From contig WGMR01000004.1 in the NCBI GenBank assembly GCA_016124955.1, positions 57,491 to 121,490 of the forward strand: a stretch of 64,000 bases of DNA. The letters run 5' to 3'. The notes under the pieces were generated by a model. That model was not told the origin of the DNA and did no database searches. It saw only the letters and a program-made list of their open reading frames with translations. The position numbers and the translations under genes were made by a program. Origin of the DNA: Alphaproteobacteria bacterium (GTDB taxonomy: Bacteria; Pseudomonadota; Alphaproteobacteria; UBA9219; RFNS01). Below, piece by piece: positions 1 to 64,000 of the stretch; positions within the stretch are counted from its first letter, which is position 1, and each line of letters opens with the position of its first letter.

Positions 1-506
1 GTCTGATCACCGCGCGCAAGGCGGGCGGCAAACGCGCGCCGAACCCGGACAGCATGATCGAAAAAGTCGTCGATCTCGGTTTCGTGGGCGAACCCGACAA
101 GGTCGATCCGCATATTCTGCGGTTGCTGAGCGGCTCCGATATTATCCCCGTCATCGCCCCCGTCGGCACCGGGCCCGATGGCATGACCTATAACATCAAC
201 GCCGATACGGCGGCGGGCGCGGTCGCGGGCGCGCTTGGGGCGCGCCGCTTCATGCTGCTGACCGACGTGCCGGGCGTGTACGACAAGAACCGCGAGATCA
301 TCCCCGAAATCAGCTTCAGCGCCATTGACCGCATGATCGCGGACGGCACCGTCACCGGCGGCATGATCCCGAAGATCGAAACCTGCCGCATGGCGGTGCA
401 GGCGGGCGTCGAAGGCGCCGTCATTATGGACGGGCGCGTGCCGCATGCCGTATTGCTCGAACTCTTTACCGCGCGCGGCGCGGGCACGCTTATTTTGCGG
501 GATTGA
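1..506 (+). CDS. argB: acetylglutamate kinase, C-terminal part (5' end lies outside the window)
   Basis: Open frame runs from the window edge to the stop at 506. The translation (...[33 protein letters not shown]...[10 protein letters not shown]...) matches the amino-acid-kinase C-terminal region of ArgB. Confidence 0.8.
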
Positions 507-538
507 CCGTCGATCGCCGGAAGCGTTTTCCGGCCCTA

Positions 539-895
539 TCAAAAAATATCGTTCTCGCCGCGCGCTTCTTCCATGCGCCCGATCTGGTTGGCGATGTGCT
601 TGCCCTGCCTTATCTGCGCGATCGGCAAAACATCCTGTTCGCGGATCGCGGCGATCACATCGTCGTGGCACACAATCTGCACCTGCCCCATCGCCGTTAC
701 CTCTATTTTATCGACCTGCGCGGCCATGCCGCGCTCGGTCAGCCATTCGCGGATCAGCGTAACGAATTCTACGGCCGCAGCGCGGCTCGCGGCAACGGCT
801 TCCTTGCGCGCGGGCGGCGCGCGCTCGTCGCCCGGCAGCCGGTTTTCGGGCTCCGGCGTCAGTTCGATGAAATAGCGGTGAAAGTTATGGCGCAT
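539..895 (-). CDS. hypothetical protein (118 aa)
   Basis: ORF with GC-rich third codon positions, but a plus-strand ORF (503..934) with equally plausible codon usage overlaps it. No family recognised, so which strand codes is uncertain. Confidence 0.3.
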   Translation of the reverse strand: MRHNFHRYFIELTPEPENRLPGDERAPPARKEAVAASRAAAVEFVTLIREWLTERGMAAQVDKIEVTAMGQVQIVCHDDVIAAIREQDVLPIAQIRQGKHIANQIGRMEEARGENDIF

Positions 896-1008
896 GCACG
901 CATGATGCGTGTGCGCTATTTAACAAGCCCTTAAAAAATAGGGTTTTTCCCATGTATTTCACACACAAAAAAATATTTTTCCCGTAGCGCGCGGCGCGGC
1001 ATAAAATC

Positions 1009-1629
1009 ATGGCCATGCCCGCACGCCCCGTCTTTAAACGCGCCCCGAAAACCCCCACTCCCGCATACCTGCATAATGCGGCCTTGCATTACCTTGGCCG
1101 CTACGCGGCTTCGCGCGCGGGCCTGAAAAAAATATTGATGAACAAATTGCGCCGCGCGGCAATGCGCGACCCGGCCTTCGCCGCCGATAAAACCCTGATC
1201 GCGTCGCTGGAGCGCGAAATTGACGCGCTGATCGAAAAATTTGCGGCACAGGGCATATTGAACGATACCGCCTTCGCGGAAATGAAGGTCGCTGGCCTGC
1301 GCCGGGCGGGCGCAAGCGCGCGCGCGATCAAACAGAAACTTCAATTGAAAGGCATCGATCGCGATACCGGCGCGGCCGCGCTTCTGGCGCATGACGAAGA
1401 CGGCGACACGGCGGGCGGCGAGGAGGCTGAATTGGCAGCGGCCATGCGCTATGCCCGCCGCCGGAAACTCGGCCCCTACCGTGCGGGCGCGCCTGCGCCC
1501 GAACAAATGCGGGAACGCCAACGCAAGGATATAGCAACGCTTGCGCGCGCGGGCTTCAGCCTCGATATCGCGAAGCAGATTGTGGGCGGCGATAAAGACC
1601 CGGGTGCCCTAGACCACGCACTGATATAA
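1009..1629 (+). CDS. recX: recombination regulator RecX
   Basis: 206 aa; YLHNAALHYLGRYAAS... plus repeated helical modules typical of RecX. Confidence 0.75.
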   Translation: MAMPARPVFKRAPKTPTPAYLHNAALHYLGRYAASRAGLKKILMNKLRRAAMRDPAFAADKTLIASLEREIDALIEKFAAQGILNDTAFAEMKVAGLRRAGASARAIKQKLQLKGIDRDTGAAALLAHDEDGDTAGGEEAELAAAMRYARRRKLGPYRAGAPAPEQMRERQRKDIATLARAGFSLDIAKQIVGGDKDPGALDHALI

Positions 1630-1788
1630 ATGCAAGGGTGCGGGCTTGCGCGCGGGCTCTTCGGGTTTGCGGGCAAAAACGGAAAGCACGAAACCTACCG
1701 CGGTGCGCAGCATGGCGGCGGGGTTGCGGCCCTTGCCCCCGGTCACTTCAGCCTTGGCGCCATTTGAAAGAAAGCTGAAATTCTTCAT
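1609..1788 (-). CDS. possible small protein (59 aa)
   Basis: ATG preceded by GGGAAGGGAA in the otherwise empty 330 bp gap between recX and yihA. GC3-rich. Overlaps the recX 3' end convergently. No homology recognised. Confidence 0.2.
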   Translation of the reverse strand: MKNFSFLSNGAKAEVTGGKGRNPAAMLRTAVGFVLSVFARKPEEPARKPAPLHLYQCVV

Positions 1789-1962
1789 GTTTGAAATTCC
1801 CTTCCCTGAAATAATTTAAAAAAAAGAACAAAAACAATCCCTGTGAAATTCGCGGCAAGCCCCTGCCGGGTTACAACGCCCGGACATTTTTTATATTTAT
1901 ATGTTTATCAAGGGGTTAGATTGAGGCTGACAGCAAGGCCCGATAAGCCGGCCCCGGGCGGC

Positions 1963-2574
1963 TTATTTAATCGCCGCGATAATCTCGGCGCGCAGCCCGG
2001 TGATGCCTGCGCCGGTGGATGAACTTGTCATTCGCACCGTATGGTCGCCGGCACCTGCGATCCGCAACGTTTCGGTCACCGCATGCAAGACCTGTTCCTG
2101 TTCGGCGGGTTTGATCGCATCGGTCTTGGTCAGCACGGCCTGGAACGCCACCTGATGCTGCGCCAGAAAATCCATGATTCCGAGATCGACCGGCATCACC
2201 CCGCGCCGCGCGTCGATCAGCACCAAAACGCGCCGCAGCGCTGCGCGGGTGGAAAGATAGTGCAGAGAAAGTTCGCCCCAGGCGTGGCGCTTCTGCCCGC
2301 TCGCCTTGGCAAAGCCGTAACCGGGCAAATCGACCAGCACAAACCGGTCGCCCACCGTGAAGAAATTCAATTGCTGCGTCCGGCCCGGCGTGCGCGAAGT
2401 GCGCGCCAGCGCCTTTTGTGACGCGAGCGCGTTGAGCAGCGATGATTTCCCGACATTCGAACGCCCGATCACGGCGATTTCCGGCGCGCGTTCCTTCGGC
2501 AACTGGCCGGGCGCGCCGGCAGCGGCAAAAAAAGCGGCGCTGTTGAAAAGCTGTTTGTCTTTCGTTGCGCTCAT
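1963..2574 (-). CDS. engB: ribosome biogenesis GTP-binding protein YihA/EngB
   Basis: GRSNVGKSSLLNAL (G1) and DLPGYG (G3) motifs. Its ATG overlaps the yidC stop by 1 nt (ATGA). The ORF-track extension to 2799 is only a read-through inside yidC. Confidence 0.85.
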   Translation of the reverse strand: MSATKDKQLFNSAAFFAAAGAPGQLPKERAPEIAVIGRSNVGKSSLLNALASQKALARTSRTPGRTQQLNFFTVGDRFVLVDLPGYGFAKASGQKRHAWGELSLHYLSTRAALRRVLVLIDARRGVMPVDLGIMDFLAQHQVAFQAVLTKTDAIKPAEQEQVLHAVTETLRIAGAGDHTVRMTSSSTGAGITGLRAEIIAAIK

Positions 2575-4301
2575 CAGGAAAGCTTGATGCCAAGCCGCCG
2601 ATAGATAAAGAATTGCTGCGCGATGGAAATCAGGTTGCTGCAGGTCCAGTAAACGATCAGCCCCGAAGCCATGGTCGGCCCCAGCATGAAGGTGAACACG
2701 ATCGGCAGCAGGATAAAAACCTTGGCCTGCACCGGGTCGGCCGGCTGCGGGCTCATCTTCTGCTGCAAGAACATGCTGATGCCCATCAGGAGCGGCCAAA
2801 CGCCGATATGCATGAAGCCAAGGAACCCGGGCGCGTCATAAGGCAAAAGCCCGAACAGGTTGACGATCGTAGTCGGGTCCGGCGCGGAAAGATCGCGGAT
2901 CCAGCCGAAGAAAGGCGCATGCCGCATTTCGATCCCGACATACAAAACCTTGTAAAGCGCAAAGAAAACCGGGATCTGGAATAAAATCGGCACGCAGCCC
3001 GAAAACGGGCTGACCTTTTCGCGCTTGTACAATTCCATCATCTCCACGCTCTGGCGCGTGCGGTCGTCCTTGTAGCGTTCCGTCAGCTTCTTCATTTCCG
3101 GCTGAAGCTTCTTCATGCGCGCCATGGATGTGTAGGATTTAACCCCGAGCGGCAGCACGCAAAGCTTGACCAGCACGGTCAGCGCAATGATCGCGAGCCC
3201 TGTATTGCCGATGATCCCCGCCAGCCAGTCAAGCAGCTTCAAAAGCGGCTTGGTCAGGAAATAGAACCAGCCGAAGTCGATCGCGCGGTCGAAACGCGTG
3301 ATCGATAACGTCTCCCCGTAGCTATCGAGCAGGTTGACGAGCTTGGGCCCGGCAAACAAATGCGTGACATGCTCCACGCTGCCGCCGGGCGCCAGCTTCT
3401 GCGCGGGCCCGCGGAAATCGGTCTGATAGCGGCCATGCTTGGGCTCTTCGTTTTCTTCGCCCGAATATTTGAATTGCGCGACGATCTGTTCGTCCGCGCC
3501 CGGCACAAGCGCCACCAGCCAGTATTTGTCGGTGATCCCGAGCCAGCCGCCGGTGCCCGGCGTAGCGATTGTCTTTTCATCCACCAGCTTGTCATAGCTG
3601 TGTTCGTGCAAGGTGCCGTCGAATACGCCGGTGGGGCCCGTATGTGCGATGCTGATGGCGTCCTCGCCTTCCGGCACGCCATGGCGCAAAACCAGCCCAT
3701 AGGGATGCAGCGTGACCGCGCCCGCGCCCGTGCTGCGTGCGCCGTCGGTCATCGTGAACATCGCGTTTTCATCGACCGCGATCGTGCGCGTAAAGGTTAT
3801 GCCTTGTCCGTTATCCCATGTCAGCGTCAGCGGCTTATCCTGCGTCAATTCCTTGCCGGTCGCACGCCACAGCGTATCGTTATCAGGCAACGCCGTGCCG
3901 GGCGCGTCCGCGAGCCAGCCGAAGGCGGCGTAATAGGCGCGGTGCGGCGCAGCCGACCCGGGCGGCGACAGCAGCACGATCGGCGGGCTGCCGGGGTCTG
4001 CGGTTTCGCGGTATTGCGGAAGCGTCAGATCGTCGATCCGTCCGCCCCGCAGATTGACGCTGCCGCGGAGTGAAGGCGTGTTGATCTGCACGCGCGGGTC
4101 GTCGGCCAGCACGGCGGCGCGGTCGCGCAATTCGAGCTGCGCTTTTTCCTGTTTCTGCGTCTGTTCGAACTTTACAGATTCCTGCACAGCCTGTTGCGCG
4201 CGAAATTGTTCGATCCGCGGGCGTTCATAAAAGAAGTGAAAACCGAGCATGATCAGCACGGAAAGAATAACGGCGTATATAAGGCGCGTATTATCGACCA
4301 T
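2574..4301 (-). CDS. yidC: membrane protein insertase YidC
   Basis: Long periplasmic domain plus the conserved C-terminal 5-TM insertase core (...[24 protein letters not shown]...). Start placed at [14 protein letters not shown] (4301), which fits YidC N-termini; the upstream ATG at 4340 is the alternative. Confidence 0.85.
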
Positions 4302-4569
4302 GCGAAATTTCCTGTTTCGGGCAAGTGGGTACGGGGTCATGGCCGGCGCCGCCCCACGGATGGCAACGGCAGATGCGTTTCAGCGCAAGCGCGGCGCCGC
4401 GCGCGGGGCCGTGGCTATTGACGGCTTCAAGCGCATAGGCCGAACAGCTGGGCGCAAAACGGCAGCGCCCTGCGCCCAGCATCGCCAGAAACGGCGCGGC
4501 GCCGTAACGCCATGCGTATATTGTGGCGCGCAGGCACGCGGCGGCAAATTGTGTGGCGAATTTCGTCAT
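4291..4569 (-). CDS. yidD: membrane protein insertion efficiency factor YidD
   Basis: MTKFATQ...[13 protein letters not shown]...RCHPWGG signature. Sits between rnpA and yidC as in the conserved rpmH-rnpA-yidD-yidC operon. Confidence 0.8.
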
Positions 4570-4577
4570 GGCGGCCC

Positions 4578-4931
4578 TTATGCTACCCACATTCCCAGCT
4601 TCTGCAACGCCTGTATCAAATCGCGGCGCAACGCATCATAGTCTCGCTTCGGCGTAGCGGCGCGGGCGATCAGCACGTAATCGCCGGCCCGCACATGCGC
4701 GGGGATCACTTCGCGCGCCAGCGCGCGCAAGCGGCGGCGGGCACGGTTGCGCAAAACCGCGTTGCCGACCTTGCGGCTGGCGGTGAAGCCGAGCCGCACG
4801 CCCGCTTTTTCCTGCGCCGGGCAGGGCAGGCATTGCACGACAAGGCCGGGGGTCGCGCATTTGCGGTTCCCGGCCGCGACGGCAAGGAATTGCGCGCGTT
4901 TCCTGAGGGGTTGTAGGATGGCGGCAGCCAA
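4578..4931 (-). CDS. rnpA: ribonuclease P protein component
   Basis: ...[16 protein letters not shown]...[28 protein letters not shown]... Start assigned to a TTG 14 nt after the rpmH stop; the start codon is uncertain. Confidence 0.7.
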
Positions 4932-4945
4932 AACGGCTCCGGCCC

Positions 4946-5080
4946 TTAGGCGGTTAAACGTTTGCGGCCCTTGGCGCGGCGACGCTGCACAACCTTGCGG
5001 CCGCCCTTGGTCGCCTTGCGCGCGCGGAAGCCGTGGCGGCGCTTGCGGACCAGCTTGCTGGGTTGATAGGTGCGTTTCAC
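4946..5080 (-). CDS. rpmH: 50S ribosomal protein L34
   Basis: [44 protein letters not shown] (44 aa), GTG start with AAGGAG 7 nt upstream. Below the 60 aa cut-off of the ORF track. Confidence 0.85.
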
Positions 5081-5242
5081 TGTAAATACTCCTTAACAGT
5101 CTGAAGCGCGGTTTATAGGGTCGCCCCGGCACAGAGTCAACAAAAGGCGGGTTAACGGGCCCGGCGCAGGCCCGGAAACTTGACAAACCTGCCTAAAAAG
5201 GCAGTTTTAGCGCTCGTTTTTTGCAAAAACAGGTCATTAACA

Positions 5243-6466
5243 ATGCGGGATTTCCTGACGCTGGACGATATCGACTGCCACGGCAAAACCGTGCTGCTGC
5301 GCGCCGACCTGAATGTGCCGGTGGACGAAGCCGGCACGGTGACGGACGCGACACGGCTGGAACGGCTTGCGCCGACTATCCGCGATCTCGCCGCCTGCGG
5401 CGCGCGCATCGCCGTGCTTTCGCATTTCGGCCGGCCCAAAGGCAAGCCGGAGCCCGGCAGCTCGCTGCGCCAGATCACACCCGCTTTCGCCCGCGCGCTC
5501 GGGCGCGATGTCAGCTTCGCCGAAGATTGCATCGGCGCGGCGGCACAAGCGGCCATCGGGGCGCTCGGGCCGGGCGGCGTCGCGGTGCTCGAAAACACCC
5601 GCTTCCATGCCGGCGAAACCGCGAACGACCCGGCCTTCACGGCCCAGCTCGCGAAGAACGGCGATATTTTTGTGATGGACGCTTTTTCGACCGCGCACCG
5701 CGCGCACGCCTCCACCGTCGGGCTGGCCGAATTGCTGCCCGCAGCCGCCGGGCGGCTGATGCAGGCCGAACTCGATGCGCTTGATGCCGCGCTGGAACAT
5801 CCCGCAAGGCCGGTGCTGGCGCTGGTGGGCGGCGCCAAAATATCGACCAAGCTCGATCTGCTCGGCAACCTTGTCGCGCGCGTCGATGTCCTGGTGCTGG
5901 GCGGCGGCATGGCCAACACATTTCTGGCGGCGCGCGGCGTCGATGTCGGGCAATCGCTCTATGAACGGGATATGCTCGATACCGCGCGGGAAATCGATGC
6001 GGCGGCGGCGAAAAAGGGCTGCGCCATCTTGTTGCCGACCGATGCCGTCGTGGCCGCAGAATTGCGCGAAAACGCCGTCACCGCCGTGGCCGCCGTCGGC
6101 GCGCTGCCGGCGGGTCAGAAAATTTTCGACATCGGTCCGCAAACGGTGGGCGCAATTTGCGCGAAGCTGACGGAAATGAAAACCGTGGTCTGGAACGGCC
6201 CGCTTGGCGTGTTTGAAATTCCGCCGTTCGATGCGGGCACTTGCGCGGTCGCGAACATGGCGGGCGATCTGACGGGCGCGGGCAAAATAATCTCGGTCGC
6301 GGGCGGGGGCGATACCGTTGCGGCGCTGAATGTCGCGGGCCAGGCGGAAAAGTTCACTTATATATCGACCGCGGGCGGCGCATTCCTTGAATGGCTTGAG
6401 GGCAAGGACCTTCCCGCCGTCGCCGCGCTTCGCGAAGCAAAACGCGCTCAAACAGCGAAGCGGTAG
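5243..6466 (+). CDS. pgk: phosphoglycerate kinase
   Basis: 407 aa from [11 protein letters not shown]; contains [16 protein letters not shown] and GGGA signatures. The last ~7 codons are supplied by the first copy of the tandem repeat downstream. Confidence 0.9.
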
Positions 6467-6544
6467 CGCGTTAAAAAACAAACGCTCAAACAGCGAAGCG
6501 GTAGCGCATAGAAAAACCACGCTCAAACAGCGAAGCGGTAGCGC
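6445..6544. repeat. tandem repeat, 3 copies of a 25-nt core (CGCTCAAACAGCGAAGCGGTAGCGC) with 12-13 nt A-rich spacers, period 37-38
   Basis: Cores at 6445-6469, 6483-6507 and 6520-6544. The same core, inverted with one mismatch, recurs at 62328-62447. Confidence 0.75.
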
Positions 6545-6556
6545 TTTATATTAATA

Positions 6557-7372
6557 TTATATTTCCGGCCAGGCTTCCTGAAGCCGCGGGCCGATGCGCA
6601 CAGGCGCGATCGCGGTCGCAAGCCCCGTATTGTCGCTTGTGACCACAAGCGTGCCGCATACCGTGCCTTCACCTTCGGCGGGCGCGAGCCTTTCGCCCGG
6701 TATCTTGCGGGTGAAGCGCCAGATCGCGGTTTCCTTCTTCATGCCGATCACGCTGTCATAATCGCCGCACATGCCGGCATCGCCCTGGCAGGCGGTGCCG
6801 CCGGGCAAAATTTGCGCGTCCGCCGTCGGCACATGCGTATGCGTGCCGACCACGGCCGAAATGCGCCCGTCCAGAAAATGCGCGAACGCCATTTTTTCCG
6901 AACTTGCCTCGCCGTGAAAATCGACAAAAATCGCGGCCACGCTCTGGCCCAGCCGGTGTTTTTGTAAAAATGCGTCGATCAGGGCAAAGGGGTCATCGAG
7001 CGGCTCCATGAACAAGCGCGCCATGATGTTGATCACCAGAAGTTTTTTTCCGCCCGCGCATTCTACAATGCCGTGCCCCTGCCCCGGCGTACCGGCGGGG
7101 AAATTCAGCGGACGCAAAAGACGCGGCATGCTGTCCGCGAGCCCAAGCAGCTCGCGCTGGTCCCACACATGGTTACCGGTCGTGATGCAATCGATCCCTG
7201 CGGCGAACAGTTCTTTGGCGATCGCGCCGGTAATGCCATAGCCTCCGGCCGCGTTTTCGCCGTTCACGATCACAGCGTCGGGCCGCAGCCTTTCCTTCAG
7301 CGCGGGCAAGTGCTGCAACGCGGCTTCGCGGCCGCTGCGACCGACCAGATCGCCAAGGAACAATATACGCAT
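6557..7372 (-). CDS. YmdB-like (TIGR00282-family) metallophosphoesterase
   Basis: MRILFLGDLVGRSGR...VIVNGENAAGG...GNHVWD...DFHGEASSEK...GTHTHVPTAD, the calcineurin-like phosphoesterase motif order. True start at 7372, not the ORF-track 8086. Confidence 0.75.
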   Translation of the reverse strand: MRILFLGDLVGRSGREAALQHLPALKERLRPDAVIVNGENAAGGYGITGAIAKELFAAGIDCITTGNHVWDQRELLGLADSMPRLLRPLNFPAGTPGQGHGIVECAGGKKLLVINIMARLFMEPLDDPFALIDAFLQKHRLGQSVAAIFVDFHGEASSEKMAFAHFLDGRISAVVGTHTHVPTADAQILPGGTACQGDAGMCGDYDSVIGMKKETAIWRFTRKIPGERLAPAEGEGTVCGTLVVTSDNTGLATAIAPVRIGPRLQEAWPEI

Positions 7373-7417
7373 CGCGGTAAAGTGGCGCAGGCGGGCTTTT
7401 TTGTCTAGGCTGGCGCC

Positions 7418-8284
7418 ATGATCGAGGAATTCGCCCCCGCCAAGCTGAACCTTTACCTCCACGTCACCGGGCGGGGGGCTGATGGCTATCATTTGCTCGA
7501 TAGCCTCGTCGCTTTCGCCGACGTGGGCGACACCGTTACCGTAGCGGCCGCCGAGAAATTCTCGCTTTCCGTTACCGGCGTCATGGCGGGCGCGCTGGCG
7601 GGCACCGATATCACGCGCAACACGGTCGCGAAGGTGGTGCATGGGCTGGCGGCAAAGCTGGGGCGGCCGCCCCATGTTTCGGTATCGCTTGAAAAGAACC
7701 TGCCGGTCGCTTCGGGCATCGGCGGCGGCTCGGCCGATGCGGCGGCGGCGCTGCGCGGGCTCGCCCGGCTTTGGAAACTGGCGGAAGATGACCCGCTTTT
7801 GTTTGAAACGGGCAGCACGGCTGGCAAGGATATTCCCGTTTGCATCGCTTCGGTGACACAATATTTCGGCGGCGGCGGCGAACAATTGGGCCCGGAAGTG
7901 GCGCTGCCGCCTTGTCACATCGTGCTGGCCAATCCGGGCGTGCAGGTGGCGACAGCCGATGTGTTCCGCGCCCGCACCGGCAGCTTTTCGCCCGCAGCCC
8001 GGCTTGAAAATACGCCCAGGGATGCCGCCGACCTCGCCGCCATGCTGGCCGCGCGCCGCAACGATCTGACCGAAGCGGCGCTGCATGTCGCGCCCGCGGT
8101 TGGCGATGTGCTGGCGGCGCTGACCGCCACGCGCAACTGCCTGCTTGCGCGCATGCTGGGCAGCGGTGCGACCTGTTTCGGCCTATATACGGACCGCATG
8201 GCGGCCGATGCGGCGGCAGCGCAGCTGCGGCGCAAACAGCCGCTGTGGTGGATCACGCCGGCAAATATGCCCGCACGCATATGA
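7418..8284 (+). CDS. ispE: 4-diphosphocytidyl-2-C-methyl-D-erythritol kinase
   Basis: APAKLNLYLHVTGR...GIGGGSADAAAALRGL... GHMP-kinase motifs. Confidence 0.85.
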   Translation: MIEEFAPAKLNLYLHVTGRGADGYHLLDSLVAFADVGDTVTVAAAEKFSLSVTGVMAGALAGTDITRNTVAKVVHGLAAKLGRPPHVSVSLEKNLPVASGIGGGSADAAAALRGLARLWKLAEDDPLLFETGSTAGKDIPVCIASVTQYFGGGGEQLGPEVALPPCHIVLANPGVQVATADVFRARTGSFSPAARLENTPRDAADLAAMLAARRNDLTEAALHVAPAVGDVLAALTATRNCLLARMLGSGATCFGLYTDRMAADAAAAQLRRKQPLWWITPANMPARI

Positions 8285-8447
8285 AAAGCTCCGTAAAACG
8301 TGGGCTTTATGAGAAAACTGAACGGGTTGCTAAGATCGGTCCGCTTGCGCGACGATCTGTTAACATATTGATTTTAATAGAAAAATAACCCACTATCCGG
8401 CAAACTGGGGGCTCCGGACAAAAAACCAGATTGACAGAGGCGGGCCT

Positions 8448-10022
8448 GTGCAGCCATTTTCCTTGGAAAATCAATCGCACCGAGTCCATTCCGCCGAAGG
8501 AAAGAATCCATACGGCAAACCGGACGATAACCTTTCAAGGAACAGCCTCTTGAAATTCCTCTCTGGCTTGCGGCCGGTTCTCATAGCGCCATCCGATCAA
8601 ATAAGCTCCCTTGTCATCGCCGGTCTTTTGGCGATCGTCATAGGCGGCAGCGGCCATATGCTTGGCGCATCGGGCGGCACCGATTTGAATGTCGGCGTTT
8701 CGGATCTCGGCAAGATCGCGGCCGGCACGGAACCCGCACAAACCGCGGCAAGCGCGGCCACGCCATCGCCCGATACGCTGGCGGCCCCCGAAACGGTCAC
8801 CGCCACGCTTTCAAACCTGCGCGATTTCGCCGTCGCCGCGCTGCCCGCCGCAGTCAAGGAAGAGCCGAAAACGCTCGCCCGCCAGATCGAGATCAAGCGC
8901 GGCCATACGCTGGCACAAATTCTTGACGACGCCGATGTCGATGCCAACAACGCGCATGCGATCGTCGCGGCGCTGCGCCAGGTCTATGATTTACGCAGCC
9001 TGCGCGCCGGGCTCGATATGACCCTGCATTTCGCGCGCGCGCAGGGACAGGAAAAATTCACCGGCCTGACCTTCCAGCCCGGCCTGACCGAGGAAATCAC
9101 GGTCGCCCAGAACGCGGCGGGCGACGGCTGGGAAGCGGTTCGCGCCGAAACTCCGGTCGAACGCCACCGTTTTGCCGCGCACGGCAATATTTCTTCCTCG
9201 CTCTACGAAGCGGGCGACCGCGCGGGCGTGCCGCTGGCGGTGATGGCGGCCTTGATCCGTATCTACTCGCACGAGATTGATTTCCAGCGCGATTTGCGCG
9301 ACGGCGACGCGTTCGAGGTTATGTATGACCAGCCGATGCTGAAAAGCGGCCCGCAGGCCGGTACGGCGGTAGGCGAAGGTACGGTGATCTATGCCGCGCT
9401 CAAGGTCGGCGGCGTGCGCAAAACCGTTTACCGGGTGGTGTTTTCCGATAACACGGCCGAATATTTCAACGAACGCGGCGAAAGCATCCGGCGGGCGCTG
9501 CTGCGCACCCCGGTCGATGGCGCGCGCATGACATCCTCTTTCGGCATGCGCCGGCATCCGATTCTCGGCTATAGCAAAATGCACAAAGGCATCGATTTCG
9601 GCGCCCCCACCGGCACGCCGATCTATGCGGCGGGCGATGGCGTGATCGAAAGCATCGGCACCAACGGCAGCTATGGCCGCTATATCCGCATTCGCCATAA
9701 CGGCAAGATGGCGACGGCCTACGCGCATATGAAGCGTTTTTCTTCCAGCCTCAAGCGCGGCAGCAAGGTCAAGCAAGGCACCGTGATCGGCTATGTCGGC
9801 ACGTCGGGCCGTTCGACCGGCCCGCATCTGCACTACGAAGTGCTGATAAACCGCCAGCAGGTCAACCCGCTTAGCATCAACACCGCGGCGGGCCGCACGC
9901 TTGACGGGCGCATGCTCGCGCAGTTCAAGCAGGGCATCACCCAGATCAACGGCGAGTTCAAGAGCGTGCTCGCGGGCAAGAGCGGCACGCCCGCCGCGAT
10001 CCAGGTCGCCAGCAAGAAGTAA
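8448..10022 (+). CDS. M23-family (LytM-domain) peptidase with N-terminal membrane anchor
   Basis: C-terminal HKGIDFGAPTGTPIYAAGDG...GYVGTSGRSTGPHLHYEV metallopeptidase motifs. GTG start; exact start uncertain. Confidence 0.75.
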   Translation: MQPFSLENQSHRVHSAEGKNPYGKPDDNLSRNSLLKFLSGLRPVLIAPSDQISSLVIAGLLAIVIGGSGHMLGASGGTDLNVGVSDLGKIAAGTEPAQTAASAATPSPDTLAAPETVTATLSNLRDFAVAALPAAVKEEPKTLARQIEIKRGHTLAQILDDADVDANNAHAIVAALRQVYDLRSLRAGLDMTLHFARAQGQEKFTGLTFQPGLTEEITVAQNAAGDGWEAVRAETPVERHRFAAHGNISSSLYEAGDRAGVPLAVMAALIRIYSHEIDFQRDLRDGDAFEVMYDQPMLKSGPQAGTAVGEGTVIYAALKVGGVRKTVYRVVFSDNTAEYFNERGESIRRALLRTPVDGARMTSSFGMRRHPILGYSKMHKGIDFGAPTGTPIYAAGDGVIESIGTNGSYGRYIRIRHNGKMATAYAHMKRFSSSLKRGSKVKQGTVIGYVGTSGRSTGPHLHYEVLINRQQVNPLSINTAAGRTLDGRMLAQFKQGITQINGEFKSVLAGKSGTPAAIQVASKK

Positions 10023-10079
10023 TTCCAGGGGAAAAGTTATTTACGGCGCAGCGCGCATGCGCCGGCGCAGGGCCGCGTA

Positions 10080-10454
10080 TTAATCCAGAACACCAAGCGC
10101 CTTTTCGATCAACGAGCCTTGTTCGCCTTCGAGCGGGCTTTGGCCCTGTTCGGCAAATCCATGCGCGCTTGCGGGCGCGGCTGAAGCGCCGCGATAGTAA
10201 TTGATTACAAAAAGCCGCACCGCGGCCGTAAGGCTGATGCCCTTGTCGCGACGGCGGTCGATGTTGCTGCACAGTTCAGCCACATCATGCCGTTCGCGCC
10301 TGGCGGCGTCTTCGAACGCGTTCCAGAAAATACGCTCAAGCCGTATCGATGTGCGCCGGCCGTTGACGCGGTAGTTGCGGCTGACAAAATCGGAAGCGCG
10401 CGCGCCGTCCGTGCTTGCACGCTCCTTTATGTCATTCTTGTTTTGACTGGCCAT
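10080..10454 (-). CDS. ribbon-helix-helix (RHH_4-type) domain protein
   Basis: SIRLERIFWNAFEDAARRERHDVAELCSNIDRRRDKGISLTAAVRLFVINYY matches the PF13467-type RHH family. No adjacent toxin partner. Confidence 0.6.
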   Translation of the reverse strand: MASQNKNDIKERASTDGARASDFVSRNYRVNGRRTSIRLERIFWNAFEDAARRERHDVAELCSNIDRRRDKGISLTAAVRLFVINYYRGASAAPASAHGFAEQGQSPLEGEQGSLIEKALGVLD

Positions 10455-10589
10455 ATTTTCCGGCCTTTCATCCCTGCGCGAAACGGCGTACCGGCGCGCA
10501 TACAGTTGTATTATAGCACATTATCATATTCATGCATATCGCCCGGCTTACACGCCAATTTGCGCACGCACAATAAGTTTTTCATCATC

Positions 10590-12137
10590 TTAGCTGCCGC
10601 GCCCGGCCCCGAGCCTGCGATATCCAAGCGCTTCAGCCACATGCCGGCGCTTCACGCCATCGGTGCCTTCAAGGTCGGCGAGCGTGCGCGCAACCCGTAA
10701 CATACGGTGGTAACCACGGGCCGACAGGCGCAGCCGTTCGGTCGCCTCGCCAAGCAATTGCCGGCCGGCATCATCCGGCCCCGCGACATGTTCAAGCAAT
10801 TCGCCGTCCGCTTCGGCATTGGTGCGCGGCGCTTGCGCGGTTTTATCGTTGGCGTTTGCGGCCCTCGCATAGCGTTCGCCCTGCATCGCGCGCGCATGCG
10901 CAACGCGCGCGGCAATATCTGCGCTGCTTTCGGCGGGCGGCGGCAGCGAAAGATCGCGCGCATCGACACGCGGCACATCGACATGGCAATCGATGCGATC
11001 GAGCAGCGGGCCGGAAAGCCGTGCCTGATAATCCTGCGCGCAGCGCGGCGCCTTGCCGCAAGCCTGCGCCGCGTCATCAAGATGTCCGCAGCGGCACGGA
11101 TTCATCGCTGCGACAAGCTGCACGCGCGCGGGGTAAGTCAGGTGATGATTGGCGCGCGCCACAACGGCGCGCCCGGTCTCGAGCGGCTGGCGCAGCGCCT
11201 CAAGCGCGCCGCGCTGGAATTCCGGCAGCTCGTCGAGGAACAGCACGCCGTTATGCGCGAGCGATATCTCGCCCGGGCGTGCGCGCATGCCGCCCCCCAC
11301 CAGCGCGGGCAGCGAAGCGGAATGGTGCGGATCGCGGAACGGGCGGCGGCGCAGCAATTTGCCGCCCTCCAGATGCCCGGCGAGCGAATGCACCATCGAA
11401 ACCTCGAGCGCCTCGGCCGGGCTTAGCGGGGGCAAAAGCCCGGGCAGCCGTGCGGCCAGCATGCTCTTGCCGCTGCCGGGCGGGCCGATCATCAGCAAAT
11501 TATGCCCGCCCGCCGCCACGACCTCGAGCGCACGCTTCGCTGTCTCCTGCCCCTTAATGTCGCGCATGTCCGGCGCGCCGCCTTGCTCGTCCGGCAACAG
11601 TTGCGCTTCGGGTCTTGGCAAAACCTGCGTGCCTTTGAAATGGTTGATCAGCGCAAGCAAATGCGGCGGCGCCAGAACGTTCACGCTTTCTCCCGCCCAT
11701 ACGGCCTCGCAGCCGTTGATGGCCGGGCAAATAATCCCCTTGCCGTGCGCGGCGGCAGCCACGGCGGCCGGCAAAACCCCGGCGACCGGCATCAAGGCAC
11801 CATCGAGCGCAAGCTCGCCAAGCGCGCAATAACCCGTAAGCTCGTCCAGGGGCAGAACGCCCATCGCGCACAGAACGCCGAGCGCGATCGGCAAATCGAA
11901 ATGGCTGCCTTCTTTCAGAACGTCGGCGGGCGCAAGATTGACGGTGATGCGCTTGGGCGGCAGCGCGAGCCCGAGTGCCTGCAGCGCGGCGCGCACGCGT
12001 TCCCGGCTTTCGGCCACCGCCTTATCGGGCAACCCGACCACCGCGAAAGCCACGATCCCGCTCGAAAGCTGCACCTGCACATCAATATCGCGCACATGCG
12101 TGCCTTCAAACGCAAAGGTGTGGATGCGAGCGGTCAT
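10590..12137 (-). CDS. comM: YifB/ComM-family Mg-chelatase-like AAA+ ATPase
   Basis: Lon-like N-terminal domain, Walker A GPPGSGKSMLA, VLFLDELPEF, and C-terminal zinc-ribbon-like CRCG. Confidence 0.85.
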   Translation of the reverse strand: MTARIHTFAFEGTHVRDIDVQVQLSSGIVAFAVVGLPDKAVAESRERVRAALQALGLALPPKRITVNLAPADVLKEGSHFDLPIALGVLCAMGVLPLDELTGYCALGELALDGALMPVAGVLPAAVAAAAHGKGIICPAINGCEAVWAGESVNVLAPPHLLALINHFKGTQVLPRPEAQLLPDEQGGAPDMRDIKGQETAKRALEVVAAGGHNLLMIGPPGSGKSMLAARLPGLLPPLSPAEALEVSMVHSLAGHLEGGKLLRRRPFRDPHHSASLPALVGGGMRARPGEISLAHNGVLFLDELPEFQRGALEALRQPLETGRAVVARANHHLTYPARVQLVAAMNPCRCGHLDDAAQACGKAPRCAQDYQARLSGPLLDRIDCHVDVPRVDARDLSLPPPAESSADIAARVAHARAMQGERYARAANANDKTAQAPRTNAEADGELLEHVAGPDDAGRQLLGEATERLRLSARGYHRMLRVARTLADLEGTDGVKRRHVAEALGYRRLGAGRGS

Positions 12138-12243
12138 GGCTGTGGGGTTTGTTATTGCGGAAAGAAGGGGCGTTCAGGGTGCCGCGCGGAACGCGCGCGG
12201 TCAAGCAAGTGTGTGCAAACGCACGAAAGCGGGGCCGACAATC

Positions 12244-12672
12244 CTATGCGCTGCGACGCAGACGTTCGATCTGCGGGCGCGGTTCTTGCTTCTGCGCGGC
12301 GCGCCAGGCTTGCGCGCTGTCGAAAACCTGACCGCGCGCATAGACGGCGGGGTCGCCCTTTTTCCGGATCGCATAACCGCCCTGCGCGCCCGCAGGCTGG
12401 CTTGGCGTCACGGGCACGAGCGAACCGAACGGGTCAAGCCCCCATGCGATCACGGGCTCGAACGCGGTATCGCCTTGCGCATCGGCGAACAGGCATTCCC
12501 ATTCCGCCGTAACGGGGATCAGCGATGTGACGGCACCGGCGATGCCTTTGTGATTGTTGTCGATCACCTGATTGCCGGAAACGATCTTGTAGCCGCCATC
12601 GCTGCGGCCTTCCAGCTTCTGGATCTGATCGAGATTTACGTAACCGCTCGCGGTGCAAACGAAAATTGTCAT
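12244..12672 (-). CDS. hypothetical protein (142 aa)
   Basis: ORF from MTIFVCTASGYVNLDQ...; no family recognised. Confidence 0.4.
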   Translation of the reverse strand: MTIFVCTASGYVNLDQIQKLEGRSDGGYKIVSGNQVIDNNHKGIAGAVTSLIPVTAEWECLFADAQGDTAFEPVIAWGLDPFGSLVPVTPSQPAGAQGGYAIRKKGDPAVYARGQVFDSAQAWRAAQKQEPRPQIERLRRSA

Positions 12673-12799
12673 GGAGCTCTTCCGGGCAATCGGTATCGGT
12701 CTATGGCAAAGTGTGCCACGCAAAGGCCCGCTTGGCCATAGTTTGTTTCGGCTGCGTATCAGAAAGCCCCACCGCAATCTTTACCAATATATGGCCCGG

Positions 12800-13771
12800 C
12801 TATCGGCCCATGGCGGCGCGGCGCGCTTCCACCGCATCCCAGAACTTCATGGAAATCGCTTGGCCCGCAGCCGCGCTCTCGACCTCCGCGACCTGCATGA
12901 TCCCGCTCGGCGATGTCACGTTGATCTCGGTCAGGTAATCGCCGATCACATCGATCCCGACGAACACGAGCCCGCGTTCACGCAAAACCGGGCCGAGCGC
13001 CGCCACGATCTCGCGCTCGCGCGGCGTAATCTGCGTTGCGGCAAGGTGCCCGCCGGCATAGGGGCTGGCGCGCACCTCTTCGGGGCCCGGAATGCGGTTG
13101 AGCGCGCCCGCAATCTCGCCTTCGATCAGGATGATGCGCTTGTCGCCCTGCGCGATCGCGGGCAAATATTGCTGCGCCATCCACGGCGCGCGATCGGTTT
13201 TGGAAAACATCGCAAGCAAATTGCCGCGGTTGTCGTCGCCGGTGCGCAAATGAAACACCATATGCCCGCTATGCATGAACAGCGGTTTGATCACGATGCT
13301 GCCGTGCTTGGCATGAAATTCCTTCACCGCCTCGATATCGCGCGTAATCAGCGTCGGCGGCATGAATTGCGAAAAATGCGTGACCAGAATTTTTTCCGGC
13401 GCGTTACGAACGGAAGCCGGGTCGTTGACCACCAGCACATCGCCCGTCACGCGCTCAAGCAGATGCGTAGCCGTGATGTAAGCAAGATCAAAGGGCGGGT
13501 CCTGCCGCATCAGGATCACATCGAAATCGTGCAGATTCACGGGCCGGCACGCCCCGAGCGTATAAAATTTCTCGTTGCTTTCATGAACCTCCATGTCGCG
13601 CCCGCGCGCCAGAACGCAGCGGCGCTCGCTGCACCATGTCAGCTCTTCCGGCCTATAATAGAAAATGCTGTGGCCGCGCGCACGGGCTGCGCGCAGCATC
13701 GCCAGCGTCGTATCGGTGGCGGGCTTGATGCGCGAAAGCGCATCCATCTGTACCGCAACGCGCAATCCCAT
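12800..13771 (-). CDS. gshB: glutathione synthetase (ATP-grasp)
   Basis: MGLRVAVQMD...FYYRPEEL...IVIKPL...QQYLPA...GD(K)RIILIEGE... typical prokaryotic GshB. Confidence 0.85.
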   Translation of the reverse strand: MGLRVAVQMDALSRIKPATDTTLAMLRAARARGHSIFYYRPEELTWCSERRCVLARGRDMEVHESNEKFYTLGACRPVNLHDFDVILMRQDPPFDLAYITATHLLERVTGDVLVVNDPASVRNAPEKILVTHFSQFMPPTLITRDIEAVKEFHAKHGSIVIKPLFMHSGHMVFHLRTGDDNRGNLLAMFSKTDRAPWMAQQYLPAIAQGDKRIILIEGEIAGALNRIPGPEEVRASPYAGGHLAATQITPREREIVAALGPVLRERGLVFVGIDVIGDYLTEINVTSPSGIMQVAEVESAAAGQAISMKFWDAVEARRAAMGR

Positions 13772-13857
13772 GCTCGCATCCCGCCTGTCGTTGAAAAACC
13801 GCCGCGCACCGCGCGGCGGAAACCATAGGCAATCCGGCCCTTGCGGCAAAGCGGATT

Positions 13858-14217
13858 TTACGGCCGCCAGGCGTCCTGCACATGCACCGGCCAAGCCCAG
13901 GGCGCGACGGCCATCACATCAAAACGCACGGTCTTGCCTGTATGTTCGCGCTTGCCGGCAAGGAAATGCTGCGCCGCACGCGCCAAACGTATCCGCTGCT
14001 GCATGCTGACGGCGGCCAGCGCTTCGGTCGTGGTGCGGCGCGCCTTGACCTCGATCACGGCAACGATACCGCCGCGCGCGGCCACAATATCAATTTCGCC
14101 TGCCGGGGTGCGCAGCCGCGCGGCCAGAATGCTGTAGCCGCGCAGCAATAAAACAAGCTGGCACATTTTCTCGGCGAATTTTCCGGTGTGGTAGCGGGCC
14201 CTGCGCTCTTCGTTCAT
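13858..14217 (-). CDS. yraN: YraN-family (UPF0102) endonuclease-like protein
   Basis: ...GEIDIVAARGGIVAVIEVKAR... restriction-endonuclease-like fold motif. Its start overlaps the rsmI stop (ATGA). Confidence 0.8.
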   Translation of the reverse strand: MNEERRARYHTGKFAEKMCQLVLLLRGYSILAARLRTPAGEIDIVAARGGIVAVIEVKARRTTTEALAAVSMQQRIRLARAAQHFLAGKREHTGKTVRFDVMAVAPWAWPVHVQDAWRP

Positions 14218-15158
14218 GTCCGCGCGCGGCGCTTGCCGTCCGCGGCGGCCGCGCCGCCCGTAAGCGCCAGCGCCCTGCTGTAAATTGCGCGGCGCTTGCC
14301 GCCGATGGCGGCGGCGACCAGCGCGGCGGCGTCGCGCACGGAATTGCTTTCCAGCGCATCCTTCAGCATCGCATCGATATCCGCCTCTTCCGGCTTTTTG
14401 GGCCCGGGCGGGCCGACGACGATCACCGCCTCGCCCTTCGGCGCTTCCGCTTTGGCATAACGGACGGCAAGGTCGGTCAACGTGCCGCGCTGCACGTCTT
14501 CGAACATCTTGGTCATCTCGCGCGCCACGGCGGCATGGCGCGGCGCCAATGCGCGGTCAAGCGCGGCCAGCGTGGCCGCAAGCCGCGTGGGCGCTTCATA
14601 TATCACCAATGTTGCGGGCACATCCTTCAGCTCGGCAATGGCGATATCGCGCGCGCGCGTCTTGGTCGGCAAAAACCCCGCGAATAAAAATCTGTCGGGA
14701 GGAAGCCCGGAAAGCTGCAGCGCGGTCAGCGCGGCCGAAGCGCCGGGCAGCGCGGTGACGGGGATGTTGTGATCGATGCAATCACGCACCAGCTTATAAC
14801 CCGGGTCCGAGACAAGCGGCGTGCCCGCATCGCTGACAAGCGCAATCGTATCGCCCGCACGCAAACGATTGACGAGCACAAGCCGCTGCCGGTCCGCATT
14901 ATGGTCGTGATAGGGCGTAAGATGGGCGCGTATGCCGTAGCGCGCGAGCAGCGCGCCGGTGGTGCGCGTGTCTTCGCAAGCCACGCAGCCCGCGGTGGAA
15001 AGCAGCGCGAGCGCGCGCAGCGTAATGTCGCCGCTATGACCGATCGGCATGGCGACAAGATAGAGGCCGGGGGCAAAATCTTGCGCGGCGGGCGGTTTAC
15101 TTCCCGCGTCCGTCCCGCTAGCTTTGTGCGCAACCTTTTCGCCCGCACCCTGCCGCAT
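14214..15158 (-). CDS. rsmI: 16S rRNA (cytidine1402-2'-O)-methyltransferase
   Basis: GLYLVAMPIGHSGDITLRALALL...CEDTR... tetrapyrrole-methylase fold. Several in-frame ATGs exist (15158, 15221, 15260, 15296); 15158 was chosen. Confidence 0.75.
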   Translation of the reverse strand: MRQGAGEKVAHKASGTDAGSKPPAAQDFAPGLYLVAMPIGHSGDITLRALALLSTAGCVACEDTRTTGALLARYGIRAHLTPYHDHNADRQRLVLVNRLRAGDTIALVSDAGTPLVSDPGYKLVRDCIDHNIPVTALPGASAALTALQLSGLPPDRFLFAGFLPTKTRARDIAIAELKDVPATLVIYEAPTRLAATLAALDRALAPRHAAVAREMTKMFEDVQRGTLTDLAVRYAKAEAPKGEAVIVVGPPGPKKPEEADIDAMLKDALESNSVRDAAALVAAAIGGKRRAIYSRALALTGGAAAADGKRRART

Positions 15159-15199
15159 CGCGGCAAGGGCCGTTCGGGCAATTTCGGAGTAATCTTGCG

Positions 15200-16546
15200 A
15201 TGCGCGTTTCGCCTTTGTCATGTCTGCGCCTGGTTCCGGCTTTCGGGCTCGTTCTGGCATGCCTTGTTGCCTGCGGCGGCACTGTACCCGGTTCAAGGCA
15301 ACAGACGCAAATCATACCCCCCGCCTGGCCGCAGGGCGGGAAGGAACCCCCGCCTTATTACGGCGAACGCATGCAGCCCCCCGCCCGGCTGGACCGGCAG
15401 GCGCTGCCGCGCAATATCGGCCAGCCTTATACGGGTCCGGCGGGCGCCGCGCAGCCGGGCAAGCAGGTTTATAACCTTTCCGGGCAGGACAGGCACGGCC
15501 CTTCCATGGGCGGCACAAGCCCGGCGGTGCAAACCGCGCCGGCGACGCGCGTCGCGCTTTTGCTGCCGCTTTCCGGCGCGCAGGCAAAGCTGGGCATGGC
15601 GTTGCAAAACGCGGCGCAGCTCGCGGTGTTCGACAATGCCGGCAACGATTTCGAATTGATGCCGCGCGACACGGGCGATACGCCCGAAGGCGCGCAACTG
15701 GCGCTGCGCGATGCGCTGGCGAGCGGCGCGAAGCTGATCATCGGCCCGCTGTTTTCTTCCTCGGTCTCCGCGATCAAGCCGCTGGCGCAAAGCGCGAATG
15801 TGCCGGTGCTGGCGCTATCGAACGATACCGCGATGGCGGGCGAAAATATCTACATCACCGGCTTTTCCCCCGCGGCGCAGGTTGAACGCATCATCGGGTT
15901 CGCGCAAACGCAGGGCGTGAAGCGTATCGCGGCGCTGGTGCCGCGCGGCGGGTATGGCGATGTCGTGCAAGGCGCGCTTGCCGGCGCCGCCGCGCGCAGC
16001 GGCGCGAAGATCGTGCGCATCGAACAATATGATCCGGCGGCAATGGTGATGGGCGCACAGCTCGACACTATCGCAAAGTCGCAAGGCGGGATCGACGGCA
16101 TCCTGATTGCCGAAGGCGGCGACAGGTTGCGCAGCATCGCCACGCAATTGGCGGCGCGCGGCATCGATCTTTCCCGCATCCATCTTCTCGGCACCGGTTT
16201 GTGGGATGAAGCGGATGTCGGGCGCGGCGCGCCCGCGCTGGCGGGCGGCTGGTTCGCCGCGCCGGACAACGGGCGGCTGGGCAGCTTCATCGCCAGTTAC
16301 GAGGAAACCTTCGGGCAAAAGCCGCCGCGCATCGCCTCGCTGGCCTATGACGCGGCCGCCATGGCGGTCACGCTGAGCCGCCGCGCGGGCAGCCTGACCC
16401 CGGCGGCGCTTTCCGGCATGCGCACCTTCGAAGGTATTGACGGCCCCATCCGCCTGACGGCGGCGGGCCGGGTCGAACGCAGCCTCGCGGTCTATCAGGT
16501 TACGCCCGAAGGCATCGCCCGGACGGACGAAGCGCCGGGGTTGTAA
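15200..16546 (+). CDS. LpoA-like penicillin-binding-protein activator / periplasmic-binding-protein-fold lipoprotein
   Basis: Lipobox signal peptide (LVAC). VALLLPLSGAQAKLGMALQNAAQLAV...IGPLFSSSV PBP-type-1 fold. Divergent from rsmI-yraN, the same neighbourhood as E. coli yraL|yraM(lpoA)-yraN. Confidence 0.6.
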   Translation: MRVSPLSCLRLVPAFGLVLACLVACGGTVPGSRQQTQIIPPAWPQGGKEPPPYYGERMQPPARLDRQALPRNIGQPYTGPAGAAQPGKQVYNLSGQDRHGPSMGGTSPAVQTAPATRVALLLPLSGAQAKLGMALQNAAQLAVFDNAGNDFELMPRDTGDTPEGAQLALRDALASGAKLIIGPLFSSSVSAIKPLAQSANVPVLALSNDTAMAGENIYITGFSPAAQVERIIGFAQTQGVKRIAALVPRGGYGDVVQGALAGAAARSGAKIVRIEQYDPAAMVMGAQLDTIAKSQGGIDGILIAEGGDRLRSIATQLAARGIDLSRIHLLGTGLWDEADVGRGAPALAGGWFAAPDNGRLGSFIASYEETFGQKPPRIASLAYDAAAMAVTLSRRAGSLTPAALSGMRTFEGIDGPIRLTAAGRVERSLAVYQVTPEGIARTDEAPGL

Positions 16547-16874
16547 AACGGCGCAGTCGCGGTTTCGGGCGGCGAACGCATGTGAGCGCCCGCAGAACAG
16601 TCGCGCAAAAACAAATACCTAAAATTTGATCTATCGCGTTTTTTTCCGCGCCGGCGGATTTATCGTTTCGAAATCCCCTCAAATTGCTTGCAAGTAAAGA
16701 CGGCCCCTCTGGGCAGGCCGTGATGCAAGTAAAACGGGGCCTGAAAACAGGGGGTTTTGGGGGTGCCGAATTAGTTGCGAACAATTTGAGTTAAATTGTT
16801 AATTTATCAATTGTATCAATGACTTAGCTGCGAAAATTCAGGTCCTGTTAACCGCGCCCGCTTAACCTGAACCT

Positions 16875-17969
16875 ATGAGCAGCACGCATGAAAAAGAACG
16901 CAAATTGGGCCTGATCCGGGTAAGGGGCGTAAACGGCCATGCCGATTTCGTCCGCTACACCAACGACAAACGCTCTTTCACCCAGGACCTGCTGACCGAG
17001 CTGCGCAACAACCCGGCCCGCAAGAACGAACTCGATATCCGCAGCCTCGATCTTTCCGGCGCGGATCTCAGCAAGATGGATCTCAGCGGCCTGAACCTCG
17101 CGGGCATGAACCTCAAGGGCGCGAACCTCAAGGGCGCGAACCTGACCAACACCAACCTGCGCGGCGCGAACCTCGAAGGCTGCAACCTCGAAGGCGCGAA
17201 CTTCTCGGGCGCGAACCTGCAGAACGCAAAGCTGGCCGGTTCCAAGATCGGCGGCGCGGTGTTCGACCGCACCGATGCGCGCGGCGCGGATTTCACCAAG
17301 GTGCGCGGTGCCGCCCTGTTCAACGGCGGCTTTGCCGGTGCCTGCTTCGCCGGCGCGCAGATCGCGGGCTCCAACCTTCGCGACAGCAACTTCGACAACG
17401 CGCAGATGCGCGGCGTGGACCTGACCAACGCCACCGGCGACAACGTGAAATTCACCAATGCCAAGATGCAGGGCGCCAGCCTGAACAACGCGGCGCTGGA
17501 TAATGCCAACTTTTCGGGCGCTGATCTGCAGGGCGCTGATCTGCGCTACGCCGGCCTGCGCCATGCTTCGTTCGCCAGCGCGAACCTTTCGGGCGCACTG
17601 GTCAACGGCAGCACCGATCTGGGCAAGGCCGATCTGAGCTACGCCGCCACCGCCGGCACCAACATCACCGTCGCCAACATTGCCGGCGCCGAGCTGCGCG
17701 GCATGAAGTTCGGTAACCGGAACATGACCGACCGCGCCGAAAGCACCCTGATCGCAGGCAACGCGGCGCTGGAAACCGATTACAAGGGCGGCAACGACAG
17801 CTGCCGTCCGGTGATGTCCTTCAAGGCGGGTGACCGCTACGCCTCGCTCAAGGCGGCCCCCGGCCCGTCACTGACCGTGCGCAAGCCGGGCACGGAACTG
17901 GAAATGCCGGTGCGCCCGGCCGCGGCCTTCAAGCACGCGTTCCCGACCCCCTCGCCGATGGCGGCGTAA
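16875..17969 (+). CDS. pentapeptide-repeat protein
   Basis: More than 30 tandem A(D/N)LxG-type pentapeptides (GANLKGANLTNTNLRGANLEGCNLEGANFSGANL...). Confidence 0.8.
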   Translation: MSSTHEKERKLGLIRVRGVNGHADFVRYTNDKRSFTQDLLTELRNNPARKNELDIRSLDLSGADLSKMDLSGLNLAGMNLKGANLKGANLTNTNLRGANLEGCNLEGANFSGANLQNAKLAGSKIGGAVFDRTDARGADFTKVRGAALFNGGFAGACFAGAQIAGSNLRDSNFDNAQMRGVDLTNATGDNVKFTNAKMQGASLNNAALDNANFSGADLQGADLRYAGLRHASFASANLSGALVNGSTDLGKADLSYAATAGTNITVANIAGAELRGMKFGNRNMTDRAESTLIAGNAALETDYKGGNDSCRPVMSFKAGDRYASLKAAPGPSLTVRKPGTELEMPVRPAAAFKHAFPTPSPMAA

Positions 17970-17997
17970 TCGCCCGGAAAACAAGGGTTTCCAGGTT

Positions 17998-19164
17998 CTA
18001 GGCGGTTTCGTCCGCCAGCAAATACCCAAGCACGCCGTTCAATCTTTGCAGCCCCGCAGGCGTGGCGCGCAGCGCCGTATCATCCAGCGCAATCAACCCT
18101 TCTTCCGCAAGCTTCGTGATTTTCCGTGCCGGCAGCGTATCCGCAATATCGCCGCCGAACTTTGCGCGCCAATGCGCCCGGGCTATGCCGGTGCGCAGCC
18201 GCAGCCCCATCATCAGCGCTTCGCGCTGCGCCGTTGCGCTGCCTATGCCGTCGCAAAGACGCTGCCCGTGCCCGTCCCGCTCCACCTGCCCAAGCCACAC
18301 TTCTGGCATGCGGTGGTTTTCGGTGGCAAAGCGCGCGCCGTCCGCGCCCGCATAGCGCCCGTGCGCCCCGGCGCCGATACCGATGTAATCATTATAATGC
18401 CAGTAAGCCAGATTATGACGCGAAGCATCGCCCGCGCGCGCATGGTTTGAGATTTCGTATGCGGGCAACCCGGCCGCTTCCATAATTTCCTGCGTCAGCT
18501 CATACATCGTGCCCGCTTCTTCGGTTTCCGCCGCCAGCTTCTCGCCGCGCCCTGCGCGGGTCGCGAACTGCGTGCCGGGCTCTATCGTCAACTGGTAAAG
18601 CGAAAGATGCCCGCGTGCCATAACAAGCGCGTCCGCCAATTCGGCGCGCCATGCGGCTTGCGTCTGCCCGGCGCGGGCATAGATAAGATCGAAGGAAAAA
18701 CGCGGGAATATTTTGGCCGCCAGCGCAACCGCGGCACGCGCTTCGGCGGCGCTGTGCCCGCGCCCCAATGCCATAAGCGCGGCATCATCAAGCGCCTGCA
18801 CGCCAAGCGAAACGCGCCCCACCCCGGCCGTGCGCAAATCGCGGAACTTCCCGGCTTCGACCGATGTCGGGTTGGCTTCCAGGGTAATTTCGATATCGTC
18901 CGCCGCGCGCCAGTACTGCGTAGCGGCATCCACCAGCGCGGCGACATGGGCCGGGTCCATCAGCGAAGGCGTGCCGCCGCCGAAAAAAATGGATGCAAGC
19001 GTGCGCCCGGGCAAAAGCGCGGCATAGTGCCCAAGTTCGCGCAGCAGCGCGGCGGCGACGCCGTCTGCGGGGGCATTGTCCCGCACATGGCTGTTGAAAT
19101 CGCAATAGGGGCATTTGCTGAGGCAAAAGGGCCAGTGGATATAAAGCGCGAGCGTATCGCTCAT
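17998..19164 (-). CDS. hemW: radical-SAM haem chaperone HemW (HemN-like)
   Basis: LYIHWPFCLSKCPYCDFNS CxxxCxxC motif. Its start overlaps the rdgB stop by 4 nt. Confidence 0.85.
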   Translation of the reverse strand: MSDTLALYIHWPFCLSKCPYCDFNSHVRDNAPADGVAAALLRELGHYAALLPGRTLASIFFGGGTPSLMDPAHVAALVDAATQYWRAADDIEITLEANPTSVEAGKFRDLRTAGVGRVSLGVQALDDAALMALGRGHSAAEARAAVALAAKIFPRFSFDLIYARAGQTQAAWRAELADALVMARGHLSLYQLTIEPGTQFATRAGRGEKLAAETEEAGTMYELTQEIMEAAGLPAYEISNHARAGDASRHNLAYWHYNDYIGIGAGAHGRYAGADGARFATENHRMPEVWLGQVERDGHGQRLCDGIGSATAQREALMMGLRLRTGIARAHWRAKFGGDIADTLPARKITKLAEEGLIALDDTALRATPAGLQRLNGVLGYLLADETA

Positions 19165-19757
19165 TCCCAGAAACAGCGTTCGATAAGTTTCCGGAATGCC
19201 TGCGCGCGGTGGCTGATGCGCTGCTTTTTCAGCGGGCTCATTTCCGCAAAGGTGCGGTTGCTGCCCGCCGGCACAAAGAACGGATCGTATCCAAACCCGG
19301 CATCGCCGCGCGGCGGCCACACAATGGCGCCATCGATACGCCCGACGACGGTTTCGCAATGCCCGTCCGGCCAGGCCAGCGCCAGCGCGCAAATAAAGCA
19401 TGCGCTGCGGTCCGGCGCGTCGGCCATGCGTTCGTGGACATGCTGCATGGCGGCTTCGAAATCCTTTTCGCCTGCGGCATTTTTTGGCGCCCAGCGGGCC
19501 GAGCGAATGCCGGGTTCGCCGCCCAGCGCGGTGACGCTCAGGCCGCTATCGTCCGCAAGCGCAATTTCGTTCGCCGTCTGCGCGGCGGTGCGGGCCTTGA
19601 TCATGGCGTTGGCGGAAAAGCTGTCGCCCGATTCTTCCGGCTCGTCCAGCCCAAGTTCGCCCGCGCTGACGATCGCGAGCCGGTGCGGTTCGCTCACGCG
19701 GCCGCCGAGAAAGCCGCGGATCTCGACAAGCTTGTCATGGTTGTGCGTAGCCGCCAC
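19161..19757 (-). CDS. rdgB: non-canonical purine NTP pyrophosphatase (RdgB/Ham1)
   Basis: (M)AATHNHDKLVEIRGFL...FSANAMIKA...PRGDAGFGYDPFF. GTG start at 19757 chosen for its RdgB-like length; an alternative GTG at 19826 overlaps the rph stop (GTGA). Confidence 0.8.
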   Translation of the reverse strand: MAATHNHDKLVEIRGFLGGRVSEPHRLAIVSAGELGLDEPEESGDSFSANAMIKARTAAQTANEIALADDSGLSVTALGGEPGIRSARWAPKNAAGEKDFEAAMQHVHERMADAPDRSACFICALALAWPDGHCETVVGRIDGAIVWPPRGDAGFGYDPFFVPAGSNRTFAEMSPLKKQRISHRAQAFRKLIERCFWE

Positions 19758-19822
19758 AAGCCGCGGCGCATCGAAGCGGCGGCCGCGATAGCGCGCGGCG
19801 TTCGGCGCGGCCGCAAGCACGC

Positions 19823-20536
19823 TCACGCCAGGGCTTCCTGCTGCTTGGCGCGCAAAATCGCGGTGCCTTCGCGCGCAAGCTTCATCAGCTGCTGGAACTG
19901 TTCTTCGGAAAACGGCTTCTGTTCGGCGGTGCCCTGCACCTCCACGATTCCGCCGCTGCCCGTAAGCACGAAGTTCGCATCCGCCTGCGCGTTGCTGTCT
20001 TCCGCGTAATCGAGATCGAGCACGGCGGCATTGTTGTAAAGGCCGCACGAAATCGCGGCGACGCTGTCGGTCAGCGGCGGTTTCTTCAGCCGACCGATGC
20101 GCACCAGATGCTTGCAAGCGAGCGCAAGCGCGACATAGCCGCCGGTAATCGCGGCGGTGCGCGTACCGCCGTCGGCCTGCAGCACATCGCAATCGATCTT
20201 GATCTGCATTTCGCCGAGCGCGGCGCGGTCGGTCACCGCGCGCAGCGCGCGCCCGATCAGCCGCTGGATTTCCTGCGTTCGTCCGCTTTGTTTGCCTTTT
20301 GCCGCTTCGCGCTCGGTGCGCTCCGATGTGGCGCGCGGCAGCATGCCGTATTCCGCCGTCACCCAGCCAAGACCGGTGCCGCGCAGCCAGGATGGCGTGC
20401 GCTCATCGATGCTGGCGGTACACAATACATGTGTATCGCCGCATTTGATCAGACACGATCCTTCGGCATATTTCGCGGCATTGATATCGAGCTGGATGGC
20501 GCGCAGCTCGCCTACGGTTCTTCCGGATGGACGCAT
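19823..20536 (-). CDS. rph: ribonuclease PH
   Basis: [19 protein letters not shown]...[11 protein letters not shown]...[13 protein letters not shown]...; AAGGAA RBS upstream. Confidence 0.9.
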
Positions 20537-20785
20537 TATGGTTTCCTTAAGTTTAATTAAGCGGACGATAACGGTTTGCTTGTGTAATGGCAAAAGCAAT
20601 GGCCGGAAATGAGTCGGTTCGATTTCGAAACAATATGCCTTAAATGAAAGGTAAAATTAACCAAGACTGTTTCGGAAGCGTATATTTTGCCATATTCATC
20701 AACTAGTTACCCAATTAATCCCTTGTTAAGAGATTTGCTGTCAAATTGATAATGTAGCGACATAAACCGGGCAGAGGTGGGGACC

Positions 20786-20968
20786 ATGCCAATTGTAAAT
20801 GTAGATGGAAACAGGTTGTCGGAAAGGGATCTGAGCGCCCTTGGCGCTGTTGAACAGGTTTCCTTCACTATGCGTCACCCTGACGGCCCTTTGCTTCGCT
20901 GGAAATATATGAACCAGGAAGAAACCTTGAAGAAATTGATCGACGAAGAATTTTGGGTGGAGGAATAA
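20786..20968 (+). CDS. small acidic hypothetical protein (60 aa) in an AT-rich island
   Basis: ATG with GAGGTG 9 nt upstream. Its stop overlaps the RBS of the next gene. Confidence 0.4.
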   Translation: MPIVNVDGNRLSERDLSALGAVEQVSFTMRHPDGPLLRWKYMNQEETLKKLIDEEFWVEE

Positions 20969-20971
20969 CAC

Positions 20972-21250
20972 ATGTCTTGGGCACCAACCGCTCGTATGGC
21001 AACCAAAGCCGGGCTTGTTCCTTGGAGACTTACTCAAACGGCATCGTCTGCTGTGGGTAGTGGCTTTGAATCGATAGGCTCTCTTCTGAAAGGCAAGCCC
21101 ATTACTGCCGTAAAGCAATTTGCAGGCGGCTTGGGCAAACTGTTCAGCGGTGTAGGCCGGGTGCTGCAGGGCACATCCCTTACACCAGGCAGAAATGCCA
21201 CGAATTCATTGCGTGACAGAAATCCAAAACTTCAGCCTGGAAGCGCATAG
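20972..21250 (+). CDS. small basic Gly/Lys-rich hypothetical protein (92 aa)
   Basis: ATG 3 nt after the previous stop, with GGAGGA RBS (translational coupling). FAGGLGKLFSGVG Gly-zipper-like segment. Confidence 0.4.
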   Translation: MSWAPTARMATKAGLVPWRLTQTASSAVGSGFESIGSLLKGKPITAVKQFAGGLGKLFSGVGRVLQGTSLTPGRNATNSLRDRNPKLQPGSA

Positions 21251-21276
21251 TTTCCAGAAATAGTGTGCAAATCAAA

Positions 21277-21310
21277 ACACGCGGGCCTCTCTCCCCCGCG
21301 TGTTTTTTTC
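21277..21310 (+). terminator. rho-independent terminator
   Basis: ACACGCGGG-cctctctcc-CCCGCGTGT followed by TTTTTTT. Confidence 0.6.
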
Positions 21311-21344
21311 AGAAACAGAAAATTTTTCTGCTAAGGAAATAAAA

Positions 21345-21515
21345 ATGGCTCTTCCGGCGATCGCAGCAAAAGCCGCCATGTTTGCGGTAAAGCACCCGAA
21401 AGTTACCGCGGCTGTGCTCAAATTCGCGGGCAAATCCATAGCAAAGCGAATGGGTGGCAGCGCCACAAAACCCGCTGCCAGATTCGGCGCCCGCGGCCCT
21501 AAATTTACATCGTAA
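21345..21515 (+). CDS. small Lys/Ala-rich amphipathic hypothetical protein (56 aa)
   Basis: Strong RBS (AAGGAAATAAAAATG). KHPKVTAAVLKFAGKSIAK resembles KGKPITAVKQFAGGLGK of the preceding 92-aa protein. Confidence 0.45.
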   Translation: MALPAIAAKAAMFAVKHPKVTAAVLKFAGKSIAKRMGGSATKPAARFGARGPKFTS

Positions 21516-21527
21516 TAGCCTAAGAAT

Positions 21528-21890
21528 TTATTTGGCCAGCATCGGCCCCAAAGGTTTCCCGGCAAGTATGTGAATGTGGAAGTGCGGCACTTCCTGGTGC
21601 GCGTTGGCCCCGTGGTTGGCGATCAGGCGGTAACCGCCCGGCACAGCGCCGGCATCGCGCGCCATCTTGCCGACCGCGCGCCAAAAACCTTCGATCTCCT
21701 CCGCGCTGGCGGACGCGCTGAAATCGTCCAGCGAAACATAGGATCCCTTCGGTATCACAAGTATGTGCGTGGGCGCTTGCGGGTTGATATCGGGGAACGC
21801 GAGCGCGAAACCGTCTTCGAACAGTTTCTTGCACGGTATCTCGCCGCGCAGTATTTTCGCGAACACATTGTTGCTGTCGTAGGCCATCAC
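21528..21890 (-). CDS. HIT-family (histidine triad) protein
   Basis: ...APTHILVIPK... and HxHxHxx (VPHFHIHIL) histidine-triad motif. Confidence 0.8.
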   Translation of the reverse strand: MMAYDSNNVFAKILRGEIPCKKLFEDGFALAFPDINPQAPTHILVIPKGSYVSLDDFSASASAEEIEGFWRAVGKMARDAGAVPGGYRLIANHGANAHQEVPHFHIHILAGKPLGPMLAK

Positions 21891-21902
21891 GCCCTCCGTC
21901 CG

Positions 21903-22625
21903 TTATTTGGTTTTTGCGAGCGCTTCCTTGGGGTCGATGCGACCGTCATACAAGGCGCGGCCGATGATTGCGCCCGCAATGCCGGCCTTTTCCTGTTTCT
22001 TCAGCTCTTCAAGGTCGTTCAGGCTGGCGACGCCCCCGGAAGCGATCACGGGCGTCGTGAGCGCGAAAGCAAGATCGACCGTGGCTTCAACATTCACGCC
22101 GCCCAAAGCGCCGTCGCGATCAATGTCGGTATAGATAATGGCGGAAACGCCGGCATCTTCGAAGCGCAGCGCGAGATCAAGCGCTTTCATCGCCGTATCT
22201 TCCGCCCAGCCTGAAACCGCCACGGTGCCGCTACGCGCATCGATCGCCACCGCGATCTTGCCCGGAAACTGGGCGCAGGCCTCTTTCACCAATTCCGGGT
22301 GACGCGCGGCGACGGTACCGAGCACGACGCGCGAAACGCCTTTTTGCAGCCAAGCTTCGATCAGCGCGATGTTACGAATGCCGCCGCCGAGCTGGACCGG
22401 GATCTTGACGTCGGCCAGAACCTCGTCCACCGCATCGCCGTTCACCGGCTTGCCCGCAAAGGCGCCGTTCAGGTCAACGATATGCAGCCATTCGAAGCCC
22501 TGCGCCGCGAACGCCCTGGCCTGCGCCGCCGGGTTGTTGCCGAATACGGTCGCTTGCTCCATGTCGCCATGCACGAGCCGTACGACATTGCCGTCCTTGA
22601 TATCGATCGAAGGGTACAGGATCAT
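21903..22625 (-). CDS. hisA: 1-(5-phosphoribosyl)-5-[(5-phosphoribosylamino)methylideneamino]imidazole-4-carboxamide isomerase
   Basis: [12 protein letters not shown]...VQLGGGIR...VIASGGV; HisA/HisF TIM-barrel signature. Confidence 0.9.
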
Positions 22626-22720
22626 GGCGGCTTTTATAGCGGGTTTAGCGGGCTTGGCAAAGCCGGGCTTGTAATTTTCTTGCTCCGTTCCTATCTATGC
22701 AGGGCAACAAGGGAAGCCGC

Positions 22721-23287
22721 ATGTTCGACCATAACGACCCGTCCAAATGGTATGGCACTACCATCATTGCCATCCGCAAGGGTGGCACAGCCGTGATCGC
22801 GGGCGACGGGCAGGTTTCAATGGGACAAACCGTGATGAAAGCCAATGCCCGCAAGGTGCGGCGGCTGAAATCTGGTTCCGGCGGCAATGATGTGATCGCG
22901 GGCTTTGCCGGCGCCACGGCCGACGCCTTCGCCCTGTTCGAGCGGCTTGAGGGCAAGCTCGAAAAGCATCCGGGCCAGCTTCTGCGCGCCTGCGTCGAAA
23001 TGGCCAAGGATTGGCGCACCGATCGCTACCTGCGCCGTCTTGAAGCCCTGATGGCGGTGGCAGACGGCGAAACATCGCTGATCATCACCGGCACCGGCGA
23101 TGTGCTGGAACCCGAAGACGGCATCATCGGCATCGGTTCGGGCGGGCCTTACGCGCTCGCGGCCGCCCGCGCGCTGATGGATAACGAAAAGCTGGATGCC
23201 GAAGCGATCGCGCGGCGCGCGCTTTCGATCGCCGCCGATATCTGCGTCTATACCAACAACAACATCACTTTGGAAAAAATCGCGTGA
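22721..23287 (+). CDS. hslV: ATP-dependent protease subunit HslV
   Basis: ...[11 protein letters not shown]...GDGQVS...GSGG; AAGGGAAG RBS 5 nt upstream of the ATG at 22721 (the ORF-track start 22697 lacks an RBS). Confidence 0.9.
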
Positions 23288-24609
23288 CCGAACTATCTCC
23301 GCGCGAAATCGTCATCGAACTTGATCGCCACATCATCGGCCAGCAGGACGCGAAGCGCGCCGTCGCCGTCGCGTTGCGCAACCGCTGGCGGCGCCAGCAA
23401 TTGCCCGAAGGCCTGCGCGAAGAGGTTTTGCCCAAAAACATCCTGATGATCGGGCCCACCGGCGTCGGCAAGACCGAGATTGCCCGCCGCCTCGCCAAGC
23501 TGGCGCAGGCGCCCTTTATCAAGGTCGAAGCCACCAAATTCACCGAAGTCGGCTATGTCGGGCGCGATGTCGAACAGATTGTGCGCGACCTGGTCGAGGT
23601 TTCCCTGAAGCTCACGCGCGAAAAAATGCGCGCGGAGGTCGAGGCGCGGGCCAAGGCCAACGCGGAAGAGCGCGTGGTCGATGCGCTTGTGGGCGGCAGC
23701 GCCGCGCCGGAAACGCGCCAGAAATTCCGCGATAAATTGCGCGCGGGCGAGCTGAACGACAAGGAAATCGAAATTACGGTCACCGATAATGCGGGCGGCA
23801 CGCTGCCCACCTTCGATGTGCCGGGCATGCCGGGCGCGCAGATGGGCATGCTCAACCTCAACGATATTTTCGGCAAGGCCATGGGCGGGCGCACGCGTGC
23901 GCGCAAATGCACGGTGGCCGAGGCGCATGATATCCTTATGGCCGAAGAGTCCGACAAATTGCTCGATACCGATGCGCTGGCGAGCGAAGCGATCCGGAAT
24001 GTCGAACAAAACGGCATCGTGTTCCTCGACGAGATTGATAAAATCGCGGCGCGCAGCGACCATGTGCGCGGCGGCGGCGATGTCAGCCGCGAGGGCGTGC
24101 AGCGCGATCTGCTGCCGCTGATCGAGGGCACCTCGGTCAGCACCAAATACGGTACAGTGCAAACCGATCATATCCTCTTCATCGCTTCGGGCGCGTTCCA
24201 TCTTGCCAAGCCATCCGATTTGCTGCCCGAATTGCAAGGCCGCCTGCCGATCCGGGTCGAGCTTGCCTCGCTTTCGCGCGACGATTTTCGCCGTATCCTG
24301 ACCGAGCCGGAAGCCAGCCTGATCACGCAATACAAGGCGCTTCTGGCGACCGAAGGCATAACGCTGACATTCGAGCCCGCCGCGATCGACGAGCTCGCCG
24401 GCCTTGCCGCCAATGTCAATCAGAGCGTCGAGAATATCGGCGCCCGGCGGCTGCATACGGTGCTTGAAAAGCTGCTCGAGGATATCAGTTTCGATGCCGG
24501 CGATCCGGCGAAGGGCGGCCCGAAATCCATCGCCATCACCGCGGGTGACGTAAAGGAAAAACTGGCGGCGCTGACGCAAAACGCCGACCTGTCGAAATTT
24601 ATTCTCTAG
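23284..24609 (+). CDS. hslU: ATP-dependent protease ATPase subunit HslU
   Basis: [30 protein letters not shown]...[15 protein letters not shown]...; GTG start overlapping the hslV stop. Confidence 0.9.
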
Positions 24610-24612
24610 CCG

Positions 24613-25236
24613 CTAAATAGCGAGATTGTTGGAAAGCGTGCCCCGGTTTAAATGCCATACCGGCGAAGGGCGCTTGAACTTGCGCGCAACCGCGATCAGC
24701 GGCAAACGCGAAGCCGCATAGGTGAAAGGCAGCCCGCGCGCGGGGTCGTCGGCCAGCGCCGGGTTTTTCGTGCGCCTCAATATCTCCCGCGCCGTCAAAA
24801 TCTCGACGCCGCTGATCTCGCCCTTCGTGTTGCGCAGCTGCGTATCGCGGTCGATGGCGGTCAGCGGTTTCGCGCGGCGCGTATATTCGCGCATCGAAAG
24901 CTTATAGACACAGGTGTGCTGGTGTACGTTGCGGTATTGCGGGTTATCGGGCTTGTAAAAGCTTTCGCCCAGAAGTTTCAGCTGTCTTGGATTGACATCC
25001 GGCAAGGCGGGCTTGCCGCGCGCATCCCTGACCTCTTCGCCCATTTCGCGCACGGCGGCGACGCGCATGTCGTTGTTGTCTTCGGGGTCCGCAAGGCCGC
25101 CGGGGTTGCCGTACCTGCCGTCCGCGTGCCGGATCAGCACGAAACGCGCCGATTTCCACATTATCCACGGCTTGTAATACAGGATGCAGGAAGATCCCTT
25201 GATCGCGCCTTCATATGTTTCGGATTCGACGAACAT
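24613..25236 (-). CDS. NUDIX-like hydrolase-domain protein (divergent)
   Basis: GNPGGLADPEDNNDMRVAAVREMGEEV approximates the Nudix box Gx5Ex7REUxEExGU; the remainder is unrecognised. Ends 4 nt after the hslU stop (convergent). Confidence 0.45.
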   Translation of the reverse strand: MFVESETYEGAIKGSSCILYYKPWIMWKSARFVLIRHADGRYGNPGGLADPEDNNDMRVAAVREMGEEVRDARGKPALPDVNPRQLKLLGESFYKPDNPQYRNVHQHTCVYKLSMREYTRRAKPLTAIDRDTQLRNTKGEISGVEILTAREILRRTKNPALADDPARGLPFTYAASRLPLIAVARKFKRPSPVWHLNRGTLSNNLAI

Positions 25237-25284
25237 GCCGGCACTATCCTTGGCATGGCCGCCGCTGGCAATTATTTTCTATGG

Positions 25285-25866
25285 TTAACGCGCCGCCGCA
25301 AGCCGCGCGCGGCGGGCCATGATCACGGCAACGAGCACGCTGTTGGCCGCAATCAGCGCGGCGGGGTACAGCGCGGTGGTGAGCGAATAGACGCTGATTG
25401 CGGCAATCGATGCGATATGTTTGGCGTTGCTGATCACGTAATGCAGCGCCATTTCCTCGCGCGGCCTTGCCCACGATTTGCGCAGTGTCGGCCCGTAGCC
25501 GAGCAGATCGACGGCAGTTACAAGCAGCACGGCAGCCAGCGGCTCGTCGGTCGCGGCCCAGAGCGGAATGGCGGCCAGCGCAGCCGCAAGAAAAGCCCAG
25601 TCGCTGCGCGTAATGTTTTTCTCGCCGCCGTACAGCGCCATCGCGGCAATGACGATGCAAAAACCCGCGCTACAGGCCGTGGCCCAGTATCCCGGCCCGG
25701 CCGCGCCCGCATATTGCGCGGCAGCGGCGATGCTCATCAAAAGGCTCCAGATCGCCCACGAAAAAACATGCGGGCGGTTGCTGCCGCGCCATGTCATCCA
25801 TACATAAGGCGCATAGGCCGCCACCGTGAGCAGCAGCGAAAGATAGCCGAAAAGGCCCTTATCCAT
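25285..25866 (-). CDS. hypothetical integral membrane protein (~6 TM)
   Basis: Hydrophobic segments throughout; start taken at MDKGLFGYLSLLL; overlaps the smr stop by 8 nt. Confidence 0.5.
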   Translation of the reverse strand: MDKGLFGYLSLLLTVAAYAPYVWMTWRGSNRPHVFSWAIWSLLMSIAAAAQYAGAAGPGYWATACSAGFCIVIAAMALYGGEKNITRSDWAFLAAALAAIPLWAATDEPLAAVLLVTAVDLLGYGPTLRKSWARPREEMALHYVISNAKHIASIAAISVYSLTTALYPAALIAANSVLVAVIMARRARLAAAR

Positions 25867-26407
25867 CGCGCCCCGCCCGTTTCTGCCCGCGGCGCAGCAC
25901 GACATAAAGCGCGCCGTTGCCGCCGTGACGCGGCGCGGCGGGTTCGGCGCCGATAACCGATTGCATGAATTCCGGCGCGCGCAGCCAGCGCGGCACGTCC
26001 GCGCGCAAAACGCCGCTCTTGCCCGTAATCACAAGCACGCAGCGCATAGCGCCGCGCCGGGCGATGGCGATAAAATGTTTCAAGGCTTCATAGGCTTCCG
26101 GGCGCGTCATGCCGTGCAGATCGATGCGCGCTTCAAGCGGCACGCGCCCGACCCGTAATTTTTTAACGATGTTGCGGTCAAGCTGCCAGCCGCGATCGTC
26201 CGCCGTCACGGCAATATGCACGCGCGGCACGTTCTTGTGCTGGAAACTGTCCGGATCGGGCACGATGGCCGGGCCGGCGCCTTGCCGGCGCGGGGCGGGC
26301 CGGGGCTTCTTTGCCGTTTCCGTTTTTTTGCGCGCGTCCGCGCCGCGCTTCAACGGCTTGATGCCGCGCGCGTATTCCCGCCAGAACCGTTCGTCTTTTT
26401 CATCCAT
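25859..26407 (-). CDS. Smr-domain protein
   Basis: C-terminal Smr domain (LDLHGMTRPEAYEALKHFIAIARRGAMRCVLVITGKS), with the disordered basic N-terminus typical of alphaproteobacterial Smr proteins adjacent to mltA. Confidence 0.7.
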   Translation of the reverse strand: MDEKDERFWREYARGIKPLKRGADARKKTETAKKPRPAPRRQGAGPAIVPDPDSFQHKNVPRVHIAVTADDRGWQLDRNIVKKLRVGRVPLEARIDLHGMTRPEAYEALKHFIAIARRGAMRCVLVITGKSGVLRADVPRWLRAPEFMQSVIGAEPAAPRHGGNGALYVVLRRGQKRAGRDG

Positions 26408-26583
26408 GCAGCCAACCACGAATTCTCTACGACTCGCCCCATATTCAATATGCGGTACAATGCTTTATAAAAGCACGGTTTTTGTGCCGTATAGTTAACG
26501 TCTGCGTTTGTTTTTTAGTTTCTTCGCTCCATGATACGATTAAAATGAAGCCCATATAACAACAGCTTTTAAAGAGGCAAAAA

Positions 26584-27114
26584 ATGAGCCGGAGCAACAT
26601 TGCCAAAGGCAAAATCATATCGGCAGACGTTATCGATGCCGTCGCTTTTTCTGCAAGCGGCCCCACCCATGTTACCGCTTATTCCACGGTCAAGCCCGGC
26701 ACGGATGGCGCGGTGAAAATGGTCGCGATCGAGCTAAGCAAGCGCACACCCGGGCGCGCCGTACTTGCTGCAAGCCTCGGCATAGCCGCCTTAGCTGCAT
26801 TCTCTATCGGCTTCTGGGCGCTCATTCCGGCAGCACTTGGTGTCGGCGCTTCCATCCTTACGGAAAGGCTTTCGCGCGAAAAAATCCTGCTTAGCCAGAA
26901 GGCGGTTGATGGTCTGATACAAAAAGAATATCCGGATCTCACGGAAGCGCATCCGGATCATGTCCCCTTAACTGTCGCCAGAAGGCTTGTCGGCAATCGC
27001 GTCACGCTCGAAACCTCCGCCCCCAATGATACGTCGGAAAATGGCGGCGTATGGGAAAATTTCGGCAGCAAGCTTGGCTATCGCCGTGTCGCCGCTAGTT
27101 TGAAATTCGGCTAA
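26584..27114 (+). CDS. hypothetical protein with one central TM segment
   Basis: ORF after an AT-rich 150 bp upstream region, RBS AAAGAGG. No family recognised. Confidence 0.4.
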   Translation: MSRSNIAKGKIISADVIDAVAFSASGPTHVTAYSTVKPGTDGAVKMVAIELSKRTPGRAVLAASLGIAALAAFSIGFWALIPAALGVGASILTERLSREKILLSQKAVDGLIQKEYPDLTEAHPDHVPLTVARRLVGNRVTLETSAPNDTSENGGVWENFGSKLGYRRVAASLKFG

Positions 27115-28289
27115 CGCGCCGCGTTCTTCGGCACCAGCATCCAATAACCGCCGCGGCTTTGCATGACGCCCGCCATTTCCTCGGCGCGCGCGCCATGGCC
27201 CCAGAACAAATCGCCGCGCACGGGCCCCTTGATCGCGCCGCCCGTATCTTGCGCTATCACCAGCCTTTGAATGCGCATGCCCGGCCCTTCAGGGCTTTCG
27301 ATATCGAGCCAGAGCGGCGTGCCGTAGGCGATGAAGTGACGATCGACCGCCGCGCTGCGCAGCGGCGTCAATACGACGCCCTGCGCGCCCACCGCGCCTT
27401 CGGCTTCGCGTTCTTCGAAAAACACATAAGATTCGTTTTTGTTCATCACGCTCTGCGCGGTCTGCGGGTTGGCGGAAAGCCAGGCGCGGATTTTCTGCAT
27501 CGTGATTTTTTCGTCTTCCGCGAACAGCCCGTCATCGCGCATCGCGCGGCCGACCGCGGTATAAGGGTGCCCGTTCTGGATCGCATAGCCGGCATGCATG
27601 ACCGTGCCGTCATCGAGTTCGATACGGCCTGAACCCTGTATTTCAAGGAAAAAGGCGCCGACCGGGTCATCCACCCATGCCAGCGCGCGCGCCGGCACGC
27701 CCAAGGCCGCAATCTCCGCCCGCTTGGCATAGGGCACGAATATCTTGCCTTTCGCATCCTGCTGCACGCGGCCCGTAACGCGCTGCCCCGCAAGGCTATC
27801 GAGGAACAAGCCAAGATCGGCGGTCACAAGATCGTCCGGGCGGGCGTAAAGCGGGTATTGATAAGGCCCGCCGCGCATGCGCGCGCCGCGCAGCGAAGGT
27901 TCGTAATACCCCGTGAAAAGCCCGTCCGCATCGCCGTTGCTGGTGGCACGCATGGGCGTGAAATAGGTTTCAAAATACGCGCGCGCGGCTTCGCCGTCAC
28001 CCGCCGGCACAGCTTCAAGCGCCGCGCAGGGCACGAGCCAATCGGCAACTTTCCCGGCTGCGCCGAAATCCTGCGCCGGATCCTTGCGCGCAACCAGCGC
28101 GCATGATTTTTGCAAGGGTTCAAGCGCTTCCGCCGTATTATCAGCGCGCCAGCCGGGCAATTGCGCGAAGCTTGCGGGTTGTAAAATCAATGCTTCGGGC
28201 TGCGGGCCTTTCGGCACCTGCGCGCAAGCGGCCACAAACAAAAGCGCCGCAAGGGCAATATGGCGCGGCGATGCAGGGGATGGTCGCAC
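27111..28289 (-). CDS. mltA: membrane-bound lytic murein transglycosylase A
   Basis: Lipobox FVAAC; MltA 3D-domain motifs (FFLEIQGSGRI..., GAIKG...DLFWG). Confidence 0.85.
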   Translation of the reverse strand: MRPSPASPRHIALAALLFVAACAQVPKGPQPEALILQPASFAQLPGWRADNTAEALEPLQKSCALVARKDPAQDFGAAGKVADWLVPCAALEAVPAGDGEAARAYFETYFTPMRATSNGDADGLFTGYYEPSLRGARMRGGPYQYPLYARPDDLVTADLGLFLDSLAGQRVTGRVQQDAKGKIFVPYAKRAEIAALGVPARALAWVDDPVGAFFLEIQGSGRIELDDGTVMHAGYAIQNGHPYTAVGRAMRDDGLFAEDEKITMQKIRAWLSANPQTAQSVMNKNESYVFFEEREAEGAVGAQGVVLTPLRSAAVDRHFIAYGTPLWLDIESPEGPGMRIQRLVIAQDTGGAIKGPVRGDLFWGHGARAEEMAGVMQSRGGYWMLVPKNAAR

Positions 28290-28298
28290 TTGTATGCT

Positions 28299-29012
28299 CT
28301 ATGAACGGGTTTCAACCAAAAGCCAGTTCGGATCGCCCGATTTCACATCGCGCGCGAAAGTCCAGCTATCTTCGACTTCCTCGGCCTTGCCGGGCAGGCC
28401 CGCCACAACATTACCTGCGGCGTCGCGCGTTACATTGATCTGGTCGCTCACATATTTCACGGTCAGAAGCGCGCGCGTGCCTTCAAGCTTCGCGCGCGCG
28501 AGATCGGCGTCGCGAATGTTCTTGATCTCGGTTTCCTGTCTTTCGCCCGCCTTCTGGCGTTCCTGCACCGCCTGTTCGAACTGCGCGAAAACGCGCGAGG
28601 AAAGCAGCGGCTTCAAAACCTTCAGCTCGCCCGCCGCAAAGGCGGAAACGATCATGCCGAAAGCGCTGCGCGCGCCCGCAAGAAAAGCCTTTTCGTCAAA
28701 CGAAGGATCGGCGGCGGTGATGGCCTCGATCCCGCCGATAAGGCTTTCGGGCGCGGCCTTGAAAGCGGGCAGCGCGCGCGGCCGGTCGAACTTTTCGGAG
28801 CGAATTACGTTTTCCTCGTCATCGCCCAAATTGCCGTCCCGCGCGCCGTCATCCTTTTCGGCTTTCTTATCCTTGCCTGCGCCGCGCGAAGGGGCAGAAA
28901 ACGGGTTCGGGCGCTGCTCCTCGCCGTCATTGCGGCGGCCAAGGATCGCGCGCAACTTGAATATGAGCACGGCCGCAACAAGGGCAAAGACAATGATATC
29001 GAGATAAGCCAT
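28299..29012 (-). CDS. Tim44-like domain protein
   Basis: N-terminal TM (MAYLDIIVFALVAAVLIF), acidic linker and C-terminal Tim44-like domain. Divergent from secB as in many alphaproteobacteria. Confidence 0.75.
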   Translation of the reverse strand: MAYLDIIVFALVAAVLIFKLRAILGRRNDGEEQRPNPFSAPSRGAGKDKKAEKDDGARDGNLGDDEENVIRSEKFDRPRALPAFKAAPESLIGGIEAITAADPSFDEKAFLAGARSAFGMIVSAFAAGELKVLKPLLSSRVFAQFEQAVQERQKAGERQETEIKNIRDADLARAKLEGTRALLTVKYVSDQINVTRDAAGNVVAGLPGKAEEVEDSWTFARDVKSGDPNWLLVETRS

Positions 29013-29215
29013 GACACCCTGAGATCTTGCGCGCCGCATGGGCCGGGAAGCGGGATACGCCTGATTAATGCGCCAGCGGCGCGGCTTTTTCAAGAGGGCA
29101 GCGCGCATACGCGTGCGCGGCGCGGCAAAGCGGCGGCCATTAAAGAGGTTGCCGCTGCGCAAGCACCATGTTACCCCCTGCTTATCGAAGCCGGAAGCAG
29201 GATAGGAGCCACGCC

Positions 29216-29692
29216 ATGAACGATACGCCCGCAGGCGCAGCAGGCAGCAACGTGCCGCAACAAATGACGGTCAACGCCCAGTATATGAAGGATTTTTCCT
29301 TCGAAAGCCCGTCCGCGCCGCGCATCTTCGGCGAACAGCCGAACGCCGAGCCGCGCGTGGAGGTGAACGTGAACGTCACCTCGCAGCCGCTGGCGGAAAA
29401 TGTCTATGAAGTGGCGCTGCGCCTGAAGACGGAATCGAAAATCGGGGATAAAACCGCGTTCATTTGCGATCTTACCTATGCATGCATCGCCACCATGCCG
29501 GCGATGGCGGAGCCTCAGCTGCGCGCGGCTTTGATGGTCGAATGCCCGCGGCTGCTGTTCCCGTTCGCGCGCGCGATCATTGCCGACGCGGTACGCGAAG
29601 GCGGGTTTCCGCCCTTGATGCTGGCGCCGGTCGATTTTGCCGGCATGCTGCGGCAAAACGAGGCGCAGGCAAGAAGCGCGGCCAACGCGTAG
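29216..29692 (+). CDS. secB: protein-export chaperone SecB
   Basis: QQMTVNAQYMKDFSFESPSAPRIF... matches the SecB N-terminus; GGAG RBS. Confidence 0.85.
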   Translation: MNDTPAGAAGSNVPQQMTVNAQYMKDFSFESPSAPRIFGEQPNAEPRVEVNVNVTSQPLAENVYEVALRLKTESKIGDKTAFICDLTYACIATMPAMAEPQLRAALMVECPRLLFPFARAIIADAVREGGFPPLMLAPVDFAGMLRQNEAQARSAANA

Positions 29693-29719
29693 CATATAAG
29701 CGCGACGATCACCGCCGCC

Positions 29720-29815
29720 TCAGGCCAGCACGGCGCCGGCGACAAGGCACAGCGCAAGGGTGCAAACAACAAACAATACGGGCACATGCGCGGACGCGCG
29801 TTTCACGCTTTCCAT
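29720..29815 (-). CDS. possible small hydrophobic peptide (31 aa)
   Basis: MESVKRASAHVPVLFVVCTLALCLVAGAVLA with GGAG 6 nt upstream. Unverified sORF. Confidence 0.2.
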   Translation of the reverse strand: MESVKRASAHVPVLFVVCTLALCLVAGAVLA

Positions 29816-29974
29816 CGTTATCTCCATCAAACAGACGGGCTATGCAAGTTTCCGGTGCGGGGCGGAACAATGACCCCGCGTTTCATCAAGCTATAAAACG
29901 GTTATAGCGCATTTGTGCTAAAATTTTCTGAGTTTTTGGTTACCGGAATCTTACTTTGTCTTTTTTTCCGGTTG

Positions 29975-30382
29975 CTATCGCGGGGAGCCGAAACGCAAAT
30001 CCACCGTGCTCGGCGCTTTTTGCAAATAGATTTTATAACGGAAGGAAACGCCGGGCTCCATCGGATCAAGCACGTCGTTCAAAATAATGCGGTTGCCGTG
30101 CTGGCTGTAGGTCAGCTCGCGCCCGCGCTCGAGATCGAGCTGCGGCAGCAAGTCGTGGTGGCGGTTGCTGTAGGCGGCGCGCGTACCGTTGCCGCCGTCC
30201 ATCATGGTCGATGCACTCGGCCCGCTTTTGAAATCGGGCACGACCTTGGGGTCGATCCAGGCATAGGGTTTTTCGGGGCCGGTGCTGTCGGTCCAGGCTT
30301 GGGCGGCGGGCGCGAACAGCAGAAACGCAAAAAATAACAAAAGGGAGACGGCCGCGGCGGGCGCCGCAAGCTTTTCATGCAT
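29975..30382 (-). CDS. secreted hypothetical protein (signal peptide ...LLFAPAAQA)
   Basis: ORF with a cleavable signal peptide. Several possible starts (30382, 30406, 30433). No family recognised. Confidence 0.45.
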   Translation of the reverse strand: MHEKLAAPAAAVSLLLFFAFLLFAPAAQAWTDSTGPEKPYAWIDPKVVPDFKSGPSASTMMDGGNGTRAAYSNRHHDLLPQLDLERGRELTYSQHGNRIILNDVLDPMEPGVSFRYKIYLQKAPSTVDLRFGSPR

Positions 30383-30681
30383 GGCATGGCCGCACAAACG
30401 CACCATAGCCTCGACCCCCTTTCCATACCGCATCGCGTTTATGCCAACGCGGCCACGTATGGCCGCAGGACGCGACGGGAGGGCCAGATGCCGGGTTCAC
30501 GAGCAGGGGGTTTTGTTTGTTGGTTATGCCCCCGTCAGGGAACTCTTTTTCCTGTTGGCCGCAAGGCCTGCGGCAACGGGGCATCCTGCCCTTAACGCCA
30601 TTATACGGCCGTTAGGGCTAATAAAGTGTTACGGAAGTTACGCCGGATTAAGACTTGTCGTGCACTACAGCAAAACCCGGT

Positions 30682-32034
30682 TTACTGGTTCATGCTGTCG
30701 AAGAAGTCGTTGTTTGTCTTCGATGTCCGTAGCTTTTCGAGCAGGAATTCCACCGCGTCGGTCACGCCCATGGGCAACAGAATGCGGCGCAACACCCACA
30801 TCTTGGTCATGGTGGGCTTATCGACCAGAAGCTCTTCCTTGCGCGTGCCCGATTTGGTGATATCGATCGCGGGGAAGCTGCGGCGATCGGAAAGCTTGCG
30901 ATCGAGGATGATTTCGGAATTGCCGGTGCCCTTGAATTCTTCAAAGATCACTTCGTCCATGCGGCTGCCGGTATCGATCAGCGCGGTGGCGATGATGGTC
31001 AGCGAGCCGCCTTCCTCGATATTGCGCGCGGCGCCGAAGAAGCGCTTGGGGCGCTGCAACGCATTGGCGTCCACGCCGCCGGTCAGAACCTTGCCCGAAG
31101 ACGGCACAACGGTGTTGTAGGCGCGTGCAAGGCGCGTGATGCTGTCGAGCAAGATCACGACGTCGCGCTTGTGCTCCACAAGCCGCTTGGCCTTCTCGAT
31201 CACCATTTCGGCGACCTGCACGTGGCGCGAGGCCGGTTCGTCGAAGGTCGAGGAAATCACCTCGCCCTTCACCGAGCGCGCCATGTCCGTGACTTCTTCC
31301 GGCCGTTCGTCGATCAAAAGCACGATCAGATAGACTTCCGGATGGTTCTGCGCGATCGAATGCGCGATGTTCTGCAGCATCACGGTCTTGCCGGTGCGCG
31401 GCGGCGCGACCACGAGCGCGCGCTGGCCTTTGCCGACGGGGCAGATCAGGTCGATGATGCGGGCGGTGAAATCCTTGCGCTCGGTTTTGGTGATCTTGGT
31501 GGCGCGCACCTTGCCGGGCTTGCCGTCGGCGCCGGCCTTTTCGATCTTGATTTCCTTCGGTGCCGGCAGGGTTTCGGCCTCGACCTCGATTTCGAGCTTC
31601 AACCGCTCATCGGGATACAGCGGCGTCAGGTTGTCGAAATTGATGCGGTGACGGACCTTGTCCGGCTCGTCGAAATTGACCTTGTTGACCTTGAGCAGGG
31701 CGAAATAGCGTTCGCCTTCCTTCGGCGAGCGGATCTCGCCTTCAACCGTGTCGCCGGTGCGCAAACCGAATTTGCGGACCTGGCTTGGGGAAACATAGAT
31801 GTCGTCCGGCCCGGGCAAATAGTTACTTTCGGGCGAGCGCAGGAAGCCGAAGCCGTCCTGCAAAACTTCAAGCACGCCTTCGCCGCTGATGGTCTGGTCC
31901 TGTTCGGCCAGTGCCTTCAGGATCGCGAACATCATATCCTGCTTGCGCAGCGTGCCCGCGTTTTCGATTTTCAGTTCTTCGGCCTGCTGCAAAAGCTCGG
32001 CCGGCGTCTTGGCTTTCAATTCGCGTAAATTCAT
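30682..32034 (-). CDS. rho: transcription termination factor Rho
   Basis: N-terminal RNA-binding domain, Walker A (GKT), Q-loop and R-loop. A long leader of about 300 nt lies upstream. Confidence 0.95.
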
Positions 32035-32334
32035 TTTGTATTCTGGTCCTGTGTGATTGGTTTTTTCGGGTCCGTTTGGGGTAATCCAAGATGGTTTGCT
32101 GCGCAGGAATACGGGCTTATGGCCGGGATAAAGCGCAGGGTTCAGGGGAAGGTCCGGCCGGGCCGATGCTTAAACGCTGATGCTAATTGTTAATATTTAT
32201 GCATCTTACCGCGGCGGGATTAAAGATGTGTTACCCGAACCGGCCGGGCCTGTCAAAGAAAATTTGCAGGAAATACGGCATATAGCGGGCCCCGCTTCTT
32301 CCGCGGCCCCGGCGGCGCGGCGGGCAAGGCCGGT

Positions 32335-33165
32335 TCAAACCAAATCTTTCGTTAAAACCTTTTCCTTGGCGGCACGCGGGCCTATCACCCTGGCGCGCAG
32401 CCCCGCCAGATATTCGGGCATGAAATGTATGTCGGCGAGCAAATCGGCCGCCGCCTTGTACAGCTTCGCCTGCAGCGCAAAGCCCGCCTCGCGCGCCATG
32501 CTCTCCGCGCCCGCCACCGTTAAGTAAAGCAGCGCCACCTGCGCGGCCGCATGCGCCTCTTCGGGCGTCATGTTCAGGCGCGCGCCTGCAGCAGCAACCG
32601 TGACGGCACCCGCGCCTTCAAAGCAGCGGCGCAGCGCGCGGGCGCGGCGCGCATTGATCAGCGGTCTGCGTTTTTGCGGCATCACATGTTCGCCGCGCGC
32701 GCGTTGCAGCCGCTTGCGGCGCGCCGTAATCAGCTTCTGGCCTTCACAAACAAGCACCGCAACATCAGCCCCGGCATGGACCGGATCCGCCCGCATTGCC
32801 CGCGCGGCAATATGCTTGTCGCCCGAAACGGTCGGCCGCATGGTGACCGCCATCATTGCCGCGCCCGTAAGCGCCGATCTGACCGGGCCCGTTGCCGTCG
32901 CTTTCGTGCGTCTGCGTCTGCGTTTTCTGGGGCGCGTACCGGCCTGATCGCGCAACACCGCAGCCGTATTCCCGAGCTGCAGATAGGCGGCCAGCATCAG
33001 CCCTGCGGCGGCATGGTCGCCGTTGCAGGTCGCGAGCACGGCAATGGTGCCGGCAAGCGTGCGTATAGTTTGTTTGCTTTCGCGGCGCGCGGCCAGCTCG
33101 GCCGCCGCTTCGCCCGCAAGGGCGGCGGCGCGTATCTTTCCTAAATTCATAATAAAATACCGCAA
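32335..33165 (-). CDS. hypothetical protein (Ala/Arg-rich)
   Basis: Longest ORF in the region; the opposite-strand ORFs look like Arg-rich read-through. No family recognised. Confidence 0.3.
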   Translation of the reverse strand: MRYFIMNLGKIRAAALAGEAAAELAARRESKQTIRTLAGTIAVLATCNGDHAAAGLMLAAYLQLGNTAAVLRDQAGTRPRKRRRRRTKATATGPVRSALTGAAMMAVTMRPTVSGDKHIAARAMRADPVHAGADVAVLVCEGQKLITARRKRLQRARGEHVMPQKRRPLINARRARALRRCFEGAGAVTVAAAGARLNMTPEEAHAAAQVALLYLTVAGAESMAREAGFALQAKLYKAAADLLADIHFMPEYLAGLRARVIGPRAAKEKVLTKDLV

Positions 33166-33267
33166 TTACTATAATTTATGCGCGCGGAGATTTAGCGCAT
33201 GCGCGGAAAAAATGGAAGGATTAGCTCGTCCTGAACCGTCATCACCACGTTAACCATGACGGACAAA

Positions 33268-33555
33268 TCAGGCGCCGGGGCGTAGATGCATAACTTTGGA
33301 AACAAGGCCTTGAGCGACGGGGCGCGCCATTTCCGTAAAGCCAGTAATGCCCATAAGCCACGACATACCCCAACCAAGAAGGCCACCGAAGGCAGCGCCG
33401 ACGAGCACTGTACCAATATTACGCTGGCCATATTCGTCCCGCATGGCAAGCGCGCCAATCAGGGCACCGGCGATGATGCTGCCGCCCGGCATGCAAAGCT
33501 CTGCCGCTGCCATAACGAGTAAACCGGGGATGCCAATACCGCCGCTGACCTGCAT
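33268..33555 (-). CDS. GlsB/YeaQ/YmgE-family (transglycosylase-associated) membrane protein
   Basis: Gly-rich TM repeats (GALIGALA...VLVGAAFGGLLGW); GGAGA RBS. Confidence 0.55.
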   Translation of the reverse strand: MQVSGGIGIPGLLVMAAAELCMPGGSIIAGALIGALAMRDEYGQRNIGTVLVGAAFGGLLGWGMSWLMGITGFTEMARPVAQGLVSKVMHLRPGA

Positions 33556-33666
33556 AATAATCTCCGTATATGATTTCGTTTAAATTGCTGTAGCCAGAAA
33601 CTAAGCGAAAACCGTGAAACCAAATAATGGAATTTATTTGCGGTTAACCATGATTTCCGGAAAACC

Positions 33667-34095
33667 CTAGAACGGCTTGATCACCGCCAGCAACACGATC
33701 CCGATCAGCAAAAGCGTCGGCACTTCGTTAACCATGCGATAGAATTTTGCCGGGCGGGTATTGCGGTCGTGTTCGAAATCGCGGCGCCAGCGCGCGAACA
33801 GCGCGTGGGTCACCTGCATGCCGGCCAGCAGCGCCAGTTTGGCGTGCAGCCAGCCTTGTTCCAGCAAAGCGGGGTTGAGAAGGATCATCCAGACGCCGAA
33901 CAGCCACGCGGCGATCATGGCGGGGTTGATGATGATGCGCAGCAGCCTGCGTTCCATTACTTTGAAAGTTTCCGATTTGTCGGAGCCCTTTGCCGCATCC
34001 GCGTGATAGACATAAAGCCGGGGCAGGTAAAGCATCCCCGCCATCCATGCGATCACGCTGATAATATGCAGCGCCTTGATCACGTCATGCGTCAT
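33667..34095 (-). CDS. hemJ: protoporphyrinogen IX oxidase HemJ
   Basis: MTHDVIKALHIISVIAWMAGMLYLPRLYVYHA... 4-TM HemJ/UPF0093 signature. Confidence 0.8.
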   Translation of the reverse strand: MTHDVIKALHIISVIAWMAGMLYLPRLYVYHADAAKGSDKSETFKVMERRLLRIIINPAMIAAWLFGVWMILLNPALLEQGWLHAKLALLAGMQVTHALFARWRRDFEHDRNTRPAKFYRMVNEVPTLLLIGIVLLAVIKPF

Positions 34096-34105
34096 TCCAA
34101 GCCCC

Positions 34106-35083
34106 TTAATCCGACCAAGGCGCGGGTTTGCGGTTCCAGCGGTGGCCGCGCAATTCCTGCATCAGATCGTCGCCAAGCCGTTTGCCGTCACCCGCCGCAA
34201 GGTTCATGCGCACGTGATCGGGCTTGCGCATGCCCACAATCACGGTCGAAACCGCTTCGTGCTGCGCGGCAAAACGCATCGCCATTTCCGGCAGCGTCAT
34301 GCCGTGCGGCACGATTTTTTTCAGCGCGTCCACCCGGTCCAAGGTGGCGGCAAGGTTTTCCGGGTTGAAATAGCGTGCGCGCCAGTCGTCCTTGGGAAAG
34401 CGGGTTTCGCGCGTCATCGCGCCGCCAAGGCTGCCTTCATCCAGCGGCACGCGCGCAATCACGCCGATATTATGCTTCAGGCAGGCGGGGAACAGCTCGT
34501 CCTCCGGCGCCTGGTCGAAAATGTTATAGATCACCTGCACGCTGTCGATATGGCCGGTCTCGATCGCCTCGATGCCGTTGCCCGGCTCCCAGCGGTTGAG
34601 ACTGATGCCGAAATGGCGCGTGATGCCTTCCGCCTTCACCTTCTCCGCGATGCGTCCAAGATCATCGCCATGATCGCGCACCCAATCGTCTTCCCACACA
34701 TGCAATTGCAAAAGATCGAGCGGACGGCCGACAAGATCGCGCGTTTTGGTGCCGAAGCTCAGCACATGGTGCAACGGGAAGGCTTCTTCGAATGCGCAGC
34801 CCCAGGGCGGCGGCCATTTCCAGTTCTTGGGCGGCACCTTGCTGGCGGCCACGATGGTTTTGCGCGGGTTGGTTTTGATAAATTTCCCGAGCAGGCCGTC
34901 GGATTTTCCCATGCCGTAGGCGAAGGCGCTGTCGAAGAAATTGCACCCGCCATCCAGCGCGGATTGCATCGCCGCGAAGGATTGCGCGTCGTCCGAACCG
35001 GTCCAGCCGCCCATCCCCCACAAACCGTGGCCGATAACGCCGACATCGATCCCGGTACGGCCGAGCTTGCGTTTCTTCATCAT
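34106..35083 (-). CDS. aldo/keto reductase
   Basis: ...LGRTGIDVGVIGHGLWGMGG...DSAFAYG... AKR motifs. Its ATG overlaps the hemH stop (ATGA). Confidence 0.8.
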   Translation of the reverse strand: MMKKRKLGRTGIDVGVIGHGLWGMGGWTGSDDAQSFAAMQSALDGGCNFFDSAFAYGMGKSDGLLGKFIKTNPRKTIVAASKVPPKNWKWPPPWGCAFEEAFPLHHVLSFGTKTRDLVGRPLDLLQLHVWEDDWVRDHGDDLGRIAEKVKAEGITRHFGISLNRWEPGNGIEAIETGHIDSVQVIYNIFDQAPEDELFPACLKHNIGVIARVPLDEGSLGGAMTRETRFPKDDWRARYFNPENLAATLDRVDALKKIVPHGMTLPEMAMRFAAQHEAVSTVIVGMRKPDHVRMNLAAGDGKRLGDDLMQELRGHRWNRKPAPWSD

Positions 35084-36168
35084 GCCGCCTTTCGCCATTC
35101 CTGTGCGCGGGGCGCGGGGCAGCCGCCGAATTCCGCGCCGCAGATGCGCACGCCCCCTTCGGGACACGGCGCGGTTTGTGCCGCGCGGCCGAGAACGCTG
35201 CGCACGAGCCCCGCAAGCCCGCCGATAAATTGCGCGTTGACGCCGGCCGCAGGCACGCGCGCATAGGCGGGCACGCCGCAAGCATCCGCCAGCTTCCGGT
35301 AATCGCGATCAAGCTCGACCAGCGTTTCGACATGTTCCGACACGAACGCAATCGGCGCGATAACGAGCGGGACGCGCTGCGCGCCCGCGCGGCGCACCTC
35401 GTTGTCCGTATAAGGCCCGATCCAGGCAAGCGGCCCGACCCGGCTTTGATAGCAGTTCACCCAATCGAGCCCGGGGATATCCAGCGCATCCACAATCTCG
35501 CGCGCCGTCTGTTCGCATTGCAGCTGGTATGGATCGCCCGCCGCGATCACTTTTTGCGGCAAGCCATGGGCCGAAAACAGCACGCGCGGCGCCGGGCTTG
35601 CTTCGCCCGCCTGCGCACGCACCTGTTCGTAGGATACGCGCACCGCCTGCGCCATAGCGGCGACAAACCCTTCCATCGCAGGATAACAGCAAACCGCGCG
35701 TGCCGTGTCCGCAAGCTCCGCCGCGCGCGCGGCGCGCGCCCAGGCGCGCAGGCTGGAAGCCGAGGTGGTCGTGGAATATTGCGGATAGAGCGGCAGCAAA
35801 ACCGTTTTGTCGGGCGCGAAATCCTTCACCTCCATCGCGGTTTCGTCCGCCATCGGATGCCAATAGCGCATGGATACAAAGCATTTCACCGTGTCGCCGC
35901 GCAAATCCTGCGCCAGCCTTGCTTCCAGTGCCGCCGCTTGCGCTTTTGTGTTGGCAAGCAGGGGCGAGCCGCCGCCAAGAATTCCGTAATTCTTTTGCGC
36001 CCACGGGGTGCGGCGGCGCGCGATCAGGTAAGCGAGCGGCGTACGCACGATACCGGGAAGGCGAATAATCGCCGGGTCGTTGAAAAGATTGAACAGGAAC
36101 GGGCGGACGCTTTCCGCGCGGTCGGGGCCGCCAAGATTGAAAAGTACGACAGCGATGCGTTCGGGCAT
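35080..36168 (-). CDS. hemH: ferrochelatase
   Basis: MPERIAVVLFNLGGPD... plus conserved histidine/glutamate regions. C-terminal Cys-rich tail (C-x7-C-x6-C) as in [2Fe-2S]-containing ferrochelatases. Confidence 0.9.
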   Translation of the reverse strand: MPERIAVVLFNLGGPDRAESVRPFLFNLFNDPAIIRLPGIVRTPLAYLIARRRTPWAQKNYGILGGGSPLLANTKAQAAALEARLAQDLRGDTVKCFVSMRYWHPMADETAMEVKDFAPDKTVLLPLYPQYSTTTSASSLRAWARAARAAELADTARAVCCYPAMEGFVAAMAQAVRVSYEQVRAQAGEASPAPRVLFSAHGLPQKVIAAGDPYQLQCEQTAREIVDALDIPGLDWVNCYQSRVGPLAWIGPYTDNEVRRAGAQRVPLVIAPIAFVSEHVETLVELDRDYRKLADACGVPAYARVPAAGVNAQFIGGLAGLVRSVLGRAAQTAPCPEGGVRICGAEFGGCPAPRAQEWRKAA

Positions 36169-36172
36169 AGGG

Positions 36173-37216
36173 TCAGGCTTTCCAGTTGCGCACCAGATCC
36201 ACAAGCTGCGCGACATGGTCCGGCGGCGTTGCGGGAAGGATACCGTGACCAAGATTAAAGATAAACGGGCCCCCTGCAAGGGCTTCCATAATGGAGGCAA
36301 CCTCGCGTACCAGCTTGCCCCCGCCCTCGAGCAATATTTCGGGCCGTAAATTGCCCTGTACCGGCCTGTCTTGCTGCAATTTGCGCGCGGCGGCCAGCGA
36401 TACGTCGCTATCTATGCCGATGGCGTCCGCGCCGCTGGCCGCGGCATAGCGGCCATAAAGCCCGCGCGCCCCGCGCGGGAAGCCGATTACGGGTATTTCC
36501 GGGTAATGCCGCTTGATCTCGGCGGTTATCTTTGCCGCCGGTCCGGTCACAAAACGGGTAAAAAGCGCCTCGTCGTGCGCCAGTAATCCGGCCCAGCTGT
36601 CGAATATCTGTAAAACCCCGGCGCCGGCGCTGATTTGCGCTATAAGATATTGCGCGCTTGCTTTGCAAAGCTGGTCTGAAAGCGCTGTCAGAAGATCCGG
36701 CTTTTCCTGCGCCCATTGCAGCGCACGGGCAAAGCCGCCGTTCTTGCCGCTTTTTCCGTCAATCATGTAGCAGGCTACCGTCCAGGGTGCGCCGCAAAAC
36801 CCTATCAGCGATGTTTTGTTGCCAAGTGCGGCGCGGACGGTTTTTATAGCCGCGCAGGTCGGCGCCGTTCCGGCTTCATCGTAAACAAGGTTCCACGCAC
36901 CGCTATCCTCGGGCAACGGGTCCAGACGCGGCCCTTCGCCTTCGGCAAAATCCAGTCTGCGGCCAAGGGCATGGGGAATAAGCAATATATCGGAAAATAT
37001 GATCGCGGCATCCAATCCGAAGCGCTTTACCGGCTGCAAGGTAACTTCGCTTGCCAGTTGCGGGTTTCCGCAAAGTTTCATGAAGCTCCCGGCCTGTTCC
37101 CGGACCGCACGATATTCGGGCAAATAACGTCCCGCCTGCCGCATCAGCCAGATCGGCGGCGGAGATGTGGCTTTGCCATTAAAAGTTTGTTCGAGCGTAC
37201 GCATTGAATTATCCAT
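36173..37216 (-). CDS. hemE: uroporphyrinogen decarboxylase
   Basis: ...PPIWLMRQAGRYLPEYR... HemE N-terminal signature. Confidence 0.9.
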   Translation of the reverse strand: MDNSMRTLEQTFNGKATSPPPIWLMRQAGRYLPEYRAVREQAGSFMKLCGNPQLASEVTLQPVKRFGLDAAIIFSDILLIPHALGRRLDFAEGEGPRLDPLPEDSGAWNLVYDEAGTAPTCAAIKTVRAALGNKTSLIGFCGAPWTVACYMIDGKSGKNGGFARALQWAQEKPDLLTALSDQLCKASAQYLIAQISAGAGVLQIFDSWAGLLAHDEALFTRFVTGPAAKITAEIKRHYPEIPVIGFPRGARGLYGRYAAASGADAIGIDSDVSLAAARKLQQDRPVQGNLRPEILLEGGGKLVREVASIMEALAGGPFIFNLGHGILPATPPDHVAQLVDLVRNWKA

Positions 37217-37606
37217 AGACGCGTTCTTCTATAATAAGAATATATAATAGATAGGAGTTGTAGGTTGGTCCTGTTGAAAATGGGTATGGAATGGCTTTTT
37301 AAGGGTTATGCGCTAAGTTATACGCAGGCTTTTTTTATAAGGCTTCAATATCCCTGTGGATCGAAACTGTGTAGCCATGTGTGCAAGTCCGCATATTGGC
37401 GCTAACCGAGGTTTGTGATTTTTGGGGGTAAACAAGGCCCTTGTTTTATCCCGGTTATACACAAGCGTGTTTGACATAACGGCTATCCTGTTGGGTAAAA
37501 GCGTGACAGTTTGTGCATGACAGGGATGATTTTCATGGGCCTGTGAAAAACCCGTTCTTGTCACCGTAATCCACAGGCACAGCGCAGGAAGGACAGAATA
37601 CCGGCA
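37205..37606. other. oriC: candidate chromosomal replication origin (Cori-type, between hemE and DUF299 gene)
   Basis: Roughly 390 bp non-coding, visibly AT-richer than its surroundings. DnaA-box-like 9-mers: TTATCCATA (37209-37217), GATCCACAG on the bottom strand (37354-37362), TTATACACA (37455-37463), TAATCCACA (37567-37575), and weak TTATCCCGG (37445-37453). AT tracts at 37224-37256. The location matches the conserved hemE|RP001(DUF299) origin site of Caulobacter and Rickettsia. Confidence 0.55.
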
Positions 37607-38452
37607 ATGGAAAGCAAGGAATTCCATATCCATCTTGTTTCCGACGCGACGGGTGAAACCATCAACACCATTGCCCGCGCCTGCCTCGTGCAATTTGAAG
37701 GCATTGAAGCGAGCCAATATTTCTGGAGCCTGATCCGCACTCCGCGTCAGCTCGATATGGCGATCGATGGTATCCGCGCCCGTCCGGGGCTTGTCATGTA
37801 CACCTTCGTTGACGAAGAATTGCGCCTGAAACTTGAGGATTTCTGCAAAAAGGAAAGCATACGCAGCATTTCGGTGCTCGATCCCGTGATGGATGCGATG
37901 CGCGACCATTTCGGCGTCAAGGCCGCGCACAATCCGGGCAAGCAGCATGTGCTGGATACCGATTACTTCGACCGGATCGAAGCGATGGATTTCGCGCTCG
38001 CGCTCGATGACGGCAACGGGTCGCGCAATCTCGAAAAGGCCGATGTCATTATCCTCGGGGTTTCGCGCACCTCGAAAACCCCGACCTGCGTTTATCTGGC
38101 CAATCGCGGCATCAAGGCCGCCAATATTCCGGTCGTCCCCGGCGTGGCGCTGCCCGAAAACCTTACGGAACTGTGCAAGGGCAGGCTGGTCGTCGGTCTC
38201 ACCAAGGATCCGGAAAGCCTGGTGGAGATCCGCCGCCACAGGCTTAAGTGGCTCAACCAGCATCAGGAAACCGATTACGTCGATCCGGACAAGGTAAAAG
38301 AAGAGGTACAGGAGGCGCGCCGCCTGTTCGCGCGTTTGGGGCTGCCGGTGATCGATGTTTCGCGCCGCTCCATTGAAGAAACCGCGGCCGAGGTTATGAT
38401 GCTATTGCAGAAACGCCGCATTGCGGCGGATAGCGGACGGGAAGGGCAATAA
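37607..38452 (+). CDS. DUF299 kinase/pyrophosphorylase (pyruvate,phosphate dikinase / PEP synthase regulatory protein-like)
   Basis: MESKEFHIHLVSDATGET...GVSRTSKTPT... hallmark of the PDRP/PSRP family. Confidence 0.85.
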   Translation: MESKEFHIHLVSDATGETINTIARACLVQFEGIEASQYFWSLIRTPRQLDMAIDGIRARPGLVMYTFVDEELRLKLEDFCKKESIRSISVLDPVMDAMRDHFGVKAAHNPGKQHVLDTDYFDRIEAMDFALALDDGNGSRNLEKADVIILGVSRTSKTPTCVYLANRGIKAANIPVVPGVALPENLTELCKGRLVVGLTKDPESLVEIRRHRLKWLNQHQETDYVDPDKVKEEVQEARRLFARLGLPVIDVSRRSIEETAAEVMMLLQKRRIAADSGREGQ

Positions 38453-39297
38453 TGGCGGTGACGGGCAAAACAAAGCTGGCGGGGGTGATGGGCTGGCCCA
38501 TCGCCCATACGCGCAGCCCCGCGCTGCATAATTTCTGGCTGGCGCATCACGGCATCGATGGCGTCTATGTTCCGCTTGCGGTGCAGCCCGAACGGCTGAT
38601 CCAGGCGTTGCGTTCACTGCCCGCGCTCGGCTTCCGCGGCGTCAACATCACCGTGCCGCACAAGGAGCTGGCGGCCAAGATCGTCGATGAGCTTGATATG
38701 TTCGGCGAGCGTATCGGCGCCATCAACACCGTGGTGGTGCGTGAAAACGGCACGCTGATGGGCATGAATACCGACACTTACGGCTTTGCCGAGCATTTGC
38801 GGGTTTCCGGCTACGATTTCAAGGCGGGCCCGGTCGCGCTTGTCGGGGCCGGCGGCGGCGCGCGCGCGATCGTGGCGGCCTTGATCGCGATGGAATGCCC
38901 GCGCGTGCTGGTGATCAACCGCACCTATGACCGCGCACAGGCGATTGCGGAATCGCTCCGCAACCAGCAAACCGATATCAAGGTTGTGAAATGGGAACAC
39001 AGGCACGAAGCGATCAGCGAGGCGCGGCTGCTCGTCAACGCAACCACGCAAGGCCTTTCGGGTACCGCGCCGCTCGATCTCAAGCTCGATAACCTCGCCG
39101 AAGGCGCGTGGGTGATGGATTGCGTCTATAACCCGCTGGTCACGCCTTTGTTGCAGGATGCCGCCGCGCGCGGCCACCGCACGATCGACGGGCTCGGCAT
39201 GCTGCTCTATCAGGCGGTGCCGGGCTTCGAAGCGTGGTTCGGCGTGGAACCGCAGGTGACGGACGAAGTGCGCCGCATCGCCGGCGCCGGGCTTTAG
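38452..39297 (+). CDS. aroE: shikimate dehydrogenase
   Basis: ...GVMGWPIAHTRSP...GVNITVPHK...GAGGGARAI...; 1-nt overlap with the preceding stop (TAATG). Confidence 0.9.
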   Translation: MAVTGKTKLAGVMGWPIAHTRSPALHNFWLAHHGIDGVYVPLAVQPERLIQALRSLPALGFRGVNITVPHKELAAKIVDELDMFGERIGAINTVVVRENGTLMGMNTDTYGFAEHLRVSGYDFKAGPVALVGAGGGARAIVAALIAMECPRVLVINRTYDRAQAIAESLRNQQTDIKVVKWEHRHEAISEARLLVNATTQGLSGTAPLDLKLDNLAEGAWVMDCVYNPLVTPLLQDAAARGHRTIDGLGMLLYQAVPGFEAWFGVEPQVTDEVRRIAGAGL

Positions 39298-39302
39298 CTT
39301 AC

Positions 39303-39908
39303 ATGAAACCCGCGATCATCGGCCTTACAGGTTCGGTCGGCATGGGTAAAAGCACGGCGGCCGCCATGCTGGCCGCCATGGGCTGCGCCGTTCACAATGC
39401 CGATGCCGCTGTGGCGCGCGCGCTTTCCAACCCGCGCGGCGCGGCCGCGCGCAAGATCGCGCGCCTGTTTCCCGCTGCTTTCAGGCGCGGCAAAATAGAC
39501 CGCGAAAAACTGCGCGCCTGCGTGCTCGGTAACGCTGCCGCGCTGCGCAGGCTGGAACGCATCCTGCATCCGCCTGTGCGTGCGGCCGAGCGTACGGCGC
39601 GCACGCAGGCGCGCGCGCAGCGCAAGCCCGCGCTCGTGCTCGATATTCCGCTTTTGTTTGAAACGAAGGGCGAGGCGCGCTGCGATGCCGTCATCGTCGT
39701 GACCGCAAGCGCGGCGGTGCAAAAAAAGCGCGTTCTCGCGCGCCCGGGCATGGATGCGGCGCGGCTTCGCTTCATTCGCGCACGCCAGATGCCGGATGCC
39801 GAAAAACGCCGCCGCGCCGATTTCGTCGTGCGCAGCGATCGCGGGCGCGCCGCCATGCGCAAGCAACTGAAACAGGCTTTGCAAAAAATTCTTGAAGGGC
39901 ATAAGTAA
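39303..39908 (+). CDS. coaE: dephospho-CoA kinase
   Basis: IIGLTGSVGMGKST P-loop and lid region. Confidence 0.85.
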   Translation: MKPAIIGLTGSVGMGKSTAAAMLAAMGCAVHNADAAVARALSNPRGAAARKIARLFPAAFRRGKIDREKLRACVLGNAAALRRLERILHPPVRAAERTARTQARAQRKPALVLDIPLLFETKGEARCDAVIVVTASAAVQKKRVLARPGMDAARLRFIRARQMPDAEKRRRADFVVRSDRGRAAMRKQLKQALQKILEGHK

Positions 39909-39914
39909 GAAGCC

Positions 39915-40598
39915 ATGCGCGAAATCGTCCTTGATACCGAAACAACCGGCCTGAGCGCCGCCGACGGCCATCGCGTGGTTGAAATCGGCTGCCTTGAGCT
40001 GGTCAACTACGTCGCCACCGGCAAAAGCTTCCATGTTTATATCAACCCGGAGCGCGACATGCCGGCCGAAGCGGCGGCGGTGCATGGCCTGACCGATACA
40101 TTTTTGGCAGATAAGCCGGTGTTTTCCGCGGTGGCGGGCGGTTTTCTTGAATTTGTCGCAAGCGACCCGCTTGTGATCCACAATGCCGCTTTCGATATGG
40201 GTTTCCTGAACGCCGAGCTGGCACTTGCCGGTTTTCCCGCGCTAGAGTCCGGGCGCGCGATCGATACGGTGGGCATGGCGCGGCGCAAATATCCGGGCCA
40301 GCGCGCCTCGCTTGACGCGCTGTGCGACCGCTTCGGCATCGATCGCACCGGGCGCACGCTGCACGGCGCGCTGCTCGATGCGCAATTGCTGGCCGAGGTT
40401 TATCTTGAATTGCGCGGCGGACGGCAACCGGGCCTGGCTGCGCTTTCGTCTGCAAGCGACGAGGCGGTTGAAGAATCCGTGGTCGCGGTACAGCGCGCTT
40501 TTCGCAAACCGCGCAGCCATGTGCCGGGCAAGGATGAGCTTGCGGCGCACGAGGAGTTTCTGAAGAAAATTTCCTCGCCGCTCTGGAAGCAAGGCTAA
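39915..40598 (+). CDS. dnaQ: DNA polymerase III subunit epsilon (3'-5' exonuclease)
   Basis: MREIVLDTETTGL (Exo I), HNAAFDMGFL (Exo II), LHGALLDAQLLAEVY (Exo III). Confidence 0.9.
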   Translation: MREIVLDTETTGLSAADGHRVVEIGCLELVNYVATGKSFHVYINPERDMPAEAAAVHGLTDTFLADKPVFSAVAGGFLEFVASDPLVIHNAAFDMGFLNAELALAGFPALESGRAIDTVGMARRKYPGQRASLDALCDRFGIDRTGRTLHGALLDAQLLAEVYLELRGGRQPGLAALSSASDEAVEESVVAVQRAFRKPRSHVPGKDELAAHEEFLKKISSPLWKQG

Positions 40599-40764
40599 CG
40601 CGTTAACGATAATTCGCATACGCGATTACCAAAAAAAGGCAGCAATAACGGGCTTGCGTAATTTCGCACAAAGCGCTTGTCTTGTTGACGTTTCCTGCCT
40701 GCCTGCCTGCGCAGATGCAGGCGTACAGATTTTAGAAAAATATTTTCAGCAATCCGGATTTTTT

Positions 40765-41073
40765 ATGCCAGACGATAGGCCTGATACGGGCGGATATCAT
40801 TCAAAACGCAGTCGGGGCGGACCCGTGCGCAGCGGCGGCTCCGCCCTCGGTTCCGGTCTTGCCGTCGGGGCCATGTATGCCTGCGCCGCCGCGTTGAGCT
40901 GTGCGGGCAAGGGCTTCCCGCCCGAGGTGCTGCTAACCGTCGGCGCGGCGGCTTTCTGCGTCGGGTTTTTATTCGGCATGTTTTGCCGGGGCCGTGCCGC
41001 GATAATCATGGTGCCCGTAACGCTTGCGGTCGGCGCCCTTATCTGTACGAGCATCGCCACATATACGCCGTAG
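40765..41073 (+). CDS. possible small membrane protein
   Basis: GC-rich ORF with two hydrophobic segments and no RBS. Start uncertain (the ORF-track start is 40654). Confidence 0.25.
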   Translation: MPDDRPDTGGYHSKRSRGGPVRSGGSALGSGLAVGAMYACAAALSCAGKGFPPEVLLTVGAAAFCVGFLFGMFCRGRAAIIMVPVTLAVGALICTSIATYTP

Positions 41074-41089
41074 GTTTCGCCAGAGGCTT

Positions 41090-42064
41090 TTAGACCGCCA
41101 ACAAAATCTTTCCGGTCGTTTTCCGTCCTTCCAGCGCATCGTGCGCTGCAGCAGCGGCGGCAAACGGGAATTCTGCCGGCGGCGCCAGCTTCACGCTGCC
41201 GTTCTTCAGAACCATGAAAAGGTTGGCGGCGCGCTGCAGCAGCTCGGCGCGCGTTGCCGTATAGGAAAACAGCGAAGGCCGCGTCAGATGCAGCGACCCG
41301 CCGGAAAGCTTGAGAATGTCGAAAGGCGCCACAGGCCCCGAAGCCTGCCCAAAGCTAATGAGCGTGCCGCGCGGGCGAAGGCAGGCGAGGCTGCCATTGA
41401 AAGTGGCGGCGCCGACGGCATCGTAAACCGCGTGCACGCCTTCCCCGTTCGTGAACGCGCGCACGGCGTCCGTAAAATTTTCCCGCGCATAATTGATGAC
41501 ATGCACGCAACCCCGCGCCCGCGCGATTTCCGCTTTCGCGTCACTGCCGACGGTGCCGATTACGGCAAGACCAAGATGGCTGGCCCATTGGCACAAAAGC
41601 TGGCCCACCCCGCCCGCGGCGGCATGCACAAGAATGCTTTGTCCCGCCAGCGCCTGATACGCGCCGAACAACAAATATTCCGCCGTCATGCCCTGCACCA
41701 TTACGGCTGCTGCTGTTTTGTTATCTAGCCATTCCGGCAACGGCACCAGCCGCGAAGCGGCGATGGTGCGGTACGTGGCATAGCCGCCGGGCTCGGGCGC
41801 GGCATAGGCGGCGCGGTCGCCCGGCTTCACATCCGTAACGCCCGTCCCCACCGCCTCGACCGTGCCCGCGCCTTCGCCGCCGATCACGCCGGGCAAGGCG
41901 GGCAGCGGGTATAACCCGGTGCGCTGATAAATATCGCGGAAATTTACGCCGATAAAATCCTGCCGGATCAAGGCTTCGCCCGGCCCGGGTGCGGGCGAGG
42001 CTATATCTTCATGTGCCAGCTTGTCGCTGCCGCCATATTCATGAATGCGTATGACGGCGGGCAT
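41090..42064 (-). CDS. NADPH:quinone oxidoreductase (zinc-type ADH/MDR superfamily)
   Basis: ...GVNFRDIYQRTG...AAAGGVGQLLCQWA... Rossmann GxGxxG of the quinone-reductase clade. Confidence 0.8.
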   Translation of the reverse strand: MPAVIRIHEYGGSDKLAHEDIASPAPGPGEALIRQDFIGVNFRDIYQRTGLYPLPALPGVIGGEGAGTVEAVGTGVTDVKPGDRAAYAAPEPGGYATYRTIAASRLVPLPEWLDNKTAAAVMVQGMTAEYLLFGAYQALAGQSILVHAAAGGVGQLLCQWASHLGLAVIGTVGSDAKAEIARARGCVHVINYARENFTDAVRAFTNGEGVHAVYDAVGAATFNGSLACLRPRGTLISFGQASGPVAPFDILKLSGGSLHLTRPSLFSYTATRAELLQRAANLFMVLKNGSVKLAPPAEFPFAAAAAAHDALEGRKTTGKILLAV

Positions 42065-42066
42065 GA

Positions 42067-42762
42067 CTATTTAAGATGTTTGGCGAAAAATTCATCCGTG
42101 CGCCGGTTGGCCTGCATCGCCGCCGCCTCGTCGTAATGCTGGCCTTCCGGCCGCGCGAAAGCATGATCGACGCCTTCGTAAGTGTAGATCACGATATTCT
42201 TGTTGCGTTCGGCCGCGCGCGCGATTTTTGCCTGCGCGTCCGCAGGAACGAAGCGGTCCTTCGCCGCCATATGCATCATATAGGGGCGGCGTATATCCGG
42301 GATCTCGCCCAGCATACCCTCGATCCCGACGCCATAATAACTCACCGCCGCCTCGACATCGGTGCGGGATGCCGCGAAGCAGGCCAGCTTGCCGCCAAGA
42401 CAGTAACCGACCGCGCCCACCATGCCGCTGCAACCCTTGATGTTGCGCATATGCCCGAGCGTGGCCAAAATATCCGTCACGCCGCGTTCGATATCGAAGC
42501 CGTTCATCAGCGCGATCGCCTTATCCCATTCTTCCTGGCTTTTATCGGTCAGCTGCACGCCGGGCTGCTGGCGCCAGAACAGGTCCGGGCAGATAGCGAT
42601 ATAACCCTTGGCGGCATAGCGGTCGCAGATCGTGCGCATGGCTGCGTTCACACCGAAAATTTCCTGCAAAACGATCATGCCCGGGCCCTGCTGGCTGGCA
42701 GGCAGGGCGATATAGCCGTTGAAGGTGCCGCCGTCGAGCGAGGTGATTTGCGTATCGGGCAT
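42067..42762 (-). CDS. dienelactone hydrolase family protein
   Basis: ...GPGMIVLQEIFGVN...GYCLGG (nucleophile elbow)...DH (catalytic His). Confidence 0.8.
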   Translation of the reverse strand: MPDTQITSLDGGTFNGYIALPASQQGPGMIVLQEIFGVNAAMRTICDRYAAKGYIAICPDLFWRQQPGVQLTDKSQEEWDKAIALMNGFDIERGVTDILATLGHMRNIKGCSGMVGAVGYCLGGKLACFAASRTDVEAAVSYYGVGIEGMLGEIPDIRRPYMMHMAAKDRFVPADAQAKIARAAERNKNIVIYTYEGVDHAFARPEGQHYDEAAAMQANRRTDEFFAKHLK

Positions 42763-42913
42763 GGGAGACGCGTCCTTTCCGCATGGGCATTTGCTTGTAT
42801 GGGGCCAGATTATGCGGCTCGCCGCGGTTTGTCCATGCCGGGCCGCCGGTTTGTAACCGCGCCGCTTGTGGCGTAAAGTACCTGGCACACAACACGGGCC
42901 GGAGAGCGCAGCC

Positions 42914-43225
42914 ATGAAAATCACCATGAATATAGAATGCACACCCGAAGAGGCGCGTGCGTTTATGGGCCTTCCCGATGTGCAGCCGCTGCAAGAAGCG
43001 CTGATGAGCGCAATGCAGGAACGCATGCAAATCGGCCTGCAGGCCACCGACCCTTCGAAGATGCTGCAGGCTTTTGTGCCCGGCTCAGCCGACAGCCTGC
43101 AGGAAATGCAAAAACTGTTCTGGGGCGGCATGCAGCAAACGGTGCAGCAAACCATGCAACAGACCATGCAAAACGCCGCCAACATCGCCCGCCTGGCATC
43201 CGGCGGCGGACGCGGAAACGAATAA
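42914..43225 (+). CDS. hypothetical protein (103 aa, Gln/Met-rich C-terminus)
   Basis: ORF from MKITMNIECTPEEARAFMGLPDV...; no family recognised. Confidence 0.4.
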   Translation: MKITMNIECTPEEARAFMGLPDVQPLQEALMSAMQERMQIGLQATDPSKMLQAFVPGSADSLQEMQKLFWGGMQQTVQQTMQQTMQNAANIARLASGGGRGNE

Positions 43226-43232
43226 GGCCGGC

Positions 43233-43568
43233 ATGGAAGCCGAACCCTTTTACCGGGCGCATATTTTCTGCTGCACAAACAAGCGCGCGCCCGGGCACGA
43301 ACGCGGCTGCTGCGCCGACAAGGATAGCGAGCGTTTGCGCAACTATATGAAGCGGCGTGTGAAGGAAGCGGGGCTGGAAGCCGTGCGCGTCAACGGGACC
43401 GGGTGCCTTGACCGTTGCGAGCTTGGGCCCTGCATCGTCATATACCCGGAAGGCGTGTGGTATGCGCCAAAAAACGAAGCCGATGTCGATGAAATTATCG
43501 CTTCGCATTTGCAAGGCGGCGCGCGCGTTGCGCGGCTGTTACTGCCGCCGCGCGCGCAAACGGCCTAG
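43233..43568 (+). CDS. thioredoxin-like [2Fe-2S] ferredoxin
   Basis: HIFCCTNKR...GCCA...GCLDRCELGPCIVIYPEGVWY four-Cys pattern of the NuoE/Fd4-like family. Confidence 0.75.
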   Translation: MEAEPFYRAHIFCCTNKRAPGHERGCCADKDSERLRNYMKRRVKEAGLEAVRVNGTGCLDRCELGPCIVIYPEGVWYAPKNEADVDEIIASHLQGGARVARLLLPPRAQTA

Positions 43569-44107
43569 CGTTCCCCGCCGATACCCTTGTACTTCAGCAA
43601 AGTTTCGGCCTGCCGCAACAAATCCATGCGTGTCGGCAGCGCGCCCGCCAGCGCGCCTTCCGAAAAATGTTCGATCAAGGCATCGCCAAGCCGCGTGACT
43701 TCTTCGAGATCAAGCGGTCCGTCATTGCCGAAATATTCGGCGCGCAGCGTCATGCGTATGTGCGCGATCAAGTTGGCGATACGCCCGCCCGCGCCCGCGC
43801 CGGATGTTTCGGCGATACCGGCCTTGTTCGTGCCGCCGGCTGTTTGTAAATAAGTCATATCGAAGTGATCGCGCAACGCCGCTTCCGGCATTTCCAGCAG
43901 GGAGGCGAGCCGGTAGCGCACATCTTCGGGCAACTTGCGCGGCGTGCCGCGCTCGAAATACTGGTTCATGTATGAATGGCTTTTGCCGAGCTGCAGCGAA
44001 ACCTCGCGGTCCGTAAGGCCGCGTTCCTGCATGCGCGCGCGCAGCCGGTTGCGCACCGGGTCGCCCGCGCCTTCTTGTCTTCCGGTTTGTTTTTTCATCT
44101 CGGTCAT
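43565..44107 (-). CDS. XRE-family helix-turn-helix transcriptional regulator with C-terminal domain of unknown function
   Basis: N-terminal HTH (GLTDREVSLQLGKSHSYMNQYFERG). Start at 44107 or 44098. Divergent from a small ORF across an operator-like repeat region. Confidence 0.65.
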   Translation of the reverse strand: MTEMKKQTGRQEGAGDPVRNRLRARMQERGLTDREVSLQLGKSHSYMNQYFERGTPRKLPEDVRYRLASLLEMPEAALRDHFDMTYLQTAGGTNKAGIAETSGAGAGGRIANLIAHIRMTLRAEYFGNDGPLDLEEVTRLGDALIEHFSEGALAGALPTRMDLLRQAETLLKYKGIGGER

Positions 44108-44197
44108 AGGATAAATACTATATACATAGGAAGATAAGTACACAATATATAAAATATCCTATTGACATATAGGAAACGCCCTATACATTCTGTGGGC
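44108..44197. promoter_or_regulatory. AT-rich divergent promoter region with ATAGGA-motif array (operator-like)
   Basis: ATAGGA at ~44108, 44128 and 44173, plus the inverted pair TCCTAT-tgacat-ATAGGA (44157-44176). Strongly AT-rich in a GC-rich genome. Confidence 0.4.
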
Positions 44198-44425
44198 ATG
44201 ATGACCCCCGGCCCATACCCGCCTGCGTTTTCCGGCCAACTTGCGCCCGAACAGTTCCTTGCGGCGGTGGATTTGTTCCTGCGCCGTAGCGGCATGTCGG
44301 CAAGCATGCTGGGCAAATGCGCGGTCAACGATCCGGGTCTTGTGTTCCAGCTGCGCCGGGGGCGCGAACCGCGCCGCAAAACCATGCAACGCGTACTTGA
44401 TTACATGGCGTCCTATACCGGCTAG
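44198..44425 (+). CDS. small hypothetical protein (75 aa), possible DNA-binding
   Basis: MMTPGPYPP...GMSASMLGKCAVNDPGLVFQLRRGREPRRKTMQRVLDYM; a conserved-looking alphaproteobacterial small-protein pattern. Confidence 0.4.
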   Translation: MMTPGPYPPAFSGQLAPEQFLAAVDLFLRRSGMSASMLGKCAVNDPGLVFQLRRGREPRRKTMQRVLDYMASYTG

Positions 44426-44466
44426 CCCGCTGGTCTGCGTGCGCGCATGCGGTTATACATTTCTGC

Positions 44467-45831
44467 ATGTCTGAAAATCCCGCGCCCGCCAACAATGCCG
44501 CCGAAACCATCTTCGCACTTGCCTCCGCGCCCGGCCGCGGCGGTATTGCCGTTCTGCGCATATCGGGCCCGCAAGCGGGCGCCGCCGCTACGGCGCTTTG
44601 CGCCGCAACCCTGCCGCCGCCGCGCACGGCGGCGTTGCGCACATTGCGCCATCCCGGCACGAAAGAAATTATGGATCGTGCGTTGCTGTTCTGGTTTCCG
44701 GCGCCCGGCAGCTTCACGGGCGAAGACGTCGTCGAATTGCATGTGCATGGCGGCCGCGCGGTGACCGAAGCGGTGGCGGAAGCGTTACGCGCGCAGCCCG
44801 GCTTGCGCCATGCCGGACCGGGCGAATTTACCCGCCGCGGTTTTGAAAACGGCAAGTTCGATCTGACGGCGGCCGAAGCGATTGCCGATCTTGCGGCTTC
44901 GGAAACCGAAGCGCAGCGCAAACAGGCGTTGCGGCAAATGGACGGCGCGCTCGCGCGCCTGTATGACGGCTGGGCCGCGCGCCTGACCCGCGCGCTCGCG
45001 CATCTTGAGGCCGATATCGATTTCGCGGACGAAGACCTTCCCCCCGATGCGTACAATGCGCCGTTGGCCGAATTGCGGGCGATGGCGGGCGATATCGCAG
45101 CGCATCTGGCAGACAGGCGCGGCGAAAGTTTGCGCGAAGGCTTCCATATCGCCATTCTCGGCGCGCCCAATGCCGGCAAATCATCCTTGCTCAATGCGCT
45201 GGCGCGGCGCGAAGCGGCGATCGTCGCGGAACAGGCGGGCACGACGCGCGATGTGATTGAAGTGCGGCTCGATCTCGGCGGCTATCCGGTCACGCTTGCC
45301 GATACCGCCGGTTTGCGCGAAAGCGCCGACGCGGTGGAAAGCGAAGGCGTAAGCCGCGCGCTGGCGCGCGCCCGCGCGGCCGATCTTACGCTGCTGGTGT
45401 TCGATGCCGCCTTGCTCGCATCGACGCCGCCCGATGCCGCGACCTTGGCGCTGGCCGGCCCCGCCAGCATGGCGGTTTTGAACAAATCCGATATCGAGGG
45501 CGCGGCGAAAGCATTGTCCGCCCCCGTCGCATCGGTCCATCCGCTTTCCGCGAAAACCGGTGCGGGCATGGAAAACTTTATCGCCGCGCTTACCCAAACC
45601 GTGGCCGCGCGTCTTGCCGATACCGGTGCACCGTCCCTTACCCGTTCCCGCCACCGCGAAGCTTTGGAGGAATGTTGCGGGGCATTGTTGCGCGCATCGA
45701 TGGCGGTTGCGCCGGAATTGCGCGCGGAAGATGCCCGCCTTGCGCTGCGCGCGCTCGGGCGCATCACCGGCCGGGTCGATGTTGAAGATTTGCTCGATGT
45801 CATATTTCGCGATTTTTGTATCGGGAAATAA
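44467..45831 (+). CDS. mnmE: tRNA modification GTPase MnmE
   Basis: N-terminal THF-binding domain, G-domain (GAPNAGKSSLLNAL, DTAG) and C-terminal CIGK. Confidence 0.95.
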   Translation: MSENPAPANNAAETIFALASAPGRGGIAVLRISGPQAGAAATALCAATLPPPRTAALRTLRHPGTKEIMDRALLFWFPAPGSFTGEDVVELHVHGGRAVTEAVAEALRAQPGLRHAGPGEFTRRGFENGKFDLTAAEAIADLAASETEAQRKQALRQMDGALARLYDGWAARLTRALAHLEADIDFADEDLPPDAYNAPLAELRAMAGDIAAHLADRRGESLREGFHIAILGAPNAGKSSLLNALARREAAIVAEQAGTTRDVIEVRLDLGGYPVTLADTAGLRESADAVESEGVSRALARARAADLTLLVFDAALLASTPPDAATLALAGPASMAVLNKSDIEGAAKALSAPVASVHPLSAKTGAGMENFIAALTQTVAARLADTGAPSLTRSRHREALEECCGALLRASMAVAPELRAEDARLALRALGRITGRVDVEDLLDVIFRDFCIGK

Positions 45832-45969
45832 AGAAAATCAGCGTATTAACCAACATTCGTGCGCCAAATTCTTGACAGAATGTGCGCCCATGGTCTTTAT
45901 GCGAATGATGATGCGCTTCGCTTGCGCCGGAATTTTTTATAAAGCCATTCGCTCAAAGGGGTTTCAATT

Positions 45970-46527
45970 ATGGCCGCAAACAGCATTGACAGTTTCTTTT
46001 CTGGCGCCGGCAAACTTATGTTTGGCAGGCAGAACTGGGCGAGGACGACACGCGGCATTATTGTGTCCGGCCTTGCCGTCGGCGCCGTGGCAATGCCGGT
46101 CGCCAAGGCTTATTTAACCGGTAAAATCATCGCAGGCCTTACAGCGCTTTCCATCGCGGCGCCCACAGCTGCGGCCCTGGCGCCCACAATTCTTCTGGGC
46201 GCGGCGCTTTGCGTAGGCGCTTACGCCGCATGGGGCGCGGTTTCCGGCGTCGCCAACGTGACGATGGCGGTGCTCGGCGATAACATGTTCGGCAGGGCGG
46301 CGAAGGCCGTCGTTGAACATCCGCGCACGACCGCCTTCCTTGTTGGCGCGGGCCTGACCGCATTCGGCCTTGCGGCCCTGCTTATGCCTGGCTTTGCGGC
46401 GCTTATACCGCCGGCCGTTACGGCCTTCGGGCTCAACGGCGCGATGACTACGGCCGTTGCGGGCGCGGGTATTATGGGATTGTCCGCGAACGCAATGCGC
46501 AATGCCGGCATGACCGGCCCGCACTGA
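45970..46527 (+). CDS. hypothetical Ala/Gly-rich integral membrane protein
   Basis: AAAGGGG RBS. A TTGACA-like -35 sits in the AT-rich 140 bp upstream region. Multiple TM segments; T-ending codons are more frequent than in the core genes. Confidence 0.5.
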   Translation: MAANSIDSFFSGAGKLMFGRQNWARTTRGIIVSGLAVGAVAMPVAKAYLTGKIIAGLTALSIAAPTAAALAPTILLGAALCVGAYAAWGAVSGVANVTMAVLGDNMFGRAAKAVVEHPRTTAFLVGAGLTAFGLAALLMPGFAALIPPAVTAFGLNGAMTTAVAGAGIMGLSANAMRNAGMTGPH

Positions 46528-46554
46528 TTTTCAATATAGACGGATTGAAGAGGC

Positions 46555-47277
46555 TCAGAGCCCCTTGGCGAGCAGCGAGATGGCCGCCGCCACGAGCAGT
46601 ATGTTGATGGCGGCGCGAAACCTGTCTTCCGATATCAGGCGCGGAACCTTGTAGCCGACCGCGAGCCCCAGCAAATGCGCGGGCAAACAAATGAGCAACA
46701 ACGTCAGAATTTCCCCATGATACATGCCGGCCGTGCCGCTGAGCGCGCAACGCAACGCATTGCCTGCGAACAAAATCAACAGAACGCTTGCCCGGAATGT
46801 TTCCTTGTTCAGCGAAAGGGTTTTCAAATAAGTCACGATAAAGGGCCCGCCCATGCCCGATATGCCCGAAACTACCCCGCCTGCCGCGCCCGCCGCCGCC
46901 TGCGCCGCCACGTTTTTCACGCCGCGCAATTGCGGAAACTTCAGCCGCGCGCCCGCCGCGACATAAAAAACCAAATAGCCGGCCAGCACGAAGTTAAGCA
47001 GGCTGTCATCGACCGTGTTGAGCAAAAACAAGCCGAGCGCGGAGGCGGCAGGGAAAACCACGGCGATCACGCCGATTCCCTTCCAATCGATATGACGCCA
47101 GATAAAAGGCAGGAGTACGCCTTTGAGCGCCTGAAACACAAGGAAAAGCGTCACGCTGTCCTTGATGCCGAACATGAGACTAAGCAACGGCACGGCGACA
47201 AGACCGCCGCCAAAACCGAACGTGGCCTCGACAAGCGAGGTGGCAAAAACGATAACGACACTCAGGAAAATTTCCAT
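46555..47277 (-). CDS. TauE/SafE-family sulfite/organosulfonate exporter
   Basis: Two-repeat 4+4 TM topology with the conserved Gly-rich GFGGG segment near the N-terminus (FGFGGGLVAVPLL), PF01925-like. Confidence 0.8.
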   Translation of the reverse strand: MEIFLSVVIVFATSLVEATFGFGGGLVAVPLLSLMFGIKDSVTLFLVFQALKGVLLPFIWRHIDWKGIGVIAVVFPAASALGLFLLNTVDDSLLNFVLAGYLVFYVAAGARLKFPQLRGVKNVAAQAAAGAAGGVVSGISGMGGPFIVTYLKTLSLNKETFRASVLLILFAGNALRCALSGTAGMYHGEILTLLLICLPAHLLGLAVGYKVPRLISEDRFRAAINILLVAAAISLLAKGL

Positions 47278-47331
47278 GCGCTTTTATGGCAGGAAAAGCG
47301 CCGGGTGGGAAATTTGTATGATAGTCCGGGT

Positions 47332-48048
47332 TTAGTGTGCCGGCGCGTAGTCGCCGCTGAAATCGACGTCGCTTTTCACGAGCCGGAGATGCGGAACACT
47401 TTTCTTCTGCGCCGCCCTGGTTTCCGCTTTTTGTTGTTCGACCAAGGCTTCGGCCTCGCTCACAAGATAATCCGCGACCATTGCCAGTTCCTGCGCGATG
47501 CTTACTTGGTCCTGCGGGTCGCTCAGCTCGATGTAATCGATATTAAATTCGCGCAACGTGTTGCAGCAATGCAGGCTGCTGACAAGCAGCGAAAGATCGT
47601 GGAACAGGGTGCCGATGCGCGTCGCCATCGCGCGCATGCGCGTCTTGGCCGGGCCGGTCGCGAGCCCGCAGCGCGTCAGCGCATGGATGAAATCGTTGCC
47701 GAAAATCATGGCATCCGGCGCGATGCCGTGCTGGCCGTCTTCGTTGTTGCGGCCGCGCGTGATCCACGCGCGCATCTGTTCACGCACGGCGGTGTTGCCA
47801 TCACCCGCGCCGCCAACCTCGCCGTCCGGGTCAAGTCTGGTGGGCAGCCATGCCAGTTCATCGAGCTGGTGACGGATCGCGCGCATGCCCATGCGCTCGG
47901 CCTGCATATAAGCGAAGGCGTATTCGTCGCGGCTGCAATCGGCCGAAAGGCTATGCGCGGCCAAAATGGCCTCGCGTTCGCCGGCGATGCGCTCCTTGGC
48001 GGCCATCAGAAGGCCGCGCACTTCATCGATATGTAATTCGGTGGCCAT
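47332..48048 (-). CDS. hypothetical protein (239 aa)
   Basis: ORF from MATELHIDEVRGLL...; several HxxxE/ExxH-type spacings. No confident family. Confidence 0.5.
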   Translation of the reverse strand: MATELHIDEVRGLLMAAKERIAGEREAILAAHSLSADCSRDEYAFAYMQAERMGMRAIRHQLDELAWLPTRLDPDGEVGGAGDGNTAVREQMRAWITRGRNNEDGQHGIAPDAMIFGNDFIHALTRCGLATGPAKTRMRAMATRIGTLFHDLSLLVSSLHCCNTLREFNIDYIELSDPQDQVSIAQELAMVADYLVSEAEALVEQQKAETRAAQKKSVPHLRLVKSDVDFSGDYAPAH

Positions 48049-48354
48049 GGGCCTGTTCCGATCCCTTGTTTCGCGGCACCGGGCCGCAAAGCCCGAAATA
48101 ACCGCACAAAGGTTAATTTTAACCAAAATATATCCATAAATTGTTAAGCCACAGCTTTAACAATCAATCATTAAACATATGATATATAACAATAATTTTT
48201 GTGTCATTGGCCTTATGGGTGCCTTTGCGGCTAAGACGCTGATATCCCTGCCTGTCTCAAAATTTTTTTTAATTGTGCAACAAAAGTTCGTTAAATATCG
48301 CCATCAGCGCACATTCTTTGCGCGCGCGGGCGTTTCGCCCTATACCTTCCGGCC

Positions 48355-50214
48355 ATGCAGGATTTTGATGTCATCATTGTTGGCGGTGGCCATGCGGGCT
48401 GTGAGGCCGCCGCCGCGGCCGCGCGGCTTGGCGCGCATACGCTGCTTGCTACGCATAAGCCTGAAACCATAGGCGAAATGTCGTGTAACCCGGCAATCGG
48501 CGGGCTCGGGAAGGGCCATTTGGTTCGGGAAATTGATGCGCTGGATGGCGTCATGGGCCGGGTGGCTGACCGCGCGGGGATCCAGTTTCGGCTTTTGAAC
48601 CGTAGCAAGGGCGCTGCCGTGCAAGGCCCGCGCGCGCAGGCGGACCGAAAACTTTATCGCCGCTATATGCAGGAAGTGCTCGGCAGTCAGCAAAACCTTT
48701 CCATTCGCGCCTGCGCCGTGGGCGATCTGATCGTTGGCGCCGATAACCGTATCGAAGGTATCGTGACCGAGCAGGGCGAAGTGCTGCGTGCCGCAGCCGT
48801 TGTGATTACGACGGGCACGTTCCTGCGTGGCCTTGTTCATATCGGTGCCGAAAAGATACAGGCTGGCCGTATAGGTGAAGCGCCATCCACGAAGCTTTCG
48901 GCCACGCTTGCACGGCTCCGGCTCGCGCTTGGCCGGCTCAAAACCGGTACACCCCCGAGGCTCGATGGCCGGACGATCGATTGGGCCGGGCTTGAAATGC
49001 AGCCGGGCGACGAACCGCCTATACCCTTCTCGACCCTAACATCCGCGATCACAAATCCCCAGGTTTGCTGCGGCCTGACCTACACATCTGCCGACACGCA
49101 CAACATGATCCGCGCCAACCTCGACCGCTCGCCGATTTATTCGGGACAGATCGAAGGGACGGGCCCGCGTTATTGCCCTTCGATCGAAGACAAGGTTGTG
49201 CGTTTTGCAGACAAGGAACGGCATCAGATTTTCCTCGAGCCCGAAGGGCTAGACGATCACACCGTATATCCAAACGGCATCTCAACATCGCTGCCGCGTG
49301 ATGTGCAGGATGCACTCGTGCGATCCATACAAGGTCTTGAAAATGTTAGTATTTTGCGCCACGGCTATGCGGTTGAATATGACTATGTCGATCCCCGGGA
49401 ACTGACCGCATCGCTCGAAGTCAAGCGCGCGCCCGGGCTTTTTCTGGCGGGACAAATCAACGGCACCACGGGCTATGAGGAAGCGGCGGCACAGGGGCTG
49501 ATTGCCGGGCTGAATGCTGCGCTCAAGGCAAGCGGCAGCTCGCCCTTCACCCTTTCCCGCACGCAAGCCTATATCGGCGTGATGATCGACGATCTGATTT
49601 CCCGTGGCACCGCCGAGCCTTACCGCATGTTCACAAGCCGCGCCGAATACAGGCTTAAGTTACGGGCAGACAATGCCGACCAGCGCCTTACCCCGGCGGG
49701 CCTGGAGCTCGGATGCGTGGGGCCAGAAAGACGGCAGAAATTCACGAGCAAGATGAGCGAGCTGGCCCGCGCGCGGACGATGGCTGAAGGATTTTCTGCC
49801 AGCCCAACCGCGCTTGTGAAACAGGGCGTGCACATCAACCAGGATGGGGTGCGGCGTAGCGCCATGGATTTGCTGGCCTATCCCGATGTTTCACGTGAAA
49901 CATTGACCAGAATTTGGCCACAACTATCTGATATTAAAACAGAAATTTTGAATCAAATCGAGACAGATGGCCGCTATGCCGGCTATATGGACAGACAGGA
50001 TGCCGATATTCGGGCCTTCGAGAAGGATGAAGCTTTGCGACTGCCGGCCGACCTGGATCTCGATGCCATCGGCGGGCTTTCGGCTGAGGTACGGCAAAAA
50101 CTGGCGCAGGTACGTCCGCAGACGCTTGGTGCGGCCGCGCGCATTCCGGGGGTTACGCCAGCGGCCACCCTGGCACTCTTGCGCTATGTTAAACGCAGTA
50201 AAAAAGCAGCATAA
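48355..50214 (+). CDS. mnmG: tRNA uridine 5-carboxymethylaminomethyl modification enzyme MnmG (GidA)
   Basis: [22 protein letters not shown] fold, full-length GidA. Confidence 0.95.
49887..49902. promoter_or_regulatory. parS: parS centromere site (TGTTTCACGTGAAACA)
   Basis: Perfect 16-bp palindrome identical to the ParB-binding consensus; lies inside the mnmG 3' region (encodes DVSRETL). Confidence 0.75.
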
Positions 50215-50235
50215 TCAACAATATAGGTGATATTT

Positions 50236-50970
50236 ATGACCGATGTTTCACGTGAAACATTCCTGACCCATTTTCCCGATGTTTCACGTGAAACATTGGA
50301 CAAGCTCGATCGCTATGCCGCGATGCTTACCGAATGGCAAAAGAAGATGAACTTGGTTGGTCCGGGCACGTTGTCCGAGATATGGACCCGCCATTTTCTG
50401 GATAGCGCGCAATTGATGCCATACCTGCCGCAATGGACCAGAAGCGTGACCGATATTGGCAGCGGTGCAGGTTTTCCCGGCATGGTGCTGGCAATTTTGG
50501 GTGCGCCACACGTAAACCTTATTGAAGCAACCCAGAAAAAGGCCCGTTTCCTTGAGGCGGTGGCAACAGAGCTTGGGCTTGAGGTGCATATTCATGCCGA
50601 GCGGTCCGAGCTTGTGCGCAACATACGGTCAAGCGTTGTGACGGCGCGTGCCGTGGCGCATATGGATGAGCTGATTCCCTATGCTTTCCCGTTTCTGGAT
50701 AAGGGCGGGATCATGATTTTCCTTAAGGGTCAGCATGTTGAAGAAGAATTGACAGCGGCAGCCAAAGATTGGCACTTTGAAGCCAGCAGGCATGCTAGCC
50801 TTAGCGATCCTTCCGGATTCGTATTGGTGTTGCAGGGCGTCGGCCATAATCAAAGCACCCGCAAGGATGTCCGTTGGCGCGGGCTGGGGCATGTGACCAA
50901 GGCGGGCGTTTCGACGCAAAAAGTTGTGACCCCGCCGCCGAAGCCGGAGCCCGACCCGGAGCCGAAATAG
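50236..50970 (+). CDS. rsmG: 16S rRNA (guanine527-N7)-methyltransferase RsmG (GidB)
   Basis: VSRETLDKLDRYAAMLTEWQKKMNLV...DIGSGAGFPG SAM-methyltransferase motif. Unusual Pro/Glu-rich C-terminal tail (VVTPPPKPEPDPEPK). Confidence 0.9.
   Translation: MTDVSRETFLTHFPDVSRETLDKLDRYAAMLTEWQKKMNLVGPGTLSEIWTRHFLDSAQLMPYLPQWTRSVTDIGSGAGFPGMVLAILGAPHVNLIEATQKKARFLEAVATELGLEVHIHAERSELVRNIRSSVVTARAVAHMDELIPYAFPFLDKGGIMIFLKGQHVEEELTAAAKDWHFEASRHASLSDPSGFVLVLQGVGHNQSTRKDVRWRGLGHVTKAGVSTQKVVTPPPKPEPDPEPK
50244..50259. promoter_or_regulatory. parS: parS centromere site (TGTTTCACGTGAAACA)
   Basis: Perfect consensus palindrome in the first codons of rsmG. Confidence 0.75.
50280..50295. promoter_or_regulatory. 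parS: parS centromere site (TGTTTCACGTGAAACA)
   Basis: Third perfect copy, 36 bp after the second, also within the rsmG 5' coding region. Confidence 0.75.
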
Positions 50971-51070
50971 GCGGGAGGACGGAAACAGGACCGCGCGATT
51001 GTAGTAATGTGTTATTATAATAATACAGTTTGCAGAAAGCCATAACCCGAAAGCAGCAAGGAAGCGCCGC

Positions 51071-51925
51071 ATGAGCTCAGATCAAACCAAGTCCGGCGGC
51101 GTCGCGCCCGGCATCACGCCGCCCGAACGGTGCCGCATCATCGCGATCGTTAATCAGAAAGGCGGGGTCGGCAAAACCACCACCACCGTCAATCTCGCGA
51201 CCGCGCTTGCCGCCGTCGGCATGCGGGTGCTGGTGGTCGATCTCGATCCGCAGGGCAACGCATCCACCGGTTTCGGCGTGCCGCGCAGCGCGCGCGAGCG
51301 TGGCGGCTATGAGATGATTTTCGACGGCATGAGCGTGGAAGACGTTGCGGCGGCGACGCCCATTCCGGGTTTGCAGATCGTGACATCCTCGGCCGACCTT
51401 GCGGGCGCCGAGATCCAGCTCGTGAACGCCGAGCGGCGCGAGAGCCGCTTGCGCGAAGCGCTCGAGCGCAGCGAAAAGGATTTCGATTACATCCTGATCG
51501 ATTGCCCGCCCTCGCTGAACCTTTTGACGCTCAATGCGCTCGTGGCGGCGCATAGCCTGATCGTGCCGCTGCAGGTGGAGTTCTATGCGCTGGAGGGCAT
51601 CAGCAACCTTGTGCAAACCGTGGAAGCGGTGCGCACGCGCTTTAACCCGGGGCTTGTGATCGAAGGCGTGGTGCTGACCATGTTCGACCGCCGCAACGCG
51701 CTTTCGGAAGCGGTTGCGAAAGACGTGCGCGATTATTTCGGTGACCGCGTTTTCACCACGGTGATCCCGCGCAATGTTCGCATTTCCGAAGCGCCTTCGC
51801 ACGGCAAGCCGGTTCTGCTTTACGATCTGAAATGCCCGGGTTCGCGCGCCTATATGCATCTCGCGAGCGAGGTTTTGAAGCGCGAAGGCAGGCCGCTGGG
51901 CGCGAGCGAAAGCGCCGTGGCGTAA
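51071..51925 (+). CDS. parA: chromosome partitioning ATPase ParA
   Basis: Deviant Walker A (NQKGGVGKTTT). Confidence 0.9.
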   Translation: MSSDQTKSGGVAPGITPPERCRIIAIVNQKGGVGKTTTTVNLATALAAVGMRVLVVDLDPQGNASTGFGVPRSARERGGYEMIFDGMSVEDVAAATPIPGLQIVTSSADLAGAEIQLVNAERRESRLREALERSEKDFDYILIDCPPSLNLLTLNALVAAHSLIVPLQVEFYALEGISNLVQTVEAVRTRFNPGLVIEGVVLTMFDRRNALSEAVAKDVRDYFGDRVFTTVIPRNVRISEAPSHGKPVLLYDLKCPGSRAYMHLASEVLKREGRPLGASESAVA

Positions 51926-51944
51926 TACTGAGGGAGAAAAAACC

Positions 51945-52928
51945 ATGACCAACAAAACCAACGCAGCGCTGAAAGATACGGGCAAGCCGGCCCCGCTGGG
52001 CCGCGGGCTCGCGGCGCTGTTCGGCGATGCCGACGCATCCTATCAGCAAGCGCCGGGCGCGCCTGCTACCGCTTCGGGCGCCGCCGCGCAAAGCCCCGCG
52101 CCGCAAACCGCGCCGCAAACCGCGCAGCAAAAAAGCCCGCAAACCATGCCGCTAAGCTGGCTGCAGCCCGGCCGCTTCCAGCCGCGCCGCCAGTTCGACG
52201 AAACCGCTTTGCGCGAACTTGCGGCTTCGGTGCGCGCGCGCGGCGTGCTGCAACCGCTGCTGGTGCGGCCGCTTGCCGAAAAAAATTCATACGAGATTGT
52301 GGCGGGCGAGCGCCGCTGGCGCGCCGCGCAGATCGCGGGCGTGCATGACGTGCCGGTGGTCGTGCGCGCGCTTTCGGACAAGGAAACGCTTGAGGTCGCG
52401 CTGGTCGAAAACATCCAGCGGCAGGACCTTAGCGCGGTCGAGGAAGCGGAAGGTTACCAGCGCCTGATGGATGAATTTTCCTATACGCAGGAAGACCTGG
52501 CCAAGACCGTGGGCAAGAGCCGCAGCCATGTGACCAACATGCTGCGCCTGCTTGGGTTGCCGCAAACGGTAAAAGATATGCTGGCCAGCGGCGCGCTCAG
52601 CCCCGGCCATGCGCGCGCGCTGATCGCGACCGACGACCCCGAAGCGCTGGCGAAGGCTATTGCGGAAAACAGCCTTTCGGTGCGCGATGCCGAAGCGCTT
52701 GCCAAGCGGCATGGCGACGGCAAGGCGCGGCAGGGCAAGAAAGCCGGCAAGGCGCAAAAGCGCGGCGAGATCCGCACCGCGGACGTGATCGCGCTCGAGC
52801 GCGATCTGGCCGCCACGCTCGGGCTCAAGGTTGCGCTCAAGGCCCGCACCGACGGCAGCGGGACGCTGACGGTGGCGTACAAGGATCTCGAGCAGCTCGA
52901 CGGGTTGATCGGGAAGTTGCGGGGGTAA
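51945..52928 (+). CDS. parB: chromosome partitioning protein ParB
   Basis: ParB box (GERRWRAAQIAG), HTH and C-terminal dimerisation region. Three parS sites lie about 2 kb upstream. Confidence 0.9.
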   Translation: MTNKTNAALKDTGKPAPLGRGLAALFGDADASYQQAPGAPATASGAAAQSPAPQTAPQTAQQKSPQTMPLSWLQPGRFQPRRQFDETALRELAASVRARGVLQPLLVRPLAEKNSYEIVAGERRWRAAQIAGVHDVPVVVRALSDKETLEVALVENIQRQDLSAVEEAEGYQRLMDEFSYTQEDLAKTVGKSRSHVTNMLRLLGLPQTVKDMLASGALSPGHARALIATDDPEALAKAIAENSLSVRDAEALAKRHGDGKARQGKKAGKAQKRGEIRTADVIALERDLAATLGLKVALKARTDGSGTLTVAYKDLEQLDGLIGKLRG

Positions 52929-53017
52929 ATTCTACCAGGCCGGGCATCGGCCACAGCCTAGCGAATTTCAAATAAAATCAGCCAAAAGAACGCCATCCTG
53001 TTAAGGCGCGCGCTCTT

Positions 53018-54031
53018 TTACCGCGCCACGGTGACGAGCGCCTGGGCGCAAACGGTTTCGGCGGGGATGCCGGTGCTTTTGCATTGCGCTTCCGCTTCGG
53101 CAAGGTGGACCAGCGCACGGGCGAGCCGCTCCGCGCTCCAGCGCTGCAGCTGCCGCACCATCGGCGTTTCGTGTTTCCAGAAAACGGGCGGGCGCAGCGA
53201 TTTGATCGCGTCGGTCGCGGTGCGGCCGCTATCCAGCGCCGCGCGCGCGAGCTGCAGGCGCAGCAAGTGCCGCTGCACCGTGCGCAGCAGCATCACGAAC
53301 GACATGTTTTCGGAAAGCAGCCGTTGCGCCAGCCGCGCCACCTCCCCCGGCGCGCCCGCGCCCACAGCCATCGCCAGCGCATCGAGCTCGGCCGCGCCGC
53401 CGTCGCCCAGCGCTTCGGCCACGTCGGCGCGCGAAATTTTTTGCCGCCCCATCGCGTAGATGGAAAGCTTTTCAAGCTCGCTTTTCAGCGCCATGCGATC
53501 GGCCGGCGCGGTTTCGGCCAGCAGGTCGAGCGCATCGCCGTCCGCCTCGAACCCCTGTTCGCGCAAAAGCGTGGCGATGGTGCGGCGTCGCGCCGGGCCG
53601 TCTTCGGTATAGCAGGCGATCGCCGCCGTCTCCGACCCGCCGCCCTCGCACAGTTTGCGTAATTTGGAATTTTTGCCGAGATCGCCGGCCTCGATCACAA
53701 GCAGCGTGTCGGTTCCCGGCAGGTTGGCGAGCAGGTTGGTGAGCGCGAGCGCGAGCCCGTCGCCCGCGCCCTGTATGTGCACGAGCCGCCGCCCGCCGGA
53801 AAGCGATTGCGCCGCCATTTCATCCATCAAAAGCGCAGGGTCTTCCGCCACCGTGCCGGGCGCGGGCGTAGCGACGCGGAACGGATCGTCCGCCGTTTCG
53901 CACGCGGTGCGCGCCAGCAAAAGGCCGCGCTCGCGCACGAGGCCGGCATCCGGCCCATAAACCAGCGCGACGCGCAGCGCGGCATCCGGGCTTTTCACAA
54001 AACTGTCGGTGCGGGCGGGCGCGATCTTCAT
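53018..54031 (-). CDS. holA: DNA polymerase III subunit delta
   Basis: Typical HolA length and N-terminal AAA-like fold (ALVYGPD...). Its start overlaps the upstream gene's stop. Confidence 0.8.
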   Translation of the reverse strand: MKIAPARTDSFVKSPDAALRVALVYGPDAGLVRERGLLLARTACETADDPFRVATPAPGTVAEDPALLMDEMAAQSLSGGRRLVHIQGAGDGLALALTNLLANLPGTDTLLVIEAGDLGKNSKLRKLCEGGGSETAAIACYTEDGPARRRTIATLLREQGFEADGDALDLLAETAPADRMALKSELEKLSIYAMGRQKISRADVAEALGDGGAAELDALAMAVGAGAPGEVARLAQRLLSENMSFVMLLRTVQRHLLRLQLARAALDSGRTATDAIKSLRPPVFWKHETPMVRQLQRWSAERLARALVHLAEAEAQCKSTGIPAETVCAQALVTVAR

Positions 54032-55281
54032 GACGGCACCGGCCCCGCTGGCGCGGCGGGCTGTTCGGGCTGCGGCGCGGGCGTTTCGCCGCCGTTATTG
54101 CCGCCGCTGTCGCCGCCGTCATCCTGCGCCGCGCCGGGATCGTTGCCGGATTCAATCGGGCAGGCTTGCGCGCCCGTTCCGGGCGGCAAATCGTTCAGCG
54201 CGGCGATATCGGCCCAGTATGCGCTTTTGCGCAAACGGCAAGTGAAGGATGCGAGGAATTCGGCGCGCCCCGCGATATCTTCTGGCCATTTGGCATCGAG
54301 TACTGCGATCGCCGCGGGCCAGCGACCGGCGTAGATATATTCGAGCATGATATCCCACAGCGCGACGGGCGGCAGCGGCGTGACGATGGTCGGGCCCACA
54401 AGCATGGTGTTGAAGGCCGGTTCCATCACCCAGTCTTCGGGCGCGATTTCCTGTTCGCGCTCGCGGATGCGCGCTTCATTCGCGCCGCGGCGCTTCATCA
54501 TCGCGCCGGAAAACCTGTAGCTGTCGGACGCCGCGTCGTAGGCGAAGATCACGCTCGGCATCGGCGAGCCTGCGAAGCTGGTGTTCCAGTAGGCGAATAC
54601 GGTATCGGCGGTGACAACCGACCAGGCTTCGGCCCCGTCGATGCGTTTTATTTCGGTGCCCGCATCCCCCGTGGGCAGCGTGAGCAAACGTTTGTAGCCG
54701 CCGGGCGCGAGCCGCGCGATGTAGGTCGTGTTGCAGCAATGCGCGCCGCCGGACCATGCCGTGATCACAAGCTCGTTCGCTTCGCCGCCCGTTATGGCCG
54801 CGAGCGGAAGCTCGTCGTTGTCCGGCATTGCGGGCGCTTCATTTTGTTCCGCTTCGTCTGTGTTTTCATTCGCATCCTCGCCAAGCCCGACCCATTCGAG
54901 CGATACGAGCTGGTCTTCGATCATATCGCGAATGGTGCCGCCGCGGCGGACCACGATTTTCTGGCTTTGCGCGAGGCCGGGGGAGCCATCGGGCTCCGGC
55001 GCCGTCCATTGTTCGACCGTGAAATCCTTATAGTCCCAGGATTTCTGGAGCTGCCAATCGAGCAAGGCTTCTTCGGGGCTTTGTGTTTGCGCGCCGCCAT
55101 CTTGCGCGGCTTCCGTGCTTGCGGGTTCGGTTGCTTTCCGGTCGTTGTTGGCCGCCCAAAACCATGGCTGCGTTTCCTGCGCATGGGCCGGCAGCGCCAG
55201 AGGCACAATAAAAAGGGCGAGGATAACGGGGCGGAGCATGGCGGGCATCATAACGCGTAATACGGCACGGCGTAAGCGCAT
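54028..55281 (-). CDS. secreted hypothetical protein with acidic low-complexity regions
   Basis: Signal peptide (...ALFIVPLALPAHAQ). Inserted between lptE and holA in the leuS-lptE-holA operon context. No family recognised. Confidence 0.5.
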   Translation of the reverse strand: MRLRRAVLRVMMPAMLRPVILALFIVPLALPAHAQETQPWFWAANNDRKATEPASTEAAQDGGAQTQSPEEALLDWQLQKSWDYKDFTVEQWTAPEPDGSPGLAQSQKIVVRRGGTIRDMIEDQLVSLEWVGLGEDANENTDEAEQNEAPAMPDNDELPLAAITGGEANELVITAWSGGAHCCNTTYIARLAPGGYKRLLTLPTGDAGTEIKRIDGAEAWSVVTADTVFAYWNTSFAGSPMPSVIFAYDAASDSYRFSGAMMKRRGANEARIREREQEIAPEDWVMEPAFNTMLVGPTIVTPLPPVALWDIMLEYIYAGRWPAAIAVLDAKWPEDIAGRAEFLASFTCRLRKSAYWADIAALNDLPPGTGAQACPIESGNDPGAAQDDGGDSGGNNGGETPAPQPEQPAAPAGPVPS

Positions 55282-55312
55282 CCCACCAGCGATTTGCGGT
55301 TTTTTTGCGGCT

Positions 55313-55840
55313 TTAACGGCTTGCCGGCGCTTTATCCATATTGGCCATGAACAGGCTAATACGGTTAATGAGCTTGTTTGATATATCGCGCAGCGCGCGA
55401 TCTTGCGCATTCTTTTCCGCAGCCAGCACCGCGTATTGCGCATCGACCCTGTTGTAGCTGGCGATGGCGTTGGTGTCGCCTTCAAGCAAGACCTTGCCGC
55501 TTGCCCTGTCGGAAAGCGCATAATGCGCCAGCATGTTCAGCTGCGACCGCGCCGAGGTGGCGTCTTTCCGGATCGCGAGATCGGCTTCGTAGCTTGTCAG
55601 CTTTACATCGAGCCGGTAATCGGTTTGCGCCGGGCGGCCGCCTATATACATGCGATCGATCAGCATGTTGCGTAATTTCTGGCCCGCGCGATCTTCGATA
55701 TTCTCGATATAAATACGGTTCATCTTTGCAGCCGTAGGCGCATCCGCACCCCCAGCGCCCGGGCCATAAACGGGGCTGAAACCGCAAGCGGCGAGCAGGA
55801 ACGCAAGGGCCGGAAGAAGGATGAGGCGACGGCGGGTCAT
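55313..55840 (-). CDS. lptE: LPS-assembly lipoprotein LptE
   Basis: Lipobox LLAACG; about 175 aa; the position directly downstream of leuS (4-nt overlap) is the conserved place for lptE. Confidence 0.65.
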
Positions 55841-58479
55841 GCCACAATGTTCACGATTTTATCGGGCACCACAATCACTTTCCGCGGCGCCGCGCCGGCA
55901 AGGATGCGCTGCACGTTTTCTTCGGCCAGCGCCGCCGCTTCCGCGCGCGCCTTGTCCGTTCCCGCGGGCAGCGTGATGGTGGCGCGCAGCTTGCCGTTCA
56001 CCTGCACCGCCATGGTGACCGTATCGCTGACGAGCAGGGTTTGATCCGCCTTCGGCCACGGCGTTTCGCACAGCATGGTTTTATGGCCGAGCCGCTGCCA
56101 CATTTCTTCGGCGATATGCGGCAGCATAGGGCCGACAAGCTGCGTCAGCGCTTCAAGCCCTTCGCGCAGCGCCCAGGCATCGCCCGCGTCGCTGCCGCCC
56201 GTCTCGCCGAGCGCGGCAAGCGCGTTCGATAGTTCGCGCACGCGCGCGACCGCCTTGTTGAAATGGAAGCGATCGTAATCGACCGTAATATCGGCGATGG
56301 TGCGGTGGATTTTGCGCCGCGCTTCCTGCGCGGCTTCGCTTAGTTTTGCGGGCATGGCCGTGCCTGCTGCCGGCAGCGGCAGCGCCGGTTCCACCACCAG
56401 GCGCCACAGGCGGCCCAGATAGCGCCATGCGCCGTCCACGCCGGCTTCGGTCCATTCAAGATCGCGTTCGGGCGGGCTGTCGGACAGCGTGAACAGGCGC
56501 GCGGTATCGGCGCCGTAGCTGCCGATGATGCGGCCGGGATCGACCACATTGCGCTTCGATTTGCTCATGACCTCGACGCGGCCGACCGTGACCGGCTTTT
56601 TCGTATCGACATGCTGCGCCGTGCCGTCCGGATTTTTGACGATCTCTTCGGGGTACAGCCATTTCCCTGCTTCGTCCTTGTAGGATTCGTGGCAGACCAT
56701 GCCTTGGGTGAACAGGCCGGTGAAGGGTTCGTCGATTTTCAGATGCCCGGTTTTTTTCATCGCGCGCGTGAAAAAGCGGGAATAAAGCAGATGCAGGATC
56801 GCATGCTCGACCCCACCGACATACTGATCGGCCGGCAGCCAGTAATCGCACGCCGCCGCATCGAGCGGCGCGCTTTCAAGCCCGGCGGAGCAGTAGCGCG
56901 CGAAATACCAGCTGCTATCGACGAAGGTATCGCAGGTATCGGTTTCGCGCACGGCCTTCGCGCCGCACGCGGGGCACGATACATTTTTCCAGGTCGGATG
57001 GTTGGCGAGCGGGTTGCCCGGCTTTTCAAGATCGACATCTTCGGGCAGCGTAACCGGCAGATCGGCGGAAGCGACCGGCACGGGCCCGCATTTCTCGCAG
57101 TGGATGATGGGAATGGGGCAGCCCCAGTAACGCTGGCGGCTGACGCCCCAATCGCGCAGACGGAAAAGCGTTGTGCCCTTGCCCGCACCCTGTTTTTCGA
57201 TTTGCGCGATCGCCGCCGCCTTGGCGGCTTCGACTTCCATGCCATCAAGGAATCCCGAATTTTGCAGCACGCCGGGGCCGGTATAGGCTTCATCGCCCAC
57301 CTTGAAGGCGGCGGCGTCTTCCCCCGCCGGGATCACGACAGGCTTAACCGGAAGATTATATTTGCGCGCGAAATCAAGATCGCGCTGATCGTGCGCGGGG
57401 CAACCGAAGATCGCGCCCGTGCCATATTCCATCAGGACAAAATTGGCGACATAGACCGGCAGGCGCCAGTTCGCATCGAAAGGATGCGCGACCATAAGGC
57501 CGGTATCGAAACCTTGTTTTTCCGCGGTTTCCAGCGCCGCCTCCGACGTGCCGGTGCGGTTGCATTCTTCGATGAAGCGCGCGAGCTGCGGGTTTTTTTC
57601 CGCGCAGGCGGCGGCGAGCGGATGGCCGGGCGAAAGCGCAAGGAACGACGCGCCGAACAGCGTATCGGGGCGCGTCGTGAAAACTTCTATATCGTTAGCG
57701 CGACTGCTCTGCGCTTCGCCAGCTTTTTGATTGCTCGCATGCGCTTCGCGCAACCGCGATTGCGCCTCATCGTCCGACAATTTGAAGCGCAACTGTGCAC
57801 CCTGCGATTTGCCGATCCAGTTTTCCTGCATCAGCCGGACCTTTTCCGGCCAGCGGTCGAGCGTGCCCAGCGCGGCAAGCAATTCGTCGGCGTAATCGGT
57901 AATTTTCAAAAACCATTGCGCGAGCTTGCGCTTTTCCACGAGCGCGCCGGAGCGCCACCCCCTGCCCTCGATCACCTGTTCGTTGGCGAGCACGGTGTTA
58001 TCGACCGGATCCCAGTTCACCACGCTTTCCTTGCGGTACACCAGCCCGGCCTTCATGAAATCGATGAACAGTTTTTGCTGGTGCTTGTAGTAAGCGGGAT
58101 CGCAGGTCGCGAGTTCGCGCGACCAATCGAGCGCGAGGCCCATGCGCTTCAGTTCGCCGCGCATGGTGTCGATATTACCGTAGGTCCATTTGGCCGGGTG
58201 GGTTTTGCGCTCGCGCGCCGCATTCTCGGCCGGCAGGCCGAAAGCATCCCAGCCCATGGGGTGAAGCACGTTGAACCCTTGCGCGCGCTTGGTGCGTGCC
58301 ACCACATCCGACAGCGTATAATTGCGCACATGGCCCATATGAATACGCCCCGAAGGATAGGGAAACATGGAAAGCACGTAATATTTCGGGCGCGCTTTAT
58401 CCTCGATCGCGCGGAAGGATTGCTTTTCCTCCCAGATCTTTTGCCATTTCTCTTCGGTTTCGGCGGGGTTGTAACGCAT
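55837..58479 (-). CDS. leuS: leucine--tRNA ligase
   Basis: HMGHVRNY (HIGH) and VMSKSKRN (KMSKS); 880 aa. Confidence 0.95.
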
Positions 58480-58643
58480 GGTTAATCGGCGGCCTGCTGC
58501 AAATACGGGGTCTGGGGCCCGAATTTACAGCTTTTTTCCGCCCGCGCCAGAGGCAAGGCGGCGCGCCCTGCCTCGCGGGGGCGGTTTTTTCTGCTCCTTG
58601 CAAGTAAAAGCGGCTTTGCAGACGGCCTTCGCGCCGTTATAGA

Positions 58644-59090
58644 TTGCCCCCTTTTTCAGGGGCGGATTTGCGTATGAAGGGCATGAAGGCGAAAATTATG
58701 GCGCTGGCCGCCGCCGCGCTTGAACTTGGCGGCCCGCGCGCTGCCGCGCAGGAACCGGGGGCGGATACGCGGCCCGTTTGCACGCTGGCGGTTGATACGC
58801 GGGGCGCGCGCGAAACCGGCCTTGCCGCCTATGACGATCGTACCATGCCGGTCATTCAGGAAGGGTCGCTTGTAGCAATCGGCTTGCGCGCGGCGCTCGG
58901 CGAACAGGCATCCGGCCTTGTGACAAGCGGGCGGTGCGCGGAAGTGACCGTGGTTTCACGGCACGGCAATCCGCTCGCGATTGCCGGGTTCGATGCGATC
59001 GGGTACGGGGCCGAGCCGGTGCGCAGCGGCATCGAAGCCGAGCGCCGCGCGAATCTGGACGCCGGCGGGCCCGGCACGGGCCCGCGTTAG
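58644..59090 (+). CDS. hypothetical protein, possible signal peptide
   Basis: ORF with several candidate starts (58644, 58674, 58698). No family recognised. Confidence 0.35.
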   Translation: MPPFSGADLRMKGMKAKIMALAAAALELGGPRAAAQEPGADTRPVCTLAVDTRGARETGLAAYDDRTMPVIQEGSLVAIGLRAALGEQASGLVTSGRCAEVTVVSRHGNPLAIAGFDAIGYGAEPVRSGIEAERRANLDAGGPGTGPR

Positions 59091-59133
59091 TTTAATTTGC
59101 CGAAAAAACGAAAAACTTCAGGGAGAAACAAAG

Positions 59134-59412
59134 ATGCCGGACAACGCAAAACCGCAAGCCAGGACGCCGGAAGTCGGCACGTTCGTTTATCTCAGGGTGC
59201 GGGAAAGCACGGGCACAAAAATCCAGACTGTCGTGCATAAGGCCCGGGTGCTTGAGGTTACGCCGCTGACCGGCGATGCGCTTGCGCGTGCCCGCGCCGA
59301 GCATTGCGGACGCAGGCAAATCGGGCCGGGCGACCCGCTGATCAAGCTGCGCGTGCCGGGCGACGGGTGCAATTCTTTCCGGATGTGTTTGCGCGACGAT
59401 TTGGCGATGTAA
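59134..59412 (+). CDS. small hypothetical protein (92 aa)
   Basis: AGGGAG RBS 7 nt upstream of the ATG. Confidence 0.45.
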   Translation: MPDNAKPQARTPEVGTFVYLRVRESTGTKIQTVVHKARVLEVTPLTGDALARARAEHCGRRQIGPGDPLIKLRVPGDGCNSFRMCLRDDLAM

Positions 59413-59421
59413 GGACTTTGA

Positions 59422-59973
59422 TTACTTATCTTTTTGCGCCATGCGCATCTGGCGCGCGCGGGTAAGGATTGTTTCTTCGAGCTGCGCGCCGACCGAAGCC
59501 GCGACATCGGTATCGGCCCAGTTCCCGCTTTCGCCCTGAACCTGCTTGAAGGTTTTGACCCGCACGCCATCGGCCCGCAATTCGCGCGACAGGATGAAAA
59601 CGTTAAGCTTCAGGCGTTCTTCCGGGTGTTCGGGCGCGGAATACCAATCGGTCAGGATCACGCCGCCGAACGGGTCGGCCGAGGCGATCGGCATGAAAGA
59701 GACGGTATCGAGCGTGGCCCGCCATAAATAAGCATTGACCGTAAGGCCTGTGCTTTCATCTTTTGCATCCTCGCCGAGCAGCGTAAAACCGCCTTCATCG
59801 GAAACAAGGCTGCCATAACGGTATTGCTGGTCGCGCACCTTATCCGGAAATTCGCTTTCGCTGCCGGAAAGGCCACAGGCCGTTAACATCGCGGTAACAA
59901 CTGCCGCAAGGCCCAGAAAACGAAAGTATTGAAAGTAACGATGCGCGTTTATTGCCTGAGTTGATTTGTTCAT
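59422..59973 (-). CDS. lipoprotein of a conserved alphaproteobacterial family (possibly DUF3576)
   Basis: Signal peptide with lipobox LTAC. No catalytic motif recognised. Confidence 0.6.
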   Translation of the reverse strand: MNKSTQAINAHRYFQYFRFLGLAAVVTAMLTACGLSGSESEFPDKVRDQQYRYGSLVSDEGGFTLLGEDAKDESTGLTVNAYLWRATLDTVSFMPIASADPFGGVILTDWYSAPEHPEERLKLNVFILSRELRADGVRVKTFKQVQGESGNWADTDVAASVGAQLEETILTRARQMRMAQKDK

Positions 59974-60307
59974 GGCCTAACCTGTGGATAACTTTGACGA
60001 CTCGAGCATTTTGATATGGTTATAAACCAGAAAATCGGGGGGCAGGCAAGCTGGCCATGGGCGCTCCGCGGCTTGTTGCGATGATGCCACAGGTCCCCCG
60101 CTTGTCTTGAAAAACCCGTTTTACTGCTTGTCTGTGCAAGGCTTGGCAGGCAAATTCCCCAACGACGGGGCGTGTTGCCCTTAGTAAGTCCCAGTGATCA
60201 GTCCTCAATCATCAGCGCTACTCGCAATCAAGTAAGAGTTCGTTGATATAAGGGCAAGCCCCACTGGTTTGTTTGTTCACTCTTACCCACTCATGAAGGG
60301 GGAAAAC

Positions 60308-61615
60308 ATGCGTAAGCTTCTTCTCGCCACTTCGGCTCTCGCCGGCGTTGCCATGATCGCCACTGGCGCTCAGGCCGCTGCTCCGGCGCCTGTCACGGTG
60401 AATGTCAACGGTTATGTTGATTTCCGTGCCGGTCTTTTCCACGAAGACAAGAACAACAACACACCTCTGGCGAACAGCGCCAGCGCGTCGCGCCGCGACA
60501 TGGACTTTGAAACCGAGTGGAAGGTCAATGTCGATGTTGAAGGCAAGGCTGCGAACGGCGTCGAATACGGCGGCCGCGTCAGCATCTGGAACGGCTCGTC
60601 CTACATCGATGGCGGCAACGGCGGCAACAGCTACAACCACAACTCGAGCCAGACGAACACTGGCACGGGCGGTCGTGCTGATCAGGCCTATGTCTATATG
60701 ACCAGCAACTACGGCAAGCTCATTGTCGGCGACGAGCACGGCGCTTCGGACCTGTTCGTGTACGCTCCGACGATCGGTGCAAACCAGGTTGACGGTGTTT
60801 ACACCGACTTCACCGACCCGGCTTCGCTTTGGGCCGTTCAACCCGCTTTCTTCGACAACATCGAAGATAGCACGAAGGTCACCTACTACACCCCGCAGCT
60901 CGGCAACGACGAGCACAAGGTGCAGCTGGGTGCGAGCTTCACGCCCAACCAGAGCGATGAAGGTCAGAACGTTGTCAAGTACCAGAACAGCGCAGCAACC
61001 AGCAATGGCACGCTGTACGCCCCGTACGAAAACCTGTTTGAAGCAGGCATTCAGTACACGGGCAGCTTTGACGCCGTTAACGTCGTTCTGAGCAGCAACG
61101 TGATCACCGGTTCGGGCGAAACTCTCGCTGTTAACCAATTGGTTCAAGGCACGGCTGACCAGTATCAGGACTTCCTGCTCTGGGGTATCGGCGGTCAGGT
61201 CATGTATGCTGGCTTCACGGTCGGCGGCAGCTATGTCGATGCGGGTCGCTTCAACACGGTCAACACCATCTCTACCGGCCTGAACCAGAACAAGGATCAA
61301 ACCTTGTGGTCGGCCGGCGTGAGCTACGGTGCCGACAACTGGGCCCTGGCGTTCAGCTACCTTGGCGGTGAAGGCTACAACAATGCCTTCGCGGTCAACG
61401 GTAACGTTCCCACCTCGGGTGCGAACACCAACTACGTAGAGGACATCAATGTGTACGGCTTCGGCGGTACCTACACCTGGTTCCCGGGTATGTCCACGAA
61501 CGTCGATCTGGTGTTCTTTGAACAAGACCGCGCCGACAATTTTGGTTCGGTTGCGACAGCAGCTCAGGACAACTCCGGTCAGGTGTTCGTCCTTACCCAG
61601 AAGCTGGAATTCTAA
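60308..61615 (+). CDS. outer-membrane porin (beta-barrel)
   Basis: Signal peptide (MRKLLLATSALAGVAMIATGAQA). Alternating amphipathic beta-strands, Gly/Asn/Tyr-rich loops, and a C-terminal aromatic residue (...LTQKLEF). Confidence 0.75.
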   Translation: MRKLLLATSALAGVAMIATGAQAAAPAPVTVNVNGYVDFRAGLFHEDKNNNTPLANSASASRRDMDFETEWKVNVDVEGKAANGVEYGGRVSIWNGSSYIDGGNGGNSYNHNSSQTNTGTGGRADQAYVYMTSNYGKLIVGDEHGASDLFVYAPTIGANQVDGVYTDFTDPASLWAVQPAFFDNIEDSTKVTYYTPQLGNDEHKVQLGASFTPNQSDEGQNVVKYQNSAATSNGTLYAPYENLFEAGIQYTGSFDAVNVVLSSNVITGSGETLAVNQLVQGTADQYQDFLLWGIGGQVMYAGFTVGGSYVDAGRFNTVNTISTGLNQNKDQTLWSAGVSYGADNWALAFSYLGGEGYNNAFAVNGNVPTSGANTNYVEDINVYGFGGTYTWFPGMSTNVDLVFFEQDRADNFGSVATAAQDNSGQVFVLTQKLEF

Positions 61616-61632
61616 TCCAGACTTAGGGTAAC

Positions 61633-61670
61633 AAGCTTGAAGGGCGGCTGGGAAACCAGCCGCCCTTTTT
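61633..61670 (+). terminator. rho-independent terminator
   Basis: GGGCGGCTGG-gaaa-CCAGCCGCCC followed by TTTTTGTTTG. Confidence 0.7.
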
Positions 61671-61714
61671 GTTTGTGTTTATTTTTCTGCCTAAGCTTTT
61701 AAGGACTGCAATAC

Positions 61715-62302
61715 ATGGCCTATGAATATTCTGCAGAAAACCATAATTGGGATCTGACCTTGAGGGCATCATGGAACCTTCTTATGTCAGGTCAGGCGGC
61801 TAGCAAGGGGCCAAACCTTGAAAAAAAGAACGAACAAGTATTTTCATTTTTTACCGGATCAATGTTGCTTGCTTTTTGTGCAATCGAAAACTTCACAAGC
61901 TCGGTTGCATTTTCGATGCCTGACCATGACAGGTTTAGAGCCTTTGATTATGAAGGCTACAAAAGAATAATCAGATTTTGGGATAAAATAGAGAAGGTGT
62001 GCGCTGCGTTAAATCAGCCGGTAGATAAATCGCAAGGTCTTTTTCAAATAATCAAAGAAATGCAAATTTGGAGAAATGCACTATCCCATACTTCGTCCTA
62101 TGAAATCGAAAGTACGGAGATTCAGGATACTGTTAAAGATTCTTCCATGCTACACGTACCCTTTCACAACAAGGAATACGCGCGGTCTGTCAACGTAGGT
62201 AATGCCAAGAAGTTTTATTGTGCAGCATATAATTATATTGATATGGTCAAGAATGCGTCCGGGATTGAACCCAGGGCAAGCTGCACATATAAGCCAATTT
62301 AG
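61715..62302 (+). CDS. hypothetical protein in a strongly AT-rich island; RNxxxH (HEPN-like) motif
   Basis: AAGGA RBS. Codon usage and GC differ sharply from the flanking genes. WRNALSH fits the Rx4-6H HEPN signature. Family assignment is tentative. Confidence 0.5.
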   Translation: MAYEYSAENHNWDLTLRASWNLLMSGQAASKGPNLEKKNEQVFSFFTGSMLLAFCAIENFTSSVAFSMPDHDRFRAFDYEGYKRIIRFWDKIEKVCAALNQPVDKSQGLFQIIKEMQIWRNALSHTSSYEIESTEIQDTVKDSSMLHVPFHNKEYARSVNVGNAKKFYCAAYNYIDMVKNASGIEPRASCTYKPI

Positions 62303-62327
62303 CTTAACCAAACAAACCCAATATATT

Positions 62328-62447
62328 CGCGTGGCTTGAGCGTGGTTGTTCCGCGCTACCGCTTCGCTGCTTGAGCGTGGTTGTTCCGCGCTACCGCTTC
62401 GCTGCTTGAGCGTGGTTGTTCCGCGCTATCGCTACGCTACTTGAGCG
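62328..62447. repeat. tandem repeat, ~3.5 copies (period 35) of the inverted 25-nt core GCGCTACCGCTTCGCTGCTTGAGCG
   Basis: Cores at 62353-62377, 62388-62412 and a degenerate one at 62423-62447. This is the reverse complement (one mismatch) of the core at 6445-6544. Confidence 0.75.
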
Positions 62448-62452
62448 CGGGA

Positions 62453-63436
62453 TTATTCCGCCGCTTCGGTGTCTTTTTTTTGGGCCAGCACTTCGGCGGG
62501 AAGTCTGATCTGGCGCCGCTGATAGCGGTAGCCGGAAACGAAGCGGGCGAAATGCTGCACGAGCTGCGGATCGCGCGACAGGCGCGCCAGCGTATCGCCC
62601 AGTTGTGCCATATGACCGGCCAGCGCCTTTTCCCCGCCCGCCTGCGCGCCCGCGGGGACGGCCGCGCGGAACAGCGGCTCATGCACCGCGCGTTCGAACA
62701 ACTGCGTAACAAGATCGAGCCCGATCACGGGTGTGACGCCGAAGGCGACATGGATCGTGGCTTCGCTGGTCGCCAGCGCGTCATGGTACCAGCCGCGCGG
62801 GATGTAGAGGATATCGCCCGGCTCCAGCAGCACATCGAGGCTGACGGGCCCGTGGTTCTTTTCGTGAAATTCCGGCGGCAGGCCTTTGAAGGCCGGGTGT
62901 GCCACGGGATCCGGGATCGCGCACTGATAGACTTTCCAGCGTTTGGTGCCCGCGACATGCAGGGCATAAACATCGTGCGTATCGAAATGGGTGCCGAAGC
63001 CCTTATGCGCCTGCCACGAACAATAAAGATTGGCTTGCGCCTTTCCGCCCGCGGTTTCTTCGAGGATCGCGGAAATTTGCTGCAGCGGCGCCGACAGGTT
63101 ACCGATATCGTTGGCGACCAGCGATGCGCCGCGCCGCAACCAGCCCAGCAACTGTTCGGCATCCACGAGCCAGTTATCGCGCCCGTCGCGATCGGTGCCG
63201 CGCGTGCAATATTCCTGCGGCGGGATTTTTCTAAGCTGCCAGGCAAGCTCGAGCGAGCGCTGGGTCCAGAGGCTGTTCTGGCTGAGCAGGGATGAAAGAG
63301 CATCCCAGTTCATCACGCCATCGAGCTTTTTGGCCGCGCCCTTGATATGCAGCGGCTTGCGCCGGTGATATTCGGCGAAAAACTCGCTCTCCGTCATCGG
63401 CGCGAGAAGTTCCGGAAAAGATGCGGGTATTGGCAT
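62453..63436 (-). CDS. cupin-4 / JmjC-domain protein (ribosomal-oxygenase-like)
   Basis: HFDTHDV...H (HxD...H 2-oxoglutarate/Fe(II) facial triad) within a JmjC-like cupin fold. Confidence 0.7.
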   Translation of the reverse strand: MPIPASFPELLAPMTESEFFAEYHRRKPLHIKGAAKKLDGVMNWDALSSLLSQNSLWTQRSLELAWQLRKIPPQEYCTRGTDRDGRDNWLVDAEQLLGWLRRGASLVANDIGNLSAPLQQISAILEETAGGKAQANLYCSWQAHKGFGTHFDTHDVYALHVAGTKRWKVYQCAIPDPVAHPAFKGLPPEFHEKNHGPVSLDVLLEPGDILYIPRGWYHDALATSEATIHVAFGVTPVIGLDLVTQLFERAVHEPLFRAAVPAGAQAGGEKALAGHMAQLGDTLARLSRDPQLVQHFARFVSGYRYQRRQIRLPAEVLAQKKDTEAAE

Positions 63437-63574
63437 AAAATCACTCCCGTTAACCAATCAACCATGCCACAAGCCCGTAATATAGGCCATCCGGGGCATG
63501 AAACAATTGCGCCCGTGCCCCCGGATTTGCTTTTATGGGCCCGCATATTTTAACGATTTTATTGAACCATTGCC

Positions 63575-64000
63575 ATGACCGGAAATACACCGCGCAGCCA
63601 TGCCGGGCTCGAGCACGAAGCCAAATTCATGATCAGGGGCGATGTTCCGCTCTATCGCCTGTTCAGGAATTGCGGCTGGGAATACACGGCGCATCGCAAC
63701 ATATCGGTCTATTTCGATACCGAAGACCACAGGCTGGACGAAAGCAGGATCAAGCTGCGCTATGCCTATCGCAGCGTGGCGGGGCTGTTCGTACCGTGGC
63801 TCGGCGGCCTGATGACATGGCTGAAGCCCAACCCAGACCGCATCGCGCTTAAGGGGCCGGACGAGGCCGACGATAACGTGGCGCATGCGACCATCCGGCC
63901 CGAGGTCGAACAGGATATGACCGGCAGCCGCAAGGATATCACGCCCGCCGCGCTGCTCGGCGCGCTGCCCGCCGAAGACGGGCTTGTTCGGGAAGCAAAA
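63575..64000 (+). CDS. CYTH-domain protein (triphosphate tunnel metalloenzyme-like), 3' end outside the window
   Basis: LEHEAKFMI = ExExK motif at the N-terminus. Frame stays open to the window edge and is absent from the ORF track because it has no stop. Confidence 0.55.
   Translation, partial: MTGNTPRSHAGLEHEAKFMIRGDVPLYRLFRNCGWEYTAHRNISVYFDTEDHRLDESRIKLRYAYRSVAGLFVPWLGGLMTWLKPNPDRIALKGPDEADDNVAHATIRPEVEQDMTGSRKDITPAALLGALPAEDGLVREAK

Follow-up and report, generated by a model that had tools for sequence, protein, structure and literature searches.

Hairpin elements of ~26 bases, nearly invariant in their internal loop, dispersed among Alphaproteobacteria and Caldilineaceae

Two repeat arrays lie between convergent gene ends

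The window, by which we mean the whole 64-kb stretch of DNA analysed here, contains two short tandem arrays, each located between convergent gene ends as the original prediction had it: pgk (+) and a YmdB-like gene (-) enclose locus 1, and an AT-rich ORF (+) and a JmjC/cupin-domain gene (-) enclose locus 2 (Table 1). At locus 1, the exact 25-mer CGCTCAAACAGCGAAGCGGTAGCGC occurs three times on the forward strand (6445-6469, 6483-6507 and 6520-6544) with A-rich spacers of 13 and 12 nt, which confirms the three copies and the spacers of the original prediction. On the reverse strand at locus 2, two copies (62353-62377 and 62388-62412) differ from this core by A8 to G, and a diverged third copy occupies 62423-62447 (CGCTCAAGTAGCGTAGCGATAGCGC; 41 bits with the covariance model); the spacers GGAACAACCA give a period of 35. 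The inverted core that had been predicted to repeat ~3.5 times at 62328-62447 is confirmed, as two one-mismatch copies, one diverged copy and a fragment.

Table 1. Features at the two array loci, in order of position.
Feature	Position	Strand	Basis and remarks
pgk (phosphoglycerate kinase)	5243..6466	+	100% identity to P0001, 'MAG: phosphoglycerate kinase [Alphaproteobacteria bacterium]'
Locus 1 copy 1 (G + 25-mer + G)	6444..6470	+	44.8 bits, covariance model
A-rich spacer 1 (GTTAAAAAACAAA)	6470..6482	+	read from sequence
Locus 1 copy 2	6482..6508	+	42.8 bits; A at -1 leaves an outer stem of 4 bp
A-rich spacer 2 (ATAGAAAAACCA)	6508..6519	+	read from sequence
Locus 1 copy 3	6519..6545	+	39.8 bits; ends 12 nt before the ymdB-like stop codon
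YmdB-like metallophosphoesterase gene, convergent	6557..7372	-	Pfam YmdB E=3e-97; gene call in L152
AT-rich accessory ORF (GC3 0.42), HEPN-like	61715..62302	+	convergent with the locus-2 array; not part of the element
Locus 2 truncated copy 4	62328..62342	-	core positions 1-9 (CGCTCAAGC), then divergent
Locus 2 copy 3 (G8 variant)	62352..62378	-	44.5 bits
Locus 2 copy 2 (G8, one difference from the locus-1 core)	62387..62413	-	44.5 bits
Locus 2 copy 1 in sense order (diverged: T9, T14, A19)	62422..62448	-	41.2 bits
JmjC/cupin-domain gene, start codon uncertain	62453..63457	-	Pfam JmjC_2 E=5e-25; ORF

Five matches with at most three mismatches were observed in the window against a mean of 0.00 in 100 dinucleotide-preserving shuffles, and a covariance-model search of the whole window with filters off returned six copies only, at 40-45 bits, the next match scoring 14.8 bits. 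A second, independent assembly of this organism from short reads matched locus 1 base for base, and one of its contigs broke off within the locus-2 array. The shuffles, the independent assembly and the presence of the element in isolate genomes rule out an origin by chance or artefact. Nor are the two arrays the inverted ends of one 56-kb mobile element: housekeeping genes and the origin region lie between them, and the element also occurs as scattered single copies at other places.

The stop codon of pgk (TAG, 6464-6466) and its last six codons (AQTAKR) fall within copy 1, whose flanking bases lengthen the outer stem to ~8 bp. The repeat had been proposed to remodel the Pgk C-terminus. It does complete it, but solely beyond the last conserved residues (LPxVAAL), in a naturally variable tail: at this point relatives carry unrelated tails of 1-14 residues, and the 11 residues found here are within that normal range. 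Read on the strand of the ymdB-like gene, the same array appears as three weak hairpin-plus-T-tract units. At locus 2, the 3' end of the JmjC/cupin gene adjoins the sense side of the array, the first sense copy beginning 5 nt past its stop. The AT-rich ORF has an invariant RNxxxH motif and a fold similar to that of HEPN toxins, which hint at the HEPN-like protein originally proposed; no arrays were found beside its homologues.

The repeat unit is a hairpin with an almost invariant internal loop

The family consists of ~26-base hairpin elements in which the internal loop is almost invariant. The window does contain exact 25-mers, but the true unit measures 26-27 nt: elsewhere, G stands at position -1 in 100% of 121 singletons and a purine at +1 in 98%. 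The outer helix has 5 bp (G-1 to T4 with A21 to C25), and covariation pairs G(-1) and CGCT (1-4) with AGCG (21-24) and C25. This overturns the predicted CGCT-N6-AGCG hairpin, in which CGCT (1-4) was paired with AGCG (10-13); in compensated arms (CCCT with AGGG, TCCT with AGGA), positions 10-13 remain AGCG. Inside the outer helix lie an asymmetric, invariant internal loop, 5'-CAAGYA facing 5'-GRT, and a variable apical mini-hairpin with the canonical form GCGNAGC. G13 is invariant (197/197) and A15 is present in 195/197, N14 is free (A, T, G and C all occur), and at R19 20% of copies have A in place of G. The A-rich 3' flank is a general feature of the family.

With the alignment anchored on the inner 16-mer alone, three of the five outer-helix pairs showed changes on both sides. 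None of 500 shuffles matched the observed covariation, and the paired fraction reached 94.5% in the true register against 17-65% in slid registers. Ten outer-stem variants were fully compensated, and different arm variants occur side by side in one genome (L133). The non-canonical apical segments (n = 33, 7-12 nt) still close as terminal Watson-Crick stems, with a mean of 2.9 pairs compared with 0.48 ± 0.13 after shuffling. Single units fold only ~1-1.7 SD better than shuffles, and the predicted hairpin energy at pgk and the cupin gene is approximately -8.5 to -11 kcal/mol per copy. Wobble asymmetry was uninformative as a test of the functional strand, the stems containing 10 G·T wobbles and 9 A·C mismatches. 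Wobbles are rare overall, which is unusual for an RNA motif.

Palindromic outer arms (GCGCT...AGCGC), A-tracts adjoining each core and the position of the arrays between convergent genes, where positive supercoils build up, would suit an element bound as double-stranded DNA by a regulatory, topology or nucleoid protein, such as gyrase or IHF as at BIMEs, or an operator array. We nevertheless consider such a site very unlikely. The block-to-block distance varies by at least 5 nt with apical length, which a hairpin would tolerate but a duplex binder would not, and the arms covary as base pairs, with several variants in one genome. Copies also lie within rRNA intervening sequences, and the enrichment at convergent junctions, given below, is weak.

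Among known loop motifs, none of the K-turn, sarcin-ricin/loop E, tetraloop-receptor and SRP-like loop fits the variation at Y9/R19 and G8/U20. Mimicry of 23S (AAGGUAGCGAAAUUCC) or 16S h23 was discarded as mere resemblance. An encoded peptide (ATG-core, MRSSSEAVA...) was likewise rejected, as ATG precedes just ~10-14% of copies. Some ATG-preceded copies run up to the next start codon or into it (L122, L131).

The element is widely dispersed and apparently uncatalogued

The same core was found in at least 120 genome stretches, which excludes a local duplication confined to two loci and bears out the claim of a dispersed extragenic element. Among the matches listed are 21 viral contigs, four chromosomes of Caldilineaceae (Chloroflexota) and members of six or more orders of Alphaproteobacteria. 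Carriers include Cereibacter sphaeroides, Asticcacaulis excentricus CB48, Altererythrobacter sp. GH1-8 (NZ_CP171690.1) and Caldilineaceae OZ244843.1. Several loci can occur in one genome, as on three contigs each of Tropicibacter S64 and MFD02809.bin. rRNA operons carry 4-7 copies, and the window two arrays in 64 kb. Copies are almost wholly chromosomal; they are rare on plasmids, and cultured-phage records contained none. Among the matches listed, single copies make up 136 of the 176 sites, 40/40 arrays are head-to-tail, and copies on both strands occur at a handful of loci only. The array period is 33-44 nt (mode 35), with A-rich spacers of 8-19 nt that are near-identical within one array. 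The mismatch spectrum is L-shaped: perfect copies are numerous, and decayed ones form a thin tail.

Such a period resembles that of ToxI-type repeats (34-45 nt), the A-rich linkers are possible cleavage sites, and an ORF encoding a HEPN-like candidate processing enzyme adjoins locus 2. A CRISPR-like array or the RNA antitoxin array of a type III toxin-antitoxin system could account for these features, yet we rate the chance of either as next to negligible. No recurrent neighbour gene, cas-like or transposase-like, was detected within 2.5 kb of the element in the 120 loci listed; most sites hold a single copy; homologues of the HEPN-like ORF lack arrays; and the locus-2 array lies downstream of and convergent with this ORF, not upstream on the same strand. 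The short spacers, repeated within an array, are also unlike CRISPR spacers, in agreement with the original view that the arrays are not CRISPR.

Rfam 15 gave 0 matches in the window at the gathering threshold and only chance-level matches (≤14 bits) in a relaxed search, and four element-rich rRNA loci returned rRNA and tRNA matches only. Literature searches by sequence string turned up a single, unrelated paper, on a Neisseria methyltransferase, and those by keyword REP/RAYT papers only. The family is thus apparently uncatalogued.

Orientation and transcript context

In Rhodobacterales rRNA operons, copies are present in every spacer, at no fewer than six different spacer positions, one of them the intervening sequence in helix 45 of 23S. 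They number 42 sense and 1 antisense; since they are partly orthologous, this 42:1 ratio reflects perhaps 6-7 independent events. Copies in the leader and upstream of 23S lie near a boxA-like GCTCTTT. No larger composite element was found between paired cores, which just flank 5S rRNA or small genes.

The core includes GCGGTAGCG, which we take to share 9 of 12 bases with the enterobacterial ops element GGCGGTAGCGTG, and its apical ...GGC variants give GGCGGTAG. This presumed match, the sense-only orientation in rRNA operons and the boxA-like sequence near the leader and pre-23S copies would be consistent with an ops-like site that recruits a NusG paralogue, or with another antitermination signal on the non-template strand or RNA. 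Such a role seems highly improbable, however: the bases past TAG are part of the outer stem, which covaries, and they vary freely (GGTAGGAC, GGTAGGGC); A replaces G at R19 in one-fifth of copies; and many copies are found where the 3' ends of convergent genes meet, a place at which antitermination would be pointless.

Between co-directional protein genes, the sense bias was weak (35:21, 62% sense, p = 0.08), and 19 of the 35 sense copies begin within 13 nt of the upstream stop codon. Enrichment at convergent junctions, a check suggested with the original prediction, was also weak (25% of element-bearing spacers against 18.5% in the background); the clearer signal was that the element avoids divergent spacers (7% against 20%, chi-square p = 0.04). 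In related phage tail modules, one and the same spacer contains the element in either orientation. This last observation and the weak sense bias in mRNA spacers both speak against a reading of the element as RNA.

Both arrays in the window are sense to the adjoining gene, yet they lie on opposite replichores, either side of the hemE origin region. Because the window arrays are on the lagging strand and the rRNA-operon copies have the opposite sign, no single replication-strand rule fits, and we rejected such a rule. Terminator-like matches on the antisense strand numbered 3 at locus 1 (0.9 expected) and 4 in the scanned locus-2 region (1.8 expected), two of the latter being repeat units. Past the hairpin, the sense strand continues into an A-rich tract and not into the U-tract of an intrinsic (Rho-independent) terminator.

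Insertion, copy-number change and conservation

At one orthologous site in Caldilineaceae, L150 is empty (36-nt spacer), and L148, L149, L147 and L005 carry 1, 3, 5 and 6 copies, respectively; the gene ends change as well (APR, AP, ASN and ALK before the stop). Further orthologous sites hold 8/2/1, 3/2 and 2/4 copies. TAG at core positions 20-22 or 9-11 can supply the stop codon of the upstream gene. Tail and spacer at the Caldilineaceae site share homology with the flank already present at the empty site. This does not support the view that the A-rich tail is a poly(A)-like component of the element, and it identifies the spacers as duplicated target flank. The A-rich side always lies 3' of the core, antisense insertions included, indicating an oriented target preference. 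Evidence for target-site duplication was marginal (longest common flank substring 4.10 vs 3.84 ± 0.09), and a search for terminal inverted repeats found none. For the phage spacer, the best relatives offering a closer empty site were 54-57% identical, too distant to define junctions.

At the Caldilineaceae site, cores are identical at 25/26 positions, third codon positions at 60-65% and spacers at ~50%. Within arrays, 5.4% of sites differ in cores compared with 15.8% in internal spacers (p = 3e-8). Gene conversion or re-insertion, rather than site-by-site selection, could underlie this core conservation.

A selfish, non-autonomous single-stranded DNA hairpin element, similar to REPINs or IS200/IS605-derived palindromes and copied in trans by a hairpin-specific HUH/Y1-type transposase whose gene lies elsewhere in the genome, would explain much of this: conservation would then mirror enzyme specificity, and effects on transcripts would be incidental. 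We give this explanation serious weight without expecting it to prove correct. It would accommodate the insertion polymorphism with its empty site, the lack of clear target-site duplications and of terminal inverted repeats, the T-/A-rich flank on the constant side of the core, the two orientations at one phage spacer and the L-shaped mismatch spectrum; the replicon distribution is also that of REPINs. The sense fraction of 62% in mRNA spacers against ~100% in rRNA operons fits a strand-of-replication rule, but the window arrays have the sign opposite to the rRNA copies. The apex, T-(C)AAG-..-GCGNAGC, is like that of RAYT-associated REPs of Citrobacter, Enterobacter and Klebsiella (PMC2817692 Table 1), although RAYTs are reported to be rare in Alphaproteobacteria (PMC5581495) and no transposase-like gene recurs around the loci listed. 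Moreover, copies are single or head-to-tail, REPIN-type inverted pairs being almost never seen, and the integrity of orthologous copies across saturated synonymous divergence is unexpected without selection or conversion.

Discussion

We tentatively favour, at somewhat less than an even chance, a protein-recognised single-strand hairpin module that, once inserted and locally amplified, would be active in transcripts. The empty orthologous site demonstrates that the module reaches a site as a discrete insertion; core and adjacent flank then duplicate or delete locally in the manner of a VNTR (variable-number tandem repeat), which yields the array-specific spacers. Local duplication can also replace the final codons of the gene upstream, the core TAG becoming the stop, as in pgk. 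The loop strands stay juxtaposed whatever the apical length, and the cores evolve far more slowly than synonymous sites, which argues that a sequence-specific trans-acting protein recognises the folded single strand. Recognition would most likely occur as RNA, in 3' UTRs, intercistronic gaps and rRNA-operon spacers, where the module may serve as a processing or 3'-end-protecting signal. At pgk and the cupin gene, transcripts would gain one hairpin per copy, at or just past the stop codon; in the opposite direction, the array would provide the convergent gene with weak hairpin-plus-U-tract units. The wide taxonomic spread and the occupancy of rRNA-operon spacers suggest a conserved cellular or mobile-element protein as the recogniser.

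A bolder reading of the sequence evidence, which we hold to be rather unlikely, is that the family represents a new class of structured single-strand signal, with two covarying helices about the invariant CAAGYA/GRT loop and a dedicated protein conserved across Alphaproteobacteria and present in Caldilineaceae. This protein could be an rRNA/mRNA processing or 3'-end-protection factor, in which case both the saturation of rRNA spacers and the site-by-site conservation would be explained, or it could belong to a new domesticated hairpin-specific transposase system distinct from RAYT/REPIN.

Small dispersed hairpin repeats are known and are normally genus-specific. What is new here is a 16-nt internal sequence that is near-invariant over at least six alphaproteobacterial orders and Chloroflexota, with textbook helix covariation. 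This breadth and covariation, together with rRNA-spacer occupancy and absence from Rfam and the searchable literature, imply a conserved recognition partner. Should it be found, one of two things would come to light: a new signal for RNA processing or stability, in a bacterial class of major importance, or a domesticated mobile-element system of a new type. On the practical side, the arrays break short-read assemblies and can reveal mis-binned MAG contigs, their VNTR-like copy-number variation is potentially useful in strain typing, and the gene 3' ends and stop codons that they rewrite matter to annotation.

Comparison with known systems

The original prediction classed the arrays as REP/BIME-type repeats, with which they share short GC-rich imperfect palindromes forming a stem-loop and an extragenic, clustered and mostly chromosomal location, often ≤15 nt from stop codons. 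The GTAG-3 REPs of Citrobacter koseri, Enterobacter sakazakii and Klebsiella even have the same inner design, namely a stem ending in T, a 5' AAG bulge and a GCGNAGC apex (PMC2817692 Table 1). REPs, however, are marked by a conserved GTAG (or CGTC) tetranucleotide that is left unpaired next to the stem-loop, at one of its ends (PMC3733652, PMC2817692). Here both ends are paired (G-1/C25), and the sole GTAG, at 19-22, is divided equally between loop and stem and reads ATAG in 20% of copies. The outer stem has 5 bp, compared with 6-13 bp in REPs, and copies are singletons or head-to-tail arrays, in contrast to the inverted doublets or alternating orientation of REPINs and BIMEs. No RAYT link was found near the 120 loci listed, and RAYTs are reportedly rare in Alphaproteobacteria (PMC5581495). 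Given paired ends, head-to-tail order and conservation across a class and a family of a second phylum instead of one genus, the REP/BIME assignment does not stand.

Mycobacterial MIRU (Supply et al. 1997) are reportedly genus-specific intergenic direct repeats of 40-100 bp. Like these and other intergenic VNTRs, the element forms tandem direct repeats of variable copy number in operon intergenic regions, with ends overlapping stop or start codons; unlike them, it has a covarying hairpin and an invariant loop, and ATG precedes few copies. The type III antitoxin arrays ToxI, CptI and TenpI reportedly always lie immediately upstream of the toxin gene and are specific to one locus. They resemble the present arrays in their head-to-tail structured units of ~35 nt and A-rich linkers, whereas the element has no conserved neighbour or downstream gene, the downstream genes in the window are convergent, and most sites are single-copy. 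From CRISPR the arrays differ in their short (8-19 nt), A-rich, near-identical spacers and their lack of cas-like neighbours.

The ops element of RfaH is the 12-nt GGCGGTAGnnTG of operon leaders, whose non-template strand folds into a mini-hairpin of its own (C3:G8). In the present family, by contrast, G22/C23 covary with C3/G2 of the outer stem and not with C17/G16, and the sequence 3' of TAG is variable. Finally, the d(GCGAAGC)/GNA-triloop mini-hairpin (Hirao et al.) is said to be a physico-chemical motif and not a genetic element. The canonical apex of the element is exactly GCGNAGC, yet other hairpins can take its place, the invariant part being the internal loop.

Repeat arrays in the window

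Both arrays were recovered as originally noted: at locus 1, three copies of a 25-nt core follow pgk, separated by A-rich spacers of 13 and 12 nt, while at locus 2 inverted copies with a single A/G difference, together with a diverged copy and a fragment, recur with a period of 35. Convergent genes flank both arrays, the neighbours including a YmdB-like gene and a JmjC-cupin gene. An unfiltered covariance model found six copies only in all 64 kb (40-45 bits; next match, 14.8 bits), and shuffled window sequences gave zero matches to the core. A separately built short-read assembly of this organism contains locus 1 in exactly the same form. The organism is an uncultured alphaproteobacterium, and the nearest Pgk after its own shares only 68% identity. 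L151, a 10,696-nt Logan contig (SRR10063240) from this organism's short reads, ends within the locus 2 array; the repeat family thus breaks short-read assemblies.

Positions and identities of the features discussed
Feature	Position	Strand	Remark
rpmH-rnpA-yidD-yidC	2.5-5 kb	-	
pgk	5243-6466	+	stop is a TAG within locus 1 copy 1
Locus 1 copies	starts 6445, 6483, 6520	+	exact 25-mer CGCTCAAACAGCGAAGCGGTAGCGC; sequence match
hemE (URO-D)	36173-37216	-	
mnmE, gidA (mnmG), parA, parB	44-53 kb (origin set 44467-52928)	+	Pfam-confirmed
Locus 2 fragment	62328-62342	-	
Locus 2 copies	62353-62377, 62388-62412	-	A8->G variant of 25-mer; sequence match
Locus 2 diverged third copy	62423-62447	-	
23S intervening-sequence examples	L019:3700-3880, L037:1880-2060, L006:3790-3970		Rhodobacterales
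Mosaic repeat clusters	L056:2150-3050, L061:800-1050, L024, L068		intergenic

The suggestion that the repeat remodels the Pgk C-terminus held in part: pgk does stop inside copy 1, but in 120 relatives the tail beyond LPxVAAL is naturally variable (1-14 residues, unconserved), so that the enzyme is unlikely to be affected by the exchange of this tail.

Positions 36173-37620 probably contain the chromosomal replication origin, as the 390-nt AT-richer spacer beside hemE carries three one-mismatch DnaA boxes (37209, 37455, 37567) and the cumulative GC-skew minimum falls at ~36 kb. The region also takes in gidA and parAB, and a candidate ORF at 50227-50970 (+) occupies the place expected for gidB. 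With the origin region inside the window, the two arrays would fall to either side of it, in different replichores. Each occupies the lagging strand but is sense relative to the gene it abuts, which does not fit a simple replication-strand rule.

The ORF at 61715-62302 (+) is an AT-rich accessory gene (GC3 0.42; genome GC, 61%). Pfam and NCBIfam gave no match, and PADLOC only a weak one (LeoA, E=0.006). Its family of 21 proteins shares an invariant R120-N-x3-H125 (Rx4H) motif, and its AlphaFold model (pLDDT 80) best matched HEPN toxins of HEPN-MNT systems in Foldseek (probability 0.98-0.99, but E ~0.04 and TM 0.4-0.54). Homologues adjoin an IS3-type transposase or a DUF5677-like gene, not arrays. 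Elsewhere, overlapping period-15 tandem-repeat calls (17088-17690) within ORF 16875-17969 (+) are compatible with a pentapeptide-repeat-type protein.

Conserved folded structure of the unit

The core hardly varies over 197 instances; G occupies position -1 in 100% of 121 singletons, +1 is a purine, and the flanks are A-rich at +1 to +9 and C-rich at -2 to -6. When the alignment was anchored on the inner 16-mer only, the outer helix covaried (GCGCT/AGCGC, GCCCT/AGGGC, GTCCT/AGGAC, TCGCT/AGCGA, GGGCT/AGCCC and others), with a score reached by 0/500 shuffles and failing in slid registers. Anchoring on the loop strands brought out relatives with other hairpins of 7-12 nt in place of the GCGNAGC apex (GCCGAAGGC, GGCCGAAGGCC, GCCGATAGGC, GCCCTCCGGGC and more), far more self-complementary than shuffled versions. 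The closing pairs T4-A21 and G11-C17 are invariant. The canonical apex is a GNA-triloop mini-hairpin, in which G13 and A15 do not vary and N14 is free.

What is conserved is thus the arrangement helix - CAAGYA/GRT loop - helix. By this covariation the element is shown to fold, the folded single strand being the sole form that preserves this geometry, which argues against both a duplex DNA binding site and the predicted CGCT-N6-AGCG hairpin. We strongly infer recognition by a conserved partner. Stem mismatches (10 G.T vs 9 A.C, no excess) favour neither RNA nor ssDNA as the active form, and neither strand.

Distribution across organisms

The element is real and widespread. A slightly degenerate 25-mer, searched for in a single genome from each species, matched at least 120 genome stretches, which excludes a local duplication confined to two loci. 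Carriers among the matches listed include Sphingomonadales, Rhodobacterales, Caulobacterales, Hyphomicrobiales, Parvularculales, Maricaulales and others, four complete Caldilineaceae chromosomes and several Actinomycetota MAG contigs. The Caldilineaceae occurrence is genuine: relatives of the array-abutting gene come from Caldilineaceae, Chloroflexota and Poribacteria only. Some remaining non-alphaproteobacterial matches look mis-binned: L033, a 650-nt 'Patescibacteria' contig, is a Rhodobacterales-type 23S intervening-sequence fragment, and L039, a 5.7-kb 'Actinomycetota' contig, has its orthologues in L025 and L045, sdhB loci of Alphaproteobacteria. As a marker, the element could flag MAG contamination. 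It occurs in 21 IMG/VR viral contigs, is rare on plasmids and was absent from the cultured-phage records searched.

Insertion followed by local amplification

The 176 sites comprise 136 single copies and 40 arrays. In the arrays, 2-8 copies recur every 33-44 nt (mode 35), with spacers particular to each array. Between two GFO-family oxidoreductase genes of Caldilineaceae, one relative has an empty 36-nt spacer and others carry 1, 3, 5 or 6 copies, some 5'-truncated; the spacers resemble the empty-site flank (atcccacaac vs attcaacac). Arrays therefore grow by duplication of the core with adjacent flank, and the series shows insertion and then local amplification. The upstream gene's end varies by relative (APR*, AP*, ASN*, ALK*); deletions join gene end to repeat, exactly the situation of pgk. 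Intact cores at this site are 25/26 identical vs 60-65% for third codon positions, and within arrays cores diverge at ~1/3 the rate of internal spacers. The Caldilineaceae stretch L005 also holds a long run of unrelated ~200-nt tandem units (2036-3142), which show up in the ORFs of both strands as recurring peptide blocks (…GIFRMAGGPPALVRSYERWTRDGERLREIMSV…).

Genomic context

Enrichment at convergent junctions proved mild; the clearer signal is avoidance of divergent spacers (7% vs 20% background). Co-directional spacers hold 35 sense and 21 antisense copies, 19 of the 35 starting <=13 nt past the upstream stop, and several genes end at a TAG at core positions 9-11 or 20-22. Rhodobacterales rRNA operons carry the element at six kinds of position (leader, after 16S, before 23S, the helix-45 intervening sequence of 23S, after 23S, both sides of 5S), 42 sense and 1 antisense. 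In the intervening sequence it forms a sub-hairpin just 5' of the stem's 3' strand, with the apex swapped for GCCC-TCC-GGGC in Marivita, which suggests that such elements either gave rise to these intervening sequences or colonised them. At L019:5510-5758, two direct GGCCT...AGGCC stem-variant copies bracket the 5S rRNA gene upstream and downstream. An RNA processing or stability signal is our favoured, still tentative, reading of the module.

Upkeep solely by a hairpin-specific transposase is a somewhat less probable account; no protein family recurred within 2.5 kb around 120 loci. In related phage tail modules the element separates the sheath gene from the tube gene and may point either way; more remote relatives are without it. 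The element often sits amid other GC-rich hairpin repeats (CCTCCCC...GGGGAGG type) in mosaic clusters.

Comparison with known families

No Rfam 15 family matched, and a literal sequence-string search across 8 million papers returned nothing relevant. The defining features of CRISPR, type III antitoxin arrays, intrinsic terminators and ops were sought and not found. The original preference for a REP/BIME-type repeat over CRISPR thus stands as regards CRISPR, but the element extends across a class and into Caldilineaceae rather than being species-specific. In surveys, REPs are recognised by a GTAG or CGTC tag left unpaired, by stems of 6-13 bp and by a predominance of inverted dimers, and dimers arranged head-to-tail are said to be absent or under-represented (PMC3733652); RAYTs are reportedly rare in Alphaproteobacteria (PMC5581495). 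The element is apparently an undescribed variant of the small-hairpin-repeat theme, its nearest architecture being the apex …T-AAG-GCGNAGC-GC… of some enterobacterial REPs (PMC2817692).

Follow-up and report, generated by a model that had tools for sequence, protein, structure and literature searches.

A probable cassette of three small genes without relatives in the databases searched, located between rph and HIT in an uncultured hot-spring alphaproteobacterium

Introduction

Type II toxin-antitoxin operons, such as Phd/Doc, YefM/YoeB and RelBE, consist of two small co-oriented genes that overlap or lie a few nucleotides apart within one operon and are translationally coupled. Class IIb two-peptide bacteriocins, including lactococcin G and plantaricin EF, are encoded in loci that also carry an immunity gene, with small cationic peptides containing GxxxG-like motifs encoded beside a third small protein. 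Glycine heptads of the form xxxLxxG are found in helical segments of phage tape-measure proteins and in YhgE/Pip-type proteins (TIGR03057). Finally, bacteria contain orphan small open reading frames (ORFs) that are short, have a GC content below that of the host, lack homologs, are called inconsistently and lie in intergenic regions at synteny breakpoints.

Here we describe a locus that resembles each of these systems in part. Within a stretch of 64,000 nucleotides from an uncultured hot-spring alphaproteobacterium (hereafter, the window), an AT-rich gap of about 1 kb between the housekeeping genes rph and HIT holds three small ORFs, denoted P1, P2 and P3 (Table 1). A preliminary description of this island proposed that P2 and P3 were related membrane-active peptides accompanied by an immunity or chaperone partner, and that the segment could be of foreign origin. 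The cassette, which is known from one metagenome-assembled genome, is probably real and comprises three small genes that have good expression signals and no relatives in the databases searched. The best reading of the locus is a lineage-restricted orphan P1-P2 bicistron, located where synteny changes in a lineage-specific manner, together with a third gene that is less certain.

Results

Genomic context

The ORFs read between approximately 18000 and 24600 are hemN, rdgB, rph, HIT, hisA, hslV and hslU, in addition to the island itself. The rph gene is divergent from the island genes, and HIT converges on P3, with its stop codon at 21528. The only other assembly of the locus, made independently from the same sample, agrees with it at 100% identity over 4034 bp; the island is therefore no misassembly, and the two assemblies show no allelic variation. 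The adjacency of rph and HIT is rare, rph being located within 10 kb of HIT in only 6 of 80 related loci, and in the closest metagenome relative (contig L084) gshB directly follows HIT and the island is missing.

As the preliminary description noted, the GC content drops sharply in the island, to 47.4% overall (local values 0.39-0.55) compared with 60-69% in the flanks. A foreign origin is not supported by this composition: low GC is no proof of it. Other noncoding gaps of the window have a GC content of 44-53%, and the region of P2 and P3 (0.52-0.53) is at the level of these ordinary gaps. Hallmarks of a mobile element or genomic islet were not found, whether as att-like flanking repeats (none beyond chance-level short matches), a tRNA gene in the window, plasmid similarity of the island by blastn or PHROGs matches. 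A search of the island against Rfam returned sub-threshold noise only (rncO, 23 bits vs 43; 5.8S rRNA, 20 bits vs 42).

Table 1. Features of the island (positions in the window; SD, Shine-Dalgarno site, with energies against the anti-SD)
Feature	Position	Strand	Description
Promoter-like site of divergent rph, TTGCCA-17-TATCGT	20565..20593	-	Consensus scan
Sigma-70-like promoter candidate, TTAAGA-16-GATAAT	20726..20753	+	Consensus match 9/12; P1 start ~30 nt downstream
P1 SD, GAGGTG	20774..20779	+	6 nt before ATG; -8.0 kcal/mol
P1, 60 aa	20786-20968	+	Acidic, pI 4.7, net charge -5; GenBank hypothetical protein GC131_02690 (MBI1272977.1)
P2 SD, GGAGGA	20959..20964	+	Within the last P1 codons; 7 nt before ATG; -9.3 kcal/mol
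P2, 92 aa	20972-21250	+	ORF; basic, Gly/Ala/Ser/Thr-rich, pI 12, net charge +9.5
Intrinsic terminator hairpin, AAAACACGCGGG / 9-nt loop / CCCGCGTGTTTT, then TTT	21274..21309	.	12-bp stem; run of seven T
P3 SD, AAGGAA	21333-21338	+	6 nt before ATG; -5.1 kcal/mol
P3, 56 aa	21345-21515	+	ORF with SD site; basic, Ala/Lys-rich, pI 12, net charge +10.6

Expression signals

A consensus scan of positions 14000-30000 identified six promoter-like sites, three of which are at the left end of the island. The promoter-like site of rph identifies this left part as a putative divergent control region common to rph and the cassette. Upstream of P1, the promoter previously suggested has to be modified: the 19-nt spacing between TTGTTA (20723-20728) and GATAAT is too long, and the consensus scan instead pairs TTAAGA with the same GATAAT.

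The three ORFs and their Shine-Dalgarno (SD) sites are present as originally reported, including the acidic character of P1 and the basic character of P2 and P3. Across the window, only 1.7% of start codons have an SD site of -8 or better, and the P2 site is the second strongest among all starts tested in it, next to that of HIT (-10.0). The site of P3 is of ordinary strength, -5.1 being reached by 17% of background start codons, and the antisense ORFs of the island have no SD site (+0.3 to -3.9). The ATG of P2 is located 3 nt past the P1 stop codon, and both ORFs share one reading frame (GAA TAA CAC ATG).

A rho-independent terminator, also anticipated in the preliminary description, lies 24 nt downstream of the P2 stop codon. 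Its hairpin, at 21274-21306, has a stability of -19 kcal/mol (z=-2.9) and a stem in which 12 of 12 positions are complementary; the sole reason for its absence from the output of a consensus terminator scanner is that its 9-nt loop exceeds the loop limit of 8 set in that program. The hairpin is preceded by an A-run, and UUUUGAUUU follows its stem when the minus strand is read; the terminator is probably bidirectional and could also end the converging HIT transcript, 217 nt past the HIT stop codon. A perfect palindrome, CAGAAAA-T-TTTTCTG (21316..21330), separates the terminator from the SD site of P3 and is also seen as a hairpin.

Dinucleotide shuffles of the island contain an ATG-initiated ORF of at least 92 codons in 30% of cases and, in 9.6%, three ORFs that share a strand and are each 56 codons or longer, so that ORF length by itself is at chance level. 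None of 3000 shuffles produced two adjacent ORFs that each have an SD site of -8 or better, and only one of the 3000 produced three SD-preceded ORFs that share a strand and do not overlap; the whole architecture exceeds chance.

Coding potential and predicted products

Under a codon model of the host, P1 scores +0.145 per codon, close to HIT (+0.136) and within the range of real genes, and none of the spurious ORFs of the window scores up to 0. Its GC content at codon positions 1, 2 and 3 is 0.55, 0.32 and 0.53. The codon usage of P1 is adapted to the host, arguing for sustained translation under selection, and we consider P1 likely to be a real gene. The scores of P2 (-0.109, ambiguous) and P3 (-0.113) place both in a grey zone by codon signature. 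When real genes are cut into 60-codon pieces, only 2.5% of the pieces fall below 0. The chance that P2 is a real gene is assessed as slightly better than even. The existing gene calls disagree: PGAP predicts P1 only, the Logan caller predicts P3 only, and P2 is predicted by neither. Antisense and other-frame ORFs of the island have negative codon scores and no family match.

For P1, a single-sequence AF2 model predicts an alpha-beta-beta-alpha arrangement (pLDDT 63), and no membrane segment or leader is found. The AF2 model of P2 is a helical hairpin (H17-39 and H44-65; pLDDT 61), three xxx[F/L/V]xxG heptads span residues 47-67, and the protein contains an amphipathic helix (muH 0.60, p=0.03 vs shuffled sequence). 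These low-confidence structure predictions match no known fold.

P3 is the least certain of the three ORFs, and its standing as a real gene falls somewhat short of an even chance. Only a little less probable is the alternative that P3 is not a gene at all, the hairpin being a bidirectional terminator common to P1-P2 and HIT, and the segment 21310-21527 being the 3' untranslated region of HIT. The position of the A-run and the T-run on opposite sides of the hairpin, with UUUUGAUUU after the stem on the minus strand, is consistent with such an arrangement, and no other terminator-like structure is found past the HIT stop codon. In addition, the consensus scan detected no promoter-like site for P3 and no terminator of its own before the HIT stop codon, its SD site is ordinary, and PGAP does not call it. 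This alternative has to contend with the significant codon-position periodicity of P3 (p=0.003), with its prediction by the Logan gene caller and with the rarity of three SD-preceded ORFs on one strand among the shuffles.

Homology searches

In agreement with the preliminary description, which recognised no family for any of the three proteins, P1, P2 and P3 have no match above threshold in Pfam, NCBIfam, PHROGs or PADLOC. A word-indexed search of 5.8 billion clustered proteins returned P1 and P3 themselves only and nothing for P2, not even its own sequence, because P2 was never called as a gene. An exhaustive HMMER phmmer search, run with P1 only against 1.84 billion representatives, produced seven matches at E<=1e-3, all to long, repetitive, unrelated proteins (DUF11, Secretin_N, PPR/TPR and a junk repeat); these are spurious because the scores add up several weak stretches. 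Searches of the PDB by sequence gave nothing meaningful.

The cassette was not found in a second genome among 80 GTDB loci, 12 metagenome loci, viral contigs, phage and plasmid collections and protein databases. When the phage and plasmid collections were searched in six frames with P1-P3, no match reached E<0.5. A match of P2 to a tape-measure-like protein in an IMG/VR viral contig is at chance level against the whole collection, as is to be expected from a search that seeds on exact 8-mers. A P1-like match in contig L084 is a chance one that sits inside the glutathione synthetase gene, and the weak P1 matches that recur in several GTDB loci at a distance of about 3-4 kb from HIT (E 0.085-1.7) are not independent, since all of them fall in the same conserved neighbouring gene.

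Discussion

The reading that we tentatively prefer, at somewhat less than even confidence, is that of a genuine lineage-restricted small-gene cassette with a coupled P1-P2 bicistron, the products of which would form a complex of the toxin-antitoxin or chaperone-client kind. A sigma-70-like promoter would drive a bicistronic mRNA of approximately 550 nt that ends at the intrinsic terminator, and the strong SD site in the last P1 codons would couple translation of P2 to that of P1. P1 would be a small acidic alpha/beta protein and P2 a strongly basic glycine-heptad helical protein; their translational coupling and opposite charges (-5 vs +9.5) suggest that they could be made together and associate in a cytoplasmic complex where P1 masks or chaperones P2, in the layout of a type II toxin-antitoxin or chaperone-client pair. 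P3 might be a third small basic protein, and any expression of it would depend on transcription reading through the terminator. Taken separately, complex formation between P1 and P2 is possible but rather unlikely, and an activity of P2 alone, toxic or other, is improbable. Still less probable is the boldest version of this scheme, a founding two-component small-protein system in which a basic glycine-heptad helical hairpin, P2, is checked by the co-translated acidic alpha/beta protein P1 in a toxin-antitoxin or effector-immunity style, with folds unrelated to known families and with P3 as an accessory basic peptide.

Evidence for the cassette includes the architecture that was absent from all 3000 shuffles, the SD strengths, the position of the terminator, the codon score of P1 and its PGAP call, the periodicity of P3, the identical second assembly, the complementary charges, the amphipathic helix of P2 and the lack of family matches among ORFs of the other strand or other frames. 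Counted against it are the failure to find the cassette in a second genome among the collections searched, the scores of -0.11 for P2 and P3, the disagreeing gene calls, the chance-level ORF lengths, the noncoding-like GC content of P2 and P3, the lack of an identifiable promoter and of a separate terminator for P3 and the lack of a known toxin or antitoxin fold. The initial outline of a compact small-ORF cassette, in which the expression signals look real and an acidic protein is paired with a basic one, is supported.

P1-P3 share the features of orphan small ORFs listed above. The locus might contain proto-genes or junk, that is, young or decaying ORFs, maybe transcribed and translated but without selected function, in an AT-rich spacer at the lineage-specific rearrangement junction between the rph-rdgB-hemN and his-hslVU-HIT blocks. 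This explanation, which we regard as somewhat less probable than the preferred reading, accounts for the absence of homologs everywhere searched, the rarity of the rph-HIT adjacency, the closest metagenome relative that lacks the island, the non-host codon statistics of P2 and P3, the GC content similar to that of other noncoding gaps of the window and the chance-level ORF lengths. What it leaves unexplained is the set of signals, unusually complete for orphan ORFs, with a promoter-like site and with two very strong, well-spaced SD sites, a 3-nt junction with coupling and a terminator after P2, the latter combination not being reproduced in 3000 shuffles, as well as the host-adapted codon usage of P1, which points to sustained translation under selection.

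The shared frame of P1 and P2, with nothing but TAA CAC between them, raises the question of whether they are the halves of an ancestral protein of approximately 154 aa that was cut by an in-frame TAA, leaving a pseudogene or possibly a read-through gene; under this assumption, the open frame past the stop codon needs no further explanation. However, a shared frame is expected in one case out of three anyway, and an optimal start, with GGAGGA 7 nt ahead of ATG, is located exactly at the junction. Furthermore, the two parts differ in GC3 (0.53 vs 0.45) and in coding score, and searches with either half recovered no fused homolog, which makes a split gene quite improbable.

The coupled layout with an acidic upstream and a basic downstream product resembles a toxin-antitoxin pair in form only. 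The similarity extends to the size and orientation of the genes, the few-nucleotide junction, the single promoter-like site and single terminator, and the location in an AT-rich, patchily distributed island. However, a DNA-binding or antitoxin domain as in type II systems (RHH, HTH, AbrB or Phd/YefM) is not recognisable in P1, and P2 shows no match to a known toxin superfamily (RelE/ParE, MazF, PIN, Doc, HipA, GNAT and others). P2 has no Pfam or PADLOC match, no homolog and no sequence match to solved structures, and, in contrast to the globular known toxins, it is Gly/Ser/Thr-rich and predicted to form a helical hairpin. Foldseek matches to YefM and Phd (E 2.3-3.2) are meaningless.

A bacteriocin-like role of the cassette is unsupported. 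The possibility that P2 and P3 are cationic peptides that are secreted and act on membranes, in the manner of a two-peptide bacteriocin or toxin, with P1 as the immunity or chaperone protein, has in its favour their strong positive charge, amphipathicity marginally above that of shuffled sequence (p=0.03 and p=0.05), small-xxx-small motifs in both, an adjacent acidic partner and a sub-threshold match of P2 to the channel-forming family PorACj (NF038022; 13.5 bits vs a cut-off of 28, E=0.053), but it is very improbable in view of the following: P2 and P3, earlier thought to be paralogous, are not demonstrably related (no BLASTP alignment at E<=100; Smith-Waterman score 25 vs a shuffle mean of 25.6, p=0.53) and are separated by a terminator; neither has a hydrophobic span (top 19-residue Kyte-Doolittle means 0.78 and 0.92); their N-termini (MSWAPTARMATKAG and MALPAIAAKAAMFAVKH) contain no leader ending in GG and no continuous hydrophobic core of the Sec type; the ORFs at ~18000-24600 are housekeeping genes throughout and include no ABC exporter or accessory, peptidase or modification gene, in line with the absence of an exporter and a double-glycine leader already noted in the preliminary description; P1 is acidic and soluble, unlike typical immunity proteins, which are bound to the membrane; and the host is an alphaproteobacterium.

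If expressed, the cassette would be one more taxonomically restricted small-protein operon of a kind that gene finders handle poorly, as illustrated by two pipelines, each of which predicted just one of the three ORFs, and not the same one. The clean acidic/basic pair would then pose the question of whether a toxin-antitoxin-like architecture can predict function without homology. The practical value of the cassette is limited to that of a flagged candidate.

A further likeness concerns the heptads of P2 (residues 47-67), which resemble those of phage tape-measure and YhgE/Pip-type proteins. The score of P2 against TIGR03057 is 13.2 bits, below the cut-off of 18.6 (E=0.084), and its best non-significant tblastn matches in the phage collection are mostly tape-measure proteins and other tail or virion proteins (E 4-10). 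The island has no other phage genes at its flanks, and the likeness of P2 to these proteins looks like shared composition, not homology.

The island and its open reading frames

The window originates from a metagenome-assembled alphaproteobacterium (the contig carrying P1 comprises 129,704 nt), and an independent assembly of run SRR10063240, a New Zealand thermal-spring metagenome at 34.5 °C (published comparison, PMC7692377), contains the same locus with 100% identity over 4034 bp. The island between rph and the HIT gene has a GC content of 47.4%, compared with 61-69% in the flanks, and its plus strand carries three small open reading frames (ORFs), P1, P2 and P3 (see the table). The AT-rich island, the sharp drop in GC and the three ORFs, with an acidic protein as the first, had all been noted in the preliminary description, which was largely correct except for the paralogy of P2 and P3 and the promoter spacing. 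The best-supported reading of these sequences is a genuine, orphan P1-P2 bicistron, which would be transcribed from the promoter-like site, translated in a coupled manner and closed by the terminator; a third gene, P3, is less certain.

Features of the rph-HIT island (window positions)
Feature	Position	Strand	Details
Island	between rph start codon 20536 (-) and HIT stop codon 21528 (-)		about 990-991 nt
Promoter-like site	20726-20753	+	TTAAGA-16-GATAAT; consensus scanner
P1	20786-20968	+	60 aa, pI 4.7; GenBank MBI1272977.1, "hypothetical protein GC131_02690"
P2	20972-21250	+	92 aa, pI 12
Terminator hairpin	21274-21309		12-bp stem, 9-nt loop, seven-T run; -19 kcal/mol, z=-2.9
P3	21345-21515	+	56 aa, pI 12

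Expression signals and coding potential

The ribosome-binding sites reported for P1 (GAGGTG, 6-nt spacing) and P2 (GGAGGA, 7-nt spacing, located within the last P1 codons) are present, with anti-Shine-Dalgarno (anti-SD) pairing energies of -8.0 and -9.3 kcal/mol, respectively; among all ATG, GTG or TTG codons of the window, 1.7% reach -8 or lower and 17% reach -5 or lower. P3 also has a site, AAGGAA with 6-nt spacing, but its supposed strength is ordinary (-5.1 kcal/mol). SD sites were also sought for the antisense ORFs of the island (125, 97, 55 and 53 aa), and none was found. The promoter originally proposed, with TTGTTA, would need a spacer of 19 nt, too long a distance, and is replaced here by the version from the scanner. 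A 14-nt direct repeat (20744-20757, AATTGATAATGTAG; 20791-20804, AATTGTAAATGTAG; 12/14 identical) brackets both the putative -10 box and the opening codons of P1; by estimate it is at about chance level, though operator-like in position.

The proposed rho-independent terminator was recovered as a hairpin that begins 24 nt past the P2 stop and was missed by the scanner solely because of its loop length. Given an A-run upstream and the minus-strand stem followed by UUUUGAUUU, this hairpin is a candidate bidirectional terminator, which could also end the converging HIT transcript. Between it and the P3 ribosome-binding site lies a perfect 7+1+7 palindrome, CAGAAAA-T-TTTTCTG (21316-21330), that might act as an operator, form another small hairpin or have arisen by chance in AT-rich DNA.

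Length alone does not make the ORFs significant, as 30% of dinucleotide-shuffled islands yield an ATG-initiated ORF of at least 92 codons and 9.6% yield three same-strand ORFs of 56 codons or more. In 3000 shuffles, no pair of neighbouring ORFs had both SD sites at -8 or lower, and a set of three SD-preceded, non-overlapping ORFs on the same strand arose once; the combination of signals in the cassette exceeds chance. In a codon model trained on 22 confident genes of the window, with per-codon scores taken relative to the best non-coding frame, P1 (+0.145) is comparable with HIT (+0.136), and its GC at codon positions 1/2/3 (0.55/0.32/0.53) is normally ordered. P2 (-0.109) and P3 (-0.113) score far above wrong-frame spurious ORFs of real genes (mean -0.56, none reaching 0), and just 2.5% of 60-codon segments from real genes fall below 0, which leaves both in a grey zone; codon-position periodicity is significant for P3 (p=0.003) and borderline for P2 (p=0.06). 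Gene predictions disagree: a crude codon-based gene finder accepted P1 as the sole ORF; PGAP called P1 alone, as MBI1272978.1, the accession that follows, is HIT; the Logan caller picked P3 alone; and neither pipeline called P2. ORFs of the P2 type may be systematically absent from protein databases.

Homology searches

In line with the earlier statement that the trio belongs to no recognised family, searches of P1-P3 against Pfam, NCBIfam, PHROGs and PADLOC yielded nothing above threshold. Among 5.8 billion clustered proteins, P2 had no match, and P1 and P3 matched themselves only. When P1 was searched exhaustively with phmmer against 1.84 billion representatives, it recovered itself and seven long, internally repetitive proteins of unrelated families, which were rejected as homologs because their scores add up from weak matches to repeats. 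Such summing, which with a 60-aa query gives tandem-repeat proteins (P0004-P0010) E-values down to 1e-9, is a methodological trap.

Six-frame searches of phage and plasmid collections gave nothing at E<0.5. The best non-significant phage matches of P2 were mostly tape-measure or other tail or virion proteins, consistent with three xxx[F/L/V]xxG heptads at residues 47-67 and a sub-threshold match to TIGR03057 (E=0.084); they were read as a sign of shared composition, not of homology. The single IMG/VR match of P2 was seeded on an exact 8-mer. The matched contig encodes, at 3804-5540, a 578-aa Gly/Ala-rich, tape-measure-looking protein followed by large tail-fibre-like ORFs; this protein includes LKGKLTGAVKQFAGG, similar to LLKGKPITAVKQFAGG of P2.

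Co-occurrence of the trio in other genomes, raised in the preliminary description, was not observed: P1, P2 and P3 are encoded neither in the best 80 HIT loci listed from GTDB species representatives (HIT identity at most 74%) nor in the 12 metagenome HIT loci among the matches listed. The cassette is thus far an orphan, seen in one metagenome-assembled genome; a close relative may lie beyond the loci listed.

Gene neighborhood and competing interpretations

In the same best 80 GTDB loci listed, rph lies within 10 kb of HIT in six and hisA adjoins HIT in 55, while in the closest metagenome relative among the matches listed gshB directly follows HIT. The rph-HIT adjacency (19823-22625) is unusual among these loci (L002-L081 and the relative, L084). 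Its rarity, together with the gshB gene after HIT in the relative, places the island at a lineage-specific junction, a synteny breakpoint that separates two blocks of conserved genes.

At least the P1-P2 part of the cassette is probably genuine; P3 could alternatively belong to the HIT 3' UTR. The gene arrangement offers the sole hint at a mechanism: P1, acidic and 60 aa long, precedes the basic 92-aa P2, with predicted translational coupling, as in type II toxin-antitoxin and chaperone-client pairs. From this analogy a P1:P2 complex can be suggested tentatively, as a way of working and not as a classification; on both counts of domain content, P1-P2 falls outside the known toxin-antitoxin families. 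The main rival, in which the ORFs of the cassette are young or decaying sequences at the scar of a rearrangement, free of selected function, is possible although rather unlikely, as the host-adapted codon usage of P1 and the quality of the expression signals argue against it for P1-P2. It is improbable that P1 and P2 form a read-through pair or a single gene interrupted by a nonsense codon, although they share a reading frame, with just TAA CAC between them (GAA TAA CAC ATG, 20966-20974).

The bacteriocin-like function suggested earlier is very improbable, every defining feature with a clear-cut test being missing. There is no leader peptide, and the genes read between about 18000 and 24600 have housekeeping roles throughout and include no exporter; the lack of an exporter and of a double-glycine leader had been recognised from the outset. 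P2 and P3 have no hydrophobic stretch of transmembrane grade (top 19-residue Kyte-Doolittle means 0.78 and 0.92), and the amphipathic moments of the two basic peptides (0.60 and 0.57) only marginally exceed those of shuffled sequences (p=0.03 and p=0.05); the AF2 model of P2 is a helical hairpin (H17-39, H44-65; pLDDT 61). The proposed paralogy was not upheld, and P2 and P3 are not demonstrably related: BLASTP gave no alignment at E<=100, the best Smith-Waterman match (KPITAVKQFAG with KVTAAVLKFAG) scored 25 against a shuffled average of 25.6 (p=0.53), and the short DNA repeats shared by the two genes are not collinear.

Base composition and possible foreign origin

Among marks of mobile elements, att-like repeats, tRNA genes and plasmid DNA similarity were all absent from the island. 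Noncoding gaps elsewhere in the window have GC contents of 44-53%, and the low GC of the island alone does not prove foreign origin. Two such gaps, 37217-37606 (390 nt, 44% GC) and 16547-16874 (328 nt, 49% GC), show that the GC content of intergenic DNA in this genome generally lies 10-20 points below that of coding DNA. A second long gap with low GC (61616-62452; 837 nt, 44% GC) contains a 195-aa ORF on the plus strand (61715-62302; MAYEYSAENHNWDL...), which matched no Pfam family (best match Ferritin-like, E=0.13) and is possibly a further orphan or foreign gene of this genome.

Follow-up and report, generated by a model that had tools for sequence, protein, structure and literature searches.

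A probable chromosomal replication origin in the intergenic region between hemE and a DUF299 gene of an uncultured alphaproteobacterium

The DNA analysed here (the window) is a 64-kb stretch of a 129.7-kb MAG contig with the gene order rho...hemJ-AKR-hemH-hemE / DUF299-aroE-coaE-dnaQ...mnmE...mnmG-rsmG-parA-parB-holA...leuS, where the slash marks the intergenic gap considered below; dnaA is absent from these 64 kb. The gap is bounded by hemE on the minus strand and the DUF299 (COG1806) gene on the plus strand, which diverge across it, and the postulated hemE...dnaQ neighbourhood was found as expected, with aroE, coaE and dnaQ following the DUF299 gene. Left of the gap 72% of the coding bases are on the minus strand, and the strand switch lies exactly at the gap. 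The hemE start at 37204 was taken from an independent 343-aa gene call on an identical 8.5-kb Logan contig, and the DUF299 protein is identical to NCBI MBI1272997.1. All features are listed in Table 1.

An earlier note on this DNA proposed the gap as origin and described it as 390 bp of AT-rich sequence in a background of about 64% GC. The length of 390 bp fits an in-frame upstream ATG at 37216, and becomes 402 bp with the hemE start at 37204; the gap is AT-rich as stated (44% GC), although the window as a whole has 61.0% GC. It was also called the longest non-coding stretch, which is not strictly right, as longer gaps remain in our crude gene map of the window. In the same map it ties for the lowest GC content (44%) among gaps of at least 250 bp, and the other gap with 44% GC contains a 195-aa ORF. 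No RNA family was detected by Rfam, neither at the gathering threshold for the whole window nor at E up to 1 for 37100-37700, ARAGORN reported no tRNA, and a promoter and terminator scan of the gap gave nothing exceeding the shuffle expectation. A small ORF called within the gap of one relative (L034) from a conserved TTTATGG was rejected; read by eye it is not conserved, and in another relative (L035) it stops after 5 codons.

Table 1. Features of the candidate origin region and of the partition locus (window coordinates).
Feature	Position	Strand	Remarks
hemE (uroporphyrinogen decarboxylase), left boundary	36173-37204	-	Pfam URO-D, E 2.4e-104; transcribed away from gap
Candidate oriC, entire hemE/DUF299 intergenic region	37205-37606		402 bp, 44% GC, non-coding
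DnaA-box-like TTATCCATA	37209-37217	+	1 mismatch; 5 bp upstream of hemE start codon
AT-rich tract, candidate DNA-unwinding element	37222-37262		hemE-proximal, ~40 bp
Conserved C-free element AATAGATAGGAGTTGTAGGTTGG	37246-37268	+	between AT tract and next box
DnaA-box-like TTTTCAACA	37272-37280	-	2 mismatches
DnaA-box-like TTATACGCA	37318-37326	+	2 mismatches; within direct repeat GTTATACRCARGC
DnaA-box-like CGATCCACA	37355-37363	-	2 mismatches to TTATCCACA, 1 to TGATCCACA
DnaA-box-like TTACCCCCA	37423-37431	-	2 mismatches
Tandem pair TTATCCCGG + TTATACACA	37446-37463	+	3 and 1 mismatches; TTATACACA at 37455-37463
DnaA-box-like TCATGCACA	37512-37520	-	2 mismatches
DnaA-box-like TTTTTCACA	37542-37550	-	2 mismatches; fits TTWTNCACA
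DnaA-box-like TAATCCACA	37567-37575	+	1 mismatch; 32 bp upstream of DUF299 start
DUF299/Kinase-PPPase gene (COG1806, yqfL/ppsR-like), right boundary	37607-38452	+	Pfam PF03618, E 1.8e-92
Three perfect parS TGTTTCACGTGAAACA	49887-49902, 50244-50259, 50280-50295		0.01 expected by chance
parA	51071-51925	+	Pfam; origin-segregation gene
parB	51945-52928	+	Pfam; origin-segregation gene

To evaluate the DnaA boxes we compared the gap with 2000 dinucleotide-preserving shuffles of itself. It holds three sites with at most one mismatch to TTATCCACA (0.16 expected, P = 0.0005) and nine with at most two (1.58 expected), a number reached in no shuffle. Within the 64-kb window it is also the densest 400-bp stretch, with nine such sites against at most four elsewhere. 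Hence an above-chance DnaA-box cluster, by which hemE-linked oriC regions of Alphaproteobacteria are recognised, is present. It should be noted that no perfect TTATCCACA box is found inside the gap; one lies elsewhere in the window, at 59983-59991. Four 9-mers within one mismatch had been proposed, and three of these stand (TTATCCATA, TTATACACA and TAATCCACA), while the fourth, GATCCACAG, was read out of register. Put in register it becomes CGATCCACA, which differs at one position from TGATCCACA, the Caulobacter G-box form. This site and the box at 37567 are inverted partners within the inverted repeat CCTGTGGAT/ATCCACAGG.

The proposal that AT tracts in the gap could serve as unwinding element agrees with the base composition. 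Windows of 20 nt with at most 25% GC start at 37222-37243, and the lowest 30-mer, at 37224, has 13% GC. The gap combines an AT content above background (44% against 61% GC) with an AT-rich stretch some 40 bp long, as expected for an oriC of this type. More AT-rich 40-mers occur elsewhere in the window. From 37230 to 37269 the top strand is without C.

The cumulative G-C curve of the 64 kb reaches its minimum 56 bp from the gap, at 37149. Skew values are -0.018 on the left side and +0.007 on the right (block-permutation P = 0.003), a shift of small amplitude that is partly confounded with gene orientation. Its sign is kept when the strands are taken separately, from -0.013 to +0.020 for genes on the plus strand and from -0.030 to -0.020 for those on the minus strand, and also at third codon positions. 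Further, the suggested parAB-parS block about 12 kb away is indeed there; the three parS sites are spread over 3'-terminal mnmG and 5'-terminal rsmG sequence, just upstream of parAB and at a distance of 12.3-12.7 kb from the gap.

We then compared the gap with those of 23 relatives (14 Azospirillales genomes, four closer metagenome contigs and five further contigs), whose DUF299 proteins are 60-71% identical to that of the window. Scans of genome and metagenome contigs for closer relatives found none above 66% protein identity, and a protein search gave one 75% match on a 1.25-kb contig, the rest being at most 71%. In all 23 relatives hemE and DUF299 are transcribed away from each other, with a gap of some 315-540 bp between them. 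The 7-mers most shared by these gaps are nearly all fragments of DnaA boxes (TTATCCC, TTCCACA, TGTCCAC, ATCCACA and TCCACAG), each occurring in 14-19 of the 23 gaps as opposed to 0-1 of the DUF299 coding regions. Both the region and its sites are conserved in related genomes, as expected of a hemE-linked oriC.

An alignment with the five nearest relatives shows conservation of the AT tract, in the same hemE-proximal position in all five, and of the C-free element beside it. In the window, several box-like sites are at, or a few bases from, conserved box positions. TTATACGCA is aligned with TTTTT(C/T)ACA of the relatives, and TTATCCCGG, the first of the tandem pair, with their conserved TTATCCCCG box. 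TTTTCAACA is near a reverse-oriented TTATCC(C/A)C box of the relatives, which MAFFT places a few bases to its right; in our reading the two may correspond. Toward the DUF299 end the relatives have a TTATC(C/T)CC box at roughly the place of TAATCCACA, from which it is offset by about 8 columns in the MAFFT alignment.

As anticipated in the earlier note, there is no TTAA-N7-TTAA CtrA site in the gap, even with one mismatch, and the only TTWW-N7-TTWW match is made of two DnaA-box-like sequences. CtrA sites are also absent from the gaps of 22 of the 23 relatives, the remaining one having one-mismatch matches only, so the suggestion that CtrA control may be absent still holds. No match to the IHF site (WATCAANNNNTTR / WATCAN5WTR) was found on either strand of the gap, which contains no GANTC (CcrM) site and one GATC. 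The gap does not have the sites of a Caulobacter-type, CtrA-controlled origin. Published criteria for alphaproteobacterial origins include IHF and CtrA sites, and their lack counts against reading the gap as an origin. Since recognisable CtrA, IHF and CcrM sites are missing, control is probably exerted through DnaA alone, and not by a Caulobacter-style CtrA switch.

In Caulobacter the rho-mnmE-gidAB-parAB genes are all on the hemE side of the origin, as is the AT-rich region of Cori; in the window, unlike this order, mnmE...parAB are found on the DUF299/dnaQ side. Cori has five CtrA, one IHF and five GANTC sites, and the gap none of these. On the other hand, both lie between hemE and DUF299 (CCNA_00001 in Caulobacter), contain an AT-rich region and have DnaA boxes that are weak or moderate and not of consensus type; promoters are embedded in Cori (PMC6393856). 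The hemE/DUF299 junction was correctly named as the origin position of Caulobacter crescentus, where it is mapped (PMC6393856), and of Rickettsia, where it is predicted (PMC1914354). The predicted origins of the Rickettsia/Wolbachia group (criteria of Brassinga 2001/2002 and Ioannidis 2007) resemble the gap in being hemE-linked, about 400 bp long and richer in AT than the genome, and in carrying 2-5 DnaA boxes (PMC1914354). They differ from it in usually having IHF and one or more CtrA sites, and in Wolbachia hemE is paired with a CBS-domain gene instead of DUF299.

The layout agrees with that in Azospirillum, where the origin is also predicted at this junction (PMC2818188; bioRxiv 10.64898/2026.09.14.751567). 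The Azospirillum oriC (DoriC ORI97017823; A. baldaniorum Sp245, sp. B510) has the same boundary genes, the same rho...hemH-hemE / DUF299...aroE-coaE-dnaQ cluster with parAB past dnaQ about 12 kb from the origin, and several DnaA boxes in mixed orientation. In Azospirillum sp. B510 this cluster is at the GC-skew shift with parAB downstream of dnaQ (PMC2818188), and a study of 22 Azospirillum genomes places oriC between yqfL and hemE with parAB 12.4 kb off (bioRxiv 10.64898/2026.09.14.751567); CtrA sites are unmentioned in both papers. The Niveispirillum and Azospirillum-like loci compared here have a conserved four-box cluster. Compared with Azospirillales, the boxes of the gap are all imperfect and arranged unlike that cluster, and protein identity is only about 60-63%. 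Compared with Azospirillum, the window has no maf between DUF299 and aroE, has hemJ and an aldo/keto reductase between rho and hemH, and carries an extra block between mnmE and mnmG.

Altogether the origin reading is supported, as each check that could be made on the sequence (location, boxes, skew within the 64 kb and conservation) agrees with it. We suggest that the gap at 37205-37606 is very probably the chromosomal oriC of an uncultured alphaproteobacterium with Rhodospirillales/Azospirillales-like gene order. As an origin it is ordinary, its position being already established for Alphaproteobacteria, and not a new kind of system. The sequence shows the gene neighbourhood, the excess of boxes, the AT tract, a skew minimum of the 64 kb close to the gap and the recurrence of the region in relatives; we infer that the gap binds DnaA, contains the unwinding site and acts as origin in vivo.

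The gap might instead be only a divergent promoter or regulatory region, with DnaA acting as transcription factor or the boxes as promoter elements, and oriC located elsewhere, for example near dnaA. Both hemE and DUF299 need promoters in the gap, a sigma-70-like TTGGNN-N15/16-TAAAAT overlaps the first reverse box in four relatives (read by eye), and none of the boxes in the gap is perfect. Even so we find this explanation improbable, as nine box-like sites in 402 bp far exceed the needs of a DnaA-regulated promoter, both the strand switch and the cumulative-skew minimum of the 64 kb fall at the gap, parS and parAB are at the distance reported for Azospirillum origins, and alphaproteobacterial origins have been mapped at or near hemE and not dnaA. 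Nor do we think that the region is merely an AT-rich spacer arisen by chance, with no specific function beyond promoters. AT-rich DNA does lift the background of TTAT-type matches, yet P stays at or below 0.0005 against shuffles keeping the dinucleotides of the gap, box motifs recur across the 23 relatives, at several positions in the five nearest, and neutral intergenic DNA would be randomised at 60-71% protein identity. Shuffles, alignment and shared 7-mers effectively refute the chance explanation, which seems to us the least credible of all.

Somewhat less far-fetched than a chance spacer, though still very unlikely, is that the gap is a DnaA-titrating or reactivating site (datA-like or DARS-like) and that replication starts in a nearby gap such as 48.1-48.35 kb, upstream of mnmG. 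Positions 48156-48300 hold the most AT-rich 40-mers of the window (15-17% GC), and the E. coli oriC adjoins mnmG (the gidA position), as this region does. It has, however, only four box matches, all with two mismatches and none with one or fewer, borders on what is probably an insertion between mnmE and mnmG, and lies away from the skew minimum; moreover, the box-bearing gap conserved across relatives is that at hemE and not that at mnmG. Two further places in the window were also rejected as alternative origins, 61.6-62.45 kb where the low-GC stretch is a 195-aa ORF, and 20.6-21.5 kb with one weak box match.

If the hemE/DUF299 gap is the origin, ATP-bound DnaA would assemble on about 9-10 weak-to-moderate boxes at 37209-37575, in both orientations and none of them a perfect TTATCCACA. 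The DnaA oligomers would open the AT-rich, strand-asymmetric tract at 37222-37262 adjoining hemE, where helicase would be loaded and from where forks would depart both ways. The promoters of hemE and DUF299 are necessarily within the same 402 bp, so transcription from these divergent promoters may modulate the opening, an effect reported for Caulobacter. Segregation of the freshly copied origin region would be the task of ParB, bound at the three parS sites that lie about 12.5 kb to the right.

The gap fixes the likely zero point of this uncultured alphaproteobacterial chromosome, which is useful for orienting and scaffolding the MAG, for growth-rate estimates from read depth (peak-to-trough ratio) and for the interpretation of strand bias. 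With it the retention of the hemE/DUF299 origin position across Alphaproteobacteria has one further example, in a lineage without close sequenced relatives; unlike the position, the CtrA and IHF sites known from Caulobacter are not retained.

The C-free element at 37246-37268 reads A(A/G)ATGGTGGTNAGTAGTTGG in the relatives (alignment columns about 46-69), with GTTGG invariant in the six sequences. Candidate roles for it are a DnaA-trio-like single-stranded site or a promoter element. It could be a lineage-specific, trio-like site for DnaA binding to the single strand, or a promoter embedded in the origin, transcription from which is needed for unwinding. We speculate, as a rather doubtful idea, that this lineage and its nearest relatives have an origin of low-affinity DnaA boxes only, without CtrA, IHF or CcrM inputs, in which opening depends on the 20-23-nt C-free A(A/G)ATGGTGGTNAGTAGTTGG.

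We also searched for the arrangement of the basal unwinding system (BUS), in which a box with at most 2 mismatches and a spacer no longer than 16 bp precede three or more NAN trios of the complementary strand (PMC8287927), with AT-rich DNA alongside. The sole match in the window is at 37209-37231, where GACGC and then three.T. triplets (37223-37231) come after TTATCCATA, giving a TTATCCATA-GACGC-GTTCTTCTA unit. Such a formal DnaA-trio/BUS match is at chance level in AT-rich DNA and not significant, and the calls in the relatives are inconsistent; this counts against the origin reading. The stretch 5'-TTATCCATA-GACGC-GTT CTT CTA-(AT tract) at 37209-37250 resembles the BUS of Bacillus subtilis and many phyla, and differs from it in having only three trios and, across the AT tract, a better conserved C-free element.

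The gap between hemE and the DUF299 (Kinase-PPPase) gene, proposed by the earlier note as the chromosomal replication origin, is supported as a putative hemE-linked alphaproteobacterial oriC by synteny, DnaA-box enrichment, a skew minimum and conservation. The observation behind the proposal held up with small corrections, among them the GC content of the window and the register of the fourth DnaA box. The gap boundaries agree with independent gene calls on an identical 8.5-kb Logan contig.

Coordinates of the candidate origin and associated features in the window
Feature	Position	Strand	Remarks
Candidate oriC gap	37205-37606		402 bp, between divergent hemE and DUF299
hemE	36173-37204	-	full-length uroporphyrinogen decarboxylase domain; left of gap
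DUF299 gene	37607-38452	+	full-length Kinase-PPPase/DUF299 domain; right of gap
One-mismatch matches to TTATCCACA	37209, 37455, 37567	+
Fourth box in register, CGATCCACA	37355-37363	-	two mismatches to E. coli consensus, one to TGATCCACA
AT tract	37222-37262		adjoins hemE; 20-mers <=25% GC
parS, perfect 16-bp palindromes	49887, 50244, 50280 (span 49887-50295)		0.01 expected

To the left of hemE the - strand carries hemH, an aldo/keto reductase gene, hemJ, two unknown genes and rho. Beyond rho on the left come secB, a Tim44-like gene, mltA, smr and hslVU. Downstream of DUF299 aroE, coaE and dnaQ follow on the + strand, and the right part of the window carries mnmE, an inserted-looking block, mnmG, rsmG, parA, parB, holA and leuS; dnaA was not found within the 64 kb. 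The DUF299 stop codon and the aroE start overlap at 38452. The block separating mnmE and mnmG (45832-48354) comprises an unknown 185-aa ORF, a TauE/SafE exporter gene (46555-47277) and an unknown 264-aa ORF, and resembles an insertion that interrupts the customary order mnmE-mnmG-rsmG-parAB. At its end the AT content is the highest in the whole window (48156-48300, 15-17% GC).

The gap is AT-rich as claimed (44% GC), against a window background of 61% rather than the ~64% first given. Three of the four 9-mers originally quoted are within one mismatch of TTATCCACA, the E. coli form of the DnaA-box consensus, and the fourth had been read out of register; correctly placed, it is closer to TGATCCACA, which we take to be the Caulobacter G-box form. 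Measured against 2000 shuffles of the gap keeping its own dinucleotide content, three sites with at most one mismatch compare with 0.16 expected (P = 0.0005), nine sites with at most two mismatches with 1.58 (0/2000 shuffles got to nine), and seven T-N-CACA cores with 1.0. The gap also has the highest box density per 400 bp of the whole window (9 sites, at most 4 elsewhere), and contains no perfect DnaA box. Two box sites form a direct repeat (GTTATACGCAGGC / GTTATACACAAGC, 137 bp apart) and two an inverted repeat (CCTGTGGAT / ATCCACAGG). The AT tract already pointed out is present, and the top strand is without C over 37230-37269. The sole perfect TTATCCACA of the window is found at 59983-59991 (-). 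A DUF3576 lipoprotein-like gene (ORF 59422-59973, -) has its start codon 10 bp downstream of this site; the gene could be DnaA-regulated, or else the site could be due to chance.

NCBI MBI1272997.1 (MAG 'Alphaproteobacteria bacterium', 129.7-kb contig) has the same sequence as the DUF299 protein of the window; relatives come next at only 75% identity (1.25-kb contig), the others at about 60-71%. Among genomes, the best matches were to Rhodospirillaceae/Azospirillales (Niveispirillum, Rhodocista and Azospirillum-like MAGs). With the DUF299 protein as query we recovered 14 Azospirillales loci, all with hemE divergent upstream of DUF299, a gap of about 370-540 bp and 1-5 DnaA boxes, and the Niveispirillum/Azospirillum-like group has a conserved four-box cluster. 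Four closer metagenome contigs (69-71% identity) share the order of the window, hemH-hemE on one side of the gap and DUF299-aroE-coaE-dnaQ-DLH on the other. An unbiased 7-mer count over 23 homologous gaps, the window left out, gave nearly exclusively DnaA-box fragments as the most widespread words; TTATCCC, TATCCCC, TTCCACA, TGTCCAC, ATCCACA, TCCACAG and TTATCCA were each present in 14-19 of the 23 gaps, versus 0-1 adjacent DUF299 coding regions.

When the window was aligned with its five nearest relatives using MAFFT, the hemE-proximal AT tract was common to them all, and so was a C-free element, A(A/G)ATGGTGGTNAGTAGTTGG (window 37246-37268). The conservation of this element exceeds that of the DnaA boxes themselves (window, L032-L035 and L001). 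The relatives' reverse-oriented box reads G(G/T)GGATAAA, and we take the degenerate TGTTGAAAA as its probable counterpart, MAFFT placing the box a few bases rightward. By our own matching, further conserved box positions may correspond to TTATACGCA, the TTATCCCGG and TTATACACA pair and TAATCCACA, the last offset by ~8 columns from the relatives' box. In four relatives, as we read the sequences, a sigma-70-like TTGGNN-N15/16-TAAAAT follows the C-free element and overlaps the reverse-oriented box, which suggests an origin-embedded promoter.

The GC-skew check suggested in the earlier note, run on the 64-kb window alone, placed the cumulative G-C minimum at 37149, 56 bp from the gap, with a skew of -0.018 on its left and +0.007 on its right (1-kb block permutation at the split, P = 0.003). 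As divergent transcription could mimic such a signal, the analysis was split by gene strand. The - strand holds 72% of coding bases on the left side. The skew was -0.013 left and +0.020 right for + strand genes and -0.030 and -0.020 for - strand genes, and the skew at third codon positions moves the same way. The signal, small and from 64 kb alone, supports an origin without deciding the matter. The three parS sites closely precede parAB and are 12.3-12.7 kb away from the gap, in line with the ~12 kb noted before. All three are within coding sequence (mnmG 3' end, rsmG 5' end), none being intergenic, and two are 36 bp apart.

The Caulobacter origin was mapped near hemE and overlaps the DUF299 ORF; it contains two DnaA boxes of moderate and five of weak strength, an AT-rich region and five CtrA, one IHF and five GANTC sites, and a hemE promoter is required for replication (PMC6393856). 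Origins at hemE were predicted for Rickettsia and other Rickettsiales (PMC1914354), and that of Hyphomonas was located near hemE by marker-frequency analysis (PMC6650430). Azospirillum sp. B510 carries rho-hyp-hemH-hemE-hyp-maf-aroE-coaE-dnaQ at its GC-skew shift and, downstream of dnaQ, parAB; Magnetospirillum AMB-1 shares the rho...dnaQ cluster (PMC2818188). In 22 Azospirillum genomes, according to a 2026 preprint, oriC lies between yqfL and hemE and has six DnaA boxes, parAB being 12.4 kb distant, in agreement with a DoriC entry (bioRxiv 10.64898/2026.09.14.751567). Almost every gene of this Rhodospirillales/Azospirillales version of the hemE origin has its match in the window, and what differs is minor: hemJ and the aldo/keto reductase gene between rho and hemH, the block between mnmE and mnmG, a gap without a perfect box, and the lack of maf, which sits between DUF299 and aroE in B510 (PMC2818188) and is missing from the window (at 37607-39297) and the four closest metagenome relatives.

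In contrast to Caulobacter-type control, the gap has no CtrA site (TTAA-N7-TTAA), as the earlier note had observed, even with one mismatch allowed, no IHF consensus match and zero GANTC. We class it as a putative hemE-linked alphaproteobacterial oriC and not as a CtrA-controlled Cori-type origin. A perfect CtrA site occurs in 0/23 relatives' gaps, and L001 alone has one-mismatch matches, two of them. Ori-Finder/DoriC-type pipelines would call such an origin routinely; the sole aspect with some novelty is that the conserved C-free element would belong to a weak-box-only origin without CtrA and IHF sites. Elsewhere, four TTAA-N7-TTAA-like sites, one perfect (TTAATCCCTTGTTAA, 20715-20729), fall inside 200 bp (20536-20729), in a 48%-GC gap with the RNase PH gene on one side and three small + strand ORFs on the other (20777-20968, 20972-21250 and 21300-21515, without Pfam match). 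This cluster could be a CtrA-regulated promoter, in which case the motif would be present in the genome, though missing from the origin.

The gap might instead be a purely regulatory, divergent promoter region with the origin elsewhere, which we consider improbable. Still harder to credit is a DnaA-titrating or DARS-like role; the origin would then be the strongly AT-rich gap that precedes mnmG, where the best boxes carry two mismatches; chance is the least credible explanation of all. All three fit the synteny, enrichment, skew minimum and conservation more poorly than an oriC does.

For the candidate oriC the standard mechanism is most likely: DnaA-ATP would fill the weak-box array and oligomerise, the oligomer would melt the AT tract, and the helicase would then be loaded. 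The leftward fork would run co-directionally with hemE...rho and the rightward fork with DUF299...dnaQ, mnmE and mnmG-parB, and ParB-parS 12.5 kb to the right would segregate the origin region. DnaA could be directed onto single-stranded DNA by an arrangement on either side of the AT tract. To the right, the conserved C-free element precedes the reverse-oriented box, the same polarity as in the DUE-R1 arrangement of E. coli oriC. To the left, TTATCCATA-GACGC-GTT CTT CTA conforms to the published rule of a box, a spacer no longer than 16 bp and, on the opposite strand, three NAN trios (PMC8287927), a permissive rule with inconsistent matches in the relatives.

Further along the window, a low-GC 195-aa ORF at 61715-62302 (+), with a GC3 of about 0.42 versus about 0.75 in neighbouring genes, was probably horizontally acquired; it has an R-x4-H motif (RNALSH) reminiscent of HEPN nucleases.

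Follow-up and report, generated by a model that had tools for sequence, protein, structure and literature searches.

A probable orphan lambda-type immunity switch of phage origin between the ferredoxin and mnmE genes of an alphaproteobacterium

The immunity switches of phages lambda and P22 (cI-OR-cro and c2-OR-cro, respectively) combine a repressor gene with a divergent, small Cro-type helix-turn-helix (HTH) gene. The short spacer between them carries several palindromic operators, about two helical turns apart, that overlap both promoters. The lambda cI mRNA transcribed from PRM is leaderless. Short, peptidase-less repressors with a divergent Cro-like gene occur in Escherichia coli as DicA/DicC (Qin prophage) and RacR/YdaS (Rac prophage), and in both cases the module has stayed in the chromosome while the prophage around it has largely decayed. 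They still lie within recognizable defective prophages, where they control the toxic phage genes dicB and ydaT. In an alphaproteobacterium, Paracoccus, temperate phages encode divergent CI-like and Cro-like XRE regulators with the S24 domain in only one CI-like protein; S24-less CI-like repressors are usual in these phages, and the domain is not universal among phage repressors (PMC6536676).

The window analyzed here (a 64-kb stretch of alphaproteobacterial DNA, at its full length) contains a comparable gene pair. A 180-amino-acid (aa) HTH protein, the repressor (GC131_02835), is encoded on the minus strand at positions 43565 to 44107, with its ATG at 44107 and its stop ending at 43565. A 75-aa basic protein, the small Cro-like HTH protein (GC131_02840), is encoded divergently on the plus strand at positions 44198 to 44425. 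The control region between them (44108 to 44197) is 90 bp long and has a GC content of 31%, versus 61% for the whole window. The pair is flanked on the left by a 2Fe-2S ferredoxin gene (43227 to 43568, plus strand; NCBIfam E value of 2.6e-22, below the equivalog cutoff), whose stop codon overlaps that of the repressor gene, and on the right by mnmE (44467 to 45831, plus strand; Pfam E value of 5e-45), whose product has an N terminus about 10 residues longer than in relatives. Open reading frame (ORF) coordinates and strands, spacer composition and profile matches on both flanks agree with an earlier note, which had described divergent 180-aa and 75-aa ORFs with a very AT-rich 90-bp spacer between ferredoxin and mnmE. 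Both ORFs have a GC3 of 0.68 to 0.69, which is typical of coding sequence in this genome. Window neighbors of the pair are genes for ferredoxin, dienelactone hydrolase, quinone oxidoreductase, MnmE and TauE, and the window also carries hemE, mnmG and parA. A second insertion was seen between mnmE and mnmG.

This locus is, with good confidence, an orphan lambda-type immunity switch of phage origin, present as a two-gene cassette of approximately 900 bp inserted in an ancestral, translationally coupled ferredoxin-mnmE operon. The ferredoxin gene precedes mnmE in 12 metagenome relatives, and neither a repressor gene nor a small gene separates the two in any of them. In 11 of the 12, the distance from the ferredoxin stop to the mnmE start is −4 to +9 nt, which identifies the module as an insertion. 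The empty site in relatives also supports the earlier suggestion that the pair is a remnant of an integrated element. No phage genes flanking the pair were found in the window, and no integrase or att sites were found near it; a prophage location beside early lytic and integration genes, as expected for an immunity switch, is thus absent from the window. Where the insertion joins its flanks, a possible short direct repeat was read by eye (ACGGCCTAGC at 43560 and ACCGGCTAGC at 44417); it was rejected as a target-site duplication because it is too short and imperfect. The absence of phage genes and the presence of a housekeeping gene, mnmE, downstream distinguish the locus from DicA/DicC and RacR/YdaS, with which it has no sequence relationship.

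The repressor has an HTH DNA-binding domain at residues 16 to 80 (43868 to 44062, minus strand), with the motif G-K/R-S/N-H-S/A-Y-x-Q/N-Q-...-R-G-x-P-x-x-L-x-E-x-x-R. Its Pfam matches are weak and fall below the gathering thresholds for formal XRE membership (HTH_31, E value of 2.6e-4 and 21.7 bits versus a cutoff of 27; HTH_3, 15.9 versus 23), and its PHROG match is phrog_7241, transcriptional regulator. Blastp comparisons (E values of 1e-9 to 1e-16) show the N terminus to be homologous to those of S24 repressors that have a small-protein homologue as partner. The family-conserved motif G-[KR]-[NS]-[HP]-[AS]-Y-x-[QN]-Q ... R-G-x-P ... L-x-E-x-x-R is present in the window repressor, and residues R19, S37, G41, Y46, Q49, R53, P56, L59, E61, R64 and A68 are invariant in the family alignment. 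Homology is confined to the N terminus: no full-length homologue was found among 5.8 billion proteins, no relatives were found in genome and metagenome contigs with this single protein as the query, and none of the ORFs in the related loci compared resembles the C-terminal half.

Most members of the repressor family, like the lambda and P22 repressors, have a C-terminal S24 autopeptidase domain. The window member lacks it: Pfam gave no Peptidase_S24 match at an E value of <0.1, and the G-D/S-S-M motif is absent. In its place, a Gly/Ala-rich linker is followed by an all-helical region (residues ∼107 to 173; 43589 to 43789, minus strand), which is presumed to be an oligomerization domain. An AF2 model from the single sequence (low confidence; pLDDT of 54.8) has three C-terminal helices and no β-rich S24 fold; a fold search with this model was dropped because the pLDDT was too poor. 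The sequence therefore predicts a cI-like N-terminal DNA-binding domain, of a family found in alphaproteobacterial prophages, without the usual C-terminal S24 autopeptidase. Four other repressors of the family (L001, L024, L037 and L055) also lack S24, and divergent regulators with an S24-less repressor recall the CI/Cro pairs described for Paracoccus phages. Classical SOS induction is not expected, because the repressor lacks the autocleavage domain.

The small protein is basic (pI of 10.2; 10 K+R versus 5 D+E) and, unlike the Paracoccus pairs, which match Pfam HTH_3, has no match to any Pfam, NCBIfam or PHROG model; a sequence search of the PDB likewise gave nothing significant. It nevertheless belongs to a large family, with 810 cluster representatives at an E value of <1e-3 and >6,000 sequences by profile search. 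The family was found by exhaustive HMMER search, whereas word-indexed searches with either protein returned only the query, and no close relatives of either gene were found. A single weak match was obtained in the plasmid collection. The conserved-looking motif pointed out in the earlier note proved to be family-wide in 64 homologues, in which G39 is invariant and D45, V49, R53, G55 and R56 are conserved in ≥90%. The AF2 model (pLDDT of 86.7) has four helices; its top structural matches are HipB, SinR, C.Esp1396I and P22 c2 (probability of 0.99, E value no better than 0.14), phage Cro/C1 HTH proteins were also matched, and the best Foldseek E values overall (0.009 to 0.14) are statistically weak. 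The small protein is thus predicted, from the model, to have an XRE/Cro-like fold at the Cro position, which agrees with the DNA-binding role that the earlier note had suggested for it; it is not a formal Pfam member. A profile comparison of the repressor HTH family with the small-protein family was not significant.

Homologous pairs in prophage or island contexts, for which the earlier note had proposed a search, were found at the lysogeny-control position of prophages. All six small-protein homologues examined are divergent from a gene whose N terminus is homologous to that of the window repressor, and five of these six partners contain Peptidase_S24. In Stella vacuolata, the locus is clearly that of a prophage, with genes for SSB, MT-A70 and Prim-Pol. 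Viral locus L028 has a repressor with a match to phrog_4 (transcriptional repressor), and an operon that includes a Holliday junction resolvase gene begins with the small gene. The repressor HTH pattern alone retrieved 58 IMG/VR viral contigs and 80 genomes of diverse Alphaproteobacteria, and a gene of the small-protein family (A1) is the divergent neighbor of the repressor in 67 of 131 unique loci. Stand-alone pairs also recur in nonphage chromosomal contexts of other alphaproteobacteria. Among 50,697 deposited phage genomes, only the record of Synechococcus phage MinM1 (ON981384) encodes a small-protein homologue (38.6% identity; E value of 8e-6). This gene is unannotated in the record and lies directly beside a repressor gene (“peptidase S24-like protein”) whose product, unlike the window copy, has an S24 domain. 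Nothing relevant was found in the literature on MinM1 or on the operator sequence described below.

The spacer contains ATAGGA on the plus strand at 44106, 44126 and 44169 and its complement, TCCTAT, at 44157 to 44162; the sequence TCCTAT-TGACAT-ATAGGA is exact. Four of the 14 occurrences of this hexamer in the window lie within 70 bp. In 20,000 composition-preserving shuffles of the 96 bp from 44105 to 44200 (the spacer plus both start codons), the mean was 0.06 hexamers, and none of the shuffles reached four. The hexamers noted earlier, three direct copies of ATAGGA and a perfect TCCTAT-N6-ATAGGA pair, are thus real, but neither arrangement is the repeating unit, which is instead a 14-bp palindrome, TAGGA-N4-TCCTA. 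The hexamers are half-sites of this conserved predicted operator, and TCCTAT-N6-ATAGGA is the right half of one predicted operator and the left half of the next, around a −35 hexamer.

The palindrome is strongly associated with the repressor family. In viral loci, the density of sites with ≤1 mismatch is 8.4 per kb over the 170 bp preceding the repressor gene versus 0.17 per kb elsewhere, and the same measure gives 5.6 versus 0.10 per kb in genomic loci, an enrichment of about 50-fold upstream of repressor genes. At least one such site is present in 102 of the 131 unique family loci, and the sequence is conserved across repressors that are only 35 to 60% identical. It is also found in 42 of 64 loci without the small gene, which indicates that it tracks the repressor. 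In the window, sites are present within about 170 bp upstream of the repressor, and the only two with ≤1 mismatch in the entire 64 kb are both at the spacer. The conserved operator half-site in spacers, together with the homologous pairs in prophage position, supports the earlier reading of the pair as an autoregulated cI/Cro-like switch.

Each putative divergent promoter has one of the two best window sites over its core. Operator O-L (TAGGATAAATACTA; 44107 to 44120; one mismatch) overlaps three features of the repressor gene, its −10 hexamer, its presumed transcription start and the first base of its ATG, and, because of this position, is the likely autorepression site. Operator O-R (TAGGAAACGCCCTA; 44170 to 44183; one mismatch) lies between the −35 and −10 hexamers of the small-gene promoter, overlapping the latter, and is predicted to be the main repression site. 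Two of the four sites are half-sites only. Predicted operator O-M (TATAAAATATCCTA; 44148 to 44161) has a perfect right half and two mismatches, abuts the −35 hexamer of the small gene and is the counterpart of the family's middle operator, which is usually a weaker one. The remaining site (TAGGAAGATAAGTA; 44127 to 44140) has only a perfect left half and three mismatches; it lies in the spacer of the repressor promoter, is weak and may be an orphan half-site. Most family members share with lambda and P22 an arrangement in which the best operator is at the core of the lytic-side promoter, the middle operator is weaker and a further operator lies near the repressor start.

The small-gene promoter (44162 to 44189, plus strand) consists of TTGACA (44162 to 44167), a 16-nt spacer and TACATT (44184 to 44189). 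It matches σ70 at 10 of 12 positions and is the sole such match returned by a promoter scan of 43400 to 44600. The ATG follows this predicted −10 hexamer by 9 nt, which suggests a leaderless or nearly leaderless mRNA. A candidate repressor promoter (44117 to 44145, minus strand), read by eye and absent from the scan output, consists of TTGTGT (44145 to 44140), a 17-nt spacer and TATAGT (44122 to 44117), with the repressor ATG at 44107 about 10 nt downstream. Several related palindromic sites therefore overlap both promoters, one predicted and one hand-read, as expected for an immunity switch. The operator/−35/operator layout was found in 32 of 67 homologous pairs versus 4 of 936 control segments, and a −10 hexamer overlapping the 3′ end of an operator, followed by a very short leader, is common to the window and its homologues.

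By analogy with lambda and P22 and from the comparative anatomy of the family, dimers of the 180-aa repressor would bind the 14-bp operators in the spacer, and the operator spacing of 20 to 22 bp, about two helical turns, would allow cooperative binding. Occupation of O-R (44170) and O-M (44148) would bracket the −35 and cover the −10 hexamer, switching off the small Cro-like gene, while occupation of O-L (44107), over the repressor −10 hexamer and start, would limit repressor synthesis. The small HTH protein would act as counter-regulator, as the likely first gene product of the early lytic operon in intact prophages. With a helical C terminus in place of the S24 autopeptidase, the repressor would not undergo RecA-stimulated self-cleavage, and since it is noncleavable the switch is probably locked in, or biased toward, one state. 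The locus differs from lambda and P22 in that its proteins have no detectable sequence similarity to theirs, its operator sequence (TAGGA-N4-TCCTA, here predicted from sequence) is different, and the window copy lacks both the S24 domain and a surrounding prophage.

Alternative explanations concern mainly what the cassette does now. Insertion may have severed mnmE from the ferredoxin promoter; its transcripts would now arise at the rightward, Cro-like promoter and reach it by read-through, and tRNA modification capacity would depend on the state of a phage-derived, possibly bistable switch. Such domestication is conceivable, if rather unlikely. In relatives, ferredoxin and mnmE are translationally coupled, which implies that the latter lacks a separate promoter. 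In the window, the small gene is followed on the same strand by mnmE, after 41 bp that contain neither a terminator nor a stable hairpin, and stand-alone pairs are found in nonphage chromosomal contexts of other alphaproteobacteria. However, a noncleavable repressor would hold mnmE off, which is seemingly costly, and read-through from ferredoxin across the convergent repressor gene could also serve mnmE. The 41-bp junction (44426 to 44466, plus strand; no terminator found, RNA fold z-score of −1.0) contains TATACATT, an 8-mer shared with the −10 region of the small-gene promoter. Located 8 nt before the mnmE ATG, this box could serve as a new −10 hexamer in a promoter of mnmE itself.

The pair could also be an inert relic, as no close relatives were found with which to gauge purifying selection. 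That it is merely the last fragment of a decayed prophage, with no present host function, is doubtful. In its favor, only two genes remain, with no integrase, att sites or other phage genes found nearby; the repressor lacks S24, two operators are reduced to half-sites, and the second insertion, between mnmE and mnmG, points to a rearrangement-prone region. Two intact ORFs that retain all family-invariant residues and have the GC3 typical of this genome speak against it, as does the preservation of two core operators, the TTGACA −35 hexamer and the conserved layout. The genes are also very closely packed: stop codons overlap, and decayed DNA is not visible at the flanks.

It is highly improbable that the pair forms a toxin-antitoxin module around an XRE antitoxin or a restriction-modification module around an XRE controller (C protein). 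Such a reading is suggested by the best structural matches of the small protein, HipB antitoxins and C.Esp1396I controllers, and by a weak sequence match to HipB(Lp) (E value of 0.2 to 0.8), but this fold similarity is generic to all XRE domains, and homologues occupy prophage lysogeny-control positions beside S24 repressors. A type II system (HipBA/HigBA-like) was rejected because there is no adjacent toxin or kinase gene in the window and the partner is a second HTH protein encoded divergently, not in cotranscription; a restriction-modification C protein was rejected because no endonuclease or methyltransferase genes are present in the window neighborhood. Finally, a chance AT-rich promoter spacer or part of a replication origin, prompted by the greater frequency of ATAGGA-like words in AT-rich DNA and by an origin-proximal type of region (hemE-mnmE-mnmG-parAB; hemE, mnmE, mnmG and parA in the window), is refuted for practical purposes by shuffles that never reach the observed hexamer count, by conservation of the motif with the repressor in 100+ unrelated loci, including phages, and by DnaA-like boxes that cluster 7 kb away next to hemE, with no DnaA-box-like 9-mers or CtrA boxes found in the spacer.

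The favored explanation, an immunity switch, makes the locus a well-preserved, if rather ordinary, representative of a known type of system; its logic is classical lambda logic, and current understanding is not overturned. The locus defines a large family of HTH proteins at the Cro position (>6,000 sequences) that has no Pfam, PHROG or NCBIfam model, and many alphaproteobacterial proteins annotated as S24 peptidases are predicted from sequence to have an N-terminal DNA-binding domain with a predictable operator, TAGGA-N4-TCCTA. The module is found both in prophages and as stand-alone chromosomal pairs, and these results should improve annotation of the lysogeny modules of alphaproteobacterial prophages, in which switches are poorly characterized. 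For the host, it is tentatively suggested that the orphan, noncleavable repressor is kept as standing immunity against alphaproteobacterial phages with TAGGA-N4-TCCTA operators, as a captured mnmE promoter switch, or as both. Immunity, if true, would cover a whole group of alphaproteobacterial temperate phages that share an unusually conserved operator; a captured switch, if true, would place a tRNA modification enzyme under phage-type control that may be bistable. In the window copy, a housekeeping operon has been split by an immunity cassette, a clean natural example that raises the question of whether a phage switch gates mnmE or provides cross-immunity.

The divergent gene pair between the 2Fe-2S ferredoxin gene and mnmE of this metagenome-assembled alphaproteobacterium is best explained as an orphan lambda-type immunity switch, the cI/Cro-like reading of the earlier note, on the evidence of homologous pairs in prophages and viral contigs and of conserved operators. 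The 180-aa repressor (GC131_02835) is encoded on the minus strand, from an ATG at 44107 to a stop at 43565, and the 75-aa small protein (GC131_02840; pI 10.2) on the plus strand at 44198-44425. The 90-bp spacer between both ORFs has 31% GC (window overall, 61%). Plus-strand ATAGGA hexamers begin at 44106, 44126, and 44169, and TCCTAT at 44157 gives an exact TCCTAT-TGACAT-ATAGGA. Hexamer matches number 14 in the 64 kb, versus 8.5 expected, with four inside 70 bp; none of 20,000 shuffles of 44105-44200 (96 bp; the spacer plus both start codons) reached the observed four (mean, 0.06). The ORF pair, AT-rich spacer, triplicate hexamer, perfect inverted pair, basic small protein, and flanking genes described in the earlier note were all borne out.

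Six small-protein homologues were inspected on their own contigs, and in all six the small gene is divergent from a repressor-homologous gene. The homologous pairs sought in prophage or island contexts do exist: one locus, from Stella vacuolata, belongs to a prophage that also carries genes for SSB, MT-A70, and Prim-Pol, locus L001 is phage-like, and viral contigs were found, while the remaining four of the six pairs stand alone amid housekeeping genes. A search with the repressor helix-turn-helix (HTH) retrieved 58 IMG/VR viral contigs and 80 genomes, including Xanthobacter, Bradyrhizobium, Gluconacetobacter, Henriciella, Stella, Reyranella, Anderseniella, and many MAGs, and the divergent neighbor belonged to the small-protein family in 67 of 131 unique loci. 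The repressor of viral locus L028 matches phrog_4 (transcriptional repressor), and the small gene there is the first of an operon in which a Holliday-junction resolvase is also encoded. Synechococcus phage MinM1 is the single one of 50,697 deposited phage genomes to contain a small-gene homologue, unannotated and beside a “peptidase S24-like protein” gene (locus L070, 3001-3204; ON981384, 21143-21346). A “hypothetical protein” CDS on the opposite strand of that record partly covers the homologue and is probably a mis-annotation. Stand-alone S24-repressor/small-gene pairs from different metagenomes (L005/L006, 4241-5216; L009, 4256-5186) have operator TAGGAAATTTCCTA in common and adjoin a glycosyltransferase gene and a Wzy_C/O-antigen-ligase gene; this sharing of a chromosomal locus is a hint of domestication by the host, possibly with SOS-linked control of surface polysaccharide genes.

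The repressor has sub-threshold matches to HTH_31 and HTH_3 and matches phage transcriptional-regulator PHROGs, and a Pfam search found no Peptidase_S24 autopeptidase domain. No full-length homologue was present in an index of 5.8 billion proteins, and neither gene had close relatives in protein-index searches or, with the repressor as query, in genome and metagenome contig scans. Its ~65 N-terminal residues are homologous to the divergent partners of the six small-protein homologues (blastp E values of 1e-9 to 1e-16; alignment A2). Five of these partners (214 to 256 aa) carry a C-terminal Peptidase_S24 domain, the cI/LexA architecture; the L001 partner (163 aa) does not. S24-less variants also occur elsewhere in the family, and such repressors are usual in Paracoccus phages (PMC6536676). 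At four loci (L080, L082, L088, and L106, with repressor ORFs near 5000), a second XRE-like HTH region replaces S24 as the C-terminal half of a 174- to 186-aa protein, and none has a TAGGA site or small-gene partner upstream.

The small protein has no match in Pfam, NCBIfam, PHROGs, or PDB sequences. An exhaustive HMMER search yielded 810 cluster representatives (E < 1e-3) and a profile search >6000 sequences, all unnamed or wrongly named and, where the source name gives the organism, all alphaproteobacterial. JGI names on several ~65-aa members (e.g., P0169, P0176, P0188, and P0208), “2,4-dienoyl-CoA reductase-like NADH-dependent reductase” or “homoserine dehydrogenase,” evidently reflect annotation errors that have propagated. 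Members are single 60- to 90-aa domains or tandem two-domain proteins; the latter (P0003-P0012 and others; 130 to 280 aa, two matched stretches) are pseudo-dimers in which two Cro-like domains are covalently joined. Conservation is complete at G39 and ≥90% at D45, V49, R53, G55, and R56. An AF2 model on the family alignment was confident (pLDDT, 86.7; four helices), and its closest structures were XRE-fold DNA binders (HipB, SinR, C.Esp1396I, P22 c2, and phage Cro/C1 HTH proteins), with Foldseek probabilities of up to 0.99 but E values of only 0.009 to 0.14.

The word found in the window is present in all spacers of homologous pairs, where what repeats is the 14-bp palindrome TAGGA-N4-TCCTA (e.g., TAGGAAATTTCCTA, TAGGATTTATCCTA, and TAGGAATAGTCCTA). 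The array of ATAGGA hexamers with an inverted pair is therefore real, but the hexamers are half-sites of this palindrome rather than the repeating unit, and TCCTAT-N6-ATAGGA is not an operator palindrome: it joins the right half of one site (44148) to the left half of the next (44170). At ≤1 mismatch, site density over the 170 bp preceding the repressor gene is 8.4 per kb versus 0.17 per kb elsewhere in the viral set (59 unique loci, drawn from the 58 viral loci and from the contigs of the six inspected homologues), and 5.6 versus 0.10 per kb in the genomic set (78 loci). Of the 67 loci that have the small gene, 60 contain at least one site, as do 42 of the 64 that lack it, so the motif tracks the repressor. 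The 64-kb window has two such sites, 44107 (TAGGATAAATACTA) and 44170 (TAGGAAACGCCCTA), both in the control region of the pair, which also contains a two-mismatch site with a perfect right half (44148) and a half-site with a perfect left half (44127). Consecutive sites are spaced by 20, 21, and 22 bp.

Promoter prediction over 43400-44600 gave a single sigma-70-like promoter, on the plus strand and directed at the small gene (TTGACA at 44162-44167, 16 nt, TACATT at 44184-44189). Operator 44148 lies on one side of its -35 and operator 44170, which overlaps the -10, on the other; the small-gene ATG follows the -10 by 9 nt, which predicts a leaderless or nearly leaderless mRNA. Of 67 homologous pairs, 32 have this operator/TTGAC-or-TAGAC/operator layout, versus 4 of 936 control segments; many other pairs use a TTGC variant, and the arrangement is also compatible with the Caulobacter-type housekeeping consensus TTGACGS-N10-14-GCTANAWC. 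On the minus strand, we infer by eye a candidate promoter for the repressor gene (TTGTGT at 44145-44140, 17 nt, TATAGT at 44122-44117), which would put operator 44107 over the -10, transcription start, and start codon. Most family members mirror the OR1-OR2-OR3 logic of lambda, with the best operator in the small-gene promoter core, a weaker one (…CCTC) beside the -35, and a third near the repressor start. Repressor bound to the TAGGA operators would shut the rightward promoter and limit its own synthesis, and the small protein would act as a Cro-like counter-regulator. As no RecA response is expected without S24, the repressor of the window should be insensitive to RecA.

The neighborhood is an origin-proximal cluster (hemE, dienelactone hydrolase, ferredoxin, mnmE, mnmG, and parA), and annotation of the neighboring genes revealed no phage genes flanking the pair. 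A metagenome scan with mnmE found 56 relatives (identity up to 64-66%), of which 12 have the ferredoxin gene upstream. In 11 of the 12, the offset of the mnmE start relative to the ferredoxin stop is -4 to +9 nt, and none has the repressor or small gene at this junction. The ~900-bp cassette has thus been inserted into an operon in which ferredoxin and mnmE were translationally coupled, in line with the integrated-element remnant considered in the earlier note. Similar 10-mers border it at the ferredoxin stop (43560-43569, ACGGCCTAGC) and the small-gene stop (44417-44426, ACCGGCTAGC); as a target-site duplication they are too short and imperfect. The mnmE-mnmG gap (45832-48354; 2.5 kb with AT-rich borders) encodes a 185-aa membrane protein (45970-46527, plus strand), a TauE exporter (46555-47277, minus strand), and a 264-aa protein without assigned function (47332-48126, minus strand). 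Here the conserved cluster has a second insertion; in 23 of 28 metagenome relatives, mnmG comes no more than 270 bp after mnmE.

In many Alphaproteobacteria the chromosomal origin is usually next to hemE. AT-rich region 37209-37575, between hemE (36173-37216) and the next gene (37607), contains three DnaA-box-like 9-mers with one mismatch each (TTATCCATA, 37209; TTATACACA, 37455; TAATCCACA, 37567) and is a candidate oriC.

Packing at the insertion is tight: the repressor gene and the ferredoxin gene overlap at their stop codons, mnmE starts 41 bp past the small gene with no terminator or significant structure predicted between them, and the MnmE N terminus is ~10 residues longer than in relatives. 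Domestication as a regulator of mnmE, itself compatible with an orphan switch, is conceivable though rather doubtful. The 8-mer TATACATT occurs shortly before the ATGs of both the small gene (44182-44189) and mnmE (44452-44459), and the second copy may be a duplicated or convergent -10, providing mnmE with its own leaderless promoter. An inert relic is unlikely; both ORFs are intact and keep every family-invariant residue, their GC3 is that of ordinary coding sequence in the source genome, and the core operators and -35 are preserved, which argues that the module may still be functional. A toxin-antitoxin or restriction-modification controller module is rejected because partner genes are absent from the neighborhood of the pair, and an origin element or chance because of the hexamer shuffles, the cross-locus motif conservation, and the lack of DnaA or CtrA boxes in the spacer.

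The lambda-type switch is classical as a kind of system. What is new is the member found here, the recognition of an uncatalogued Cro-position family, and a predicted operator for a widespread alphaproteobacterial repressor family, for which no published description of TAGGA-N4-TCCTA was found in the literature searched. For its host, the orphan switch might provide standing immunity against phages with the same operator or a new promoter for mnmE.
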